A DNA stretch of 64,000 nt, from positions 30,579 through 94,578 of the forward strand of contig JALSHG010000012.1 of the NCBI GenBank assembly GCA_026982355.1, in the 5' to 3' direction. Made by a program: the position numbers and the translations under genes. The stretch is from Thermodesulfovibrio sp. GTDB taxonomy: Bacteria > Nitrospirota > Thermodesulfovibrionia > UBA6902. Below, piece by piece: positions 1 to 64,000 of this stretch. The notes below the pieces were generated by a model. It saw only the letters and a list, made by a program, of their open reading frames with translations, had not been told where the DNA came from and searched no databases. Numbering within the stretch: the first letter of the stretch is position 1; each line of letters opens with the position of its first letter.

Positions 1-470
1 AGGGCCTGTTTGATTCAATATGGTACTTCCCCGTGATACGCAATACCACATTCAGCATACGCGGCAGATTCGGTTATGCCACGGGCTTTGCAGGCAGGGA
101 CCTCCCCCTGTATGAACGCTTCTACGTGGGGGGGATCAACACGGTAAGGGGCCTTGGTTTCGGAGAGGGGGGGCCGAGAAACGAACAGGATGAAAAGATC
201 GGCGGCAACAAGGAGCTTATCTTCAATAACGAATATATCATACCCATTGCAAAGGACATCAGGCTTAAAGGCGTCCTGTTCTTTGACTACGGCGCCTCTT
301 TCGACAAGAGCGACAATATATCCCTGCGCGATATGAGAAGCACCGCCGGATTCGGTTTCAGGTGGATGTCACCGTTCGGACCCATAAGACTGGAATGGGG
401 GTACAACCTGGACCCGAGAGAGGGGGAGAGCAACAACAGGCTTGAATTCACAATGGGAGGAGTCTTTTAA
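1..470 (+). CDS. bamA: Outer membrane protein assembly factor BamA, C-terminal beta-barrel portion (5'-truncated by window edge)
   Basis: Translation ...RFGYATGFAGRDLPLYERFYVGGINTVRG...LEWGYNL...EFTMGGVF ends in an aromatic residue, typical of the Omp85/BamA C-terminal barrel; followed by skp-lpxD-fabZ-lpxA as in the canonical bamA cluster. Confidence 0.85.
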   Translation, partial: GLFDSIWYFPVIRNTTFSIRGRFGYATGFAGRDLPLYERFYVGGINTVRGLGFGEGGPRNEQDEKIGGNKELIFNNEYIIPIAKDIRLKGVLFFDYGASFDKSDNISLRDMRSTAGFGFRWMSPFGPIRLEWGYNLDPREGESNNRLEFTMGGVF

Positions 471-488
471 TACAAGAGGGGAGGCTTT

Positions 489-1034
489 ATGAGAAAAACG
501 GTTTTCGTGACAATTCTGTCGGTATTTGCGCTTGCCCTGAGCGCACAGGCATCGGACCTGAAGATCGGTTACGTGGATTTGAACAGGGCGTTGAACCAGT
601 CCGATGAGGGCAGGAAGGCCGTAAAGGTGCTGAAAGACATGCTCAGGGCCAACAAGGAACGTCTGATCAAAAAGAACGAAGAGATCAAAAAGCTCGAGGA
701 GGAGATCGCCAAACAGGCTTCCATCCTCAATCCGGAGGCCATAAAGAAAAAGAAGGAGGAGCGTGAAAGGCTCATCAGGGACTTTCAGAGGCTGCGGCGG
801 GATTCCGAGGATGAATACCGTAAGAAAGAAAACGACTTTGTGCAGAAGATATTCGGGGAGATGCGGGTCATCCTGGCCGAGATAGCCGCCGGGGAAGGCT
901 ACACCGTGGTCTTTGAAAAAAACGAGGGCGGCATACTCTATATATCGAAGAAGCTGGACCTGACCGACAAGTTAATCAGCGAATTCAACAAAAGATCTTC
1001 GGAAAAAGCCGCGAAAGGTAAAAAAAGCAAGTAG
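489..1034 (+). CDS. skp: Periplasmic chaperone Skp/OmpH
   Basis: 181 aa, signal peptide (ALALSAQA), charged coiled-coil K/E-rich body, position between bamA and lpxD. Confidence 0.85.
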   Translation: MRKTVFVTILSVFALALSAQASDLKIGYVDLNRALNQSDEGRKAVKVLKDMLRANKERLIKKNEEIKKLEEEIAKQASILNPEAIKKKKEERERLIRDFQRLRRDSEDEYRKKENDFVQKIFGEMRVILAEIAAGEGYTVVFEKNEGGILYISKKLDLTDKLISEFNKRSSEKAAKGKKSK

Positions 1035-1062
1035 TCTCAACAGTCGGTGACGGCCCAACACC

Positions 1063-2070
1063 ATGAAACTCAGGGAACTGGCAGATATTACAGGCGGCAG
1101 GGTATCCGGTGATCCGGATGTTGAAATAACGGGGGTATCGGGGATAAAGGAGGCCGGCGAAGGGGATATCACGCTCCTGTCGGACAGGAAATACCTTGAG
1201 GACGTCCTGAATTCACACGCCTCGGCCGTGATTGTAAGGGAAGAGCCTGAGGGGCTGAAGGCAAGCATGCTCGTTGTGGACAACCCGCAGCTTGCCTTTG
1301 CAAAGGCGCTGGAGGTCTTTTACGGGAAACCCTTCAGGCCGGCGGGCGTCAGTGAACGGGCCGTTGTCGGCGCCAACGTCGGCATGGGCGAGGATGTCTC
1401 CATACATCCGCTTGCCTGTATAGGCAACAACGTCACGCTCGGGGCGCGGGTCGTCATATTCCCGGGGGTTTATATCGGCGAAGATGTCTCTATAGGCGAT
1501 GACTCGGTCGTTCACGCCAATGCAACCATCAGGGAGAATGTGAGGATCGGCAGCAGGGTGACGGTCCATGCAGGCGCGGTTATCGGAGCCGACGGCTTCG
1601 GGTATGTATCTGAAAAGGGGGTGCATCATAAAATCCCCCAGGTCGGGGGCGTGATAATCGAGGATGACGTTGAGATTGGGGCGAATGTTGTAATCGACAG
1701 GGCCACGACCGGCAATACGGTTGTGGGATGCGGCACAAAGATCGACAATCTCGTCCAGGTCGCCCATAATGTAACAATAGGCAAACATTGTATAATAGTA
1801 GCCCAGACCGGCATCAGCGGCAGCGTGGAGATCGGCGACGGGGTGGTGCTCGGAGGCCAGGTGGGGGTCAGGGATCACGTGAAGATAGGCGGCAGGGCCA
1901 TGGCAGGCGCACAGTCGGGCGTCACCGGCGATATCCCGGCGGGGGAGGTGTATTCCGGGACCCCGGCGATCCCGCACAGGACCTGGCTGCGCGCGCAGGG
2001 CATATACGCAAAGCTGCCGGAGTACGTGAGGCGCCTGCGGGACCTGGAGAGAAAGCTCAACCGCGTCTGA
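1063..2070 (+). CDS. lpxD: UDP-3-O-(3-hydroxyacyl)glucosamine N-acyltransferase LpxD
   Basis: 335 aa, left-handed beta-helix hexapeptide repeats, N-terminal [12 protein letters not shown]... typical LpxD. Confidence 0.93.
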
Positions 2071-2109
2071 AATTCCGCTTGCGGATTTAGCATAAGGAGG
2101 GACAGTTAC

Positions 2110-2550
2110 ATGATGAACAGCCGTGAAATACAAAACATCCTGCCCCACAGATTCCCCTTTCTCCTGGTGGACAGGATTACCGAGATACAGCCCAATGCAA
2201 AGGCAGTGGGCATTAAGAACGTCACCATCAACGAGCCGTTCTTTCAGGGGCATTTCCCCGACTATCCCATAATGCCCGGGGTGCTGGTCATAGAGGCCAT
2301 GGCGCAGGTCTCGGGGATACTGGCCTCTCATTCGGGAGCAAAGGGGAAATCCGTATTTTTCATGAGTATAGAGAAAGCCAAGTTCAGAAAGCCCATAATC
2401 CCGGGGGACCAACTGCGCCTGGAGGTTAACGTCCTGCAGCACAGGAGCAATGTGTGGAAATTTTCAGGCCAGGCGTTTGTGGACACCAGGCTTGTTGCGG
2501 AGGCCGAATTCACGGCCATGGTCACTGAAGAGGAATTGAAAAATGGCTAA
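2110..2550 (+). CDS. fabZ: 3-hydroxyacyl-ACP dehydratase FabZ
   Basis: 146 aa, ILPHRFPFLLVDRI motif and hot-dog fold; strong RBS AAGGAGGG upstream. Confidence 0.95.
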   Translation: MMNSREIQNILPHRFPFLLVDRITEIQPNAKAVGIKNVTINEPFFQGHFPDYPIMPGVLVIEAMAQVSGILASHSGAKGKSVFFMSIEKAKFRKPIIPGDQLRLEVNVLQHRSNVWKFSGQAFVDTRLVAEAEFTAMVTEEELKNG

Positions 2551-3322
2551 GCCGAAGATTCACCGTACGGCTATTGTTGACCCCGGTGCGAAACTCTCCG
2601 AGGGGGTGGAGATAGGCCCTTACTGCATTGTGGGCAAAAGGGTGAAACTCGGTGAAAACACCAGGCTTTTTTCGAATGTGGTCATAGAAGAAACGGAGAT
2701 GGGCCGTAACTGTGTTGTATACCCCTTTACCTCGATAGGGCTCCCCCCGCAGGACATCAGATACAAGGGCGAAAAAACAGCGGTCAGGATAGGCGACGAC
2801 AATATCATAAGGGAATATATCACCATTCACCGCGGCTCCGTGGGCGGGGACAAGGCGACAAGGATAGGAAACAACAATTTCCTGATGGCTTATGTGCATA
2901 TCGCCCATGACTGCAATATAGGCAACCACGTGATAATGGCCAATGCAACCACGCTGGCGGGCCATGTGGTTGTGGAGGATTATGCATTCATAGGTGGGCT
3001 TGTCGCCGTGCACCAGTTTACGAAAATAGGGGCCTATTCAATGATAGGCGGTTTCAGCGCGATCCCGCAGGATATTCCGCCTTTTACGACCGCCGCGGGC
3101 GACAGGGCGAAACTCTACGGCCTGAACACCGTGGGCCTGAAACGCCAGAATTTCAAGGACTCGACGATCAAGGACCTCAAAAAGGCCTACAAGATATTGT
3201 TCCGCAGCAAGCTTACCCTGAAGGAGGCCATAAACAAATTAAAAAATGAGGTCGGGCAGTCGGATGAGATCAAATATCTCATCCGGTTTATTGAAGAAAA
3301 CAAGAGAGGGATATGCCGCTGA
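2543..3322 (+). CDS. lpxA: Acyl-ACP--UDP-N-acetylglucosamine O-acyltransferase LpxA
   Basis: 259 aa hexapeptide-repeat protein directly after fabZ. Confidence 0.93.
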   Translation: MAKPKIHRTAIVDPGAKLSEGVEIGPYCIVGKRVKLGENTRLFSNVVIEETEMGRNCVVYPFTSIGLPPQDIRYKGEKTAVRIGDDNIIREYITIHRGSVGGDKATRIGNNNFLMAYVHIAHDCNIGNHVIMANATTLAGHVVVEDYAFIGGLVAVHQFTKIGAYSMIGGFSAIPQDIPPFTTAAGDRAKLYGLNTVGLKRQNFKDSTIKDLKKAYKILFRSKLTLKEAINKLKNEVGQSDEIKYLIRFIEENKRGICR

Positions 3323-4161
3323 AGGCGTCCGGTGAATCAGGAGCATCCAGGACACTGGGGCTTATCGCGGGAACGGGCGACCTGCCGGGTGCGGTTGCAT
3401 CCGGAGCAAAGAAAATGGGCTACAGGGTCGTGGCGATAGCCCTGCAGCCGCCTGCGGACGAGTCGTTGAAACCGGTTGCGGATGATTTCCACAGGATAAA
3501 TATCGGCCGGTTCGGTGGCCTGATAAATCTGCTCAAGAAACTGTCCGTCACCGAGGCGGTTATGGCGGGGAAGGTGCCCAAACGCCTCCTTTACGCAAAC
3601 AAGGCAAGCCTTGTCCCTGACCTGAAGGCCGTGAAGCTGCTCTTCTCACTGAAAAACCGCTCGGACGACACCATTATGAAGGCCGTTGTCGGGGAGCTGG
3701 AAAAAAACGGCATCAGACTCCACAAGACAACCGCCTTTACAAAGGACCTGCTTGCCCCTGAAGGGGTGATGACACGCAGGAGACCCTCAAAGGGCGAGAT
3801 GCAGGACATAGAGTTCGGATGGGGCATCGCCAGGAAGATAGGCCGGCTGGACATCGGCCAGACAGTTGTCGTAAAGGATCAGGCTGTCATGGCGGTTGAA
3901 GCCATTGAGGGAACGGACGAGGCCGTCAGGAGAGGCGGCGTCCTTGCGGGAAAGGATGCGGTCGTGGTGAAGGTGAGCAAGCCGCAGCAGGATATGCGTT
4001 TTGACGTGCCTGTCGCGGGCGGCGGCACTCTCAGCGCAATGAAAACCTCGGGGGCAAGGGTGCTGGCGGTTGAAGCCGGAAAGTGCATCATTATTGACAG
4101 GGAGAACTTCATAAAGGAAGCCGACAGGGCGGGCATTGTGGTGGTGGGAATAAAGAAATGA
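3313..4161 (+). CDS. lpxI: UDP-2,3-diacylglucosamine hydrolase LpxI (DUF1009 family)
   Basis: 282 aa, overlaps lpxA stop, N-terminal LGLIAGTGDLP motif typical of LpxI found after lpxA in LpxH-less bacteria. Confidence 0.8.
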   Translation: MPLKASGESGASRTLGLIAGTGDLPGAVASGAKKMGYRVVAIALQPPADESLKPVADDFHRINIGRFGGLINLLKKLSVTEAVMAGKVPKRLLYANKASLVPDLKAVKLLFSLKNRSDDTIMKAVVGELEKNGIRLHKTTAFTKDLLAPEGVMTRRRPSKGEMQDIEFGWGIARKIGRLDIGQTVVVKDQAVMAVEAIEGTDEAVRRGGVLAGKDAVVVKVSKPQQDMRFDVPVAGGGTLSAMKTSGARVLAVEAGKCIIIDRENFIKEADRAGIVVVGIKK

Positions 4162-5081
4162 TAAGGGTCGCGGTCATAGGCGCAGGCTCGATCGGGTATC
4201 ATCACGCGAGGATATTCTCAGGCCTGGAAGGTGTGGAGCTTGCCGCTGTAGTGGATATTGATCCGCAGAGGGCGCGGCAGGTCGCATCGGAATACAACTG
4301 CGCGGCGTGCGTTGATTACATGGATATCATCGGCTCCGTGGATGCGGCCAGCATTGCGGCGCCTACCACGCTGCACTTCCGGATAGGGATGGACATCCTG
4401 AAACACGGCAGGAACCTGCTCATTGAAAAGCCGGTGACAACGACTGTCGAAGAGGCCGATGCGCTTATCCGCGAGGCTGAAAAGAGAAATCTCGTGCTCC
4501 AGGTGGGGCACCTTGAAAGATTCAACCCGGGGGTCTCCATGCTGAGCAGGCAGGTGGACAGACCGGATTTTATCGAATGCCGCAGGCTGTCCCCTTTTCT
4601 CGGAAGGGGCGCTGATGTGGATGTCACACTTGACTTAATGATACACGACATAGATATAATATTAAGTTTGGTGAACTCCGGTATTACCGATATCCGCGCC
4701 ACGGGGGCAAAGGTCCTGACTGAAAATATCGATACGGCCCGTGCATGGATTGAATTTGAAAACGGCTGCATCGCCGAGGCCTCGGCAAGCAGGATAGAGA
4801 AGGAAAAGACCCGGCGGCTCAGGATATTCCAGCGCGGGTCACTGATGGACCTGGACTATCGGACACAGGAGATAACCTGCCGCAGGGGTCTCAACGGCAG
4901 TGCGGCCGAGATCAAGAGGCCGGAGCCGAAAGAGCCGCTCAGGGAAGAGCTCATATCTTTTATGGAATGCGTGCGCAACGGGACAAGGCCCGCTGTCTCG
5001 GGGCATGAGGGCAGGGAGGCCCTGAGGGTCGCATTAAAGATATCCGGGCTGGTTAATGAAGGGCTCCGGACATACAACTGA
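4158..5081 (+). CDS. Gfo/Idh/MocA-family NAD-dependent oxidoreductase; candidate UDP-GlcNAc 3-dehydrogenase (GnnA-like)
   Basis: N-terminal Rossmann MIRVAVIGAGSIGYHHARIF; embedded in lipid A cluster and followed by a DegT aminotransferase, matching the GnnA/GnnB arrangement. Confidence 0.65.
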   Translation: MIRVAVIGAGSIGYHHARIFSGLEGVELAAVVDIDPQRARQVASEYNCAACVDYMDIIGSVDAASIAAPTTLHFRIGMDILKHGRNLLIEKPVTTTVEEADALIREAEKRNLVLQVGHLERFNPGVSMLSRQVDRPDFIECRRLSPFLGRGADVDVTLDLMIHDIDIILSLVNSGITDIRATGAKVLTENIDTARAWIEFENGCIAEASASRIEKEKTRRLRIFQRGSLMDLDYRTQEITCRRGLNGSAAEIKRPEPKEPLREELISFMECVRNGTRPAVSGHEGREALRVALKISGLVNEGLRTYN

Positions 5082-5086
5082 CGACA

Positions 5087-6211
5087 ATGATAAAAACCGT
5101 TCACAGTAAAGCTTCCATACCCATGCTTGACCTCAAGGCCCAGCATGAGCCGCTGCAGGAGGAAATAAAATCAGTTCTGAAAGAGATACTGGACAGCGGC
5201 CAGTTCGTGCTGGGGCCCAACGTGGAATCCCTTGAGCAGGAGATAGCGTCATACTGCAATGTCAAAAACGCCGTGGCCCTTGCATCCGGCACCGATGCGC
5301 TGCACCTGTGTCTGCACGCCCTCGGCATAACCTCGGGCGACGAGGTGATCACCACGCCGTTCACCTTTATTGCGTCCGCAGAGGCAATCACTTATGTGGG
5401 GGCCAGGCCGGTCTTTGTTGATATAGACGGCGATACACTGAATATAGACGCCGCAAAGATAGAAGAAAAGATAACCCCCAGGACGAAGGCCATAGTCGTT
5501 GTTCACCTTTTCGGCCAGCCTGCGGACATGAAAGAGATCATGAACATTGCAGGAAGATACAATCTCAGGGTGATCGAAGACTGCGCCCAGGCCTTCGGGG
5601 CCACATATGGCGGTGTTCCCGTAGGAAGCATGGGCGATTCCGGGTGTTTCAGCTTTTATCCGAGCAAGAACCTCGGCGCCTACGGCGACGGCGGCATGAT
5701 GATAACAAACAATCCGGGCATATACGAAAAGGTGAGGCTCCTCAGAAACCACGGGACCGTCGGCCCCTACCGGCATGGTTTCCTGGGTTACAACAGCAGG
5801 CTGGATGAAATCCAGGCCGCCATACTCAGGATAAAATTAAGGCACATAGACGAATACAATGAAAAGAGGCGCGGCATCGCAAAACTGTACTCCTCCGTGC
5901 TCGGCGGCGCTGTCAGGTGCCCGGTGGAGCTGGAGGACAGGGTGCATGTCTATCACCAGTACACCATAAGGACACCGTTCAGGGGCGAGGTGAAGAAGGC
6001 CCTTGCCGGGCATTCCATATCATCCGTTGTCTATTACCCGCTTTCACTCCATATGCAGGAGGCGTTCAGGTATCTCGGTTATTCGGAGGGCGACTTCCCG
6101 GAGAGCGAGGCGGCGGCGAGGGAGGTACTGTCACTTCCGATTTATCCGGAGCTTGACCCCGGGGCGGCGAATTTTATTGCAGAGACCGTCCTGAAGGCGC
6201 TCGGCGCTTAG
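5087..6211 (+). CDS. DegT/DnrJ/EryC1/StrS-family PLP aminotransferase; candidate UDP-3-keto-GlcNAc aminotransferase (GnnB-like)
   Basis: 374 aa; LDLKAQ motif near the N-terminus and sugar aminotransferase fold; partner of the upstream oxidoreductase. Confidence 0.65.
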   Translation: MIKTVHSKASIPMLDLKAQHEPLQEEIKSVLKEILDSGQFVLGPNVESLEQEIASYCNVKNAVALASGTDALHLCLHALGITSGDEVITTPFTFIASAEAITYVGARPVFVDIDGDTLNIDAAKIEEKITPRTKAIVVVHLFGQPADMKEIMNIAGRYNLRVIEDCAQAFGATYGGVPVGSMGDSGCFSFYPSKNLGAYGDGGMMITNNPGIYEKVRLLRNHGTVGPYRHGFLGYNSRLDEIQAAILRIKLRHIDEYNEKRRGIAKLYSSVLGGAVRCPVELEDRVHVYHQYTIRTPFRGEVKKALAGHSISSVVYYPLSLHMQEAFRYLGYSEGDFPESEAAAREVLSLPIYPELDPGAANFIAETVLKALGA

Positions 6212-6226
6212 CCGGGTTGCCGGTAC

Positions 6227-8035
6227 TCAGTCGGTTTCCGTGATCTTTATGACCTGCCCCACGTATAACCGCGTGGATTTGAGGTTGTTGATCCGTTCAA
6301 GGGTCTTTGTGTTTGTATTGAATCTCCTGGCAATCAGCCAGAGCGAATCCCCCTTTTTGATACGGTACAGGCCGTCCGGCGGCAGACCCACCTTTGATGC
6401 GCGGAGGTTTCTGTATGAGACGCTGTAGGAGCTGTCCCTCAGGGGTATTTTCAGTTTCTGGCCCACCCGGATGAAATGTTTGCGCCGTATATCGTTGGCC
6501 ATGATTATCTTCCTGACGGTCGTGCGGTATTTCATGGCTATAAGCGACAGTGTCTCGCCTTTCTTGACCCTGTGGTATACATATGCGTTCTCCGGAGGAG
6601 CCCAGCCGGGTATCTCCTCGAGCTTTGCAAGCAGCACCTCGGTCATGCCTGCAGGCACCTTGAGCGCATACGGCGTGGCCGGCGTCACCTGATAACGCAG
6701 CTCGGGATTCAGTTCCCTGAGCACTTTCAGAGGGATGCCCAGTTCCCCGGCCACCGTCTTCAGGAGAACCGGTTTTTCGATGGTTACGGATTCATACAGT
6801 ACCGGCGGATCCGGCTCTCCCAGTTTGAATCCGTATTTTTCCGGGTCTTTCAGGATGTGCAGGGTTGCCAGGAATTTCGGGACATACCGCGCGGTCTCCC
6901 GTGGAAGCTCCCTGTACAGGTCCCAGAAGTTGTCGAGGTAATTGATCCTCTGATTGCGGATCGTCCTCAGGACGGTCCCTTCCCCGCAGTTGTAACCCGC
7001 AAGCACAGTTGTCCAGTCTCCGAAGATATTGTGCAGCTCTTTCAGGTAGGCGATGGCGGCCCTGGTCGATTTTTCGGGGTCCAGCCTTTCGTCGACCCAC
7101 GTGTCCCTCTTCAGGCCGAACTTCGAGCCCGTGGAGGAAATGAACTGCCACAGGCCCAGGGCGCGTGCGCGGGACATGGCCCTGACCTTGAAGCCGCTCT
7201 CTATCAGGGGCAGCCAGGCAAGGTCCTCGGGCAGGCCGGCCTCTTTCAGGGCGGCCACTATCATATTCATGTATCTTCCGGAGCGCTTGTACGACTCCAG
7301 GAAAAACCTGCGGTCCGGCCCCTGGAACCTTTTAATCTCCTTTGCCACGTGCTCATTCATTGTCAGGGGAATCTCGTTATGGTTCCCGTTGACCGCCGTG
7401 TACCGCGAGGCGTATATCTCCAGGATCCTCTTTGAAATCATGAAGCGCAGGTCTTCCTTCTGCTGGATCAGTTCGGGATATTCGTTGATATCAACCTGAA
7501 GGACAAGGGCGTATGCCTGGTCCAGCATCTCTATGGCCTTCTCAAGGTTGCCCTCGGACCAGAACTCCTGGGCCGCATTGCTATAGTCCAGGGCCGCATC
7601 AAGGAGGTTCTGCTCCTTTCCCGTGTCCTCCGTGTCATCATAGAATCCCACATCCTGGATTTTCTCCACGGGGATGTTTTCCGTGTTTCCGGCATCCGGC
7701 GCTGCCCGGACCGTCTCCATGTCCGTCTCATCGACCGGTTCATTGTCATTGCCGCCGGCGTTGCAGTCCGCACAGGCTTTATCATTTTCATCGGTTGGAT
7801 TTACATCCGCAGCCTCGCTTTTTTCTTCCGGTTCCGGTTCTTTCATTTGTTCGCTGCGGGGTTCCGCCTTCACGTCCGGGGCATCTTCATTCCCCTCAAC
7901 CATTATGGCAGGCGGAGCGGCGGCTTCGGGCGGCCTGTTTATCCGGAAGTTGCCAAGGAGTGTGTTGGGAAGGCTGCAGCCGAACGCCAGGACGGAAAGC
8001 AGCAGGACCACGTATCTGAAATCAAGCATATTCAT
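6227..8035 (-). CDS. mltD: Membrane-bound lytic murein transglycosylase D-like (SLT domain plus two C-terminal LysM domains) with long acidic N-terminal low-complexity region
   Basis: 602 aa; lipoprotein-like signal (LAFGC); SLT motifs LPLIESGF, GLWQF, AGYNCGEG; LysM repeats YHRVKKGETLSLIA and YRIKKGDSLWLIA. Confidence 0.8.
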   Translation of the reverse strand: MNMLDFRYVVLLLSVLAFGCSLPNTLLGNFRINRPPEAAAPPAIMVEGNEDAPDVKAEPRSEQMKEPEPEEKSEAADVNPTDENDKACADCNAGGNDNEPVDETDMETVRAAPDAGNTENIPVEKIQDVGFYDDTEDTGKEQNLLDAALDYSNAAQEFWSEGNLEKAIEMLDQAYALVLQVDINEYPELIQQKEDLRFMISKRILEIYASRYTAVNGNHNEIPLTMNEHVAKEIKRFQGPDRRFFLESYKRSGRYMNMIVAALKEAGLPEDLAWLPLIESGFKVRAMSRARALGLWQFISSTGSKFGLKRDTWVDERLDPEKSTRAAIAYLKELHNIFGDWTTVLAGYNCGEGTVLRTIRNQRINYLDNFWDLYRELPRETARYVPKFLATLHILKDPEKYGFKLGEPDPPVLYESVTIEKPVLLKTVAGELGIPLKVLRELNPELRYQVTPATPYALKVPAGMTEVLLAKLEEIPGWAPPENAYVYHRVKKGETLSLIAMKYRTTVRKIIMANDIRRKHFIRVGQKLKIPLRDSSYSVSYRNLRASKVGLPPDGLYRIKKGDSLWLIARRFNTNTKTLERINNLKSTRLYVGQVIKITETD

Positions 8036-8260
8036 CTTACAGTCCGTTTCAGCCCGTTTCAGCAGTTTACCTTCATACAGCCTTTATTTTACATAATCCG
8101 GCACGCAATATGCAATTACAAAAAGCAATATATATTACGGGGCAAAAAATGGCATTGCCCACCAAATTCATTGAAAATCAAATAGTTAGATGTGAACCGT
8201 TGTCCCCTCAATGTCATATTGATGACAAGCACCATTTCTTATTGAAACGGTATATTGTAT

Positions 8261-10525
8261 CTAAGCCTTGAGAGCCGGCTGAAGGTTTTCCGCTTCCCGG
8301 AGTTCTTCCCTGTAGCCGCACTCCTTTTTTATACATGCGATATACTCGCCTTTTTTCGTCCGCTTTTCGACCAGGATGGCGGCTCCGCATTCCGGGCAGG
8401 TCCTGTCCACCGGCCTGTACCATATGGCGAATTTACACGCGGGATAATTCCCGCAACTGAAAAACACCTTGCCCCTTTTGGTTCTCCTCTCCACTATCTC
8501 ACCGCCGTCTTCAGGACACCTGACGCCGATGCCTATAGCCTTCGTCGTCTTGCATTCGGGATATTTACTGCAGGCGAGAAACCTGCCGAACTTGCCGGAT
8601 TTCAACACCATGGGGGAGCCGCATTTTTCACATTTCTCGTCCGTCTCCTGCGCATCCGCGGCCTTTGCCCGGCCGTCGCCGTTCCGGTTTTCAAAAGGCA
8701 TGGTGTTTTTGCAGCCGGGATACCCCGTGCAGGCGATAAACCTTCCGTGCCTGCCCCATTTAATGACCATGGGAGAGCCGCATTTTTCACATACGTGCTC
8801 TGTGGGGATGTCCTGCGGCTTTACCTTGCCCTGGATTTTCATGGCCTCTTCAAGGTCATGGTCGAACGGCCTGTAGAAATCCATCACGATATCAACCCAC
8901 CGCAGGCCGCCCTCCTCGATCCTGTCCAGGTTGCTCTCCATCTTTGCGGTGAAGTTGTAATCCATCAGCTCCGGGAATCTCTCGACAAGCAGGTCGCTGA
9001 CGATGATTCCGAGTTCCGTGGGCTTGAACCTGCCCTCGGTTTTCTCGGTATACTTCCTGTCCTGTATCGTTGAGAGAATCGTGGCGTACGTGCTCGGCCG
9101 CCCGATTCCCTTTGCTTCAAGCTCCCTGACGAGGCTTGCCTCTGAAAACCTCGGCGGCGGCTGCGTGAAGTGCTGCTTCGGCGTTATGGCGATCTTCGCC
9201 AGCACATCACCTTCCGATAAGGGGGGCAGCAGTCCTTCATCCTCTCCTCCGTTGTCCCCGCTTTCAGTGTAGAGTTTCATGAACCCCGGGAACTTGACAA
9301 CAGTGCCGGTTGCCCGGAAGGTGTACTTCCCCGCCTCTATATCCACAGAGGTCTGCTCCAGAAGCGCATGGTGCATCTGGCTGGCGACAAAACGGTTCCA
9401 GATGAGTTTGTAAAGGTTGTACTGGTCCCGTGTCAGATACTTCCTCACCGCCGCCGGGGGCCTGAGAAGCGATGTGGGCCTTATTGCCTCGTGCGCATCC
9501 TGTGAAGACTTTTTGCTCTTGTAAACCGGCGGTTTCTGGGGGAGATACTCCCTGCCGAACTCACCCCTTATCAGTGCCCGCGCCTCCTGCTGCGCTTCAG
9601 CGGAGACCCTCACGGAGTCGGTTCTCATATAGGTTATAAGCCCCGTCGAGCCCTCATCGCCGAGTTCTATCCCTTCATAGAGCTGCTGGGCAACGAGCAT
9701 TGTTTTCTTGGCCGTGAACCTGAGCTTTCTTGACGCCTCCTGCTGAAGGGTGCTCGTAATAAACGGCGGGGCGGGGGAACGCCTCCTCTTCTTTTTCTCT
9801 ATCTTTTTTACAATAAAACTTTTGCCCTCTGTATCCTCCACTATCCTGGCGGCTTCGGATTCATTTTTAACCTCGGCCTTTTTCCCGTTTATGTGAAAGA
9901 GCCTTGCGTCAAACGGGGGCGGCTCCTTGCCCTGCAGCGTCGCCGTGATGCTCCAGTACTCCTCTGGCCTGAAGGCCTGGATCTCGCGTTCCCTGTCCAC
10001 GACAAGCCTCAGCGCCACGGACTGGACCCTCCCGGCGCTGAGACCGCGGCGGACCTTGCGCCACAGCAGCGGCGAGAGCTTGTAGCCCACAAGCCTGTCC
10101 AGTATTCTCCTTGCCTGCTGCGCGTCGACGAGATTCATGTTGATCTTCCTCGGATGTCTGATGGCCTCCGTCACAGCCTTTTCGGTTATCTCGTTGAACT
10201 CCACCCGGAATATCTTATCCGAGGAAGCGCCGTTTAACTCCTCGGCAATATGCCACGCTATCGCCTCCCCCTCCCTGTCGGGGTCAGGGCCGAGGAAGAC
10301 CCTGTCGGCGTTCCTGGCCGCCTTTTTCAGCTCGTTGAGGACTTTCTCCTTCCCTTCGATCACCACGTAAGTGGGCGAGAGGTTGTTTTCGATATCCACG
10401 CCAAGCTCTTTCCTCGGCAGGTCTTTCACATGCCCGACGGATGCCTTGATGGCGAACTTCTTACCGAGAAACTTCCCGAGGGTCTTCACCTTGGCCGGTG
10501 ACTCAACAATCAAAAGTGACTTCAT
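8261..10525 (-). CDS. topA: DNA topoisomerase I
   Basis: 754 aa; TOPRIM N-terminus MKSLLIVESPAKVKT; several C-terminal C4 zinc ribbons. Confidence 0.95.
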   Translation of the reverse strand: MKSLLIVESPAKVKTLGKFLGKKFAIKASVGHVKDLPRKELGVDIENNLSPTYVVIEGKEKVLNELKKAARNADRVFLGPDPDREGEAIAWHIAEELNGASSDKIFRVEFNEITEKAVTEAIRHPRKINMNLVDAQQARRILDRLVGYKLSPLLWRKVRRGLSAGRVQSVALRLVVDREREIQAFRPEEYWSITATLQGKEPPPFDARLFHINGKKAEVKNESEAARIVEDTEGKSFIVKKIEKKKRRRSPAPPFITSTLQQEASRKLRFTAKKTMLVAQQLYEGIELGDEGSTGLITYMRTDSVRVSAEAQQEARALIRGEFGREYLPQKPPVYKSKKSSQDAHEAIRPTSLLRPPAAVRKYLTRDQYNLYKLIWNRFVASQMHHALLEQTSVDIEAGKYTFRATGTVVKFPGFMKLYTESGDNGGEDEGLLPPLSEGDVLAKIAITPKQHFTQPPPRFSEASLVRELEAKGIGRPSTYATILSTIQDRKYTEKTEGRFKPTELGIIVSDLLVERFPELMDYNFTAKMESNLDRIEEGGLRWVDIVMDFYRPFDHDLEEAMKIQGKVKPQDIPTEHVCEKCGSPMVIKWGRHGRFIACTGYPGCKNTMPFENRNGDGRAKAADAQETDEKCEKCGSPMVLKSGKFGRFLACSKYPECKTTKAIGIGVRCPEDGGEIVERRTKRGKVFFSCGNYPACKFAIWYRPVDRTCPECGAAILVEKRTKKGEYIACIKKECGYREELREAENLQPALKA

Positions 10526-10725
10526 CTGAAGCTGCTCCTTGTAAATCCCCCTTGCCCTTTGATAGAGACAAGGGGGGGGACTGCCGGTTTATCCTGACTG
10601 TCTCAACGGTTAATTTTATCGGCGCTCTTCCGCCAAACCTTTATCATTACCTTACACTGGCATAAAAATACGCCTGCGCGGGGCAGGGGAGTGCGGCGGA
10701 GGTTTTAAGGCGGTCTCTCCTGCCT

Positions 10726-10748
10726 GTTTATGCAACATCAAGGTTTAG
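10726..10748. repeat. Half copy (GTTTATGCAACATCAAGGTTTAG)
   Basis: topA upstream region; extended similarity to the core (GGCAGGAGAGACCGCC) on the other strand. Confidence 0.65.
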
Positions 10749-10752
10749 TCCC

Positions 10753-11850
10753 TCAATTGAGGGAGAAATGTTTTCCCTCTGTCTGTCTGACGATTCCCTT
10801 CAGTTCAAGACCCAGCAGTATCGACAGTGCCTTGGCGGTTGAAGTGTCGGTCTCCCTGGTGATCGAATCTATGTGTTTGGGTCCTGTGCTCAGATAACTG
10901 CAAAGCGCCTTCTCATCTTCCGTCATAGCGGACAATATCTCTTCATCGTTCAGCCTGTCTTCCCTGAGGATGCCCTTTATCTGCGGCTCCAGTTCATCAA
11001 TGACATCTTCAGCGCTTTCAACAAGCCTCGCTCCCTTCCTGATAAGATCATTGGTGCCGCGGGAATTTCTCGAAGTAACGTTGCCGGGCACTGCAAAGAC
11101 CTCCCTGCCCTGTTCGAGGGCATATGCTACTGTAATGAGAGAGCCGCTGTCAAGAGTGGCCTCTACGACGATGACGCCCAGGGACAGGGCGCTGATGATC
11201 CGGTTTCTCCTCGGAAAGTTTTCTTTGTTCGGCAGGGTTCCGAGAGGAAACTCGCTTATAACCGCCCCTGAGCCGGCAACGGCGTTCATCAGTCCCCTGT
11301 TGGACGGCGGGTACGGCACATCAAGCCCCGAACCCATAACCGCGACGGTTCTGCCGCCCGCTTTCAACGCCCCTCTGTGGGAGGCGGTATCTATACCCCT
11401 TGCCATTCCGCTTACAACCGTCAGCCCCTTCGAGGCCAGCCTGTAACTTATCCTTTCAGCCACCTCAATGCCGTAAGCGGTAGCCCTTCTTGAACCTACT
11501 ACGGAGACGGCATATTTGTCAACATCCCGGAAATCCCCCTTCATATAAAGCACAAGGGGGGCGTCCTGCACAGCCCTGAGCGGTGCGGGATACCCGTCGT
11601 CATTAATGGTGAGCACCGTCATACGGCGTTCAGCGATATTGCCGGCCTCCCTGCGGACTGCCTCCCACCTGTTGAAGCCGGTGATGCTCCGTGCCCTGTG
11701 CTCACCGACACCCTCGATCTTACGGAGCTCTTCAAAAGACATGCGGAAGATGTTCCCGGGACCGCCGCAGGCCGACAGCAGCCTGCGCGCGGTTACAGGG
11801 CCTATATCGGTCAGGAAATTAAGGGCAAGCCAGTAATGTAAGTCGTCCAT
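10753..11850 (-). CDS. dprA: DNA processing protein DprA/Smf
   Basis: 365 aa; Rossmann-like DprA core (VVSGMARGIDTASH...), upstream of topA as commonly seen. Confidence 0.9.
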   Translation of the reverse strand: MDDLHYWLALNFLTDIGPVTARRLLSACGGPGNIFRMSFEELRKIEGVGEHRARSITGFNRWEAVRREAGNIAERRMTVLTINDDGYPAPLRAVQDAPLVLYMKGDFRDVDKYAVSVVGSRRATAYGIEVAERISYRLASKGLTVVSGMARGIDTASHRGALKAGGRTVAVMGSGLDVPYPPSNRGLMNAVAGSGAVISEFPLGTLPNKENFPRRNRIISALSLGVIVVEATLDSGSLITVAYALEQGREVFAVPGNVTSRNSRGTNDLIRKGARLVESAEDVIDELEPQIKGILREDRLNDEEILSAMTEDEKALCSYLSTGPKHIDSITRETDTSTAKALSILLGLELKGIVRQTEGKHFSLN

Positions 11851-11852
11851 AA

Positions 11853-13049
11853 TTATCTTGAACCCGGTCCGTGCAGTTTCAGCCTCAGGGCATTCAGCCT
11901 GATAAATCCTTCCGCATCCTTCTGGTCATAAACGTCTTCGGCCCCGAATGTTGCAAGCTCACGGCTGTAGAGGGATTCCGGGGCCTTTCTCCCCGCCACC
12001 GTGCAGTTGCCCCTGTAAAGCTTCAGCCTTGCAGTGCCTGTCACGTTTCCCTGCGCCCGGTCCATGAGGCACTGCAGCGCCTCTCTTTCAGGGGAAAACC
12101 AGAAGCCGTTATAAACAAGCGCCGAGTATTCCGGCACAAGGGAGTCCCTCAGGTGCATAAGCTCCCTGTCGAGGGTGACGGACTCGACCGCCCTGTGGGC
12201 GATATGCAGTACGGTACCGCCGGGTGTTTCATAGACCCCCCTGGACTTTATGCCGACAAACCGGTTCTCGACGACATCCAGCCTGCCTATGCCGTGCGCG
12301 CCCGCGACGGCGTTGAGCTCTTTCAGGAGAGCGGCGGGAGACAGCCTCTTTCCGTTAATCGAAACCGGGTCGCCCTTTTCATATCCGATCTCCAGGTACA
12401 CGGCTTCCCGGGGGGCGTTTTCCGGTGACACCGTCATTGTAAACATGTCTTCAGGGGGCTCCGCCCATGGGTCTTCCAGTATTCCCCCTTCGTAGCTTAT
12501 ATGAAAGAGGTTCATGTCCGTGCTGTAGGGTTTCTCACGGGTCACCGGGACGGGGATGCCGTGTTTCTTTGCATAGTCTATCAGTGACTCCCTCGAGTTG
12601 AACTCCCATTCCCTCCACGGCGCGATTACCTTTATGCCGGGGTTCAGGGCATAGTAGGCAAGCTCGAACCTCACCTGGTCGTTCCCCTTGCCCGTGGCGC
12701 CGTGCGAGACCGCATCCGCCTTTTCCCTCTCCGCTATCTCTATCTGTTTTTTTGCTATGAGCGGCCTTGCTATGGACGTGCCCATGAGGTAGGCCCCTTC
12801 ATAAACCGCATTCGCCCTCAGCATGGGGAACACGTAATCCTTCACGAACTCTTCCCTGAGGTTCAGCACATAGACCTTCGATGCACCTGTCTTCAGGGCC
12901 TTTTCCCTGACCGCATCCATGTCTTCTTCCTGCCCGAGGTCGGCGCAGTAGGCTATGACCTCGCAGCCGTAGGTCTCCTTCAGCCATTTAATGGCGACAG
13001 ATGTATCAAGCCCCCCGGAATATGCGAGCACTGCTTTTTTAATCTTCAT
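11853..13049 (-). CDS. argG: Argininosuccinate synthase
   Basis: 398 aa; [11 protein letters not shown]-loop motif at N-terminus. Confidence 0.95.
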
Positions 13050-13240
13050 CTCTCATACGTCCCTTTCAGAACCGGCAGTCATGTATTGAAATCAAAGAGG
13101 TTTGCAACGGCGCAGGGCGTATTGCACGCTTCCGCCCGTCAAGCCGGATTTATAAACATATCACAAGTGTTTCGGAAATGTAAAACAGGGGGATGATACA
13201 AATCCGGAGATCAACGTTTGAAGGAAGGGGCGGGCCCTCC

Positions 13241-13279
13241 CGCCCGCAGGCGGTGTTTTTATGCAACTGTAAGGTTTAC
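13241..13279. repeat. Half copy (GCAGGCGGTGTTTTTATGCAACTGTAAGGTTTAC), almost identical to the arm at 46903
   Basis: Between argG start and nrdJ stop. Confidence 0.7.
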
Positions 13280-15534
13280 GAGCATTTCGTATATCCGCAG
13301 TCCCTGCAGACGGCGCATCCGCCTTCATGCTCCACAGAGCCGCCGCAGTCAGGACACGCCCCGTAGAACATCACCTTCTCCTTCCGCGGGGGATGAGAAC
13401 CGTTGCCGTTGCTCTTGTTGCCGCGTTCAAGGTACCTCTCTATGGCCTTGGATATGGCGTCGGAACAGGATGCGATCTTGCCTCCGCGTGCCCATGCGGG
13501 GCTGTGGCAGCTTATACCCTTGAGCTGTTTTTCGATCTCGATAGGCTCTATATTGCTCCTCAGCGCAAGGCTTATAAGCCTGCCGATGGCCTCGGACTGG
13601 CTCGCAGCGCAGCCCCCCGCCTTTCCCATCTGCGTGAAGAGCTCAAAGAGGTTGCCGTTCTCATCCTCGTTTATGGTGACATACAGGTTGCCGCAGCCCG
13701 TCTTCATCAACCTCGTCGTACCCTTGATCACCTCGGGTCTCTTTCTCGGGGTTATTTTCTGCACAGGCAGCGCAACGGCGGCATCCTGCCGTTCATCCCG
13801 TGCAGCGGTCCTGCCGGTCGACAGCACCTGGTTCTTCCGGGAGCCGTCCCTGTAAACGGTCACCCCCTTGCATCCCAGGCCGTATGCAAGGAAATATGCG
13901 TCCTCAACGTCCTTGGGGCAGGCGTTGTGAGAAAAATTGACCGTCTTGGAAACCGCATTGTCGACATGCTTCTGAAAGGCCGCCTGCATTCTTATGTGGT
14001 CAAGCGGGGAGATGTCGTGCGCCGTGACGAACACCCTTTTTACGTCCTCCGGCACCTCTTCAACATCCTTCACGCTTCCCTTCCCGGCAATCCTCTCTAT
14101 AAGCTCCTTGCTCCAGAATCCCCTCTCCCTGGCGATTTTTTCGAACAGGGGATTTACCTCGTAGAGTTTTGTGCCTTCAAGGACATTGCGCACGAACGCC
14201 ACTGCAAACAGGGGCTCGATGCCGCTTGAACACCCTGCAATTATCGAAAGTGTGCCGGTCGGGGCGATTGTCGTGGTTGTTGCGTTCCTCAGCCTCATCC
14301 GCCCATTGTAAATGCTCTTTTCATAATTGGGAAAGTCCCCCCTTTCCGCTGCCAGGACAGAGGAGAACTTTTTGCTTTCGGTCTGGATAAAGCCCATCAC
14401 CTCTGTTGCGAGCTTTGAAGCCTCGTCGGAATTATAAGGGATGCCGAGCTTTATCAGCATGTCCGCCCAGCCCATGACGCCGAGGCCTATTTTCCTGTTT
14501 GCCTTTGTGGCCTCTTCTATCTTCTTCAGGGGGTATTTGTTGATGACTATGACATTATCGAGAAAATGCACGGAATTGTGCACGGTCTCCCTGAGAGAGT
14601 CCCAGTCTATGGAGCCGGACGGGCGGACGAATTTCGACAGGTTGATCGATCCCAGGTTGCAGGATTCATACGGCAGGAGCGGCTGTTCGCCGCACGGATT
14701 GGTGCTTTCGATCCGTCCGGCCGAGGGCGTGGGATTGTCGCGGTTTATCCTGTCTATGAAGATAATCCCGGGTTCCCCGTTTTTCCATGCATGGTTCACT
14801 ATCATGTTGAACACCTCTCTGGCCTTCAGCCGGCGTACGGTTTTCCCTGTATGCGGGTTTATCAGGTCGTACTCCTCATCCCTTTCAACGGCCTTCATGA
14901 ACACATCCGTTAATGCAACGGAGAGGTTGAAATTGTTGAGTCTGGCGTTGTTTTCCTTTGCGGATATGAAATCGAGAATATCAGGGTGGTCCACACGCAG
15001 TATGCCCATGTTCGCTCCCCTTCGCGTTCCGCCCTGTTTTATGGCCTCGGTGGCCGCATCAAAGACCGTCATGAATGAGATCGGGCCTGAAGAGACACCT
15101 TTGGTCGAGCCCACGATGTCGCCCTTCGGCCTGAGACTGGAGAATGAAAAACCCGTACCCCCGCCGGACTTGTGTATGAGGGCCGCGTGTTTCACTGCCC
15201 CGAAAATGGACTCCATGGAGTCTTCCACAGGGAGGACGAAACATGCGGAGAGCTGCCCCAGCCTCCTTCCCGCATTCATGAGTGTGGGGCTGTTGGGCAG
15301 GAACCTCAATGAGGTCATGAGATTGTAAAACTTTTCCTCGATGTACCCGACCTCGGCCCCGGACTTGCCGTGGTTCAGTTCCACCTGCGCGACGGACTTG
15401 GCAACGCGCCTGAACATCTCTTCAGGGGTCTCGATTACGGTGCCGTCTTCATCTTTTTTCAGGTATCTCTTCTCAAGAACCTTCAATGCGCTCGGTGTTA
15501 AATCAATCTTTCCCCGTACGGTCTCTGCTTTCAT
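13276..15534 (-). CDS. nrdJ: Adenosylcobalamin-dependent (class II) ribonucleoside-diphosphate/triphosphate reductase
   Basis: 752 aa; class II RNR core; C-terminal CPDCGG...CAVCRDCGYTKCS zinc ribbon. Confidence 0.9.
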   Translation of the reverse strand: MKAETVRGKIDLTPSALKVLEKRYLKKDEDGTVIETPEEMFRRVAKSVAQVELNHGKSGAEVGYIEEKFYNLMTSLRFLPNSPTLMNAGRRLGQLSACFVLPVEDSMESIFGAVKHAALIHKSGGGTGFSFSSLRPKGDIVGSTKGVSSGPISFMTVFDAATEAIKQGGTRRGANMGILRVDHPDILDFISAKENNARLNNFNLSVALTDVFMKAVERDEEYDLINPHTGKTVRRLKAREVFNMIVNHAWKNGEPGIIFIDRINRDNPTPSAGRIESTNPCGEQPLLPYESCNLGSINLSKFVRPSGSIDWDSLRETVHNSVHFLDNVIVINKYPLKKIEEATKANRKIGLGVMGWADMLIKLGIPYNSDEASKLATEVMGFIQTESKKFSSVLAAERGDFPNYEKSIYNGRMRLRNATTTTIAPTGTLSIIAGCSSGIEPLFAVAFVRNVLEGTKLYEVNPLFEKIARERGFWSKELIERIAGKGSVKDVEEVPEDVKRVFVTAHDISPLDHIRMQAAFQKHVDNAVSKTVNFSHNACPKDVEDAYFLAYGLGCKGVTVYRDGSRKNQVLSTGRTAARDERQDAAVALPVQKITPRKRPEVIKGTTRLMKTGCGNLYVTINEDENGNLFELFTQMGKAGGCAASQSEAIGRLISLALRSNIEPIEIEKQLKGISCHSPAWARGGKIASCSDAISKAIERYLERGNKSNGNGSHPPRKEKVMFYGACPDCGGSVEHEGGCAVCRDCGYTKCS

Positions 15535-15569
15535 AAAATAGTCCTCCCTCTCAGTGCAGCTTATCCCGG

Positions 15570-15610
15570 CAGTTGCATAAGGGTATCTCCGCTCCTTTTA
15601 TGCAACGTGC
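15570..15610. repeat. Copy of the element (CAGTTGCATAAGGG...TTTTATGCAACGTGC) in the nrdJ upstream region
   Basis: Inverted GTTGCATAA / TTATGCAAC arms. Confidence 0.7.
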
Positions 15611-15725
15611 AAAATTATATTTGCAGAATTATTAAGCTTATTAAAAGTTTTAATAACCGGTTCCCCCCGCAGCCTGCCGTTCGATTGAACTATCCCCCTC
15701 CATGTAGATGAGATATGAAATTAAA

Positions 15726-15741
15726 CCACAATATATTGTAT
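15726..15741. promoter_or_regulatory. Candidate NrdR box (CCACAATATATTGTAT; perfect 12-bp palindrome ACAATATATTGT) about 195 bp upstream of nrdJ
   Basis: 14/16 match to the NrdR operator consensus acaCwAtATaTwGtgt (from memory); only one box seen, whereas NrdR boxes are usually tandem. Confidence 0.3.
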
Positions 15742-15864
15742 ATGTCAAGCGAAAAGTGAATTTTTCTGAACTTGTTGATTTTAAAGATGTTTTGCTGTGA
15801 AAATCCGGTTAATGAAATGTGGACTAAATCCGGCGCAAAAAAACGCCGGAAAAATTCCCCCGTC

Positions 15865-17100
15865 CTACTTCCCCGCCGGGGATTTCCTCGCCGTAATCAG
15901 GGCGGCGATAATGAGCGGGGCCGCTGTCAGCAGGTAAGGCATATGTATATCCCATGCAAACAGGATGCCGCCGGCCACCGGGCCTGCGGCCTGTCCGAGG
16001 CTGTTGGCCGCGCTTTGCAGGCCGAGCGCGGCGCCGGCGTGCCTGCCGGAGCGCTTGCTCACCAGCGAAGCCAGCCCCGGGTTGAGGGCGGCCATGCCCA
16101 GCGCAAACACCACTACATAAGAAAGGATAATGACCATGCTCTGCGTTGTCATCAGCAGGACCAGTGCAATGCCCATGAGTCCGAAACCGAGTGACAGCAT
16201 GGGCATCTCGCCGACCCTGCCGATGAACCGGCCCACTATCGCGGCCTGCGCCGCGGCCATGATAAATCCGCATACCATAAACACAAGACCCATCTCCGCC
16301 GGCCCGAAATTCATCACCCTCTTTGCATGCAGGGCGAATGTGCCTTCAAACAGGGACAACGCAAAATAACCGAGAAAAGACAGTGCGAGCATATCAAGCA
16401 GTGACCGGCGTACAACCTTCCAGCCCGGGCCGGCGTCCGACAAGCGGTTGCCCATGGCATCTTTTTCATGGGGGCCGCGGCCCGGGAGGGTGATTGATTC
16501 GGGCAGAAAACGCATGCTTGCCAGGAGGGCGACAACCGCAAGCACGGATGCGGAAAAAAACGGTGCGGAAAAACCATTGATGTGGAAAGCGCCGAAACGG
16601 TATCCGGCCCCCCAGTCCAGCCGGGACATATATGCCCCGAGCGCCGGACCGGCGACCACTCCCAGCCCTGTGGCGCTGCCCAGCCAAGCCATTCCCTTGC
16701 CGCGCTCCGCCTCTGAGGTGAGATCTGCAACATAGGCGTTTGCGGTCGGCAGCACGGCTGCCGAGAGAACGCCCCCGAGGATACGGGCCGCATAGAGCAT
16801 GAGCAGGTTCGTCCCCATGCCGAAGAGCGCCATGAACACGGCGTAGCCGCTCAGTCCGATCATGAAAATCGGGCGGCGTCCGAGCCGGTCCGACAACCTG
16901 CCCCAGAGCGGGGCGAAGAAGAACTGCATGAAGGCGAAAATGCCCGTGAGGAGGCCGACGTGAATATACGCCCTTCCTACGGAGGCGCCCCCGGACAGTG
17001 CCAGCCGTTCAATATAAAATGCCAGCACCGGCAGGGTCAGCCCGTAGCCGATCATGACCACGAACAGGCAGAAAAGAAGAATGCCGAGCCTGTTTCTCAT
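15865..17100 (-). CDS. MFS transporter (drug/H+ antiporter-like, 12 TM)
   Basis: 411 aa hydrophobic protein with MFS signature loops (GRLSDRLGRRP). Confidence 0.8.
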   Translation of the reverse strand: MRNRLGILLFCLFVVMIGYGLTLPVLAFYIERLALSGGASVGRAYIHVGLLTGIFAFMQFFFAPLWGRLSDRLGRRPIFMIGLSGYAVFMALFGMGTNLLMLYAARILGGVLSAAVLPTANAYVADLTSEAERGKGMAWLGSATGLGVVAGPALGAYMSRLDWGAGYRFGAFHINGFSAPFFSASVLAVVALLASMRFLPESITLPGRGPHEKDAMGNRLSDAGPGWKVVRRSLLDMLALSFLGYFALSLFEGTFALHAKRVMNFGPAEMGLVFMVCGFIMAAAQAAIVGRFIGRVGEMPMLSLGFGLMGIALVLLMTTQSMVIILSYVVVFALGMAALNPGLASLVSKRSGRHAGAALGLQSAANSLGQAAGPVAGGILFAWDIHMPYLLTAAPLIIAALITARKSPAGK

Positions 17101-17121
17101 TGAATATTACTATACCTGACG

Positions 17122-17169
17122 GATGCATCAAAATACCGCCTGCGGGCGGTATTTTTTGCAACTGCACGG
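17122..17169. repeat. Hairpin-form copy (GATGCATCAAAATACCGCCTGCGGGCGGTATTTTTTGCAACTGCACGG) in MFS/copB divergent region; second partial arm at 17263-17288
   Basis: Near-perfect 19-bp inverted repeat around TGCG loop. Confidence 0.7.
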
Positions 17170-17202
17170 TCAGAGACGTCATAATGTCGCAGGGCACGGT
17201 TT

Positions 17203-17232
17203 GTATTTTGACATGCAGGAAAGATTCATATA
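17203..17232 (+). promoter_or_regulatory. Candidate sigma70-type promoter for copB (TTGACA, 15-17 bp spacer, TATACTAT)
   Basis: Hexamer match by eye only. Confidence 0.25.
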
Positions 17233-17451
17233 CTATGATTTATGTCATTGTCATGTTGTTGAACATTATGCAACCATTACAGTCACGGAAGTCCTTCTTG
17301 AGAACTTGCGGAATTGAAACTTTAAGGATTATCGCGATTAACGAAAGGCGTCTGCCGGCAGGTCATCCCCCGGGCGGATCCAACAAGCCTGCCCGGAGTC
17401 CTCTTGAAAACCGGCCCGTCCCCGGTAATACGGGATTAAGGAGAAACTCAC

Positions 17452-19626
17452 ATGGATCATTCCAGACACTCAGCCAAAGATGAACACGGTTCAATGAAAC
17501 ACGACATGAAGGCCCATGAGGGGGCGAAGGCCTCTCATGAGACACGTGAAGGTCATGATGACATGAAACATGAAGGATACGCAGGCCTCGGGGGACATGC
17601 GGGCCATGGTGAGCCCGGCGCTTCACATGTCCCTGCGGTCCATGAAGCACACGACAGGCACAAGGGGCATGCAGACCACCATTCACACATGGTGGCCGAT
17701 TTCAGAAAGCGCTTCTGGATATCCATGGTCGTTACCGTACCCGTGCTTGCCCTCTCGCCCCTGATACAGAGAGTCGCCGGTCTCGGCGAGTCTCTGAGAT
17801 TTGCAGGCGATCTCTATATCCTCTTCGGGCTTTCGTCTTTTGTCTTCTTCTACGGCGGCTACCCGTTCCTGAAGGGCCTCTTTAACGAACTCAGGAGCGT
17901 TAAACCGGGTATGATGACCCTGATAGCCATTGCCATCACAACCGCATATGTTTACAGCAGCGTGGTTGTCTTCGGGCTGAAGGGAAAGGTTTTTTTCTGG
18001 GAGCTGGCCACACTGATCGATATCATGCTTCTCGGCCACTGGATAGAGATGAAGTCCATTATGGGAGCATCGCGCGCCCTCGAAGAGCTTGCAAAGCTGA
18101 TGCCTTCGGAGGCGCATAAGCTCATGCCCGACGGCAGTGTGCGGGATGTGGCGCTGGATGAACTCAAGACCGGCGACAGGGTCCTGGTGAAGCCCGGGGA
18201 GAAGATACCCGCTGACGGCGATGTTGTTGCCGGAGGCTCGTCCGTAAATGAGGCCATGCTCACAGGGGAGTCAATGCCTGTATCCAAAAAACCCGGCGAC
18301 AGGGTTATAGGGGGATCCATAAACGGTGAAGGGTCGATTACGGTTGAAATCAAAAAGACGGGCAGGGACTCGTTTCTCTCACAGGTAATCGAGCTTGTAA
18401 AAGAGGCCCAGGAGAGCAAGTCCAAAACCCAGGACCTGGCAAACCGGGCTGCACTGTGGCTCACGGTCATAGCCCTTGGAGGCGGGGCGATAACGATCTT
18501 TATCTGGCTGGTCCTGATGAATAAGGACTTTGCCTTTGCCCTTGAAAGAACGGTCACGGTCATGGTTATCGCCTGTCCGCATGCACTGGGACTTGCCGTG
18601 CCCCTCGTAGTTGCCGTCTCTACCGCGCTTTCTGCAAGCAACGGTCTTTTAATAAGAAACCGTACAGCCTTTGAGAAGGCCCGGAACATACAGGCCATTA
18701 TATTCGACAAGACAGGCACCCTCACGGAAGGCCGTTTCGGCGTTACCGATACCGTGGTCTTTAAGGACGGCACGGACGAAAAGGAGATTATCAAATATGC
18801 AGCATCCGTAGAGGCACATTCAGAGCATCCCATAGCAAAAGGCATAGTCGCTTCATCCCCTGAAACATACCCGGTCGAGGGCTTCATGGCGATCCCGGGC
18901 AAGGGGGCGGAAGGCAGGGTGAACGGCAGGGATGTGAAAGTCGTGAGCCCCGGATATTTGAGAGAGAATAATATCAAGATCAATGACGGAAGGATTGAAA
19001 AGCTGTCGGCGCAGGGGAAAACGGTTGTCTTCGTTATGATCGACGGTGAGTTGAAAGGCGCAGTGGCGCTGGCCGACATTATAAGGCCGGAGTCCAAAGA
19101 GGCGATCTCCCTGCTCAGGGGCATGGGTATCCAGTGCATGATGCTTACAGGCGACAACCGGCAGGTCGCCGCCTGGGTGGCCGGGGAACTGCAGCTTGAC
19201 GATTACTTTGCCGAGGTGCTGCCTCATGAGAAATCGGCAAAGGTGAAGGAAGTCCAGGCAAGAAACCTGGTGGTTGCAATGACCGGCGACGGTGTGAACG
19301 ACGCTCCGGCCCTTGCCCAGGCCGATGTGGGCATCGCCATCGGCGCAGGCACCGATGTGGCGGTGGAGACAGCGGACATCATACTGGTCAGGAGCAATCC
19401 CCTCGATGCAGTGGCAATACTCGGCCTTGCACGGGCGACGTACAGGAAGATGATACAGAACCTCGCGTGGGCCACGGGATACAATGCCTTTGCCATTCCT
19501 CTCGCGGCGGGGGCGCTTTACAAGGCGGGGATACTGCTCACCCCGGCGATGGGAGCCGTGCTGATGTCGCTGAGCACCGTGATAGTGGCCATCAACGCAA
19601 GGTTCCTGAAGGTTGAAAAGAGATAG
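17452..19626 (+). CDS. copB: Heavy-metal translocating P1B-type ATPase, CopB-like (His-rich N-terminus, CPH motif)
   Basis: 724 aa; N-terminal ~85 aa rich in His; TM6 CPH motif ([13 protein letters not shown]); DKTGT phosphorylation site; GDGVNDAP hinge. Confidence 0.85.
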
Positions 19627-19909
19627 CCTTCGTAATGGTAACGGGTATATTATTGCTTTTAGAGCCTCCTGCAAAAGTCCTCCGTCAGTCACATCGAGCG
19701 GAGAGAGGGGTCTTATAACTCATCGATGCCGAAAGATTTCCTCCTTTGGTCGAGATGACATATACAGGCATTTTCATACTTTTGCAAGAGGCTCCGGTGT
19801 TAAAGTCTTTCAACGATTTGCCGTAGAAACAAGATGAACTTTATGTTATATAAGACGGGGGCTGCCGGCAATATTCCGATGTGACCGCAAAGAGGAGAAA
19901 GGAAGCATT

Positions 19910-20524
19910 ATGAGCGCTGCAAAGGCATCGAAGAAGACAAAAAAATGCGAGCACTGCAACAAAAACATGAATATCAAATACAGCATATGCCCCCACTGCG
20001 GGGGCCGGCAGCACGAAACAGGCGGCTCTCTCGCTCCGGAATGCCCGAGATGCAAAGTAGGGCTTGAACTCCTCGTTACCGACGGTGAGGAATATGATAT
20101 CTGCCCGCGGTGCAACGGCGTATGGCTTGACAGGGATGAATTCCGCAGGGCCACCATGCAAAGAACCGTCTACCGGAAGGTAAAGACCGGTGATGAATAT
20201 ATAAGGAGTCCTGTCCGCGGGCCTGTTGAATATATACCGTGCGTCCGGTGCGGAAAGCTGATGAACAGGAGGAACTTCGGTAAAATCTCGGGGGTGATAA
20301 TCGACAGGTGCAGCAGGCACGGGGTCTGGCTCGATGCAGGAGAACTCGGTAAAATACAGCACTTTATAGCGGACGGCGGGCTTGACAGGTCGCGCGATAA
20401 AGAGATTGCAAAGAACCGCGCCGCAATAAAAGATCTCGCCCTGAATGTCGACCAGAATACTTTTACAGTGAGACTTCTCCACTTCTGGAATTTCAAGAGA
20501 CTGCTCTTCAGGGGCTGGCGGTAG
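19910..20524 (+). CDS. Hypothetical protein with three Cys4 zinc ribbons (two zf-TFIIB/YfgJ-like CPxC...CxxCxGxWLD units)
   Basis: 204 aa; CEHC...CPHCGG, then CPRC..(17)..CPRCNGVWLDRDEF and CVRC..(17)..CSRHGVWLDAGEL repeats. Confidence 0.6.
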   Translation: MSAAKASKKTKKCEHCNKNMNIKYSICPHCGGRQHETGGSLAPECPRCKVGLELLVTDGEEYDICPRCNGVWLDRDEFRRATMQRTVYRKVKTGDEYIRSPVRGPVEYIPCVRCGKLMNRRNFGKISGVIIDRCSRHGVWLDAGELGKIQHFIADGGLDRSRDKEIAKNRAAIKDLALNVDQNTFTVRLLHFWNFKRLLFRGWR

Positions 20525-20674
20525 CCGGCTGCACGACATCCATCATTATCCGGTTTTTTCCGGGAAGGCATGAGGCGCCGGCAGGAGCGGAACGCCGGGG
20601 GAGTGCATTTTCACGGATGATGGAACACCGGTGGGATTGGTGATTTGAATGATTTGACTAACCTTTCGTGAATC

Positions 20675-20898
20675 GGTTAATCTTAATGTTGCGTTAAATT
20701 GCTGGCAGCAGGGAGGTGGACCTGCCGGAAAAGCTTTTACCTGTAACTCCCTCGGCGAGTACTTTGCGGGGCATACCGGCGCCGCTCCGGAACTCACACG
20801 CGGTAAATCTCTCCCGCATTCACTCGGCTCTTGATATCCATCGCATTGCACTGGTGTTACGGCAGGCTCAACCGCCCTGTTTTATGCAATATCTGACG
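20675..20898. repeat. Possible longer (~220 bp) MITE-like variant bounded by AATCTTAATGTTGCGTTAAA (20678-20697) and TTTTATGCAATATCTGACGG (20879-20898); internal segment resembles the family core
   Basis: Inverted terminal arms about 180 bp apart upstream of lipA; internal CAGCAGGGAGGTGGACCTGCCGGAAAAGC resembles core of copy at 26800. Confidence 0.4.
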
Positions 20899-20912
20899 GA
20901 GTCGGTTTTTTT

Positions 20913-21761
20913 ATGAGACATCCCGGGTGGATAAAGGTTCAATCGACAGGCGCCCATGAGACCAGGAAACTCCTCAGGCGGCACGGCCTGTCGAGTGTCT
21001 GCGAAGAGGCGAGATGCCCCAATCAGGGAAGGTGCTTTTCCAGGGGCACGGCGGCGTTCATGATACTCGGCGACAGGTGCACGAGGAACTGTTCATTCTG
21101 TGCGGTTGATTCATCGAAACCGCTTCCCCCTGACCCCGGTGAACCCGCGAGAGTCGCGGAGGCGGTATCGGACCTCGGGCTGGATTTCGTGGTCATCACA
21201 TCCGTAACCAGGGATGACCTGCCCGACGGGGGTGCAGGGCAGTTCGCCGCAACCGTGGAGGCGATAAGGAAGATCAACGGCTCAACACGGATAGAGGTTC
21301 TGACACCGGACTTCAGGGGGGATACGGAAGCCCTGAGGACCGTCCTGCGGGCGGCTCCGGACGTGTTCAACCACAATGTTGAAACCGTCCCTTCGCTGTA
21401 CCCGGAAGTCAGGGCCATGGCCGACTATTCAACATCAATAAATATCCTGAAAACGGCAAAGGCGCTTTATCCTGAAACAAGGACCAAGTCCGGTATAATG
21501 CTCGGCCTCGGTGAGAGCAGGGCCGAGGTGCTGTCGGTTATGAGAGACCTGAGAGAGGCGGACTGCGATTTCCTCACAATCGGCCAGTACCTGCGGCCCC
21601 GGAGGGATAATATCCCCGTCGCGGAATATATCACTCCCGAGGTGTTCGGGCAGTACAGGGTCACCGCGCTTGAAATGGGTTTCAGGGCGGTTGCGGCTTC
21701 ACCCCTGACAAGGAGTTCCATGGATGCGTCGCTGATGTTTGAAAATTGCAAACCGTATTAG
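20913..21761 (+). CDS. lipA: Lipoyl synthase
   Basis: 282 aa; radical SAM CTRNCSFC plus N-terminal CEEARCPN cluster motif. Confidence 0.95.
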   Translation: MRHPGWIKVQSTGAHETRKLLRRHGLSSVCEEARCPNQGRCFSRGTAAFMILGDRCTRNCSFCAVDSSKPLPPDPGEPARVAEAVSDLGLDFVVITSVTRDDLPDGGAGQFAATVEAIRKINGSTRIEVLTPDFRGDTEALRTVLRAAPDVFNHNVETVPSLYPEVRAMADYSTSINILKTAKALYPETRTKSGIMLGLGESRAEVLSVMRDLREADCDFLTIGQYLRPRRDNIPVAEYITPEVFGQYRVTALEMGFRAVAASPLTRSSMDASLMFENCKPY

Positions 21762-21816
21762 AAAAAATATCAGAAATATGTAATAATTTGCAGATACACG
21801 TTATACGGGAGACACT

Positions 21817-22989
21817 ATGTATGAATTCAAGAGAGTAAAACGCCTGCCCCCTTATGTCTTTGCCATTGTAAACCACCTCAAGATGGAGGCAAGGAGAAAG
21901 GGGGAGGACATTATAGACCTCGGCATGGGCAACCCGGACCTGCCGACTCCGCAGCACATTGTGGAGAAGCTCGTAGAGGCTGCAAGGAACCCCAGGAACC
22001 ACAGGTATTCGGCCTCAAAGGGCATAACGCAGTTGAGGCTTGCGATATGCGAGTGGTACAAAAGGAGGTTCGATGTGGACCTCGACCATGAAACCGAGGC
22101 GGTGATCACGATCGGGTCAAAAGAGGGACTGTCCCATCTCGCCTACGCGATGATAGAGCCCGGGGACCTCGTACTGACCCCGGCCCCGGCCTATCCCATA
22201 CATCCGTACAGCTTCATACTTGCAGGCGCTGATGTAAGGAGCATCCCGGTGCAGAAGGACGCCGACTTTTTTGAGACCATGGAGAATGAGTTCAGGGCCG
22301 CCTGGCCGAGACCCAAGGTGCTCCTCATCAACTTTCCGCACAATCCGACAACCACGTGCACCGACACCGGATTTTTCCGGAGAGTGGTGGATTTTGCAAA
22401 GGAGAACAACATTATCGTGCTTCACGATTTTGCCTATGCGGACCTGACGTTTGACGGCTACAGCCCCCCCAGTTTCCTGCAGGTGCCCGGTGCGAAAGAT
22501 GTGGGCGTGGAGTTTTTCTCCCTGACCAAGAGCTATTCAATGGCGGGATGGAGGGTCGGCTTCTGCTGCGGCAACAGGGAGCTTGTGGGTGCGCTTACAA
22601 CCATAAAGAGCTACCTTGATTACGGCATGTTCCAGCCGATCCAGATTGCAAGCATAATTGCGCTGAGGGGACCGCAGGACTGTGTCGGAAAGATAGCAAA
22701 GACTTACGAGAGCAGGAGAAACGTACTGATACAGGGACTTAAAAAAGCAGGGTGGGACATAGAACCTCCGAGGGCAACTATGTTTGTCTGGGCCGCCATA
22801 CCCGAGCCTTTCAGAAACATGGGGTCCCTTGAGTTTTCAAAGTTTCTCATAAAAAGCGCCGGAGTGGCGGTCTCACCCGGTATAGGATTCGGACCCGCAG
22901 GAGAAGGGTTTGTCCGGTTTGCGCTGGTTGAAAACGAGCACAGGATCAGGCAGGCGGTAAGGGGAATCAAAAAGGCCCTGAATAAATAG
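21817..22989 (+). CDS. Class I/II PLP-dependent aminotransferase (AlaT/AspC-like)
   Basis: 390 aa; fold type I aminotransferase; adjacent to hom as in many asp-family clusters. Confidence 0.8.
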
Positions 22990-23032
22990 GGCGGTGAGAG
23001 GGGACGGCGCATGATTTATAATTTACAGTGGA

Positions 23033-24349
23033 GTGAAAACTGAAATGAATGTTATATCTGTCGGCATCATAGGATTCGGAACCGTGGGCACGGGAACCGC
23101 AAGAATACTCACGGAGCGGCGCAGGGAGCTTGAAACCAGGCTGGGGTTTTCCGTGGCCCTGAAAAATATCGCCGACCTTGATACGAAACGCGACAGGGGC
23201 GTGAAACTCGGCAGGGGCGTCCTGATCCGCGATGCGGACGCCATACTGGAAGACCCGGATATCGATATCGTGGTGGAGTTGATCGGCGGTATCCATCCGG
23301 CAAAGGAGATTATACTCAGGGCCATTGAAAACGGCAAACACGTCGTCACCGCGAACAAGGCGCTTCTTGCCGAAGAAGGCAGGGAGATTTTCAGGGCCGC
23401 CGCAAGACACAGGGTGGATATCGGGTTTGAGGCCGCGGTTGCCGGCAGTATCCCGATAATAAAAGTCGTCAGGGAGTCCCTTGCAGGGAACCGGATCAGG
23501 AACATATACGGAATCATCAACGGGACCGCCAACTACATCCTGACAAAGATGACGGAAGAAGGCGTGGACTTTGATACAGCCCTCCGGGAGGCGCAGGAAC
23601 TCGGATATGCGGAGGCTGATCCCACATTCGATATCGAGGGCGTTGATTCAGCGCACAAGCTTGCAATACTCGCCTCGCTTTCCTTCGGCATCCCCTTTTC
23701 CTTCAAAAAGATATATACTGAGGGCATAACCGCCGTAACACCGCTGGATATACAGTTTGCGTCGGAATTCGGGTATAAGATAAAGCTGGTTGCAATAGCC
23801 AAGCAGGCTGACGGGGAAGTGGAACTCAGGGTTCATCCGACGATGATCCCGGACAATGAGCTTGTTTCAGGCGTCGGCGGCGTGTTCAACGCCGTTTATA
23901 TCGAAGGAGACGCAACAGGCCCCGCGCTTTATTACGGCAGGGGGGCCGGTGAGATGCCGACCGGGAGCGCCGTCGTGAGTGACATCATAGATATTGCGCG
24001 GAATATAAAGACAGGGGCGGTCGAGAGATTCGGGCGCGCCGGAATCCCCGTGAATCCCGGTATCAGGATCAGAAAAATGCAGGATATACGCACGGGTTAT
24101 TATCTCCGCTTCTCAGCCATTGACAAACCGGGGGTCCTTTCAAAGATATCCGGCATCCTCGGTGGTTACAATATCAGCATCAAGTCCATGATCCAGAAGG
24201 GCAGGAAAAGGGAAAAGGCCGTGCCCGTGGTCATGATGACCCATGAGGCAAGGGAGAAGGACATGATGCAGGCATTAAGGAAAATCGACCGCCTTGCGGT
24301 TGTATCAGGCAGGACAATGTACCTGAGGGTCGAGGGAGGAGAGGAATGA
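23033..24349 (+). CDS. hom: Homoserine dehydrogenase with C-terminal ACT domain
   Basis: 438 aa; VGIIGFGTVGTG NAD motif and ACT domain at C-terminus. Confidence 0.9.
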   Translation: MKTEMNVISVGIIGFGTVGTGTARILTERRRELETRLGFSVALKNIADLDTKRDRGVKLGRGVLIRDADAILEDPDIDIVVELIGGIHPAKEIILRAIENGKHVVTANKALLAEEGREIFRAAARHRVDIGFEAAVAGSIPIIKVVRESLAGNRIRNIYGIINGTANYILTKMTEEGVDFDTALREAQELGYAEADPTFDIEGVDSAHKLAILASLSFGIPFSFKKIYTEGITAVTPLDIQFASEFGYKIKLVAIAKQADGEVELRVHPTMIPDNELVSGVGGVFNAVYIEGDATGPALYYGRGAGEMPTGSAVVSDIIDIARNIKTGAVERFGRAGIPVNPGIRIRKMQDIRTGYYLRFSAIDKPGVLSKISGILGGYNISIKSMIQKGRKREKAVPVVMMTHEAREKDMMQALRKIDRLAVVSGRTMYLRVEGGEE

Positions 24350-24350
24350 A

Positions 24351-24599
24351 ATGGGTGATATAAAAATAGACAAGCACCTGGATATAAGGGGAGAGGTATG
24401 CCCGTACACCCTGGTGAAGTCAAAGCTCGGTGTCGAGTCCATAGAAGTGGGACAGGTGATAGAGATAATCCTGGATTATCCGGAGGCCGCGGAGAGCATC
24501 CCGAAGGCAATGCTCAATTACGGGCATTCGGTCATTAAGGTGGAAAAAATCAATCCAAAGGAATGGATTGTCCAAATAAGAAAAGAGGTTGAAGACTGA
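24351..24599 (+). CDS. tusA: TusA-family sulfurtransferase
   Basis: 82 aa; DIRGEVCPYT (CPxP) active-site motif. Confidence 0.8.
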   Translation: MGDIKIDKHLDIRGEVCPYTLVKSKLGVESIEVGQVIEIILDYPEAAESIPKAMLNYGHSVIKVEKINPKEWIVQIRKEVED

Positions 24600-25399
24600 T
24601 GGAATTCACGGAAGAACAGTTAAAGAGATACAGCAGGCATATAATCCTGCCCGAAGTGGGCGGCAAGGGACAGAAGAAGATTTCAGGGGCGAAGGTCCTC
24701 ATAGTCGGCGCAGGCGGACTGGGCTGCCCCGCGGGGTATTATCTTGCGGCGGCCGGGGTCGGCACCCTGGCAATCGTGGATAACGACACCGTGGAGCTCA
24801 GCAACCTGCAGAGGCAGATAGCACACAGTGTAAAGACACTCAATGTCAACAAGGCCGAGTCGGCCAAACAGACCTTTGAGGCGCTGAACCCCGACGTCAA
24901 CGTGATCGCGGTAAAGGAAAGGATAAACAGCAGGAACATCCTTAACCTTATAAGGGATTATGATATTATTGTGGACGGCACGGACAATTTTCCCACGAGA
25001 TACCTGATCAATGATGCATGCGTAATGCTCCGCAAGCCGCTCGTCAGCGGGGCCATTCTCAGGTTCGAGGGGCAGGTGACCGCCATACTGCCCGGTGAGG
25101 GGCCTTGCTACCGCTGTCTGTTTGAAGAACCGCCTCCGCCCGGGCTTGTTCCTTCATGCCAGGAGGCCGGAGTGCTCGGAGTTCTTCCCGGTGTTATCGG
25201 GGCATTGCAGGCAACCGAGGTGCTTAAACTGATCCTCGGGAAGGGCCTGCCCTTAAAGGGCAGTCTGCTGATATATGACGCCCTCGGGGTGAATTTCAGG
25301 AAGGTAAAAATACCCAGGAACGATAACTGCCCTGTATGCGGTAAAAACCCCCGCATTAAAGAGCTGAGCGACCTTCCGGAAGAGTACTGCTCGATATAA
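24599..25399 (+). CDS. ThiF/MoeB/MoeZ-family E1-like adenylyltransferase for sulfur-carrier proteins
   Basis: 266 aa; LIVGAGGLGCPAGYYLAAAGVG nucleotide motif; C-terminal CxxC...CxxC zinc site (CYRC, CPVC). Confidence 0.85.
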   Translation: MEFTEEQLKRYSRHIILPEVGGKGQKKISGAKVLIVGAGGLGCPAGYYLAAAGVGTLAIVDNDTVELSNLQRQIAHSVKTLNVNKAESAKQTFEALNPDVNVIAVKERINSRNILNLIRDYDIIVDGTDNFPTRYLINDACVMLRKPLVSGAILRFEGQVTAILPGEGPCYRCLFEEPPPPGLVPSCQEAGVLGVLPGVIGALQATEVLKLILGKGLPLKGSLLIYDALGVNFRKVKIPRNDNCPVCGKNPRIKELSDLPEEYCSI

Positions 25400-25426
25400 A
25401 CCTTAATGTTGCATAAAACCACCGCC
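25399..25426. repeat. Half copy (AACCTTAATGTTGCATAAAACCACCGCC) abutting the moeB/thiF stop codon
   Basis: Direct reading. Confidence 0.7.
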
Positions 25427-25539
25427 TCGCATACTCCCCCTTTGCCCGGGAGGGGCCTGAGTGGAAAATTCCGTGCTGTTGAATTATTATCGGATTTACC
25501 GTAATCTATTTGAATGCTGATGATCGTGGAGGCTACTAA

Positions 25540-26778
25540 ATGGGTTTCGTAAAAGGACTTAAATGCAGGGAATGCGGAAGGGAATACGCGGTTGACCCCA
25601 TATATGTGTGTGAGTTCTGCTTCGGCCCCCTGGAGGTTGTTTATGATTATGACGGGATCATGGATGTCCTGACAAGGGAAGAGATACTGTCAAGGCCCCA
25701 GAACCTGTGGCGTTACAAGGAGCTGATGCCGATAGACGGGGAGCCCACGAGCGGGCTTAACTCCGGGTTTACGCCGCTTGTGAAGGCAGACAAGCTGGGC
25801 GGGTATCTCGGGCTGAAGGAACTTTACATAAAGGATGACACCGTCACACACCCGACACTTTCTTTCAAGGACAGGGTTGTGGCCGTTGCATTGTCCAAGG
25901 CCAGGGAGTTCGGATTCGACACTGTTGCATGCGCCTCCACAGGGAATCTCGCCCATTCGGTGTCGGCTCACGGCGCTGCCGCGGGTTTCAGGAGATTCAT
26001 CTTCATCCCGGCAAGCCTTGAACGCAGCAAGATAGTTGCATCGCTTGCGTATGAGCCGAATCTCATAGCCGTTGACGGCAACTATGACGATGTCAACAGG
26101 CTCTGCAGCGAGGTGGCCAATAAATATCCGTGGGCGTTTGTAAACATAAATATCAGGCCGTTCTATGCAGAGGGATCGAAGTCCCAGGGATACGAGATCG
26201 TGGAGCAGCTCGGATGGAAGGCGCCGGATGCAATCGTTGTGCCGTGCGCGAGCGGTTCTTTAATGACAAAGATATGGAAGAGCCTCAAAGAGATGAATCG
26301 GATCGGTCTTATCGGCGAAGTGCAGACAAAGATTTTTTCCGCGCAGGCGACCGGCTGTTCCCCTATCGTAAGGGCTATAAAGGAAGGCGTTGATGTGATC
26401 AAACCCGTAAAACCCGATACGGTGGCAAAATCCCTTGCCATCGGAAATCCCGCAGACGGCTTTTACGCCACTCAGGTTGTCAAGGAAAGCGGAGGGTTCG
26501 GAGCGGATGTATCCGATGCCGAGATAATAGAGGCGATAAAGCTTCTTGCAAGGACGGAGGGGATTTTTGCCGAGACCGCCGGCGGTGTAACGCTCGCCTC
26601 TGCAATAAAGCTGATGGAAAGCGGGCACATAGCCAAGGATGCCGTGACGGTTCTCAGCATTACAGGCAACGGCCTCAAGACCAAAGAGGCCATCATGGGA
26701 CATACGGCCGAGCCTCACCATATCGATCCCAACCTGAAGTCATTTGAGGAGGCATTGAAGAAGATCAACGCGGCTTGA
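25540..26778 (+). CDS. Threonine synthase-like PLP enzyme (fold type II) with N-terminal zinc ribbon; candidate carrier-protein-thiocarboxylate-dependent sulfhydrylase (MetM-like)
   Basis: 412 aa; CRECG...CEFC ribbon; PLP-lysine motif SFKDR; encoded between the E1-like gene and the ThiS-like carrier; a canonical thrC lies downstream. Confidence 0.7.
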   Translation: MGFVKGLKCRECGREYAVDPIYVCEFCFGPLEVVYDYDGIMDVLTREEILSRPQNLWRYKELMPIDGEPTSGLNSGFTPLVKADKLGGYLGLKELYIKDDTVTHPTLSFKDRVVAVALSKAREFGFDTVACASTGNLAHSVSAHGAAAGFRRFIFIPASLERSKIVASLAYEPNLIAVDGNYDDVNRLCSEVANKYPWAFVNINIRPFYAEGSKSQGYEIVEQLGWKAPDAIVVPCASGSLMTKIWKSLKEMNRIGLIGEVQTKIFSAQATGCSPIVRAIKEGVDVIKPVKPDTVAKSLAIGNPADGFYATQVVKESGGFGADVSDAEIIEAIKLLARTEGIFAETAGGVTLASAIKLMESGHIAKDAVTVLSITGNGLKTKEAIMGHTAEPHHIDPNLKSFEEALKKINAA

Positions 26779-26782
26779 GATA

Positions 26783-26880
26783 ACCTTAATGTGGTGGCAT
26801 CCACGTGCAGAGGAGTCTGCCGGAAAACCTGCCGCACACTCCTCTGCTCCGCCGCCGGTATTTCATGCAACTGTAAGGAC
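26783..26880. repeat. Full-length copy of a dispersed palindromic intergenic element (arms AACCTTAATGTGGTGGCAT / ATGCAACTGTAAGG; inner inverted repeat GCAGAGGAGT / ACTCCTCTGC)
   Basis: Direct reading; arms are reverse complements; same family as copies listed below. Confidence 0.8.
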
Positions 26881-26906
26881 TCAAAATTTTTCAAGGAGGA
26901 AGATAA

Positions 26907-27206
26907 ATGGCTGTTAAAGTGAAAATCCCCGTGCCCCTTCAGCGGCTTACGGGGGGACGGGAAGAAGTCGAGGGAACACCCGGCACCATAATATCGCTTA
27001 TCAACGACCTTGATCGGAAGTACCCCGGACTTGCCGAGAGAATATCCGAGGGAGGAAAGATCAGGAGATTTGTCAATGTCTATGTTAATGAAGAGGATGT
27101 GAGATTCATGAAAAACGAGGAAACGGAAGTCAAGGACGGTGACGAAGTCTCTATAGTCCCTGCAATCGCAGGGGGCGGTGTTTTCTGTAAAAAAGGAGGA
27201 CGGTGA
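26907..27206 (+). CDS. ThiS/MoaD/CysO-like sulfur carrier protein with internal GlyGly followed by a short C-terminal extension
   Basis: 99 aa beta-grasp-sized protein ...VSIVPAIAGGGVFCKKGGR; strong RBS; 3' end overlaps next gene start. Confidence 0.65.
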   Translation: MAVKVKIPVPLQRLTGGREEVEGTPGTIISLINDLDRKYPGLAERISEGGKIRRFVNVYVNEEDVRFMKNEETEVKDGDEVSIVPAIAGGGVFCKKGGR

Positions 27207-27442
27207 TGAAGACCAGGGTGAAGCTGACCTTTCCCCAGCACCTCATAAAAGAACCGGTGATATTTACCATGGCAAAGAAATACGACATAATACCCAATAT
27301 CAGAAGGGCGCGGGTCACCGAGTCCGTGGGCGAGATGGTCCTTGAGCTCGAAGGCGCGGATGAAAACGTCAACAGCGGCATAGAGTCACTCAAGCAGCAG
27401 GGCGTGGACGTAGAGCTTGTGGAAGGCGATATACTGGAATAA
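27206..27442 (+). CDS. NIL-domain small protein (MetN C-terminal-like ferredoxin-fold domain)
   Basis: ~78 aa; RBS AAGGAGGA 6 nt upstream of ATG 27206; similarity pattern to NIL domains of methionine importer ATPases. Confidence 0.5.
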   Translation: MKTRVKLTFPQHLIKEPVIFTMAKKYDIIPNIRRARVTESVGEMVLELEGADENVNSGIESLKQQGVDVELVEGDILE

Positions 27443-27444
27443 CC

Positions 27445-28512
27445 ATGCGACCATGGTACGGACTGATTGACCAGTACAGGGATTTCCTCCCCGTATCCGG
27501 GAAAACACCGGTTGTTACCCTGAATGAAGGCAACACCCCTCTTATAAGGGCATCCCGCCTGAACGAGGTTCTTGAGGAAGAGATAAATCTTTATTTTAAA
27601 TACGAGGGGTCCAATCCCAGCGGTTCATTCAAGGACCGCGGCATGACGCTGGCGATCTCAAAGGCGGTTGAAGACGGCGCAAGGGCCGTCATATGCGCAT
27701 CAACAGGCAATACATCCGCCTCCGCATCGGCCTATTCGGCAAAGGCCGGCATAGGCGCCATTGTCCTTATCCCCGAGGGCAAGATAGCCCTGGGCAAGCT
27801 CGCCCAGGCACTGATACACGGGGCAATGGTGCTGCAGGTTGAAGGCAATTTCGACGATGCATTGAGGATTGTCAAGGAGCTTGTGGAAAAACATCCCTTT
27901 GCCCTTGTCAATTCCCTGAACCCGTTCAGGATAGAGGGCCAGAAGACAGCGGCCTTCGAGATATGCGACCAACTGGGCGCAGCGCCTGATTACCATGTCC
28001 TCCCTGTAGGCAATGCCGGCAACATCACGGCATACTGGAAGGGGTACAGGGAGTACCGTGAGGCCGGCAGGACCGCTTCCCTGCCGAAGATGCTCGGATT
28101 TCAGGCCGCCGGGGCCGCGCCTATAGTAAAGGGCAGGCCGGTGGAACGCCCGGAGACAGTGGCCACTGCCATAAGGATCGGGAACCCCGCAAGCTGGAAG
28201 GGGGCCATTGCCGCAAGGGATGAATCAGGAGGGCTTATAGAATCCGTCACCGATGAAGAAATTATCAATGCCTACAAACTGATAGCTTCAAGGGAAGGTA
28301 TCTTCTGCGAGCCTGCATCCGCCGCCACACTGGCCGGCGTGATAAAACTCTCAAAACGTAATTTTTTTTCGAAAGGCGACACGGTTGTCTGCACACTTAC
28401 AGGCAATGGACTGAAAGACTCCGACAGCGCCCTTAAGTTATCCGCGCCTCCTGTAAAGGTAAAGGCCGAGATAACGGCCGTTGAGGAACTGCTGAAGGGC
28501 TGCTGCCTGTAA
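27445..28512 (+). CDS. thrC: Threonine synthase
   Basis: 355 aa short-type ThrC; GSNPSGSFKDRG PLP motif. Confidence 0.9.
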   Translation: MRPWYGLIDQYRDFLPVSGKTPVVTLNEGNTPLIRASRLNEVLEEEINLYFKYEGSNPSGSFKDRGMTLAISKAVEDGARAVICASTGNTSASASAYSAKAGIGAIVLIPEGKIALGKLAQALIHGAMVLQVEGNFDDALRIVKELVEKHPFALVNSLNPFRIEGQKTAAFEICDQLGAAPDYHVLPVGNAGNITAYWKGYREYREAGRTASLPKMLGFQAAGAAPIVKGRPVERPETVATAIRIGNPASWKGAIAARDESGGLIESVTDEEIINAYKLIASREGIFCEPASAATLAGVIKLSKRNFFSKGDTVVCTLTGNGLKDSDSALKLSAPPVKVKAEITAVEELLKGCCL

Positions 28513-28520
28513 CGGCTGCA

Positions 28521-28835
28521 TCATTTCCCCAACTCATGCAGTGCGAGCTCCTGCAGCCTGGACAGCAACGGGCGCAGCGACGCGGGCACGTCGGCATCAT
28601 CAAGCGAAAGCGATATCTCCCTGCCGCCTTCAGAAAGTGAAAGCCTGTAGTTCAGGGCATCGGGACGGGCGGCCGGTTCCCGTGGGGGCCTGTCAGGCCT
28701 CATGTCAAAGACGCCCGAGCTTTTCACGAGGGACAGGAGTTCGTCCCCGACCTTTTCGGGAAGCTTACCGGTATCCGCATGATACGAGAGCCGTAAACCT
28801 GCATATCCCCCTGAACACTCAAAGTCTATAAGCAT
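28521..28835 (-). CDS. Hypothetical small protein downstream of and co-oriented with the M4 protease; candidate emfourin-like protease inhibitor (positional inference)
   Basis: 104 aa, no signal peptide, 52 bp after protease stop; protealysin-like proteases are typically followed by the ~100 aa inhibitor emfourin. Confidence 0.35.
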   Translation of the reverse strand: MLIDFECSGGYAGLRLSYHADTGKLPEKVGDELLSLVKSSGVFDMRPDRPPREPAARPDALNYRLSLSEGGREISLSLDDADVPASLRPLLSRLQELALHELGK

Positions 28836-28887
28836 GTTTTCAGGCTGACTGAGCAGCCTCCGAGAGGCTGCTCAGGATTTCAATTTG

Positions 28888-29964
28888 TCAACGGGGCAGC
28901 CCCACGGCTTTAAATGCCGCACGCACTGTCTGGACCGAACCCGCGGGCGCCTGTCCGCTCTTGACAAGCAGCCGTGCCGATTCGACAATCACCTCGACCG
29001 CGTCATTGAAGGCAGCGGTGCTCCATAGTCTCTGCAGCGCCGTGTACCATATCAGCGCAGCCTTGTCAGTGCCGAGGGTATCGGTTGCCGCGAGGTAAAA
29101 CGCCCTGTTGAGGATACCGCTGTTGATATGAACGCCCTGGTTGTCCTTGGGGCCTGAATAGTAATCCTTCATGTGGTCCGGCTGGTGGTCCTTGCCCATG
29201 AGTTTGTTGTCGTATGCCGTGCCGGGCGCCTTCATGGAGCGAAGCGCTTCCCCGTAAAGGTCGGGTCCCATAATCTCGTCACCGATGAGCCAGTCCGCAT
29301 CATGGGCGGTCTGCCCCTTTTTATACTGTGTTATCACGGAGCCGAAGACATCAGAGAAGTGTTCATTCAACGCCCCCGACTGGCTGTGGTACTTCAGGTT
29401 CGCCGTAAACTGCGTAACCCCGTGGGTCAGTTCATGCGCCACCACGTCGAGGGAGCGCGCAAAGCTGACGAATATCCTGCCGTCTCCGTCACCGAAGGTC
29501 ATCTCGTCGCCGTCCCAAAAGGCGTTCATGTATTTCGTCCCGTAGTGGACGTTGAAGAGCAGGTTCATCCCGAGGTTGTCCACGGAATTCCTGTTCAGAA
29601 CGTTCCTGTAGTAATCGCGCACGGCGCCGGCATACTCGTAGGCCTCGTTCACCGCGTCATCGGAGGTTACGGGGTCGCCTTCGCCCCTTGCCAGATCAAC
29701 CCGTTGTTTCCACTGGTTTTTGCAGTTGTAAACCTGCCGGGACGCCGTGCCCGCGGGCGCGGTCGTGACGCCCGTAAACGCCTCCATGCCGATTTCCTTT
29801 GCACTCCTCTTCACGCGGCTCAGCTCGCTCTGCTGAATGCTCACCCTTGCCTCATCAACCCCGGCCCTCGCCAGGTTTTCCAGCACATCGGGTGGGATGT
29901 ACATGCAGTTGCACCTGTGAATAAACATGCTGTCCTCCTTTTTTGATTGTTTCCGGTTTTGCAT
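28888..29964 (-). CDS. M4 (thermolysin-family) zinc metalloprotease, protealysin-like (no signal peptide, short propeptide)
   Basis: 358 aa; HELTHGV (HExxH) and NEHFSDVFG (third zinc ligand) motifs; N-terminal propeptide with PPDVL motif. Confidence 0.85.
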   Translation of the reverse strand: MQNRKQSKKEDSMFIHRCNCMYIPPDVLENLARAGVDEARVSIQQSELSRVKRSAKEIGMEAFTGVTTAPAGTASRQVYNCKNQWKQRVDLARGEGDPVTSDDAVNEAYEYAGAVRDYYRNVLNRNSVDNLGMNLLFNVHYGTKYMNAFWDGDEMTFGDGDGRIFVSFARSLDVVAHELTHGVTQFTANLKYHSQSGALNEHFSDVFGSVITQYKKGQTAHDADWLIGDEIMGPDLYGEALRSMKAPGTAYDNKLMGKDHQPDHMKDYYSGPKDNQGVHINSGILNRAFYLAATDTLGTDKAALIWYTALQRLWSTAAFNDAVEVIVESARLLVKSGQAPAGSVQTVRAAFKAVGLPR

Positions 29965-29994
29965 ATTCAGAACATCCGGTTTTATAAATGATTC

Positions 29995-30036
29995 CCGGCG
30001 GACTCCCCTGCACGTTTATGCCACATTAAGGTTAAC
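29995..30036. repeat. Half copy with core (CCGGCGGACTCCCCTGCACGTTTATGCCACATTAAGGTTAAC)
   Basis: Between M4 protease start and yihY stop. Confidence 0.7.
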
Positions 30037-30065
30037 AGGAAACCGAAAGTTTGACAAGGAAAAAA

Positions 30066-31403
30066 TCAATGCCGTGAAACAACGACACCTTTCAGGGTCC
30101 GCTCACCGAGCGTCTCCACATAGGCATTGTCCAGCGCCTGGATCACATTGTCAATCCCCTGTACGGAAACCAGCCTGTCCTCGACTATGAATGTCTCCTC
30201 CCCGGCGGTCCTCACGGAATCAAAGATTTCCTTCAGCGCTATCCTCTCGATGTCCCTTGAAGGAATGTATGCCGGAGGCTCGTCAGAGGTTTCAATGATC
30301 AGCCTGCTTTTCTCCAGCAATGAAATCAGATCCAGGGCCGTGTCCACCGGAAGCCCGAGGCGGTGCACGAGCGTCTCCAGGGTCCACGGCCGCTTGTTGT
30401 AGTAATAGTTGTAACCGATAAAATACATGATCAGGAATGCAAGCCTCTCCCTGAGCCTGCCGCTCTGCCTGAATATCTCCTTACTCGCCGTAAGGAAATG
30501 GGGATACTGGTGATAGAAGGCGATCTGCGCGCCGACCAGCAGTATCAGCCAGCTCACGTACAGCCATATCATGAACATTATCAGTATGGCAAAGCCCGAA
30601 TAGATCGCCGCGTATTTTGTGGATGACACGATAAAAGATGCAAACGCCCATCCCGCGGTCTCCCACAGTATGCCGGCCAGCAGGCCGCCGACAAGGGCTG
30701 ACCTGAACTTCACCCGTGTATTGGGGATGAAAATATAGATGAAAGTGAAGGCGGCGCTGACCATGATGTACGGGGCCTTTTCAGCGAAGAAATAGAATAC
30801 CGTGCCGAAGGGCTCGATGGAGACGATCCGTTGGACAAATGCATTGCTCATAAAGGACGCCGTGAGCCCGATGGCAGAGAATATCAGGACAGGCCCTATG
30901 ATGATTACGCTCGTATAATCGCTGAACCTCCGCGCAAGGCTTCTTGTCCTGCGGATTTTCCATATCGTGTTGAAGGATTTTTCAACCTTCTGTATGACGG
31001 AGACCGCCGTGTAAATCAGCATTGCCAGCCCGAGGGAACCGAGCACGCCGACCTTCATGTTTTCAACAAAGCCGATGATCCTGACGGTTATCTCCTCCCC
31101 CCTGGGCCCGAGGGGCGCGAGGAAATTCAGGAGAAAGGGCTCGACAAACTCGTTGTGCACGCCGAATGCCTTGAGAACCGAGAAGCTGATCGCCAGCAGG
31201 GGAACAATTGAAAGAAGGGTGGTATAGACAAGGCCCATTGCCCTGAGGTTGAGCTGACCTTCGGAAAAGTCGCGCAGGCCCGCCCTAAGCAGCCCGAGCG
31301 CCTTTATGAGAAATGATTTATATCCGCGCGGGGGAGCAGTATCCGTATCCCGAAAATTCCTCCTGAAAAAATCAGAAAATATCTTTCTTCCGCTCTTCGC
31401 CAT
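30066..31403 (-). CDS. yihY: YihY/BrkB-family inner-membrane protein with C-terminal extension
   Basis: 445 aa; six TM helices of the YihY/virulence factor BrkB family, then ~130 aa soluble C-terminal region. Confidence 0.8.
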   Translation of the reverse strand: MAKSGRKIFSDFFRRNFRDTDTAPPRGYKSFLIKALGLLRAGLRDFSEGQLNLRAMGLVYTTLLSIVPLLAISFSVLKAFGVHNEFVEPFLLNFLAPLGPRGEEITVRIIGFVENMKVGVLGSLGLAMLIYTAVSVIQKVEKSFNTIWKIRRTRSLARRFSDYTSVIIIGPVLIFSAIGLTASFMSNAFVQRIVSIEPFGTVFYFFAEKAPYIMVSAAFTFIYIFIPNTRVKFRSALVGGLLAGILWETAGWAFASFIVSSTKYAAIYSGFAILIMFMIWLYVSWLILLVGAQIAFYHQYPHFLTASKEIFRQSGRLRERLAFLIMYFIGYNYYYNKRPWTLETLVHRLGLPVDTALDLISLLEKSRLIIETSDEPPAYIPSRDIERIALKEIFDSVRTAGEETFIVEDRLVSVQGIDNVIQALDNAYVETLGERTLKGVVVSRH

Positions 31404-31450
31404 TCTGCATACAATTCTATCATACCCGGCGGCGGAGATCTGTCATTCCG

Positions 31451-31474
31451 GCTTGTGCAACATTAAGGTTACGG
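31451..31474. repeat. Half copy (GCTTGTGCAACATTAAGGTTACGG)
   Basis: Upstream of yihY. Confidence 0.6.
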
Positions 31475-31961
31475 CTGTCTTATATCCCTCAAAGTATGCC
31501 TCTATATACCCGTGCCCCCACAGCCTTCGGCTCTTGCAGCCTTCTTTCAGACAGTTCGGCGGCCTCGGAAACGGGTATCTCCGCCCGAGCCTGATTATCT
31601 CCTTGAAATAAAGTACGAAAAAAAGCGACAATATCTTACACCTTGCCCGAAGCTGTGGAGGTCCTTCGTCAGACAGACGTTTCTCTCCACGCTTCGGGTT
31701 CCTTTCTTTGTTTTCTGCTCCGGTTATTTTAATCTGAATGGCTTTTTATTCGGGCCGGTTTATTTTGAATGATTTGCCGCTTTCGGGGTCGGTTTAATCT
31801 GCAAAACAACAGCGTGTTACTATGAAAATAACCTTTCAGAACTATCTTATAGAGCTTTGCCCGGGTTCGACGATCGTAGTAAAACAAATACAGGCCCGGG
31901 CATGCTAACGACCGAATTCAGCGGCGGCTATTCGCCGTCCGCTGGAATGAGTGGTTAGGTT

Positions 31962-32174
31962 TCATGCATATATCAACCTCTCTCCCTTAGGTTCAGGGAT
32001 AGGATCTCCAAACTCCTTTGCAGTATCGATCCATAACTGAATAGCATCTTGAACATTTTTTATCGCTTCTTCATAAGTCTTTCCATGTGCCGTACACCCA
32101 GGGAGTTCAGGGACTTCTGCGATAAAAGCATCGTCCTCTCTGCTCCAGTAGATTATAATTTCATATTTGTACAT
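31962..32174 (-). CDS. hicB: HicB-family antitoxin (UPF0150)
   Basis: 70 aa; ...PELPGCTAHGKTYEEAIKNVQDAI motif. Confidence 0.7.
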   Translation of the reverse strand: MYKYEIIIYWSREDDAFIAEVPELPGCTAHGKTYEEAIKNVQDAIQLWIDTAKEFGDPIPEPKGERLIYA

Positions 32175-32425
32175 TATCTGCCTCCAAGTTTATATTTAAC
32201 AATTATGTTTCTTACCTGCTTCACCTGATAAGGTTTTGCTTTATTACCTTCTCGTTGCAGATTAATCTTTTCTACTATGCCGTCCTTTCTGAATATATGA
32301 TGGCTACCTCTAACCCTCATTTCAAAGCCTAATTTCTCAAGCAAATTGCACAAATCTTCAAACTTGATATTGGCATCTGATGTGCCACTCAATATCTGCA
32401 GAATCAGTTTTTCATATTTACCCAT
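32174..32425 (-). CDS. hicA: HicA-family mRNA interferase toxin
   Basis: 83 aa; GSHHIF motif; stop overlaps hicB start (ATGA). Confidence 0.75.
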   Translation of the reverse strand: MGKYEKLILQILSGTSDANIKFEDLCNLLEKLGFEMRVRGSHHIFRKDGIVEKINLQREGNKAKPYQVKQVRNIIVKYKLGGR

Positions 32426-32437
32426 TTTTTTATTTTA

Positions 32438-32827
32438 TCATAACGGCTTTACCGCAAGCATCTCGTTTCCACCTCTCTGAAACTCATACTCAACTGGTAA
32501 AATCTCCACTGAATAGCCTTGTTGCTTAAGGAGATTCGATACTGAACATAGATGCCGTGACTTTATAGAACCGAGTTCAAGAACCTGAAAAACGGCACCG
32601 CTTGCGAGGATCTGCCTCAACTCCAGGCCGGGCGGAAGGGTCTCGTAGAAAATCCTCTTCACGTCGGGGTGTATCTCCCGGAATCTTGACAGGAGGTCGT
32701 CCATGACCATGAACTGGTTGCCGGCCATAAAAAGGACAAGGCCGGCGCTGTCCATATACTGCATATTGTGGATGTCGTCACCGCGGGAAGAAGGGATTTC
32801 GGGCATACTGCCGTCTCTGTCTTTCAT
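32438..32827 (-). CDS. Hypothetical protein at 3' end of nuo operon (start uncertain)
   Basis: 129 aa ORF, no recognisable motif, co-oriented between nuoN and hicA. Confidence 0.35.
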   Translation of the reverse strand: MKDRDGSMPEIPSSRGDDIHNMQYMDSAGLVLFMAGNQFMVMDDLLSRFREIHPDVKRIFYETLPPGLELRQILASGAVFQVLELGSIKSRHLCSVSNLLKQQGYSVEILPVEYEFQRGGNEMLAVKPL

Positions 32828-32944
32828 GAATCATTCACTCCTGCAATGCATGCCCGGACACGGAAAAGATTTTCCGTGCCGTTGGATGCTTCCCGTATAC
32901 GGGAAGGAAAAAAAGGCGCCGCAACAATCGGCTGCGGCCGGGAA

Positions 32945-34402
32945 TTACAGGAGACCGGGGATCGAAAATTTGACCAGATCGAGCAGAACCGACGGAAACA
33001 CACCTATAACGAGTATCATCACTGCGGTGACCGCAAGCGCGAAATTCATGGACGGCGAGGTGGCAAGGGCCACTTCCTCCCTCGGGTCCCTCATGTACAT
33101 GTACATTACAACCCGGAGGTAGAAGAACGCGGAAATCACACTGAACACCACCGCTATAACCGCCAGGTATGTATAGCCCGCATCGATCACCTCCATGAAC
33201 ACGTAGAACTTCCCTATGAACCCGGCCGTGGGCGGAATGCCCGTCAGCGCGAACATGAACACAAGCATGAGTGCAGAGGCCACGGGATGGCTCTTCGCAA
33301 GGCCCATGTAGTCATCGAGGTTCTCGCCCTGGAAGCCTTCCCTCCTGAGCATTATCACCACTGCAAAGGCGCCGATGTTCATGATTGCGTATATCATCAG
33401 ATAATTGGCGGTGCTCGCAAGTCCCCCGGGGGTGCCTGCTATTATTCCGAGGAGCATGTATCCCGCGTGGGCGATTGAGCTGTAGGCAAGCATCCTCTTT
33501 ATGTTCGTCTGCGCAAGTGCTATGATGCTTCCGGTTGCCATGGTAATAACGGCCAGCGGTATCAGGATGCTGTCCCACTGTATCTGCATGGCCCCGAATG
33601 CGCTGAACAGGACCCGTCCCAGGACCGCAAATCCCGCGGCCTTCGGCCCCACCGACATAAACGCCGTCACAGACGTCGGCGCGCCCTCATACACGTCGGG
33701 CGCCCACATGTGAAACGGCGCCAGGGCGATCTTGAATCCGAAGGCGACTATCATGAATATCAGACCCAGCAACACCATGGGGTTGCCCGTGATGTTCAGC
33801 GTCTGCAGTGAGGCGGCGATATCCTTCAGGTTCGTGGTGCCTGTCAGCCCGTATGTAAGGGAAATGCCGTAGAGGAAAAAGGCCGATGAAAAGGCGCCGA
33901 GGAAGAAGTACTTCAGGGCCGCTTCGTTCGAGCGGGGCTGTTTTCTCATCATGCCCGCAAGTATATAAGTGGAAAGCGCCATCAGCTCAAGGCCGAGATA
34001 AAGGACTATAAGATCCGAGGCCGAAGCCATTATCATCATGCCTGTCGTGGCAAAGATCAGAAGCGCATAGTATTCTCCGAAGGACGCCTTCTCTATAACC
34101 ATGTACCTGAGGGAAATGCAGATCGTCAGTATGACGTTGAGATAAAATATAAGCCTGAAAAAGTTGGAGTATCCATCCAGCACGAACATGTCCGAAAAGA
34201 CCGTCAGCGGTTCGCTGAAACCGTAAAGCCTGAGGGTTCCGTACAGCGCCACGAGGGTACCGGCAATGCCGACCACCGCGACAACCTCCTTCTTTTTCAC
34301 GATAAGATCAAGCAGCAAGAGTATTAAGGCAGTGCATATCATCGTAAGCTCGGGCACTATAGGCCGGATGCTGAGTAAACTGAATCCGCTTGACATATCC
34401 AT
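32945..34402 (-). CDS. nuoN: NADH-quinone oxidoreductase subunit N
   Basis: 485 aa polytopic antiporter-like subunit, last gene of nuoA-N. Confidence 0.9.
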   Translation of the reverse strand: MDMSSGFSLLSIRPIVPELTMICTALILLLLDLIVKKKEVVAVVGIAGTLVALYGTLRLYGFSEPLTVFSDMFVLDGYSNFFRLIFYLNVILTICISLRYMVIEKASFGEYYALLIFATTGMMIMASASDLIVLYLGLELMALSTYILAGMMRKQPRSNEAALKYFFLGAFSSAFFLYGISLTYGLTGTTNLKDIAASLQTLNITGNPMVLLGLIFMIVAFGFKIALAPFHMWAPDVYEGAPTSVTAFMSVGPKAAGFAVLGRVLFSAFGAMQIQWDSILIPLAVITMATGSIIALAQTNIKRMLAYSSIAHAGYMLLGIIAGTPGGLASTANYLMIYAIMNIGAFAVVIMLRREGFQGENLDDYMGLAKSHPVASALMLVFMFALTGIPPTAGFIGKFYVFMEVIDAGYTYLAVIAVVFSVISAFFYLRVVMYMYMRDPREEVALATSPSMNFALAVTAVMILVIGVFPSVLLDLVKFSIPGLL

Positions 34403-34403
34403 A

Positions 34404-35954
34404 TCAGAAAATCTCCCTTATGTATTCCGCTATCAGGCTTTCCTGTCCTGCATAGGCTGTCTGGTTCACCTGTTCAATCAAATGCTGCACCGACGCGTGC
34501 ATGTAGCTCAGGAAGGCATTGGGATAAAACCCTATCCAGAATACGAGCACGATCAACGGAATCAATGTGATAACCTCCCTGGCATTCAAATCCCATACGG
34601 GGTGGTGCCCCTCTTTTTCATAGTCAGGCTTCGGCTTTTCAAAGAATATATTCTGGTAAAGCCGCAGCATGTAGCCGGCGCCGAGTATGATGCCGGTGGC
34701 TGCAAATACACCAAGGAGCTTTTTTGCCTTGAAGGCGGAGAATATAATCAGGAACTCCCCGATGAAGCCGTTCGTGCTCGGCAGCCCGATCGAGGCCAGT
34801 GTAAGGATTATGAAAAAGCCCGCATACCACGGTACAAGCCTGGCAAAGCCGCCGTAGTCCGCGATCACCCTTGTGTGCGTCCTCTCGTAAATCATTCCTA
34901 TCATAAGGAACATCGCGCCCGTGACGATGCCGTGGTTCAGCATCTGCAGTATGCCGCCTTCAAGCCCCTGTGTGTTGAGCGCAAAGAGACCGAGTGTGAC
35001 AAAACCCATGTGGCTCACGCTGGAGTACGCTATCAGCCGCTTGAAATCCTTCTGCGCAAAGCAGACAAGCGCGCCGTAAATAATTGCGATAATGGAGAGT
35101 ATCAGCACCGGCCACATGAAGAACCGTGTTGCATCCGGCAGCATGGGCATGGAAAACCTCAGGAATCCGTAAGCGCCCATCTTGATCAGGACGCCGGCCA
35201 GTATGACACTGCCGGCAGTAGGCGCCTCTGTATGGGCGTCCGGAAGCCATGTATGCACCGGGAACATCGGGACCTTGACGGCAAACGCGGCAAAGAACGC
35301 TATAAACAGCCAGTACTGCAGCGTCACCGGATACTGCATGCTGCTCAGCGCCAGGATGTCGAGGGTCCTGCCGCCGTAGAAGTAAAGGACGACTATGCCG
35401 ACCAGCATGAGCACGCTTCCGACCAGCGTATACAGGAAAAACTTTATTGCGGCATAGACCCTGTTCTGGCCGCCCCATACGCCTATCAGCAGGAACATGG
35501 GGATCAGCATGGCCTCCCAGAACAGGTAGAAGAGGAAGAAATCCAGCGCCACGAACACGCCCAGCATTCCCGCCTCCATTGTGAGGATGGCTATGTGGAA
35601 CTCCTTTGTCTTTGTTTCGATAGCCTTCCATGAGACAAGGACACAGAGTATGCTGAGGACGGTCGTGAGAAAAATAAACAATATGCTGATGCCGTCTATG
35701 CCTATGAAATAGTTTATCCCCCATGACGGAATCCACTCGTGCCTTTCCACGAACTGCATCTTGTATGTGCTCTTGTCAAAGTTGCTCAGCAGCGGCAGGG
35801 AGATGACGAAAGTGGCGACCGTCACGCCGAGTGAAGTCCATCTTATAACATTCGCCTGCTTCAGGAACAGGAGAAGCACCGCGCCGATAACGGGCAGAAA
35901 CACCGTCCACGTCAGTATCGGGTAACCAAGGCTGTTTAATATTATATTTTCCAT
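34404..35954 (-). CDS. nuoM: NADH-quinone oxidoreductase subunit M
   Basis: 516 aa antiporter-like subunit. Confidence 0.9.
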   Translation of the reverse strand: MENIILNSLGYPILTWTVFLPVIGAVLLLFLKQANVIRWTSLGVTVATFVISLPLLSNFDKSTYKMQFVERHEWIPSWGINYFIGIDGISILFIFLTTVLSILCVLVSWKAIETKTKEFHIAILTMEAGMLGVFVALDFFLFYLFWEAMLIPMFLLIGVWGGQNRVYAAIKFFLYTLVGSVLMLVGIVVLYFYGGRTLDILALSSMQYPVTLQYWLFIAFFAAFAVKVPMFPVHTWLPDAHTEAPTAGSVILAGVLIKMGAYGFLRFSMPMLPDATRFFMWPVLILSIIAIIYGALVCFAQKDFKRLIAYSSVSHMGFVTLGLFALNTQGLEGGILQMLNHGIVTGAMFLMIGMIYERTHTRVIADYGGFARLVPWYAGFFIILTLASIGLPSTNGFIGEFLIIFSAFKAKKLLGVFAATGIILGAGYMLRLYQNIFFEKPKPDYEKEGHHPVWDLNAREVITLIPLIVLVFWIGFYPNAFLSYMHASVQHLIEQVNQTAYAGQESLIAEYIREIF

Positions 35955-35969
35955 TATCCGGTTTTTGTT

Positions 35970-36725
35970 TTATTTTGATTCAAGTATAAAACGCTTGTTG
36001 ATGGGCTGGGTCGGCCTGTTGTTGTGCCCTCCTATGACCGCCTCGAATTTCCTGATCTGCTCCCCGGACACCTCAATGGGGGTCTTCAGCACGCTCCAGT
36101 TGACCCCCTCACTGCACGGCGGCGTGGTCAGAGAGCCGTAGAAATGATAGTAGCCCCTTTCAGCGGGCAGCAGGTCGGCGGCGTTGACGGATATGGAGTC
36201 CACGGTGTTTTCCTCGTTTACGACAGGTGAGATGTTGTCCCATATCTTCTGTATGAGATCATTGGCCCTGCCCTCTTTCAGGAATACGCCCACCACGGCA
36301 AGCTCGTTGTTGCTGTTTTTATGAACGAGGTGCATTTCCATGCTGTAATGTTTGCCTCCAACGGTGTTTTCGCTCGGAGCATGAAAGTGAAACTGGAGGA
36401 GTTCGTACTTTTCGCCGTCCACAATTACGGAACTGCCCGGCAGGTAATTGACCTGTACGGTGTGGCCGTTGTTGATCACCTTCAGCGGCGTTGCCTTGTA
36501 GGAGAACACTATGTCTTGCAGGTCCGCCTTGTATGTTTTGTTGATATCCACGGGTGACTGGGCCTTGCCCTTTTCGCACATGCTGAAATCGTGTGACAGT
36601 TTGCCCCAGTGTTCAGGGCCGTTTTCCCCTGTATATCCCCACAGGCCGTGGGCGGCCTCCGCCCTGGATGAAAACGACATGAGTAATACCGCCGCCGACA
36701 GAATAAAAAGACATACTTTCTTCAC
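35970..36725 (-). CDS. Alpha-class carbonic anhydrase, secreted (Sec signal peptide), encoded inside the nuo operon between nuoL and nuoM
   Basis: GTG start at 36725 preceded by AAGGAGGG RBS; signal KKVCLFILSAAVLLMSFSSRAEA; alpha-CA motifs HWGY, QSPVDI, NNGH, QFHFHAPSE, EMHLVH, GSLTTPPCSE. Confidence 0.9.
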   Translation of the reverse strand: MKKVCLFILSAAVLLMSFSSRAEAAHGLWGYTGENGPEHWGKLSHDFSMCEKGKAQSPVDINKTYKADLQDIVFSYKATPLKVINNGHTVQVNYLPGSSVIVDGEKYELLQFHFHAPSENTVGGKHYSMEMHLVHKNSNNELAVVGVFLKEGRANDLIQKIWDNISPVVNEENTVDSISVNAADLLPAERGYYHFYGSLTTPPCSEGVNWSVLKTPIEVSGEQIRKFEAVIGGHNNRPTQPINKRFILESK

Positions 36726-36802
36726 AATAATCCCTCCTTCTGAAATAATATTTGCCTGGTAAAACAAACTGTATATGAATTCACTCTCTATCTGAATCAT
36801 AA

Positions 36803-38725
36803 TCACCTCAGGAAAATCCAGAATCCGATTATAAACATGGCGCCTAGCACCATGGCGAGGCCGTAGCTGGAGAGAAGGCCGGTCTGTATGGTCCTGAACC
36901 TCCTGCTGAAGGCGCCGATCAATGCCGGCACGCCGTTTACAATCCCTTCTATTATCTTTGCATCAAAAAAGCCGAGGATTATCCTGTCCGATGCCTTGAG
37001 CGTCGGCTGGACAATGGTCTTGCCGTAAAGTTCATCCACCCAGTACTTGTTGTACAGGAGCCTGTAGACCGGCTGGAACATGGCCCCCAGTTTCCCGGGC
37101 AGGTCGGTCTTCCTGATATACATGATATATGCTATCAGTATTCCGGCCAGACCCGCTATAATGGAGATTCCCATCACGGCCAGCTCTTCGGCATGTGAAC
37201 CCTCGCCTGCCGGATGCCCGAGCACCGGCGCGAGGAATTCACCGATCCTGTCCGCGTGTTCCAGAAAGATGGGCGGAATGCCCACCCAGCCAGCCGCCAC
37301 GGCGCCGACCGCGAGAATCATCAGAGGCACGGTTATCACGGGCGGCGACTCATGCAGGTGGCGCTCCTGCTCAGGAGTTCCGCGGAACTTGCCGTGGAAC
37401 GTCAGGTATATCAGCCTGAATGAGTAAAACGCGGTCAAGAGGGCCGCCGCGGCGGCAAGGAACCACAGGAACCTGCCGAGCCCGCCGCTCAGGTACGCCC
37501 TCCAGAGTATCTCGTCCTTGCTGAAGAAACCAGCGAAACCGGGTATGCCCGAAATGCTCAGCGATGCCAGGATAAACACCCAGTAGGTTATGGGCATGTA
37601 TTTTTTCAACCCGCCCATCTTCTGCATATTCTGCTCATCGTGCAGTGCATGTATAACGCTTCCCGATGCAAGGAAGAGCAGTGCCTTGAAGTAGGCGTGC
37701 GTATACAGGTGAAAGATTCCCGCTGTATAGGCACCCACCCCGAGCGCAAGGAACATGTACCCGAGCTGGCTCACCGTGGAGTACGCTATGACCCTCTTTA
37801 TGTCATTCTGCACAAGCGCAATGGTGGCCGCAAAGATGGCGGTCACGCCCCCGACGACCGCAACCGTGGCCATTGCCGATGCGGACAGGTTGAAAAGCGG
37901 GCTGCTGCGGGCGACCATGAACACGCCCGCCGTAACCATGGTTGCGGCGTGTATCAGTGCGGAAACCGGCGTGGGGCCTTCCATTGCGTCCGGCAGCCAC
38001 ACATGCAGCGGCAGCTGCGCCGATTTGCCCACGGCCCCGCAGAAGAGCAGCAGGCATATGACGGTAATGGTGTCGAACTGGTAACCGAGGATACTGATGG
38101 TCTGGCCGGCCACGCTGCCTGCATTCTCAAATACCTTCACGTATTCAAGGCTGCCGAATGTAAGGAAAATCAGTATCACGCCGAGACCGAAACCGAAGTC
38201 CCCGAACCTGTTGACTATAAAGGCCTTCTTGCCGGCGTCCGCTGCGGACTTTTTGTGGAACCAGAAGCCTATCAGGAAATAGGAGCACAGGCCCACGGCC
38301 TCCCAGCCGAAGTAAAGGAGCAGGAAGTTGTTGGCCATGACAAGGATGAGCATTGAGAAAACAAACAGGCTCAGATAGGCGAAGAAGCGGTAATAACCGC
38401 CGTCGCCGTGCATGTAGCCTATGGAATATATGAAGATAAGTGTGCTGATGGATGTAACCACCATCAGCATTACGGCGGTGAGCTGATCAATGAGAAACCC
38501 TATGGACACATTGAAGTCACCCGAGACTATCCAGCTGTATATGTTTATATTGATGACTTTTCCGCCCAGTACATCCATGAACGCGCTGACGGCAAGGATG
38601 AAAGAGGCGAACACGGCCGGCACCGCAATCCAGTGGGCCTTGTCTTTTATGTGGTTGCGCCCGAACAGGATGTTTATGACAAATGCAATAAACGGCAGTA
38701 ACGGTATCAATATATATTTCACCAT
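36803..38725 (-). CDS. nuoL: NADH-quinone oxidoreductase subunit L
   Basis: 640 aa antiporter-like subunit with long C-terminal helix region. Confidence 0.9.
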   Translation of the reverse strand: MVKYILIPLLPFIAFVINILFGRNHIKDKAHWIAVPAVFASFILAVSAFMDVLGGKVININIYSWIVSGDFNVSIGFLIDQLTAVMLMVVTSISTLIFIYSIGYMHGDGGYYRFFAYLSLFVFSMLILVMANNFLLLYFGWEAVGLCSYFLIGFWFHKKSAADAGKKAFIVNRFGDFGFGLGVILIFLTFGSLEYVKVFENAGSVAGQTISILGYQFDTITVICLLLFCGAVGKSAQLPLHVWLPDAMEGPTPVSALIHAATMVTAGVFMVARSSPLFNLSASAMATVAVVGGVTAIFAATIALVQNDIKRVIAYSTVSQLGYMFLALGVGAYTAGIFHLYTHAYFKALLFLASGSVIHALHDEQNMQKMGGLKKYMPITYWVFILASLSISGIPGFAGFFSKDEILWRAYLSGGLGRFLWFLAAAAALLTAFYSFRLIYLTFHGKFRGTPEQERHLHESPPVITVPLMILAVGAVAAGWVGIPPIFLEHADRIGEFLAPVLGHPAGEGSHAEELAVMGISIIAGLAGILIAYIMYIRKTDLPGKLGAMFQPVYRLLYNKYWVDELYGKTIVQPTLKASDRIILGFFDAKIIEGIVNGVPALIGAFSRRFRTIQTGLLSSYGLAMVLGAMFIIGFWIFLR

Positions 38726-38743
38726 GTCTTATCCTTCAATGAC

Positions 38744-39046
38744 TCATCCTTTCAGGAGGTTGATCTCATCCACCTTGATGGTGGGGTTGTTCCTGTAATA
38801 CGCGATTATTATGGCAAGGCCGATAGCCGCCTCCGCCGCCGCCACCGCAATCACGAAAAAGACAAGCACCTGCCCCCTCATGGACTGCAGGTAATGGCTG
38901 TAGGCGACCAGGCTTATATTCACTGAATTCAGCATCAGTTCAATTGACATGAATATCATGATCAGGTTGCGTCTTGTAAAAAAGCCCACAACGCCGATGC
39001 TGAACACCACGGCACTCAGTATTATGTACCAGCTTAACGGAACCAT
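38744..39046 (-). CDS. nuoK: NADH-quinone oxidoreductase subunit K
   Basis: Start taken at [10 protein letters not shown] (matches NuoK N-terminus MIPL...); upstream ORF extension runs through a tandem repeat and is judged non-coding. Confidence 0.85.
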
Positions 39047-39060
39047 TGCTCGCTCCATGC

Positions 39061-39135
39061 GCTTCTTGAGTATTGAGTATTGAATTTTGAATTTTGAATC
39101 TTGAATCTTGAATCTTGAATCTTGAGTATCGAATT
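39061..39135. repeat. Tandem 7-8 bp microsatellite (TTGAGTA/TTGAATTT/TTGAATC units, about 10 copies) in the nuoJ-nuoK intergenic gap
   Basis: Direct reading: cttgagtattgagtattgaattttgaattttgaatcttgaatcttgaatcttgaatcttgagtatcgaatt. Confidence 0.8.
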
Positions 39136-39143
39136 CCGCATAA

Positions 39144-39656
39144 TCATATCCTTTTCTTTGCAAGCACCACTGCGCCTACAATGGCCACAAGCAGCACAAG
39201 AGAGGCTATCTCAAACGGCAGCAGATACTTGGTATACATCACCTTTCCCAGCGTCATTATGCTGCCTTCGGACCTTATGGCCTCTATCGAGTATTCCCCG
39301 AGCGGCGGGAGCACGGTTATTCCGGCAACAACCGTCACCACGAACAGGGCGAATATCACCCCTATGGCCGCGCCCAGGACCCAGTGTTTCTGCACCTTGC
39401 GGACCGTCAGCTCTTTTTTCAGATTCAGCAGCATGATAACGAACAGAAACAGTACGAGTATGGCCCCCGCGTACACGATTATCTGTATGGCGGCCAGAAA
39501 TTCTGCATTCAGGAAGAGATAAAGCCCGGCTATGTGTACAAAGAGGACCAGCATCCACAGGACGCCGTGGACCGGATTCCTCCTCGTTATCATAACAACG
39601 GACAACAAGGTTATCATGCCTGCAAAATATGCGAAAAACCACTGTGGTGCCGTCAT
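39144..39656 (-). CDS. nuoJ: NADH-quinone oxidoreductase subunit J
   Basis: 170 aa, 5 TM. Confidence 0.9.
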
Positions 39657-40207
39657 GTCGCCTTTTTCCCCTCCGCTTGATGATGCCCTGCCGCGGGAAC
39701 TCCGAAGTCCTCTGATTTCGGTCTCCAGAATTTCTCCAGGTACTCCCTTCCCTTTGAGTTCGCCATGTACTTGTCCCAGTTATGCAGCAGGCGGTCTTTT
39801 GTATAATACAGTTCCTCCCGGCTGTAGCCGGAGTACTCGAAGTGGTCGGTAAGCACTATTGCGCCGTAGGGGCATGCCTCCACGCAAAAGGCGCAGTAGA
39901 CGCATCTCAGGACCTCCACCTCGTACCTGTCCACCACCTTTTTGTGGTCGTCATCCTCGCTTGTATAAATATGTATGCACTGCGAAGGACACATTGCGGC
40001 GCATAATCCGCACCCCACGCATTTCTCCCTCCCCGTCTCCGGGTCCCTTACAAGCGCGTGAAGCCCCCTGGAGCCGGGAAAGGGCTCCCTTTTCTCCGTG
40101 GGGTACTGCCTTGTCACAGAGGGAGTGAAGAAATGCCTCAGCGTGAGGGCAAGACCCTTCAGGATTTCAATGAAAAATACTTTTTTAATGAATTCGTTGG
40201 CTGTCAT
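39653..40207 (-). CDS. nuoI: NADH-quinone oxidoreductase subunit I (2x[4Fe-4S])
   Basis: CVGCGLCAAMCP and CVYCAFCVEACP ferredoxin motifs. Confidence 0.92.
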   Translation of the reverse strand: MTANEFIKKVFFIEILKGLALTLRHFFTPSVTRQYPTEKREPFPGSRGLHALVRDPETGREKCVGCGLCAAMCPSQCIHIYTSEDDDHKKVVDRYEVEVLRCVYCAFCVEACPYGAIVLTDHFEYSGYSREELYYTKDRLLHNWDKYMANSKGREYLEKFWRPKSEDFGVPAAGHHQAEGKKAT

Positions 40208-40243
40208 GGTCTGTAAATTTCATTTCATTCCAAGTTTAAAATT

Positions 40244-41215
40244 TCATAAGAGTTTAATCAGTCCGGTGAAAATAATATTCGCCAGGGCCAGCGGTATAAA
40301 GAGCTTCCATCCGAGGCCCATCAGCTGGTCATACCTGTATCTGGGCAGCGTGGCCCTCACCCAGAAATAGAAAAATATGAACGCATAAACCTTCAGCAGG
40401 AACCAAACTATACCGGGAACGCGGGCGAATATCCAGAAATCAGGCCCGCTCCAGCCCCCTAAAAAGCAGATGACGGCCAGCGCGGACATAACGAACATGC
40501 CTGCATATTCAGCCATAAAGAACAGTCCGAAACGTATGCCGCTGTATTCCGTGGCATAACCCGCCACAAGCTCGGTCTCCGCCTCCGGCAGGTCGAACGG
40601 CGCCCTGTTCGTCTCGGCCAGTGCGGCCATGAGGAATACAAAAAAGGCCACGATCTGGGGCAGCAGGAACCACTGCTCCGACTGCGCCCTTACAATATCC
40701 GAGAGGTTTGCGCTGCCGGCCATCATCATGACACCCACGAGGCTCAGGCCCATTGCGATTTCATAACTTATAACCTGGGCCGATGACCTCAGGCCGCCCA
40801 GGAAAGAATACTTGGAATTGGATGCCCAGCCTGCAAGTATTACGCTGTAGGAGCCCACTGATGAAAGCGCAAGGATATAGAGTATCCCTATATTAATATC
40901 CGCAATCGAAAAGCCCTCCCACATGGGGATGACCGCAAGGGAGCCGATCGCCGCGAGCAGCCCGATGATGGGCGCTATGTAGAAAATGGGCTTGTCCGCG
41001 TTCGAGGGTATGATATCTTCCTTGAAAAACAGCTTGATACCGTCGGCTATGGGCTGCAGCAGGCCGTGCCAGCCGACCCTCATGGGTCCGAGCCTTGCCT
41101 GCATGTGGCCTATCACCTTGCGCTCAAAGTACACCACATAGGCTACATGCAGCATCAACACATTGACCACGATAAAGACCTTGATAAATATCCAGAGCCA
41201 TTCCGGCATATTCAA
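40244..41215 (-). CDS. nuoH: NADH-quinone oxidoreductase subunit H
   Basis: 323 aa polytopic, ND1-like. Confidence 0.9.
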   Translation of the reverse strand: MNMPEWLWIFIKVFIVVNVLMLHVAYVVYFERKVIGHMQARLGPMRVGWHGLLQPIADGIKLFFKEDIIPSNADKPIFYIAPIIGLLAAIGSLAVIPMWEGFSIADINIGILYILALSSVGSYSVILAGWASNSKYSFLGGLRSSAQVISYEIAMGLSLVGVMMMAGSANLSDIVRAQSEQWFLLPQIVAFFVFLMAALAETNRAPFDLPEAETELVAGYATEYSGIRFGLFFMAEYAGMFVMSALAVICFLGGWSGPDFWIFARVPGIVWFLLKVYAFIFFYFWVRATLPRYRYDQLMGLGWKLFIPLALANIIFTGLIKLL

Positions 41216-43791
41216 CCCCTACCCTGTATTTTCTCTATTTTCACTTCGCATCCCTCCGTACCGGGAGCCTTGGTAATCTTATCAATACTGAAATTCATCA
41301 AATCATACACCCCGCTGCCCGTGAAATTGCCGCTCAGGAACACCCTGTTGTCCATGATGGTCCCGTCAACGGACACGGGCGCCTCGCACGAGCCTGCCGG
41401 CGTGGACAGCCTGACCTTATCGCCTTCTTTCAACCCGAGCTTTGCCGCACCGGCCGCGCCTATCCTCACGGTTGCCTCAGGGCATATCTTCATGAGCGCC
41501 CGGGACCTCCTTGAGAGCGTGCCCGAGTGAAACAGCGGTTTGTCAACGGCAAGATAGAAGTCCGCATTGTAGTCCTTTGCCCCATCCGGCATCTCGGGCA
41601 CCTCGTACATCTCTCCCCTGAGAGGCTCGCCGTGGTAAGGCCACAGCGCATCTCCCGCCGCTATCTCTCCGTAGGTCAGGTCGCGGTGCAGCGGAGAGAC
41701 CCTTGCCAGCTCGCGCATCACATCCTCCGGTCCGGAGTAGCTGGCCGGAACTCCCATCCTGCGGGAAAGCTCAGAGAGAATCCTCCAGTCCTCCATGCCC
41801 GAGGATGTCTCAACCGCCTTTCTCAGCAGTTGGATCCTCCGTTCAAGATTGGTATATGTCCCGGATTTTTCCGTCCATCCAAGGGCCGGAAGCACGACAT
41901 CGGCCATCTCCGCGGTCTCGGAAAGGAATATATCCTGGACAACAAGGAAATCAAGGGACCGCAACGCCTCTTTTACAAAGGAGCTGTGCGGAATATTGCG
42001 TACCGGGTTGTCTCCCATCACGTACAGGGCCTTGATATTCCCCTTTCCGGCGCCTTCGATGATCTCCAGCAGGGTCAGGCCCTCCCTGTCCGGGACAGCG
42101 GCCTTCCATACCGCCTCGAATTTGCCCCTGAAGTCCGGAACGTTGACCGGCCTTCCTCCCGGAAGCATGTCGGGCACACAGCCTGCATCAATAAGCCCCT
42201 GCTCGTTCGGTCTGCCCGAGAGCAGGTACAGCCTTGCCTCAAGCAGGTAGGTGAGTCCCGCCACCGCAAACAGGGCCCTGTGGCCGTCCGAGCGCTGGAC
42301 AATGTCCATACCGAGGACAATGGATGTGGATGCGCTCTGCAACAGCTTTTTCACGGTCTCGTCAATACCCTCGATACCCGTCTTTTTCCCGGATATCCTG
42401 TCGGAAAGCTCCCTGATCCCCTTGTCCACATAGGGCATATCACCCCGCACGCCCCTGTCACTGAAGACGCCTGTCAAAACCTCCTCCAGGACCTCGGCCT
42501 CCCTGAATACGCGGGGAATCACCTGCAGGGTCCGGAACTTGTCCAGTCCCTTTGCGTAGCCCACGACGATCACGCCGGCCCCGCGCCTTGCAGCTTCTCT
42601 TATGGAAAGGCCGAGCACGGGATTCACCGCCGCGGGGTCATCACCAAGGACCAGGATTGTCTCGGAATTCTTAAGGCCGTCCAGGAGATTGGCCGTTATG
42701 CCCTGTCCGAGCAGGTCCTCAAAGTATTTCTGCGCGGCCGCAAAACCGGTCCTTGAAACAGAGTCTATATTATTCGTTCCGCATGCCGTCCTCATAAATC
42801 TCTGAAATACGTAATTGTCCTCGTTTGTGCATCTCGGCGAGGCAATGCCCGCAATGGAGGCGCCGCCTTCCGCGTTTTTAACAGCCGTTAGTTTTGCGGC
42901 GACGATATCAAGCGCCTCGCTCCACGTGGCCTGCTGAAGCGTGCCGTCTTTTCTCACAAGCGGGGTCCTGAGCCTGTCCTCGCTGTGTATGTATTCATAG
43001 CCGAACCGCCCCCTTGAACAGAGGAGTCCCCTGTTCACCCCCAGGTCCATCCTGGGGATTACACGCTTTATGGAGTCGTCCCTGACCTGCACCACGAGCG
43101 AGCATCCGACGCCGCAGTACGGGCAGACGGTCTCCACTTCCCTGTCCAGTTGCCAGGGCCTGAAGCTGTGAATATACAGGCGGCTTAAGATGGCGCCCAC
43201 AGGGCACACAGTCAGACAGTTGCCGCAGTACTCGCAGTTGAACGACTCGGATGAGAAGGGCTCCACCCTCGAGCGGTTCCCCCTTCCTATCACGCTGATG
43301 GCGGATGCGCCCTGCACGTCGTTGCACATCCTTACACACCTCGTGCATACAACGCACCTCTCCATATTCCTTGCAAGGATATGGTCCTTGTGACTTTCGG
43401 GAACCTTTCTCTTTTCCTCGGTGTACCTGCCCGTGGTGGGCCCGTACCTGTTGACAAGGTCCTGCAGCTCGCATTCCCCCGCCTTGTCGCAGTAAGGGCA
43501 GTCAAGCGGGTGGTTTATGAGCAGAAACTCCAGTATCCCGCGCCGGGTTCTTGATATCTCCTCGGACTCTGTTCTCACGACCATGCCGTCCGCGGCCATC
43601 AGCGTGCAGGAATTCTGCAGTTTCGGCATCCTCTCCACCTCCACCACGCAGAGCCTGCATCCGCCGTAGGGTTTCAAAGCCTCGTGATGGCACAGTGTCG
43701 GTATCTTGATGCCGGCCTTCCTGGCGGCGTCAAGCACGGACATCGGCTTGTCCAGCGTAATCTCTTTTTCGTTGATAGTCAGAGTTATCAT
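41212..43791 (-). CDS. nuoG: NADH-quinone oxidoreductase subunit G (75 kDa, long form with molybdopterin-like domain)
   Basis: 859 aa; N-terminal 2Fe-2S and 4Fe-4S cysteine clusters (CHHEALKPYGGCRLC..., CDKAGEC, CVVCTRCVRMC). Confidence 0.92.
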   Translation of the reverse strand: MITLTINEKEITLDKPMSVLDAARKAGIKIPTLCHHEALKPYGGCRLCVVEVERMPKLQNSCTLMAADGMVVRTESEEISRTRRGILEFLLINHPLDCPYCDKAGECELQDLVNRYGPTTGRYTEEKRKVPESHKDHILARNMERCVVCTRCVRMCNDVQGASAISVIGRGNRSRVEPFSSESFNCEYCGNCLTVCPVGAILSRLYIHSFRPWQLDREVETVCPYCGVGCSLVVQVRDDSIKRVIPRMDLGVNRGLLCSRGRFGYEYIHSEDRLRTPLVRKDGTLQQATWSEALDIVAAKLTAVKNAEGGASIAGIASPRCTNEDNYVFQRFMRTACGTNNIDSVSRTGFAAAQKYFEDLLGQGITANLLDGLKNSETILVLGDDPAAVNPVLGLSIREAARRGAGVIVVGYAKGLDKFRTLQVIPRVFREAEVLEEVLTGVFSDRGVRGDMPYVDKGIRELSDRISGKKTGIEGIDETVKKLLQSASTSIVLGMDIVQRSDGHRALFAVAGLTYLLEARLYLLSGRPNEQGLIDAGCVPDMLPGGRPVNVPDFRGKFEAVWKAAVPDREGLTLLEIIEGAGKGNIKALYVMGDNPVRNIPHSSFVKEALRSLDFLVVQDIFLSETAEMADVVLPALGWTEKSGTYTNLERRIQLLRKAVETSSGMEDWRILSELSRRMGVPASYSGPEDVMRELARVSPLHRDLTYGEIAAGDALWPYHGEPLRGEMYEVPEMPDGAKDYNADFYLAVDKPLFHSGTLSRRSRALMKICPEATVRIGAAGAAKLGLKEGDKVRLSTPAGSCEAPVSVDGTIMDNRVFLSGNFTGSGVYDLMNFSIDKITKAPGTEGCEVKIEKIQGRG

Positions 43792-43870
43792 AAAAATCAG
43801 TTACACGCCGCGGGCCGCGGGGTTTTTTCCATAACTCAACCCGCAACACGCAATTCGCAGCGCCTATATT

Positions 43871-45133
43871 TCAATTCCTGAACTTACACTGTTTATCCCT
43901 GATATGTTCCTCGAATTCACTCCTGAAGTGTTTTATCATTCCCGTAACCACGCCCGCGGCGCCGTCTCCGAGGGGGCAGAATGTCCTGCCGGACATCACC
44001 CCTGCAACATCGGAAAGGAGATTGATGTCCCCTTCCCTTCCCTTTCCGTGCTCTATCCGCTCGAGTATCTTCCTGAGCCAGTCCGTGCCTTCCCTGCACG
44101 GGGTGCATTTCCCGCAGGACTCGTGCTCAAAGAACTTCATGGCCCTGTAAGTCACCCTGACCATGCACACCGATTCGTCCATGACTATCACCGCTCCGGA
44201 GCCGAGCATGCTGCCGGCCTTGGGCATTGCCACAAAATCCATGGCGCAGTCTATGGCGTCGGCCGGGAGAACCGGGGTGGAGATGCCGCCGGGGATCACC
44301 GCCTTCAGCTTTCCGTTGTCTTTGATTCCACCGGCGTGTTTATAGATGATGTCCCTCAGGCTCGTGCCCATGGGAAGTTCGTATACTCCGGGATTTTCAA
44401 CAAAACCGCTCACGCAGTAGAGCTTTGGGCCCGGACAGTCGCTGCTGCCTATCGCTGAATATGCCTCTCCGCCGATTTCGATGATATAAGGGATGTTGGA
44501 GAGGGTTTCGACATTATTGACAATAGTCGGCATGCTCCATGCACCCACATTCACCGGAAAGGGCGGCTTGGTCCTGGGCTGCCCTTTCTTGCCCTCGATT
44601 GATTCTATAAGCGCCGTCTCCTCGCCGCAGATATATGCGCCCGCCCCCTGATGCACGGAAAGCCGGAATCTCACACCCTTGCCGAGGATATCGTCCCCGA
44701 GGAAATTCTCCTTGTATGCCTGCTCTATGGCCCCCTCAAGGATATCCTTTGCAGCGGGATACTCGCCCCTGAGATAGATATAACCGTACTCGGCGCCCAG
44801 GGCATATCCCGATATGACCATGCCCTCTATCAGCAGGTGCGGATTCTTCTCGAGTATGGGCCTGTCCTTGAAGGTTCCGGGCTCGCCCTCGTCCGCATTG
44901 CATATCAGGTATTTCGGAAATTTCGGGTCAGCCATGGCAAAATTCCATTTCATGGCCGTGGGGAATCCAGCGCCGCCGCGGCCCCTGATGCCTGATTTCT
45001 TGACTTCCTCCACTATATCCGCGGGCTGCATCTGCAGGGCCTTTGCCAGACTCCGGTATCCGCCGGCCTTCCGGTATTCACCGATGTCGGCGGAATTGGG
45101 ATTGTCTATGTTTTTCAGCAGGACCTTTTCCAT
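43871..45133 (-). CDS. nuoF: NADH-quinone oxidoreductase subunit F (51 kDa, FMN/NADH-binding)
   Basis: 420 aa; GRGGAGFPT FMN-site motif, C-terminal 4Fe-4S (ESCGKCTPCREG). Confidence 0.93.
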   Translation of the reverse strand: MEKVLLKNIDNPNSADIGEYRKAGGYRSLAKALQMQPADIVEEVKKSGIRGRGGAGFPTAMKWNFAMADPKFPKYLICNADEGEPGTFKDRPILEKNPHLLIEGMVISGYALGAEYGYIYLRGEYPAAKDILEGAIEQAYKENFLGDDILGKGVRFRLSVHQGAGAYICGEETALIESIEGKKGQPRTKPPFPVNVGAWSMPTIVNNVETLSNIPYIIEIGGEAYSAIGSSDCPGPKLYCVSGFVENPGVYELPMGTSLRDIIYKHAGGIKDNGKLKAVIPGGISTPVLPADAIDCAMDFVAMPKAGSMLGSGAVIVMDESVCMVRVTYRAMKFFEHESCGKCTPCREGTDWLRKILERIEHGKGREGDINLLSDVAGVMSGRTFCPLGDGAAGVVTGMIKHFRSEFEEHIRDKQCKFRN

Positions 45134-45143
45134 GGCTTCCGTA

Positions 45144-45608
45144 TTATTTATAGTTCTCCAGTATCTCTTCTATCCTCTTTTCCGAAAGATTGTCGTAAAA
45201 ATCCGTATTGACCAGCATGGCCGGCGCCGTGCCGCATGCGCCTATGCACTCCATTATCACGAGTGAGAACCTGCCGTCCCCGCTCGTGCCGTTGGCAGGC
45301 ACGCCGTATCTTGTTTCCAGGAAATCCACGAGTTTCCCGGCGCCGAGTATCATGCATGAAATGTTCGTGCACAACTGAATCACGTGCCGCCCCGCGGGCT
45401 TGTGTTTATACATCGAGTAAAAAGAGGCCGTTCCCCTCACAACCGCCTCGGGCAGGTTGAGCGAGCGCGCCACGCACGTCATGGCCTCCCGGCTGAGCCA
45501 GCCGAACTCCCGCTGGGCGATGTACAGGGACGGCAACAGCGCGCTCCTGCGGTCCGGGTACTTCGCCTTTATTCCCTCGATTTCCTTCAATACGGTATCG
45601 TTAAACAT
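45144..45608 (-). CDS. nuoE: NADH-quinone oxidoreductase subunit E (24 kDa, 2Fe-2S)
   Basis: 154 aa; thioredoxin-like 2Fe-2S cysteines (CTNISC...CIGACGTAP). Confidence 0.92.
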   Translation of the reverse strand: MFNDTVLKEIEGIKAKYPDRRSALLPSLYIAQREFGWLSREAMTCVARSLNLPEAVVRGTASFYSMYKHKPAGRHVIQLCTNISCMILGAGKLVDFLETRYGVPANGTSGDGRFSLVIMECIGACGTAPAMLVNTDFYDNLSEKRIEEILENYK

Positions 45609-45657
45609 ATCAACAATGCATCCCTGTCACTTGTTCACTGAATAATCATCAATTGTT

Positions 45658-46881
45658 TTACCTGTCACATTCTCCCAGAACGATATCAATGCTTCCGATG
45701 TTTGCGATTACGTCCGCAACCAGTTCGCCCTCGCATATGGCGGGCAACGCCGAAATATGCACAAAGGACGGTGATCTTATCCTCATCCTGTACGGCCTTC
45801 CCGTCCCGTCACTGACGAAAAAGAAACCCAGTTCTCCCTTGGGAACCTCGGTCGCAACATAAAGCTCGCCCTCCGGCGCGGTCTGGGGCCCTTTTGTGAT
45901 AAGCACGAAGTGGTGTATGAGATGCTCCATGTCGCTGAGCACCTTGTCCTTTGCAGGCAGGGTGAACTTGGGCGCGTCGGCCATTATGGGCCCTTTGGGT
46001 ATCTTTTCGATACACTGCCTGATAATTGAATTGGACTCGCGGAATTCATCCATCCTCACGCGGTAACGGTCGTATATGTCGCCGTTCTTACCTATGCACA
46101 CCTGCCACTTGACCTTGTCGTAGACCCCGTAGGATGAAATTTTCCGTATATCGTAGGAAACGCCCGACCCCCTCAGCGCCGGGCCGCTCAGGCCCCAGTT
46201 GATGGCGTCTTCAGCGGAGATTACGCCGACACCCTTTGTGCGGCGCAGCCATATGCGGTTTTTGTCTATCAGGGTCTCATACTGCTCCACCCTGCCCGGG
46301 AATTCCTCGGTAAACTTGTAAAGGTCTTCCAGCCACTGGTCGTCCACATCGTTTTTCAGGCCGCCGATTCTCGGGTAGCTCACCGTGAGCCTTGCGCCGC
46401 AGAGCCTCTCGAATAAATCAAGGATTTTTTCCCTCTCCCTGAAACAGTACAGGAACACCGTCATTGCGCCTATATCAAGTGCATGGGTTGCAAGCCAGAG
46501 GAGGTGGTTTGTTATGCGGGCCATCTCCCCGACAATGGTCCTTATGTATTCCGTCCTTTCCGGGACCTTTATGCCGAAGAGCTTCTCCACCGCCACGCAG
46601 TAGCCTATGTTGTTGGCCATGGAGGCGATGTAATCAAGGCGGTCCGTGAGCGGTATTATCTGCATGTAGTTCCTGTTCTCCGCGAGCTTCTCAACCCCCC
46701 TGTGCAGATAACCGACATACGGGGTGCACTTGACAATGGTTTCACCGCTCAGGTCGAGCACCAGCCTCAGGACACCGTGCGTGGCAGGGTGCTGGGGCCC
46801 CATGCTGAGAGTCAGCTCTTTTTCGGACAGGCGTGCGTCGCTGTCCGCTGCATCAACCTCTTTACCGCTGATGTTTTCCAT
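45658..46881 (-). CDS. nuoD: NADH-quinone oxidoreductase subunit D (49 kDa)
   Basis: 407 aa; separate from nuoC (unfused). Confidence 0.92.
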
Positions 46882-46902
46882 AATGACCGAAATTTCAGTT
46901 CG

Positions 46903-46956
46903 CCTTACAGTTGCATAAAAACACCGCCTGCCGGCTTATGCAACATCAAGGTTTTA
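46903..46956. repeat. Copy of the element (CCTTACAGTTGCATAAAAACACCGCCTGCCGGCTTATGCAACATCAAGG) inside the nuo operon, in the 100-bp nuoC-nuoD gap
   Basis: Palindromic arms TTGCATAAAAAC / GCTTATGCAA; 22 bp upstream of nuoD ATG. Confidence 0.8.
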
Positions 46957-46981
46957 AAGAACTGTTAAAAAATACAGGTTA

Positions 46982-47514
46982 TCAAGATTGAATATTCCAC
47001 TCTTTATCATGGGAATGCAAATCCTTGAGCTCTTCGAAACCCTTGTACTCCCAGCCCTCCGGGCCTTTCAGGGGATAATCCTTTCTTAACGGATAGCCCT
47101 CCCAGTCTTCCGGCATAAGTATCCGCCTCAGATCCGGATGGCCGCTGAAGACTATGCCGTACATGTCGCAGGCCTCCCTCTCATGCCAGTTTGCGCCCTT
47201 CCATACGGGAACAACCGAATCAACCGACGGGTCGCTCTCGGGCAACTGCACCTTGAGCATGAGCCTGTGCTTGAATTTTATGGAATAGAGATTATACACC
47301 ACCTCGAAACGGAGTCTCCTGCCGGGGTAATCCACACCGCACAGGTCCGCCAGGTAATTCATCCGGATGTCCGGCGCGTCATGGAGATAGCGGCATATGT
47401 CGACGATCTTCTCCCGTTTGACGGTCACGAAGACCTGATCCCTGAACTGCTTCACATCAACGATTTCGTCTGAAAACTTCCCTTTAAGCCTCTCGACTAT
47501 CTCCAGGGGCTCCA
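46982..47514 (-). CDS. nuoC: NADH-quinone oxidoreductase subunit C (30 kDa)
   Basis: Start taken at [10 protein letters not shown] with AAAGGAG RBS; longer ORF extension overlaps nuoB and is rejected. Confidence 0.88.
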
Positions 47515-48015
47515 TCTGAAATGCTCCTTTTGTATTTTCTCCTGAAGTTTCATTACGCCGTCCATCAACGCCTCGGGTCTCGGGGGGCACCCGGGCACAT
47601 AGACATCCACGGGCAGAAATGTATCGCACCCCTGAACGACCCCGTAGGTATTGTATATATTTCCGGAGCAAGCGCAACTGCCCATCGCGATCACATACCG
47701 GGGTTCGGGCATCTGGTCGTAAACCCTCCGCACCACCGGCGCCATCTTCTTTGTTACGGTGCCCGCGATAATAATGACGTCCGACTGCCTGGGGGACGCG
47801 CGGAATATAACGCCGAAACGGTCAAAGTCATAATGGCTTGCACCTGAGGCCATCATTTCAATTGCACAGCAGGCGAGACCGAAGGTCATGGGCCAGAGCG
47901 AGTTTTTCCTGCCCCAGTTTATGACATTGTCCAGGGTGGTTATAAACATGTTGGTACCCGGCACGACCTTTGTGCCTTTCTCTACTTCAACCAATGTCGC
48001 ACTGTCCTTCACCAT
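47497..48015 (-). CDS. nuoB: NADH-quinone oxidoreductase subunit B (N2 4Fe-4S)
   Basis: 172 aa; CCxxE...GSCACSG...PGCPP cluster motifs. Confidence 0.93.
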
Positions 48016-48053
48016 TTTTCCGTCAACCGTTCAGCGGGCGGCAGCCGTATCCC

Positions 48054-48425
48054 TCATTCCCACTCAAACGCCCCTTTCTTCCAGACATACACATAGCCTA
48101 TCAGCAGTATAAATATGAACAGCATCATCTCGACAAACCCGAATATCCCGAGCTTGTCATAGGCAACGGCCCATGGATAGAGAAAAACCGCTTCAACATC
48201 GAATACGACAAACAGCATTGCAACAATATAGAACTTGACGGAGAACCTGTATCTCGGTTCGCCGACAGGCGGATTCCCGGATTCATAAGGCGTGAGTTTC
48301 TGGGCGTACGGTCTCCTCGGCCTCAAAAGAATTCCCACGACCAGCGCGCCCATACCAATGGCCGCTGCAAGCAAAAAAGTTATCAGTACCGGCAAGTAGT
48401 CCGATGGGATGTAAGTTCCGGGCAT
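48054..48425 (-). CDS. nuoA: NADH-quinone oxidoreductase subunit A (start ambiguous: ATG 48425 or TTG 48464)
   Basis: 3-TM ND3-like protein; the longer TTG-initiated ORF coincides with a TTGACA promoter-like hexamer. Confidence 0.85.
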   Translation of the reverse strand: MPGTYIPSDYLPVLITFLLAAAIGMGALVVGILLRPRRPYAQKLTPYESGNPPVGEPRYRFSVKFYIVAMLFVVFDVEAVFLYPWAVAYDKLGIFGFVEMMLFIFILLIGYVYVWKKGAFEWE

Positions 48426-48434
48426 AGCCCTTGT

Positions 48435-48464
48435 TTTATACACAAAAACTGTTGCTTCTGTCAA
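48435..48464 (-). promoter_or_regulatory. Candidate sigma70-type promoter for nuo operon (TTGACA-N18-TATAAA) ending 9 nt before nuoA ATG 48425
   Basis: Hexamer match on minus strand; implies near-leaderless nuoA or alternative TTG start. Confidence 0.25.
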
Positions 48465-48654
48465 TGAATATTAGTCTTGCTTATCATAAGTTTTAACTTA
48501 TTTATCACCGTGGAGAAAACCGGCTGTCAACAGAGCCAATACTGGCTTGCGGTTATCCGGAAATCACCCGTGTCCGGACAGGCGGTTCCGCGGGACCGGA
48601 AACAATTTCTCCCTTTATTTTTTTCCTTTAAAAAAATATAATACGGTTGAAATT

Positions 48655-50295
48655 ATGAGGAACCTCTTTCAGAATCCCAGGAAGTCCATTGCGGCCAAGC
48701 TGATCATCGCCATCGGCCTGTTGATGGTTACAGTGAGTTTCATCTTCTGGTACGCCATCCTGAAAAAACAGGAAAAGGACATCATGTCGATCGCCCGCAA
48801 GTACGGAAACTCCTTCGTGGATTTCGCAAAACAGAGCACCCGGCAGAGCATGCTTGCCCACCGGCCTGAACAGACACAGCAGATACTCGAAAACCTGAGC
48901 ACCCCCGAAGGCGTGCAGAGGGTGATGATATACAATCATGACGGGAAAATACTCTATTGTACGCAGAGCCAGCATCCGGGCAAATTTGTCGACAAGTCAT
49001 CCATAGCGTGCAGGGCGTGCCATTCAGAGCCGGAAAAATCCCCGGACCTGCTCGTGACGCCGCAGAACTGGGCCGTTCACAAGAACGGCAGCGGCTTTAC
49101 AACGCTCAAGATCGTGAGCCCGATTGCCAACGAACCGGCCTGTTATAACGCAAGCTGCCATGCGCATCCCAGGGAACGGGAGATACTCGGATTCGTCGAG
49201 GCCGATCTGTCCCTGGCCATACTTGACGAGGCGCTCTTCAAACAGAGCCTTGCGCTGACCGCATATGTGGTGCTGTTTGTGCTTGCGGTATCCCTGTCGC
49301 TCGGCATAATCCTGTACAAGATAGTATCCAAGCCCGTCAACGAGCTCGTCCAGGGCATGAAGAAGGTGGCCGCCGGGGACCTTGATTATTCCGTGCCGAT
49401 AAAGTCCGTTGATGAAATGGGGGTGCTGGCCGACACGTTCAACTCCATGATAAAGGATTTAAAGGCCGCAAGGGACCAGAGGGAGCGCTGGACCCAGACA
49501 CTCGAGGAAGAAGTCGCAAAAAAGACCGAGGAGATCAAAAAGACGCACGCCAGCCTCGTGCAGACGGAAAAGCTCGCATCCCTCGGAAGAATGGCGGCCG
49601 GCGTGGCGCACGAAATAAACAACCCCCTGACCGGCGTCGTCACATTCGCACACCTGATGAAAAAGCGTTTCCCGCCGGACAGCATCGACGCCGAAGACCT
49701 CGACGTGATCATCGAACAGGCGGAACGCTGCGCGAAAATAATAAAGAACCTCCTCACATTCGCACGTGCCACTCCATCTGAAAAAGGTGAGATAGACATA
49801 AACAACGTACTGACAAGGACCATAAACCTCGTAAAGAACCAGGAGAAATTCTACAACATCAAGTTCGACATCAGGCTGGCGGATTACCCGCTCATCACGG
49901 TCGGCGACTCGCCGCAATTCCAGCAGATATGCCTGAACATGTTCCTGAACGCCGCCGACGCCATGGATGCCAGGGGCACGATAACGGTCGCAACCCGCAA
50001 GGTCATTGAAGACGACAAGGCCTATGCGGAGATAGAGTTCACGGATACCGGCTGCGGAATAAAAGAAGAGGACATGCAGAAACTGTTCGAACCGTTTTTC
50101 ACGACAAAGCCGGTTGACAAGGGAACGGGACTCGGCCTGTCCGTCAGTCACGGCATTGTCAAGCACCTCGGGGGGAATATCCGGGTGAAAAGCACTGTTG
50201 GCAAAGGGACAAGCTTTTTTGTTAGACTACCCCTGATAGAAAAGAAAACCGCGGAAAAGAAAAACCATGAAAAAGAAAATCCTGGTAATAGATGA
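48655..50295 (+). CDS. Sensor histidine kinase with periplasmic domain carrying c-type heme-binding motifs (CxxCH and CxxxxCH), HAMP, HisKA and HATPase domains
   Basis: Start at MRNLFQ (ATG 48655); two TM segments flank ~190 aa periplasmic region with CRACH (49009-49023) and CYNASCH (49141-49161); H-box AHEINNPLT. Confidence 0.85.
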   Translation: MRNLFQNPRKSIAAKLIIAIGLLMVTVSFIFWYAILKKQEKDIMSIARKYGNSFVDFAKQSTRQSMLAHRPEQTQQILENLSTPEGVQRVMIYNHDGKILYCTQSQHPGKFVDKSSIACRACHSEPEKSPDLLVTPQNWAVHKNGSGFTTLKIVSPIANEPACYNASCHAHPREREILGFVEADLSLAILDEALFKQSLALTAYVVLFVLAVSLSLGIILYKIVSKPVNELVQGMKKVAAGDLDYSVPIKSVDEMGVLADTFNSMIKDLKAARDQRERWTQTLEEEVAKKTEEIKKTHASLVQTEKLASLGRMAAGVAHEINNPLTGVVTFAHLMKKRFPPDSIDAEDLDVIIEQAERCAKIIKNLLTFARATPSEKGEIDINNVLTRTINLVKNQEKFYNIKFDIRLADYPLITVGDSPQFQQICLNMFLNAADAMDARGTITVATRKVIEDDKAYAEIEFTDTGCGIKEEDMQKLFEPFFTTKPVDKGTGLGLSVSHGIVKHLGGNIRVKSTVGKGTSFFVRLPLIEKKTAEKKNHEKENPGNR

Positions 50296-50635
50296 CGAGC
50301 TGATAGTAAGGAGAAGCTGTGAAAGGACCCTTGAGCCGGAAGGCTTCGATACAAAGGTGTCGGCCAGCGGCAAGGAGGGCATTGAACTGCTCGAAAAGGA
50401 GCCTTTCGACCTTGTCCTGCTCGACCTGAAGATGCCCGACATGGACGGCATCGAGGTCCTCAGGAAAATCAAGGCGGCATGGCCTGAAACAAAGGTAGTG
50501 ATAATAACGGGCTACAGCACCGTGGAGACGGCGGTAAAGACGCTGAAGCTCGGGGCCCATAACTACATAGAGAAACCCTTTACCCCCGATACCCTGGTCA
50601 ATGCCGTCAAAGAGGTTTTCGAAGAACCGGGTTAA
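50267..50635 (+). CDS. Single-domain CheY-like response regulator
   Basis: 122 aa receiver domain (ILVIDDE...LLDLKMPDMDG...); overlaps HK 3' end. Confidence 0.85.
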   Translation: MKKKILVIDDELIVRRSCERTLEPEGFDTKVSASGKEGIELLEKEPFDLVLLDLKMPDMDGIEVLRKIKAAWPETKVVIITGYSTVETAVKTLKLGAHNYIEKPFTPDTLVNAVKEVFEEPG

Positions 50636-50644
50636 TGAATTCAC

Positions 50645-51001
50645 GTGACATTAAGAGAGATAATAGATATCCTTGATGCGACCGTTATAACACCCCTGGG
50701 AGATGAAGACTTAAATGCGGATATACGCAGCGCATGCAGCGCCGACCTGATGAGCGCGGTGCTGTATTACCATACTCCCGACTCCCTTCTGATCACCGGG
50801 CTTACGCAGGCGCATGTAATCCGGACGGCCGAGATCGCCGGCATAAAGACCATCGTATTTGTCCTGGGCAAAAAGCCGGATATATATTCCATCGAGCTTG
50901 CCGAAGAAAAAAAAATATCCCTGCTCAGCACGTCCCTGTGCATGTACACCGCCTCGGGCAGGCTGTTCCGGGCGGGGCTGCCGGGCTGCCTGTATAAATA
51001 A
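50645..51001 (+). CDS. DRTGG-domain-like small protein
   Basis: 118 aa; resembles the DRTGG domain (as at phosphotransacetylase N-terminus) with degenerate motif. Confidence 0.5.
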   Translation: MTLREIIDILDATVITPLGDEDLNADIRSACSADLMSAVLYYHTPDSLLITGLTQAHVIRTAEIAGIKTIVFVLGKKPDIYSIELAEEKKISLLSTSLCMYTASGRLFRAGLPGCLYK

Positions 51002-51006
51002 AAAAC

Positions 51007-51450
51007 ATGCCGATAAACATAGACAAGGAAATAGAGGGCAGCTTCCAGATAATAGGCGGCAACTTTGTCAATGCGGGCGAGGCGTCCACCCAGTTGAAGC
51101 TCCTGCTCACCAAGCTCGGAGTGGACGAAGATATAATCAGGCGTACGGCCATTGCAACTTTCGAGGCGGAGATGAACGTAATAATATATGCGGCGGCAGG
51201 CAGGATGCACTATCACATCACGCCGCGGGGCATATCAATAAAAGTGGATGACATGGGGCCCGGGATTGAAGACATCGAGCTGGCGATGCAGGAAGGCTAT
51301 TCCACCGCGCCCGACTGGGTACGGGAGATGGGATGGGGTGCGGGCATGGGCCTGCCGAACATGAAGAAAAACTCCGACATATTCAAGATAGACTCTGTTG
51401 TGGGCGAAGGGACAACCATTGAAATGGTCATAAACTTCCCGCAACAGTGA
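51007..51450 (+). CDS. GHKL-family ATPase (anti-sigma regulatory factor / Ser-protein kinase-like, HATPase_c_2)
   Basis: 147 aa; G-boxes (DDMGPGI, GWGAGMGL) of RsbW/SpoIIAB-like kinases. Confidence 0.65.
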   Translation: MPINIDKEIEGSFQIIGGNFVNAGEASTQLKLLLTKLGVDEDIIRRTAIATFEAEMNVIIYAAAGRMHYHITPRGISIKVDDMGPGIEDIELAMQEGYSTAPDWVREMGWGAGMGLPNMKKNSDIFKIDSVVGEGTTIEMVINFPQQ

Positions 51451-51493
51451 ACCTTAACCTTAATGCGGCGTAAACGCGCAGAGGAGTCATGCC
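51449..51493. repeat. Half copy with core (AACCTTAACCTTAATGCGGCGTAAACGCGCAGAGGAGTC); its GAGGAG supplies the RBS of the downstream DRTGG gene
   Basis: Direct reading. Confidence 0.65.
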
Positions 51494-51835
51494 ATGAAAC
51501 TCTCGGATTTTGCCGGGGAACTGTCGCTGGAGGTGAAAACCTGCAAAGAGGGACTTGAGCGCGAGATTACGGGGGTCTACGTCAGCGACCTGCTTTCCGA
51601 TGTAATGGCCAACAGCCGGGCAGGCGACATCTGGATAACGCTTCAGACGCACCTGAACATCGTGGCTGTTGCGGGCATGAAAAATCTTGCGGGGATTATC
51701 ATCGTCGGGGGCAGAAAACTGCCGGAGGACACCAGACAAAAGGCGGAGGCTGAAAAGATTCCCATAATGACCACGCCCCTGCCGGCATTTGAAGCAGCCG
51801 GCAGGATGTACCGGAAGTTGAAAGAGCAGGGCTGA
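51494..51835 (+). CDS. DRTGG-domain-like small protein (second copy)
   Basis: 113 aa; paralogous to 50645-51001; RBS GAGGAG contributed by an intergenic repeat element. Confidence 0.5.
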   Translation: MKLSDFAGELSLEVKTCKEGLEREITGVYVSDLLSDVMANSRAGDIWITLQTHLNIVAVAGMKNLAGIIIVGGRKLPEDTRQKAEAEKIPIMTTPLPAFEAAGRMYRKLKEQG

Positions 51836-51958
51836 GGGAAACCGTTCAACGGTGTGGTTTTGCCCGCCTGTCCCGGCCCGTAAATCACCGGCGCCTTGTT
51901 GGGTCTGATTAATTGCTTCAGATCGTATATGCGTTTAATCATAAATTATCTTTCTTAA

Positions 51959-52738
51959 ATGCTGAAAGAGTTCAGAGCCGACCTCCACATACACACATGC
52001 CTGTCCCCGTGCGCCGACCTCGACATGACCCCTTCATCAATAGTGAAAACCGCCCGTGAAAAAAACCTTGATATAATAGCCGTAACAGACCACAACTCAG
52101 CGGAAAACACGGCCGCAGCCCGCAGGGCCGCCGGGGGCACGGCGCTGACCGTGCTTGCCGGAATGGAGATCACGTCCTCCGAAGAGGCGCATATCCTGGC
52201 CGTTTTCGATGATATGGAAGGTGTCATGAAATTGCAGGACAAGGTATATGAGAGCCTTTTGCCCGCGGAAGACATCCGGCCGTCCTCCCCGTTTGACACA
52301 GGGGGTCCCGGGGGGTTCGGAGAGCAGGTGGTGGTTAATGAAAAAGACGAGGTCATGGGATTCAGCAACCGCCTCCTCATAGGCGCAACAGCCCTGCCGG
52401 CTGATTCCATTGTCAACACAATACACTCTCTCGGCGGACTCGCGGTGGCCTCCCACGTGGACAGGGAGGCATTCAGCATCATATCGCAGCTCGGTTTCAT
52501 CCCGGGGGAACTGAAATTCGATGCACTGGAGATATCCGCAAGGGCGGACAGGAAGAACGCCGAACACCTGTTTGAAAACTACAGGTCCTTCGCGTGGATA
52601 TCCTCATCAGATGCGCATTACATAAAAGACATCGGCAGGGCGGCAACGGTCTTTCTGATAAAAGAGCCGACGGCGGCGGAGATGGCCCTGGCCATGAAGG
52701 GTGTCAATGGAAGAAGCGTGAAACGGCCGCGGTTGTAA
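51959..52738 (+). CDS. PHP-domain (polymerase/histidinol phosphatase-like) metal-dependent phosphoesterase
   Basis: 259 aa; DLHIHT...VTDHN motifs. Confidence 0.8.
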   Translation: MLKEFRADLHIHTCLSPCADLDMTPSSIVKTAREKNLDIIAVTDHNSAENTAAARRAAGGTALTVLAGMEITSSEEAHILAVFDDMEGVMKLQDKVYESLLPAEDIRPSSPFDTGGPGGFGEQVVVNEKDEVMGFSNRLLIGATALPADSIVNTIHSLGGLAVASHVDREAFSIISQLGFIPGELKFDALEISARADRKNAEHLFENYRSFAWISSSDAHYIKDIGRAATVFLIKEPTAAEMALAMKGVNGRSVKRPRL

Positions 52739-52747
52739 GAAAACCAC

Positions 52748-53215
52748 ATGGCGATTGCATACATAGGCATTGGTTCAAATCTCGGCCGCAGGAGGGAAAA
52801 CTGCAAGAGGGCCGTTGCGCTCCTGTCGGAAAACGGCATCAGGGTGCGCAGGCTTTCATCAATGATAGAGACAGAGCCGTGGGGGCTCAGGGAGCAGCCG
52901 AAGTTTATCAATATGGCGGTGGAAATAGAAACAGAGGCAACCCCCCGTGAGCTGTTAAGGCTTCTCAAAAACATAGAAGCCGCAATCGGCCGGCAGCCGT
53001 CCGTGCGCATGGGGCCGAGACTTATCGACCTCGACATACTGATGTATGACGACCTGTGTGTCAGGACGCCCGACCTGGAGATACCGCATCCCGGAATAAA
53101 GCACAGGGATTTCGTACTGAGGCCGCTTGCTGAAATAGCGCCCGACACGATCCACCCTGTATACAAAAAAACCATCCGCCACCTCCTCGACAACCTGTCC
53201 CCTCCCCGCCCCTGA
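52748..53215 (+). CDS. folK: 2-amino-4-hydroxy-6-hydroxymethyldihydropteridine pyrophosphokinase
   Basis: 155 aa; IGSNLG, EPWG, LIDLDIL motifs. Confidence 0.9.
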   Translation: MAIAYIGIGSNLGRRRENCKRAVALLSENGIRVRRLSSMIETEPWGLREQPKFINMAVEIETEATPRELLRLLKNIEAAIGRQPSVRMGPRLIDLDILMYDDLCVRTPDLEIPHPGIKHRDFVLRPLAEIAPDTIHPVYKKTIRHLLDNLSPPRP

Positions 53216-53272
53216 ACTTCCCGGCCGTTTCGCGGAATTGCAATCACCCCGCGAAATGATTATTATATTTTC

Positions 53273-54643
53273 ATGAATCTCTCAGTGGTTATCCTGGCGG
53301 CGGGCATGGGAAAAAGAATGAAATCCGGCATACCCAAGGTCCTCCACGAAACCCTCGGCAGGCCCATGCTCCAGCATGTGATCGATGCGGTGACCCCCCT
53401 GAAACCCGAAAAGACGGTGGTCGTCGTCGGCAACGGCGCGGACGAGGTCAGAAGGCGTGTCGGCGCCGCACACCTTACCTTCGTCGTCCAGGAAAAGCTC
53501 CTCGGCACGGGCAATGCACTCGCAGCCGCCGGGAAAGAGCTGGGCAGGGGCGCTGTTCTCGTACTGAACGGCGACGGCCCGCTGATAACAACCGCCACGT
53601 TAAAAAAACTCCTGACAAGGCACAGGCAAAGCGGCAATGCACTTTCCTTCCTCTCCTTTACGGACGATTCAACGGGAGGATACGGCAGGGTCATCCGTGA
53701 CGGCAGCGGCAGGGTTTCCGCGGTTCTGGAGGACAAACACGCAACACCGTCTGAAAAAATGAGGTTCACGGAATTAAACGGCGGCGTTTATGTGATAGAG
53801 ACCTCGGAGCTGGGCTGCCTCGAAAAGATCCGGAAGAACAGCGATTCCGGGGAGTATTATCTCACGGACATTGTCGGTATCCTATCAGGCTCGGGCAAAA
53901 GGCTCGAGGCGTATAACTGCTCCCCTGAAGAGATCCGCGGGGTCAATACGCGGGAAGACCTCTGGCAGGTCACCGAGATCATGAGGAAAAGGGTCATTGC
54001 AAAATGGATGAAAAGAGGCGTGACCTTCATAGACCCCGGCAGGACGGTGGTGCACACGCCGGTCTCGATAGGCAGGGATACCGTGATTTATCCGGACACC
54101 TATATCGAGGGAAAGACCGCTATCGGCAGGAACTGCATGATATACCCGGGCGTGAGGATATGCGACAGCACTCTCGGGGAAGGGGTTATAATTAAAGACA
54201 ACACCCTGATAGAGGAGAGCAGGATCGGAAAAAGCTCCACGGTGGGGCCGTTTGCGCATCTGAGGCCCATGAGCGTGATCGGACGCAATGCGAAGATAGG
54301 GAATTTCGTGGAGATAAAAAAATCCACCATAGGACACGGCACAAAGGCGTCCCACCTGACATATCTCGGCGATGCGGTGGTGGGAAGCAATGTAAACATC
54401 GGTGCGGGGACCATCACGTGCAATTACGACGGCAGGAACAAGTTCAGGACAGTCATAGAGTCCGGGGTCTTCATAGGGAGCGATTCACAACTTGTCGCTC
54501 CCGTGACGATACACAGGAGCGCTTATGTTGCGGCCGGGGCCACGATCACCAAAGACGTGCCGCCCGGCTCGCTCGCAATAAGCAGGGCCAAACAGCAAAA
54601 TCTTGAAAACTGGGCGAAAAAAAGACGGTTGAAAAACAAATAG
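53273..54643 (+). CDS. glmU: Bifunctional GlcNAc-1-P uridyltransferase / GlcN-1-P acetyltransferase
   Basis: 456 aa; N-terminal LAAGMGKRMKS nucleotidyltransferase motif, C-terminal hexapeptide repeats. Confidence 0.95.
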   Translation: MNLSVVILAAGMGKRMKSGIPKVLHETLGRPMLQHVIDAVTPLKPEKTVVVVGNGADEVRRRVGAAHLTFVVQEKLLGTGNALAAAGKELGRGAVLVLNGDGPLITTATLKKLLTRHRQSGNALSFLSFTDDSTGGYGRVIRDGSGRVSAVLEDKHATPSEKMRFTELNGGVYVIETSELGCLEKIRKNSDSGEYYLTDIVGILSGSGKRLEAYNCSPEEIRGVNTREDLWQVTEIMRKRVIAKWMKRGVTFIDPGRTVVHTPVSIGRDTVIYPDTYIEGKTAIGRNCMIYPGVRICDSTLGEGVIIKDNTLIEESRIGKSSTVGPFAHLRPMSVIGRNAKIGNFVEIKKSTIGHGTKASHLTYLGDAVVGSNVNIGAGTITCNYDGRNKFRTVIESGVFIGSDSQLVAPVTIHRSAYVAAGATITKDVPPGSLAISRAKQQNLENWAKKRRLKNK

Positions 54644-54655
54644 GGGAAGAACGGC

Positions 54656-56488
54656 ATGTGCGGAATAATCGGTTATATCGGGAACAAAAACGCCATACCG
54701 ATACTCATAAACGGGCTGAAAAGGCTCGAGTACCGCGGGTATGATTCCGCGGGGATATCGTTTATCGGGAGCAACGGCATAGGGGTGAGACGCTGTGCGG
54801 GAAAGATAAGAGACCTCGAAAGCTCCATACGGGGGCAGAGGCTCAGGGGTATCATAGGCGTGGGTCATACGAGGTGGGCGACGCACGGCAAACCCTCGGA
54901 GAGAAACGCCCACCCGCACAGGGCGGGCGGCATCGTGGTGGTGCATAACGGCATCATAGAGAACTATTTCGAGCTCAGGGAAGCATTGAAAAAAAACGGG
55001 CATGTCTTTACCTCGGAGACCGATACCGAGGTCATCTGCCACCTCATATTCAGCTATACCCAGAAAGGCCTCGGCATCGAGGAGGCGACAAAAAAGGCCC
55101 TGAAACACCTGCAGGGCGCCTATGCGGTCGGCATCATAAGCGAAAGCGAGCCCGACAGGCTTGTGGCGGTGAAAAACGACAGCCCCCTCGTCATAGGCAT
55201 GGGACGCGGAGAGTATTTTATTGCATCCGATATCCCGGCCTTTCTCAGATACACAAAAGACGTGATAATCCTCGACAACGGCGAAATGGCGACAATCACG
55301 CGCAACGGGGTTGAAATATCCGATGTCTTCAGGGACAGGCCGGTGAAAAAAAAGCCCGTGCGGATAACCTGGAGCCCGTCCATGGCGGAAAAGGGCGGAT
55401 ACAGGCACTTCATGCTGAAAGAAATATACGAACAGCCGCGGGCGATCGCCGATACCATCAGGGGCAGGCTGTCGCTTGAAAAGGCCGAGGTGAACCTCGA
55501 TGAGTTCTCACTGAAAGAGCCCCTGCTTAAAAAGCTGAACAAGATTTTCCTTGTCGCCTGCGGCACGTCCTGGCATGCGGCGCTTGTCGGCAAATACATG
55601 ATTGAAGACATGGCGCGGGTGCCGTGCGAGGTCGACATTGCATCGGAATTCAGGTACAGGAAACCGATCATACCCCGCGGGAGCCTTGTCATCGTCATCA
55701 CCCAGTCCGGTGAGACGGCGGATACACTGGCCGCCCAGAGGGAGGCCAAAAGGCTCGGCGCCAAGGTCCTCAGCATCTGCAATGTAATAGGCAGCACTTC
55801 CCCGAGGGAGGCGGACGGGGTGTTTTTCACACACTCCGGACCCGAGATCGGCGTTGCATCAACAAAGGCCTTCACGACCCAGCTTACGGCGCTTTACCTT
55901 TTCTCGATCGCCCTTGCAAAGGTCAGGGGGGCGCTCACGGCCGGCGCCGTCAGGGAGCTGTTCACCGACCTCCTTCAGTTGCCTGAAAAGGTCGAGGAGG
56001 CCCTCCGCGTCAATGACGCAATCGTGAAAATAGCAAGGAAATTCCGCCACGTACGGGATTTCCTCTATCTCGGCAGGGGCATAAATTATCCCATAGCCCT
56101 CGAAGGCGCCCTGAAACTGAAGGAGATTTCATACATACACGCCGAAGGCTATCCCGCCGGAGAGATGAAACACGGGCCCATAGCGCTCATTGACAACAAC
56201 ATGCCGGTGCTTGCCCTGGCCCCTGACGACAGTGTGCTTGAGAAGATAATCTCAAACATGGAAGAGGTCAGAACGAGAGGCGGCAAGGTCATCGCGGTTG
56301 CATCAGAAGGCAACAGCAAGGTCCTCGCGCGCGCGTCGCATACATTATTAATGCCCAGGACGAATTATTATCTCACCCCCGTCATCTTTGCGATTCCCCT
56401 CCACCTGCTGGCCTATCACATGGCGGTCCTGAGAAAGTGCAATGTGGACCAGCCCAGAAACCTTGCAAAGAGCGTCACCGTTGAATAG
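54656..56488 (+). CDS. glmS: Glutamine--fructose-6-phosphate aminotransferase
   Basis: 610 aa; N-terminal MCGIIGY (Ntn Cys) and two SIS domains. Confidence 0.95.
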   Translation: MCGIIGYIGNKNAIPILINGLKRLEYRGYDSAGISFIGSNGIGVRRCAGKIRDLESSIRGQRLRGIIGVGHTRWATHGKPSERNAHPHRAGGIVVVHNGIIENYFELREALKKNGHVFTSETDTEVICHLIFSYTQKGLGIEEATKKALKHLQGAYAVGIISESEPDRLVAVKNDSPLVIGMGRGEYFIASDIPAFLRYTKDVIILDNGEMATITRNGVEISDVFRDRPVKKKPVRITWSPSMAEKGGYRHFMLKEIYEQPRAIADTIRGRLSLEKAEVNLDEFSLKEPLLKKLNKIFLVACGTSWHAALVGKYMIEDMARVPCEVDIASEFRYRKPIIPRGSLVIVITQSGETADTLAAQREAKRLGAKVLSICNVIGSTSPREADGVFFTHSGPEIGVASTKAFTTQLTALYLFSIALAKVRGALTAGAVRELFTDLLQLPEKVEEALRVNDAIVKIARKFRHVRDFLYLGRGINYPIALEGALKLKEISYIHAEGYPAGEMKHGPIALIDNNMPVLALAPDDSVLEKIISNMEEVRTRGGKVIAVASEGNSKVLARASHTLLMPRTNYYLTPVIFAIPLHLLAYHMAVLRKCNVDQPRNLAKSVTVE

Positions 56489-56650
56489 CAAGGCTATAAA
56501 AATTAGAAATGTCACGATAAACAGGTAGCCGTACGCGGTTTTATTTGATATAATAAATATTTAAGGGTTAGCTGACTATAAAATTTATTATATTGCAGGT
56601 TCTTCCCGCAGTTTGTTTTCATTTGCAGATCAACTGAACACGGGGGCGGA

Positions 56651-58759
56651 ATGACCAGACACGCATTGCTGAACGAGCTCAATCAACAGCAGAAAGACGC
56701 CGTAATCCACGAGACCGGGCCTCTGCTTGTCCTTGCGGGCGCAGGAAGCGGCAAGACAAAGGTAATCACCCACAGATTCGCATATCTTGCCGCGGCGCAC
56801 AAGGTCTCGCCTTCATCCATCCTTGCCATGACCTTTACAAACAAGGCCGCGGAAGAGATGAAGACGAGAATCGCGGATCTCACCGGCAGGAACACAAACG
56901 GGTTGTGGATCGGCACGTTCCATTCCCTGTCGGCCCGCATACTCAGGAGGGACATCGACAGGCTCGGATACGGAAGGGATTTCTGTATCTACGACGACGG
57001 CGACTCAGGCAACCTCATACGCTCAATCCTGAAGGAATTCAAGATACACGAGGCCCTGTACAAGGGCATCCTGTCGAAGATATCGTCCCTCAAGGCGTCC
57101 CTTGTAGGCCCGGAGGAACTCCTCGCCAATGAAGACAGTTACGGCTTTGACGAAAAGTTCGCCAGGGTCTACGTGCAGTACCAGGAGGAATTAAAGAGAA
57201 ACAATGCTCTTGATTTCGACGACCTGATAATGTGCACGGTAAGGCTCTGTGAGGAACATCCCGATATCCTGAAAAAATACCAGGAGGCATTCTCGCACAT
57301 AATGATTGATGAATTCCAGGATACGAACGCCTCGCAGTACAGGTTGTCGAAGCTCCTCGCAGCCGCGCACGAGAACATCTGTGTCGTCGGGGACGACGAC
57401 CAGAGCATTTACAAGTTCAGGGGCGCGGAAGTAAGGAACATCCATATGTTCCGGAACGATTTCAGGAAAACAAAGATTATAAGGCTTGAACAGAACTACC
57501 GGTCCACGCAGAACATACTGGATATTGCGGACAGCGTGATCTCGCGCAGCCAGGAGAGAATGCCCAAGAAGCTCTGGACCGACAGGGGCAGGGGCGAGAA
57601 GATATATTACTGCACGACAATCAATGAGAAAGAAGAGGCGCGCTATATAGCTCAGTCGATCAAGGAGCTTTATCTCAAGGGCAAATACTCCTACAGGGAC
57701 ATAGCCGTGCTTTACAGGGTGAACCAGCAGGCCCGCGTCATTGAAGAGGCAATGAGGGAACACGGCCAGCCCTACCGCATATTCGGCGGCACAAGTTTCT
57801 ACCAGAGGAAAGAGGTCAAGGATATCATCTCCTACCTGAAGGTCATTGCCAATCCCGACGATTCCGTAAGCATCAAGAGGATCATCAACTGCCCTCCCCG
57901 GCAGATCGGCGCCGCCACTGTTGCAAGGGTGGAAAACGAGGCGCGCAAAAGGGAAGAGAGCCTTTACATGACCATGAAACATATTGTGGCAAGCAACGGC
58001 TATACCGCCTCATTAAGGGAGAAGCTGCACGGCTTTGTGGAGATTATTGATGAGCTGATCGCCGCCCGGGATGCGGACATCCAGGAACTTATCAGGATGG
58101 TCTTTGAGAAAACGGATTACCTCAGGTGGGCGGGAGAAGAAAGGGCCGCCAACCTGATGGAGCTGGCGGGCTCGGCAGCGGGCAAGGACCTGAGGAGTTT
58201 TCTCGACACCGCATCGCTGTTCAGCGGCCTTGATGAAACCCATGATGAAGACGCAGTCTCCCTCATGACGCTTCACAGCGCCAAGGGGCTTGAGTTCCCG
58301 GTGGTCTTCATCGCCGGCATCGAGGACGGGCTCATGCCGCATTTCCATGCTGTCAAAGACCCTGATGAACTCGAGGAAGAGCGCAGGCTCTTTTATGTGG
58401 GCATTACAAGGGCGCAGGACATGCTTGTCATGTCCGCGGCCAAGAAGCGCAGGCTCTACACTTCCGTGCAGGAGCAGCAGCCGTCGAGGTTCCTCGCCGA
58501 CATACCGCCGGGATGCTATCACTGCATCGAGAAACGGCCGAGGGCGGATGCGATTGCAACATCCGCGGTCAAGATGCCCCTGAGCCTGATGAACACATCC
58601 CCATTTGCCGCGGGCGCAAGGGTCAAGCATCCGAAATGGGGGATCGGTGTCGTCCGGGACAGTTACGGCGAGACCGATGATGTAAAGGTCATGGTGAATT
58701 TCTCGTCCGTGGGTATAAAGAGACTCTCCCTCAAGTTTGCAAACCTGGAGAAGATATGA
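56651..58759 (+). CDS. ATP-dependent DNA helicase UvrD/PcrA family
   Basis: 702 aa; Walker A GAGSGKT, UvrD motifs. Confidence 0.9.
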   Translation: MTRHALLNELNQQQKDAVIHETGPLLVLAGAGSGKTKVITHRFAYLAAAHKVSPSSILAMTFTNKAAEEMKTRIADLTGRNTNGLWIGTFHSLSARILRRDIDRLGYGRDFCIYDDGDSGNLIRSILKEFKIHEALYKGILSKISSLKASLVGPEELLANEDSYGFDEKFARVYVQYQEELKRNNALDFDDLIMCTVRLCEEHPDILKKYQEAFSHIMIDEFQDTNASQYRLSKLLAAAHENICVVGDDDQSIYKFRGAEVRNIHMFRNDFRKTKIIRLEQNYRSTQNILDIADSVISRSQERMPKKLWTDRGRGEKIYYCTTINEKEEARYIAQSIKELYLKGKYSYRDIAVLYRVNQQARVIEEAMREHGQPYRIFGGTSFYQRKEVKDIISYLKVIANPDDSVSIKRIINCPPRQIGAATVARVENEARKREESLYMTMKHIVASNGYTASLREKLHGFVEIIDELIAARDADIQELIRMVFEKTDYLRWAGEERAANLMELAGSAAGKDLRSFLDTASLFSGLDETHDEDAVSLMTLHSAKGLEFPVVFIAGIEDGLMPHFHAVKDPDELEEERRLFYVGITRAQDMLVMSAAKKRRLYTSVQEQQPSRFLADIPPGCYHCIEKRPRADAIATSAVKMPLSLMNTSPFAAGARVKHPKWGIGVVRDSYGETDDVKVMVNFSSVGIKRLSLKFANLEKI

Positions 58760-59031
58760 TGGACATCGACCACGTTGCAGCACTTGCGCGTCTTAAACTG
58801 ACGGACAGGGAAAAAGAGATTTTTTCACGGCAGGTCGTCGATATAATCAGATACATAGACAAATTAAATGAACTTGATACCTCGGGCATAGAGCCCACCG
58901 CCCATGTGCTCCCCATGAAAAACATCTTCAGGGAAGATGAAATCCGGGCTTCCCTGCCCCGTGACAGCGCCCTGCGGAACGCCCCTGAAAGGGACGGCGG
59001 CTTCTACAGGGTGCCCAGGATTATCGAATAA
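58756..59031 (+). CDS. gatC: Glu/Asp-tRNA amidotransferase subunit C
   Basis: 91 aa; GatC-like sequence, overlaps helicase stop. Confidence 0.8.
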   Translation: MMDIDHVAALARLKLTDREKEIFSRQVVDIIRYIDKLNELDTSGIEPTAHVLPMKNIFREDEIRASLPRDSALRNAPERDGGFYRVPRIIE

Positions 59032-59066
59032 AACACATTGATTTGCTGTCCTGAAATCGGATAGTA

Positions 59067-59138
59067 TAACCTTAAAGTTGCATAAACGGGCAGGGGAGTC
59101 CGCCGGTATTTTATGCAGACGCAGGGTAAGGTTAAGGA
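59067..59138. repeat. Full-length copy of the same element (AACCTTAAAGTTGCATAAACGGGCAGGGGAGTCCGCCGGTATTTTATGCAGACGCAGGGTAAGGTT)
   Basis: Inverted terminal arms plus conserved GCAGGGGAGTCCGCCGG core, between gatC and panD. Confidence 0.8.
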
Positions 59139-59183
59139 TGAATTTGATTATTGGATTGGATTATTGGATGTTGAGAGGAGTTT

Positions 59184-59537
59184 GTGATGCTGAGATGCAT
59201 GCTGAGGGCTAAAATCCACCAGGCGACCGTCACCGATGCCGACATAGCCTACGAGGGAAGCCTGACGGTCGATGAGAAACTGCTTGACGCCACAGGCATA
59301 AGGCCCTACGAGCAGGTGATGGTCAGCAATATGAACAACGGCGAGCGCTTTGAGACATATGTGATCCCCGGAGAAAGGGATTCCGGCGTCATCTGCCTCA
59401 ACGGCCCTGCTGCAAGAAAGGGTACAAAAGGGGACGTGATCGTTATTTTCGCTTATTCATACTATGATGAAAAAGAGACGGAAGATTTCTCCCCTGTGAT
59501 CATAAGGCTGGATGAGAAAAACAGGATAATCGGGTAA
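59184..59537 (+). CDS. panD: Aspartate 1-decarboxylase (pyruvoyl-dependent)
   Basis: MLRAKIHQATVTDADIAYEGS matches PanD N-terminus; true start may be the internal Met at ~59199. Confidence 0.9.
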   Translation: MMLRCMLRAKIHQATVTDADIAYEGSLTVDEKLLDATGIRPYEQVMVSNMNNGERFETYVIPGERDSGVICLNGPAARKGTKGDVIVIFAYSYYDEKETEDFSPVIIRLDEKNRIIG

Positions 59538-59639
59538 TCCTTCAGCCGTAACGTTTTACTTCTTCACCAATTCTTGCTTAAACAATGTCAAAAAGTATAT
59601 TATTTCATTAATCCTGCACCGCAAGGGAGGTGAGACGGA

Positions 59640-59840
59640 ATGCCTGTGGTGAAGGTCAAGGCAAACGAGTCTTTTGAACATGCTCTCCGCAAATTCAAAA
59701 AGCAGTGTGAAAGGGAAGGTATCATCTCCGAGGTGAAGAAGAGAGAGCATTATGATAAACCGAGCGTAAAAAGAAAAAAGAAGGCTATCGCGGCCAGGAA
59801 AAAAGCCGCCAAAAAATCCAGGATGATGTCATCGAGGTAG
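59640..59840 (+). CDS. rpsU: 30S ribosomal protein S21
   Basis: 66 aa; [21 protein letters not shown]. Confidence 0.92.
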
Positions 59841-59843
59841 GGA

Positions 59844-60290
59844 ATGTCCATATCCGGAAGAATTGAAGATGATCTCAGGAATGCCCTGAAATCAGGCGAC
59901 AAGAACAGGGTCTCCGTGCTGAGGATGATCAAATCGGCCGTTAAAAACAGGGAGATCGAAAAAGGCGCGCCTCCCACTGACGAGGATGTTCAGGCGGTGC
60001 TGATGTCCTTTGCGAAAAAGGCGAACGAGTCCATCGGGCAGTTCTCAAAGGCCGGCAGGACGGACCTCGCCGAAAAGGAAATGGCGGAGCTGGCCGTTGT
60101 CCGGCAGTACCTGCCGGAGCAGCTCGATGAGGACCGTATCAGGAAAATCGTCGGGGAAACGATTGAAGAAACAGGGGCGGCAGGCGTTAAAGACATGGGC
60201 AGGGTGATGAAGGCCGTTATGGCAAAAATCAGAGGACAGGCTGACGGCAGGCTTGTCAACAACATCGTCAGAAAGATGCTGGAGGCTTAA
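59844..60290 (+). CDS. yqeY: GatB/YqeY-domain protein
   Basis: 148 aa; follows rpsU as in many bacteria. Confidence 0.8.
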   Translation: MSISGRIEDDLRNALKSGDKNRVSVLRMIKSAVKNREIEKGAPPTDEDVQAVLMSFAKKANESIGQFSKAGRTDLAEKEMAELAVVRQYLPEQLDEDRIRKIVGETIEETGAAGVKDMGRVMKAVMAKIRGQADGRLVNNIVRKMLEA

Positions 60291-61250
60291 ATGAAACTGA
60301 GGAAGCTTTACGAGACCGTTGTTGCAAAGGGTATCGACGCGGATCCGCGCGGCAGGGAGGCGGTTCTGAAGTCGCTTGAGAAAAAGAAAAAGGCCTACGG
60401 GGAAATGAAAGAAGAGGACCGGGAGTTCTTTGATACGGAGAGCCTGACCAATCCGTATGCGGATACGAGGATACTCTACGGCACGGGCGAGGAGGAGATA
60501 GAGACCGTCCTCGTGGGCATTGACATGGAGATGGGGGAAATCCTGCTCGCCGACAGGCTGTCCCAGAAAGGTCGGAAGATCGATCTTGTGATAGCCCACC
60601 ATCCCGAGGGAAAGGCATATGCCAACTTTTACGAAGTCATGCATATGCAGGCCGACATACTCAAAAAGTTCGGCGTGCCCATAAACATTGCGGAAGACCT
60701 TCTTGAAGGCAGGATCAAGGAGGTCCGGAGGAGGCTTGCCCCGGTAAACCATACGAGGGCCTCGGACATGGCCCGGCTGCTGGACATACCGTTTATGTGC
60801 ATGCATACGCCCGCGGACAACATGGTGGCCGGCCATCTCCAGAAGACCCTTGACGAAAAGGCCCCGGACACACTCGGAGACATCCTGAAAATCCTGAAGG
60901 AAATCCCCGAGTACCGCGAGGCCGCCAAGAACAATGCGGGCCCGCATATCCTCCTGGGCTCGGAGGGCAGGAGCGCGGGAAGGATATTCGTGGACATGAC
61001 GGGGGGCACCGAGGGCGCCAAGGATATCTTCGAGAGCATCGCCAATTCCGGGATAAACACGATTGTGGCAATGCACCTCAGCGAGGACCACAGGGAAAAG
61101 GCTGAAAAGCATCACGTCAATGTCGTAATCGCCGGGCACATCTCAAGCGACAATCTCGGCATAAACCTGATGCTTGACGAGCTTCAGGAAAAAGGGGGGC
61201 TGGAAGTAATAGCATGCTCCGGTTTCAGAAGATTCAGCAGGAAGAAGTAG
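60291..61250 (+). CDS. Nif3-family dinuclear-metal-centre protein (YqfO/YbgI-like), assignment tentative
   Basis: 319 aa; AHHP, HTPAD, AGH motifs resembling Nif3 metal ligands; location upstream of dnaG as for B. subtilis yqfO. Confidence 0.55.
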   Translation: MKLRKLYETVVAKGIDADPRGREAVLKSLEKKKKAYGEMKEEDREFFDTESLTNPYADTRILYGTGEEEIETVLVGIDMEMGEILLADRLSQKGRKIDLVIAHHPEGKAYANFYEVMHMQADILKKFGVPINIAEDLLEGRIKEVRRRLAPVNHTRASDMARLLDIPFMCMHTPADNMVAGHLQKTLDEKAPDTLGDILKILKEIPEYREAAKNNAGPHILLGSEGRSAGRIFVDMTGGTEGAKDIFESIANSGINTIVAMHLSEDHREKAEKHHVNVVIAGHISSDNLGINLMLDELQEKGGLEVIACSGFRRFSRKK

Positions 61251-61260
61251 AGCGGGAGAC

Positions 61261-62961
61261 ATGCCGTTCAGCGACAGGGTCCTCGATGAAATCAGGGACA
61301 GGATAGATATTGTCGACCTTGTATCCGACTATGTCCACCTGAAAAAAACCGGGCGGAACTGGAAGGGCCTCTGTCCGTTCCACAGTGAAAAAACCCCGTC
61401 TTTCACCGTAAGCCCGGAGAAACAGATATTCCACTGCTTCGGCTGCGGAAGCGGCGGGGACATCTTCACCTTCCTCGCGCGTTATGAGAATCTCACATTC
61501 CCCGAGGCCCTGAGAATGCTCGCCGCAAGGGCGGGGGTCACCCTTGAGCAGACGCAGCAGTCCGCTTCAAGGGCGGGGGAAAAGGAGACCCTGCTCGATA
61601 TGCACAGGGACGCCCTCGAATTCTTCCGGCGCAATCTCGCAGGGAATCGGAGGGCCGCGGAATACCTCGGATCACGGGGAATAGGCGCCGAGGCGCGGGA
61701 GGCGTTCTCCCTGGGCTATGCCCCGAAATCGTGGAACGGGCTGCTGTCATATCTCGGCCGCAAGGGCTACAAACCCGAGGCCGTCAATAAGGCAGGCCTT
61801 GCCGCAAAAGGGCGTGGAGGTTATTACGATACCTTCAGAGACAGGATCATATTCCCGATTCATGACCTCAAGGGGGATGTGGTCGCCTTCGGCGGCAGGT
61901 CGATAGACGACGGTTCCGGACCAAAGTACTTAAATTCCCCGGAGACCCCTATTTTCAACAAGCGCAGGGTTCTTTACGGCCTTCACCGGGCAAAGAATTT
62001 TATAAAGGAAACCGGCAAGGCGCTGTTCATGGAAGGGTATCTCGATGTCATAAGCGCCCATGTTCATGATTTCCCGATCGCGGTCGCGCCGCTCGGAACG
62101 GCCTTCACACAGGAGCACGGGAAGCTGATAAAGAGGTTCACCGGGAATGTGATCATTGTCTTTGACAGCGACCCCGCGGGGATAAAGGCGGCCAAAAACG
62201 CCGCCGGCATACTCTTTGAGAGCGGGCTTGACGTCAGGGTGCTCTCCCTGCCCGCTGGGGAAGACCCCGACGGTTTCCTGAGAAACAGGGGGAGGGAGGC
62301 CTTCGCCGGGCTCCTCGATCATCCCCTGTCCATCATTGAATTCTACATGATGCAGGGCGGTGACGAACGCCTGACGGCGCGCGAGGCCATAGAGACGATC
62401 TCCAGGGTGCGGGACAGGGTCCTGCAGGGCGGGTATGTGAAAATGCTTTCGGAAAAGCTCGGAATCAACGAGGTCTTCGTCATGGAAGAACTCCGTAAAA
62501 AGACCGGGGGGACGGGGAAGAGATACAGGACGCCGGCCGCAGGGGCGGAGGCACGGCCGGCGCCACGCCCCCTTTATGAGGAATATATCATCCGGATACT
62601 CCTGCAGATGCCCGAAAAAGCCGGTGAGATATTCGGCGCTGTTTCGGAAGATGACTTCAGGGATGAGGCTGCAAGGGGGATATTCAGGAAGATCAGGGAA
62701 GGGACACACGGGCTGAACGAACTGGTATCAAGGTGCGGCGACAGTGAAAGGGACCTTCTGACCCGGATATCGCTTGCAGATGACTTCGAGGAACCTGAAA
62801 AGGTGCTCAGCGACTGCATAAAGAGACTGAAAGACAACAAGCGCAGGCTACTGCTGCTGGAGATTCAGAAAAAGATAAAAGACGCGGAGCAGAAAAAGGA
62901 CCTTGATCTTCTGAGAAACCTGCAGAGGCGGCAGCAGGAAATCCTTTCCCGCCGCTATTGA
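61261..62961 (+). CDS. dnaG: DNA primase
   Basis: 566 aa; zinc-binding CPFHSEKTPSF...CFGCG, TOPRIM domain. Confidence 0.95.
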   Translation: MPFSDRVLDEIRDRIDIVDLVSDYVHLKKTGRNWKGLCPFHSEKTPSFTVSPEKQIFHCFGCGSGGDIFTFLARYENLTFPEALRMLAARAGVTLEQTQQSASRAGEKETLLDMHRDALEFFRRNLAGNRRAAEYLGSRGIGAEAREAFSLGYAPKSWNGLLSYLGRKGYKPEAVNKAGLAAKGRGGYYDTFRDRIIFPIHDLKGDVVAFGGRSIDDGSGPKYLNSPETPIFNKRRVLYGLHRAKNFIKETGKALFMEGYLDVISAHVHDFPIAVAPLGTAFTQEHGKLIKRFTGNVIIVFDSDPAGIKAAKNAAGILFESGLDVRVLSLPAGEDPDGFLRNRGREAFAGLLDHPLSIIEFYMMQGGDERLTAREAIETISRVRDRVLQGGYVKMLSEKLGINEVFVMEELRKKTGGTGKRYRTPAAGAEARPAPRPLYEEYIIRILLQMPEKAGEIFGAVSEDDFRDEAARGIFRKIREGTHGLNELVSRCGDSERDLLTRISLADDFEEPEKVLSDCIKRLKDNKRRLLLLEIQKKIKDAEQKKDLDLLRNLQRRQQEILSRRY

Positions 62962-63005
62962 AAAATAGCCGGTGTCTCTGTTATATTTAATGTTCGGAGG
63001 TTACA

Positions 63006-63212
63006 GTGAAAGAGAAAATTCATCCTGAAATGAAAGAAGTCACGGCCGTATGCGCCTGCGGGGAGTCGTTCACCACCATGTCCACACAGGACTCCATACA
63101 CGTGGATATATGCTCCAAGTGCCATCCGTTCTTCACCGGCAAGCAGAAACTGGTTGACGCTGAAGGAAGGGTCGAAAAATTCAGGAAGAAATACGCCAAA
63201 CACAACAAGTAG
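63006..63212 (+). CDS. rpmE: 50S ribosomal protein L31 (zinc-ribbon type)
   Basis: 68 aa; CxxC...CxxC L31 type. Confidence 0.9.
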
Positions 63213-63225
63213 CTTTGCTGGAAAA

Positions 63226-63277
63226 GGAAATCACGCGGCTTGTATTTTTATCGGAGATGCGTGGTTTCCTTTTTTAT
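63226..63277 (+). terminator. Candidate rho-independent terminator after rpmE
   Basis: GGAAATCACGC ... GCGTGGTTTCC stem (10/11 bp complementary) followed by TTTTTTAT. Confidence 0.5.
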
Positions 63278-63298
63278 TATGTGGATTTACTATAAGTT

Positions 63299-63346
63299 GC
63301 CTTAATGTTGCACAAGCGGGCGATGTTTTTATGCAACTGCAAGGTG
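63299..63346. repeat. Copy of the element (GCCTTAATGTTGCACAAGCGGGCGATGTTTTTATGCAACTGCAAGG)
   Basis: Between rpmE terminator and DUF1385 gene. Confidence 0.75.
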
Positions 63347-63365
63347 TATTCAAGGAGATGAACAA

Positions 63366-64000
63366 ATGAGCGACGTCGGCGGGCAGGCGGTCATTGAGGG
63401 CGTGATGATGCGGTCGGGCAACGTGTACACGGTCGCTGTCAGGAACCCTGAAAATGAGATCGTTCTCAGGAAGGAAAACATCCGCGAATTGCCCAAACCC
63501 CTGAAATGGCCCCTCGCAAGAGGGGTTGTCGCGCTTGTCCAGGCCCTGTCCATAGGGATAAAGGCCCTCATGTACTCTGCCGGGGCATCCGGGCAGGAGG
63601 AGGAAAAGCCGTCGTCGTTTTCACTGTTCATGACCGTGGCGCTGGCCCTCGTTACAGGCCTCGGCCTGTTCCTGCTGTTTCCCCTGTACGGCACCAGGTT
63701 GCTGGGGGTGATATTTCAGTCGATAAACGAAAGCTCGCTGGTGTTTAATCTCGTGGACGGAATCATCAGGGTGACGGTATTTCTCGCCTACATCCTGCTG
63801 GTACGCATAAGCCGGGACATAAGGAGGGTATTCGAATATCACGGGGCCGAGCACAAGGCCGTCCACGCCTTTGAGGCCGGCGTCGAGCTCACACCCGGGA
63901 ATGCGGACAGATACAGCACCCTGCACCCCCGGTGCGGGACGAGTTTCCTGCTTATCGTGATGATGATGAGCATCCTGATTTTCTCCCTCATCCCGAAGGA
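63366..64000 (+). CDS. DUF1385 (YqhQ-like) membrane protein, 3'-truncated by window edge
   Basis: ORF from ATG 63366 continues through the window end; MSDVGGQAVIEGVMMRS... plus hydrophobic segments. Confidence 0.55.
   Translation, partial: MSDVGGQAVIEGVMMRSGNVYTVAVRNPENEIVLRKENIRELPKPLKWPLARGVVALVQALSIGIKALMYSAGASGQEEEKPSSFSLFMTVALALVTGLGLFLLFPLYGTRLLGVIFQSINESSLVFNLVDGIIRVTVFLAYILLVRISRDIRRVFEYHGAEHKAVHAFEAGVELTPGNADRYSTLHPRCGTSFLLIVMMMSILIFSLIPK

Follow-up and report, generated by a model that had tools for sequence, protein, structure and literature searches.

A predicted two-heme Cache sensor kinase, related to the Geobacter heme-c sensors, encoded head-to-head with the complex I operon in Thermodesulfovibrio

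Some membrane kinases, such as ArcB and RegB/PrrB, monitor how oxidised or reduced the respiratory chain is and target respiratory genes. They sense via cysteines or quinone on the membrane or cytoplasmic side, and their partners are DNA-binding regulators. Periplasmic sensor domains carrying heme c are known from two chemoreceptors of Geobacter sulfurreducens, GSU0935 and GSU0582 (PDB 3B42 and 3B47; PF21563), each of which holds one heme at a motif of CxxCH spacing. Met60 of GSU0935 was experimentally shown to be the distal heme ligand, and Met60/His144 ligation with a redox-linked on/off switch of the Met has been published for the Geobacter sensor (PMC8396549). Similar domains were surveyed in a 2026 preprint under the name sCache_heme, whose defining feature is a canonical CXXCH that occurs once and is strictly conserved; roughly half of the domains stand alone, fusions to kinases, chemoreceptors and GGDEF domains occur, the family is enriched in Nitrospirota and Desulfobacterota, and NO or redox sensing was proposed (PMC12889525). 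The text of this preprint contains neither 'two heme' nor 'diheme'. Signal transducers in which a periplasmic domain resembling that of GSU0582 has two CX2-4CH motifs are on record from sequence only (PMC8396549; PMC3831638). They are the uncharacterised proteins GSU0599 and GSU0591 of G. sulfurreducens and Adeh_2011 and Adeh_3383 of Anaeromyxobacter; GSU0599 is annotated as a two-component protein.

The locus described here lies in a 64-kb window, i.e., the whole stretch of Thermodesulfovibrio DNA that was analysed, to which all positions refer. The gene for a sensor histidine kinase of 546 amino acids (aa) occupies 48655..50295 on the + strand. The encompassing ORF covers 48547-50295 (+), in which the ATG at 48655 is the likeliest start, and gene prediction carried out separately on the source contig yielded the identical 546-aa product. 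The hydropathy profile of the kinase has two hydrophobic segments and no more, one at aa ~12-36 and one at ~198-226. The first transmembrane helix (TM1; aa ~14-34; 48694..48756, +; hydropathy peak at aa 9-38) is part of a helix spanning aa 12-67 in the AF2 model, and the second (TM2; aa ~199-221; 49249..49317, +; hydropathy peak at aa 193-226; AF2 helix 188-223) runs on into the HAMP domain. The N-terminus upstream of TM1 is basic (R2, R9, K10 and K15) and thus cytoplasmic, so that the stretch between the two helices faces outward. This stretch is a periplasmic single-Cache (PDC) sensor domain (aa 36-198; 48760..49248, +), for which hydropathy gives a length of ~163 aa, shorter than the ~190 aa stated in an earlier note on the same DNA.

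The cytoplasmic part comprises HAMP (aa 220-270; 49312..49464, +; Pfam PF00672, E 4.7e-14, 52.9 bits), HisKA/DHp (aa 310-373; 49582..49773, +; PF00512, E 1.3e-16, 60.8 bits vs a cut-off of 26.9) with the phospho-acceptor His319 in AHEINNP, and HATPase_c (aa 417-527; 49903..50235, +; PF02518, E 2.6e-25, 89.4 bits vs 26.4) with the N, G1, F and G2 boxes present. The domain order is hence TM1, the periplasmic and putatively diheme Cache domain, TM2, HAMP, HisKA and HATPase_c. Among 87 full-length homologues, H319 is nearly invariant and the catalytic residues N432, D464/G466/G468, F478 and G492-L495 are conserved. With its catalytic boxes, two TMs around the sensor domain and HAMP after TM2, the protein is a class-I (HisKA) transmembrane kinase.

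The earlier note had drawn attention to the motifs CRACH and CYNASCH in a periplasmic domain between two TMs, and both the translation and the hydropathy profile bear this out. Heme site 1, CRACH (C119, C122 and H123; aa 119-123; 49009..49023, +), is placed in the β2-β3 insert, and heme site 2, CYNASCH (C163, C168 and H169; aa 163-169; 49141..49161, +), has a conserved P-I-x-N-E upstream. Being located between TM1 and TM2, both motifs are extracytoplasmic, where the cytochrome c maturation machinery acts. Among the 50 proteins of the window, the kinase alone has any CX2-4CH motif. From the Cys (1.30%) and His (1.95%) frequencies of the window proteins, ~5e-4 motifs of one spacing are expected by chance per 160 aa, and ~3e-7 for both. 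The chance occurrence of the heme motifs is ruled out by the per-motif expectation together with their family-wide conservation. Close orthologues (58-66% identity) keep both motifs, and distant homologues do too. C119, C122 and H123 are conserved in 131/131 selected homologues, and C163, C168 and H169 in 129/131, while the residues separating the motif cysteines vary freely across the same set. Among the 165 members covering both sites, site 1 is CxxCH in 159, and site 2 is a heme motif in every one (CX4CH in 159, CX2CH in five and CX3CH in one). A lack of conservation of the cysteines in orthologues, named by the earlier note as grounds for abandoning its reading, was thus not seen, as these residues are essentially invariant. 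Locally, site 1 resembles the heme site of NrfA (family profile, E 0.002), and weak local matches to cytochrome families surround the motifs (Cytochrome_C7 in 7/48 members and an MtrC/F domain in 6/48).

We predict that two hemes are, almost certainly, covalently attached to the sensor domain on the outer side of the membrane. A search of the 64-kb window for cytochrome c maturation genes found none; in locus L013, from a genome of the same class, the system II genes CcsA (PF01578) and ResB (PF05140) are 4-6 kb away from the gene for the orthologous kinase. Three arginines conserved in most family members are replaced in the kinase (M91, A140 and T149), suggesting that its heme pocket may depart from the family norm.

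A profile of the sensor domain found 1,917 cluster representatives at E<=1e-3, of which 811 also pass E<=1e-10. Members of the family occur in metagenome-assembled genomes labelled as Nitrospirota, Acidobacteriota, Desulfobacteraceae, Zixibacteria, Gemmatimonadetes and Planctomycetes (Thermoguttaceae). HAMP kinases account for 85 of the 87 full-length members, and the public annotation of the family proteins is merely 'NtrC family sensor kinase'. Neither Pfam nor NCBIfam at default thresholds gave a match over aa 35-195, and a single-sequence search of PDB sequences with the kinase returned noise only (CD22, E 0.6). The best PDB matches of a 48-sequence domain profile, by contrast, were 3b42 (E 2.3e-7) and 3b47 (E 1.4e-6); the relationship to the solved Geobacter heme sensors is therefore visible only with the family profile, not with the single sequence. 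In the profile alignment, P-x-x-N-E-x-x-C..CH and C163..C168-H169 are in register with the CQSCH of 3b42/3b47. PF21563 (Mcp40H-20_sensor), the Pfam model that was built from the two Geobacter domains, matched the kinase itself with 18.5 bits (E 0.0026), under the gathering threshold of 27; it matched 41/48 relatives at E<=10 (best 1.6e-9) and 24/87 full-length members at E<=1e-4. Matches to PF11845 (sCache_heme, Tll0287-like/DUF3365) were weaker, with 12.2 bits (E 0.26; threshold 24.1) for the kinase and 18/48 relatives at E<=10 (best 0.0099).

The predicted fold of the sensor domain is Cache/PAS-like, and has the long N-terminal helix, the five-stranded antiparallel sheet and the helical inserts of a single Cache, as do solved Cache domains. 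In the AF2 model each site falls in a short helix, and the helix of site 2 precedes the last strand. Structure prediction had been suggested by the earlier note as a check on its view of the domain as a GSU0582/GSU0935-type periplasmic heme-c sensor on a kinase; the predicted fold, the PDB matches of the profile and the PF21563 matches all agree with that view.

The kinase and GSU0935/GSU0582 have in common (i) an extramembrane domain of Cache/PAS-like fold between two TMs, with HAMP after it, (ii) a heme motif following P-x-x-N-E just before the last β-strand, and (iii) a methionine, Met60 in GSU0935 and Met66 here. Whereas the Geobacter proteins have one CxxCH heme and a chemoreceptor output, the kinase has a CX4CH motif, an extra CxxCH site, a mostly conserved His two residues past the CX4CH motif, and a histidine-kinase output. 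The arrangement in the kinase family is site 1 ~43 residues ahead of site 2, then CX4CH-x-H. The CX4CH motif, which the earlier note had taken as a variant, is homologous to the Geobacter CxxCH and marks the ancestral heme site; the canonical CRACH is the added one. With sCache_heme domains the kinase shares the Cache fold, the extracytoplasmic position and a c-heme motif on a short helix that precedes the last strand(s) (PMC12889525). It has the helix location of that family, but with two sites, the homologous one being CX4CH, in place of the single CXXCH.

Met66 (48850..48852, +) is a candidate for the distal axial ligand of the heme at site 2 (heme 2). It is Met in 130/131 homologues, and its partner in the profile alignment is M26 in the chain numbering of 3b42, corresponding to Met60 of GSU0935. 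His171 in CX4CH-x-H (49165..49167, +), which is His in 123/131 selected homologues and in 150/165 members covering both sites, is tentatively considered as the distal ligand of the heme at site 1 (heme 1). In the 165 members, co-variation supported no exclusive link between His171 and site 1: the residue is kept in 5/6 members without site 1, and missing in ~15 members with it.

Downstream of the kinase gene, and overlapping it by 29 nt, is a gene for a stand-alone CheY-like receiver of 122 aa (50267..50635, +; Response_reg E 2.2e-33) with D9/D10, D53 and K103. The receiver gene is immediately 3' of the kinase gene in 19/19 orthologous loci, and its product is presumed to be the cognate partner of the kinase. 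No DNA-binding output domain was found in the 122-aa receiver by Pfam, and where NCBIfam models of longer regulators matched it, they did so over their receiver part only. Unlike ArcB and RegB/PrrB, the kinase would sense via periplasmic c-hemes and signal to a receiver-only protein.

A tightly spaced module (50645..52738, +), co-oriented with the kinase, follows. Pfam assigned its genes to DRTGG (50645-51001, +), an anti-sigma-type HATPase_c_2 kinase (51007-51450, +; SpoIIAB-like in NCBIfam), a second DRTGG (51494-51835, +) and a PHP phosphoesterase (51959-52738, +). The order kinase-receiver-DRTGG-HATPase_c_2 is found in 18/19 orthologous loci, L013 being the exception, and the full four-gene module including the second DRTGG and PHP was detected in 12. 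The matches listed in a homology search with the HATPase_c_2 protein are close orthologues only. In seven orthologous loci the cluster extends with a receiver-GcvH fusion, which in six of them is followed by a receiver-HoxE/NuoE fusion; neither the receiver-NuoE nor the receiver-GcvH fusion gene is present in the 64-kb window. Literature searches retrieved nothing on receiver-NuoE fusions or on what the DRTGG/PHP module does. A module of PHP and anti-sigma regulatory factor is also part of a NuoE/NuoF [FeFe]-hydrogenase operon of Halanaerobium (PMC4237134).

On the other side, the kinase gene diverges from the nuoA-N operon for complex I, including NuoE/F/G (32945..48425, -; identified from ORFs, with NuoA assigned by Pfam and NuoB-H on the source contig). 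Both this head-to-head arrangement with nuoA (48054-48425, -; ORF and Pfam) and the downstream CheY-like regulator had been reported in the earlier note, and were confirmed at the locus. The orthologous loci were gathered with close alignment and all come from Thermodesulfovibrionia. nuoDCBA is head-to-head with the kinase gene in 16/18 informative loci; two orthologues have no nuo neighbour. An alignment of 17 intergenic regions revealed a near-invariant 73-nt block between nuoA and the kinase gene (48434..48506), a candidate nuo promoter or operator. The same block was rejected as an RNA element, having no Rfam family and no stable fold (z -0.47). Outside the orthologues, a distant member (~37% identity) is divergent from a cluster of RR, RR-HK, nuoE, nuoF and nuoABCD, and a second is near NuoF- and NuoG-like genes, giving NuoE/F-type neighbours in 2/8 distant members examined. 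The kinase had been proposed to be either a regulator of complex I expression or a respiratory-state sensor. Its link with complex I holds as an association (16/18 loci and two distant members); a receiver without a DNA-binding domain does not support direct control of nuo transcription. The respiratory-state sensor is consequently the better half of that proposal, and the regulator of complex I expression the weaker.

The architecture, motif conservation, fold, synteny and relationship to the solved heme sensors are results of the analysis, and from them we consider, with a probability of about 0.7, that the protein is a diheme Cache HAMP kinase that senses redox state or a small ligand and signals to the overlapping stand-alone receiver. 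For the presence of the hemes, their axial ligands, the signal, the recipient of the phosphoryl group and the final target, we infer the following scheme. Heme 2, at the site homologous to the lone heme of GSU0935/GSU0582, would be bound to C163/C168 with His169 as the proximal ligand and, by homology, Met66 as the sixth, on the long N-terminal helix leading straight into TM1. Heme 1 would be bound to C119/C122 with His123 as the proximal ligand and perhaps His171 as the sixth; this added site in the β2-β3 insert would take the position of the ligand-pocket lid of ordinary Cache domains. Heme 1 may serve as an electron entry or tuning heme, coupling the sensing heme to periplasmic redox carriers. 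By analogy with the Geobacter proteins, a redox change of the hemes, or NO or CO displacing Met66, would alter the coordination; the N-terminal helix would then shift against the β-sheet, and through TM1/TM2 and HAMP set the autophosphorylation of His319. From His319 the phosphoryl group would pass to the stand-alone receiver, translationally coupled to the kinase, where Asp53 would accept it. The output of the receiver is probably by protein-protein contacts, most plausibly with the co-transcribed DRTGG/HATPase_c_2/DRTGG/PHP module, acting on NADH-dehydrogenase-type machinery.

It is most improbable that the cysteines and histidines serve without heme, as a disulfide pair or a Zn/Fe/Cu site in a Cache domain sensing a small molecule or metal. 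Disulfides are common among periplasmic cysteines, the kinase scores under the Pfam thresholds of the heme-sensor families, and Cache domains are mostly cofactor-free ligand binders (PMC12889525). Nevertheless, the second Cys of either motif always has the His as its next residue, and site 2 is found with spacings of 2, 3 and 4 with the Cys-His always kept, which fits heme attachment and not a metal or disulfide site, the geometry of which would be intolerant of such changes. Besides, the homologous counterpart of site 2 is a heme site proven by crystallography, with the counterpart of Met66 as its axial ligand, and the weak cytochrome matches around the motifs (Cytochrome_C7, the MtrC/F domain and NrfA) also speak for heme. 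Supposing that the hemes are present, the domain could be a dedicated sensor of NO or another diatomic gas rather than of redox potential, with NO displacing a weak sixth ligand. Signalling-linked members of sCache_heme (DUF3365/Tll0287, including GSU0582 and GSU0935) are reported to bind NO and to have NO-sensor-like spectra (PMC12889525), the two Geobacter domains bind NO whether oxidised or reduced but CO when reduced (PMC8396549), and site 2 and Met66 are homologous to those of the two proteins. We regard such a dedicated gas sensor as unlikely, as the second heme, the near-invariant Met and the mostly conserved extra His suggest a small electron-transfer chain rather than a gas pocket, and the neighbours are NADH-dehydrogenase or quinone-linked modules rather than NO-detoxification genes. 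A gas sensor is compatible with the diheme kinase proposed above, from which it differs in the physiological signal only.

A third alternative concerns the neighbourhood: the adjacency to nuo may be a historical accident of one lineage, with the kinase and receiver serving the downstream module or an unlinked target only. This is a serious possibility, albeit not the one we favour. Every nuo-adjacent orthologue is from one class (61-94% identity), and shared ancestry could therefore explain the synteny. L014 has the downstream module without nuo, L013 retains the kinase and receiver only, and most distant members adjoin sigma54-type regulators and other genes such as an M54 peptidase or a GcvH/FeS protein/NrfD trio; the missing DNA-binding domain of the receiver also fits an accident. 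On the other hand, NuoE/F-type genes recur beside the two distant members, the receiver-HoxE/NuoE fusion genes are in the same cluster in six orthologous loci, and in Firmicutes the genes for PHP and the anti-sigma kinase accompany hydrogenase operons of the NuoE/NuoF kind (PMC4237134).

If the diheme kinase is combined with these neighbourhoods, one may speculate further, albeit with low confidence, that diheme Cache kinases are widespread, unrecognised sensors of periplasmic redox poise, which in Thermodesulfovibrionia exert post-translational control over NADH-dehydrogenase-type modules. Heme 1 would then draw electrons from periplasmic carriers or a quinol-linked chain, and heme 2 would switch its Met ligand. 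The signal would be routed via receivers, either stand-alone as in the window or fused to HoxE/NuoE-like and GcvH-like domains as in the sister genomes, and these receivers would act with the DRTGG/HATPase_c_2/PHP module, which resembles a partner-switching kinase-phosphatase set.

The kinase is an uncharacterised protein that is related to the known Geobacter heme sensors and putatively has two hemes. It extends a known sensor type in a way that is well supported yet unsurprising. The known heme-c Cache/PAS sensors, i.e., the two Geobacter chemoreceptors and those of the 2026 survey, have been treated as one-heme domains. The locus belongs to a large kinase-linked branch of at least 1,900 cluster representatives, in which the ancestral site has CX4CH spacing and a second, predicted heme has been added where ordinary Cache domains bind their ligands. 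If two hemes are confirmed, the branch would provide a compact model of transmembrane signalling by two cooperating hemes, one for electron transfer and one that switches its ligand. The nuo and NuoE/F neighbourhoods and the receiver-NuoE fusions would, if the sensor is diheme, offer a route to test how NADH oxidation in anaerobes is adjusted to periplasmic redox conditions.

The kinase ORF spans 48547-50295 on the forward strand with the ATG at 48655 as its likely start, and the same 546-aa product was predicted independently from the metagenome contig to which the window belongs. Pfam domains were found for HAMP (aa 220-270), HisKA (aa 310-373) and HATPase_c (aa 417-527), and neither a Pfam domain nor an NCBIfam name was assigned to aa 35-195. 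Hydropathy analysis placed hydrophobic segments at aa ~12-36 and ~198-226 and nowhere else; as the N-terminus is basic, the ~163 residues between the two face the periplasm, fewer than the ~190 proposed in the earlier note. The protein is a HAMP kinase that spans the membrane, its Cache domain facing outward and its catalytic core intact.

As that note had read from the sequence, the periplasmic domain carries two CXnCH motifs between the hydrophobic segments: CRACH (site 1; aa 119-123, nt 49009-49023, forward strand) and CYNASCH (site 2; aa 163-169, nt 49141-49161, forward strand). From the Cys and His frequencies of the window itself, 5e-4 occurrences of one such motif are expected by chance per 160 aa, and of the 50 window proteins no other than the kinase contains a CX2-4CH motif. 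Close relatives sharing 58-66% identity, for the most part MAG fragments of Nitrospirota, keep both motifs. When a profile built from them was run against 1.84 billion cluster representatives, it matched 1,917 at E<=1e-3, of which 811 reached E<=1e-10 and 141 E<=1e-30. Across an alignment of 131 homologues, C119, C122 and H123 never change and C163, C168 and H169 are kept in 129, while the spacer residues between the motif cysteines are free to vary; the heme proposal, which the earlier note had made to depend on cysteine conservation in orthologues, survives this comparison. Other near-invariant positions include Met66 (130/131) and His171 (123/131). Among the 165 family members covering both sites, site 1 is present in 159, site 2 is spelled CX4CH in 159, CX2CH in five and CX3CH in one, and 149 of 159 members have a distance of 42-44 residues between the two sites. 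Since site 2 tolerates two, three or four spacer residues with Cys...Cys-His always kept, it has the character of a heme attachment site and not that of a metal or disulfide site. On these alignments, the sensor domain of the kinase bears two conserved heme-attachment motifs.

An AlphaFold2 model of the sensor domain, built with a 48-sequence alignment, was confident (pLDDT 87.3, pTM 0.82). The model opens with two helices, a long N-terminal one and another, and continues, in domain-construct numbering, with strands 52-59 and 63-67, the short helix of site 1, strands 104-108 and 114-123, the short helix of site 2 and a final strand, 142-151. The likeness to GSU0582/GSU0935-type sensors suggested earlier was borne out, as the two best PDB-sequence matches of the family profile, 3b42 (E 2.3e-7) and 3b47 (E 1.4e-6), are the periplasmic heme-c sensor domains of these Geobacter chemoreceptors. 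The Geobacter motif P-F-P-N-E-Q-R-C-Q-S-C-H aligns with P-I-x-N-E-P-x-C-x-x-A-x-C-H of the kinase family in the profile-versus-PDB comparison, and site 2 is therefore the homologue of a proven heme site; CYNASCH was rightly described as CX4CH, but is not the deviant site that the word 'variant' had implied. By residue count in the same alignment, Met66 stands opposite chain residue M26 of 3b42, which is Met60 in full-length numbering because C106 corresponds to Cys140. The heme of GSU0935 is bound via Cys140 and Cys143 with His144, and its distal ligand is Met60 (PMC8396549). By the profile alignment, site 2 is thus homologous to a heme site of known structure, and Met66 to the distal ligand there. 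PF21563, the Pfam model of the Geobacter domains, has matches at E<=10 in 41 of the 48 family members; the kinase itself scores 18.5 bits versus a threshold of 27, and the match to PF11845 (Tll0287-like, sCache_heme) is weak, so that the kinase fails the thresholds of both named heme-sensor families. Nothing in the Geobacter structures corresponds to site 1, which sits in the beta2-beta3 insert of the kinase family; its local sequence is similar to one of the heme sites in cytochrome c nitrite reductase (E 0.002, profile versus PDB).

No cytochrome c maturation genes were found within the 64-kb window. In L013 (436-2737), a locus whose orthologous kinase lacks a nuo neighbour, the System II genes for CcsA (PF01578) and ResB/CcsB (PF05140) are found 4-6 kb upstream of the kinase, so System II maturation occurs in the clade. 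In another orthologous locus, L014, genes for ATP sulfurylase and adenylate kinase occupy the upstream position instead, as expected for a sulfate reducer.

We infer that heme c would be attached at both sites. That the cysteines form a non-heme site instead is unlikely, as both the spacing variation of site 2 and its homology to a solved heme site speak against it. By analogy with GSU0935, in which the oxidised heme is high-spin, the reduced heme is low-spin with Met bound, and Met is displaced by NO and by CO (PMC8396549), heme 2 may be ligated by His169 and Met66 and act as a redox-linked or NO/CO-displaceable switch; the midpoint potentials of GSU0935 and GSU0582 are -251 mV and -156 mV, respectively (PMC8396549). 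Because Met66 sits on the helix continuing into TM1, ligand exchange there could change the position of TM1 against that of TM2 and thereby influence HAMP. Heme 1, with His123 and perhaps His171 as ligands, would serve as an electron entry or tuning heme; the assignment of His171 is weak, as five of the six members devoid of site 1 retain this residue and about 15 that possess the site do not. A dedicated NO sensor would be compatible with this diheme switch, as it differs in the signal only, and fits the published chemistry of the family (PMC12889525, PMC8396549).

The kinase gene overlaps by 29 nt a receiver gene (50267-50635, forward strand), which encodes a receiver domain alone, with D9/D10, D53 and K103; the kinase is thus translationally coupled to a receiver-only partner. 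Genes for a DRTGG protein, an HATPase_c_2 (SpoIIAB-like) kinase, a second DRTGG protein and a PHP phosphoesterase follow at 6-123 nt spacing (50645-52738), a set that looks like a kinase-phosphatase regulatory system. The receiver directly follows the kinase in 19 of 19 orthologous loci, and the first DRTGG and HATPase_c_2 genes come after it in 18; the full four-gene module with PHP was detected in 12, several other loci ending before PHP. The phosphorylated receiver would act through protein contacts, probably with these proteins, rather than on DNA. In seven orthologous loci, an HATPase_c-only protein (183 aa) and a receiver-GcvH fusion (255 aa) follow PHP, with a receiver-HoxE/NuoE [2Fe-2S] fusion (290-302 aa) next in six (L007 12079-14547; also L002, L005, L012, L015 and L019; partly L014). 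These three genes are absent from the window, where folK comes after PHP, and no description of receiver fusions to such redox or carrier domains was found in the literature searched. One orthologous locus has a nucleotidyltransferase/HEPN pair of toxin-antitoxin type inserted between the PHP and HATPase_c genes (L007 11229-11937).

The 19 orthologous loci come from Nitrospirota/Thermodesulfovibrionia MAGs, except for two from records named 'Bacterium BMS3', which are unclassified, and one from a near-identical MAG that bears the label 'Deferribacteres' (L001, JAADFS010000083.1). In the last, 11 of 12 compared window proteins are 92-99% identical (FolK 77%); as all other classified relatives belong to Nitrospirota/Thermodesulfovibrionia, the label probably stems from a mistake in binning or taxonomy. 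The head-to-head arrangement of kinase and nuoA (48054-48425, reverse strand) pointed out earlier extends to 16 of the 18 orthologous loci having upstream DNA, in the form of nuoDCBA, the exceptions being L013 and L014. An AT-rich block of 73 nt next to the nuoA start (48434-48506) is almost invariant across 17 orthologous loci, and the remaining intergenic DNA is not alignable. On the nuoA strand, the block reads TTGACA-N18-TATAAA just 5' of an AAGGG Shine-Dalgarno-like sequence and ATG; neither an Rfam family match nor a stable RNA fold was found for it, and it is probably the nuo promoter or operator. On the kinase side, a perfect TATAAT box (48637-48642) lies 12 nt 5' of the ATG, and orthologues conserve TTATAATA 8-16 nt 5' of the start codon. 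With no Shine-Dalgarno sequence visible at the kinase start, the mRNA may be leaderless or nearly so.

Periplasmic heme-c PAS/Cache sensors are already on record (Londer 2006 and Pokkuluri 2008 as cited in PMC3831638 and PMC8396549; sCache_heme preprint PMC12889525), as are, by sequence only, the two-CX2-4CH signal transducers GSU0599, GSU0591, Adeh_2011 and Adeh_3383 (PMC3831638, PMC8396549), so this kind of sensor is known. What has not been described is a large kinase branch in which the ancestral site is CX4CH, a CxxCH site has been added and a Met/His pair is present. Domain counts in 87 full-length homologues (HAMP 85, HATPase_c 84, HisKA 79, GGDEF 2, extra PAS about 11) mark it as kinase-linked. 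Its members bear the annotation 'two-component system NtrC family sensor kinase' or 'hypothetical', and their named sources include MAGs of Nitrospirota, Acidobacteriota, Thermoanaerobaculia, Desulfobacteraceae, Zixibacteria, Gemmatimonadetes and Thermoguttaceae. Three ENA metagenome assemblies (L020, L021 and L026) show the kinase and its neighbours broken into several short ORFs, likely by sequencing frameshift errors; this accounts for the fragmentary state (130-290 aa) of many database 'homologues'.

The adjacency to nuo could be an accident of lineage, as the nuo-adjacent orthologues all come from one class, and we give this possibility a little over one chance in three. Among eight distant members inspected (one, L027, ending early at a contig end), one is divergent from a cluster of RR, RR-HK, nuoE, nuoF and nuoABCD, another has NuoF-like and NuoG-like genes nearby together with a receiver-GcvH protein, and two have a sigma54 regulator and M54 peptidase only. 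In a Halanaerobium [FeFe]-hydrogenase operon, a PHP protein and a kinase of anti-sigma type accompany NuoE and NuoF (PMC4237134). From these neighbourhoods and those of the orthologues, the link of diheme kinases to NADH-dehydrogenase-type modules is, in this small sample, recurrent but not universal. Three further distant members adjoin a GcvH-like, 4Fe-4S (Fer4_11) and NrfD-like trio plus a sigma54 regulator and M54 peptidase (L025 3322-8968; L028 945-7137; L020 8001-16810), and this set may be an uncharacterised quinone-linked module controlled by the diheme kinase.
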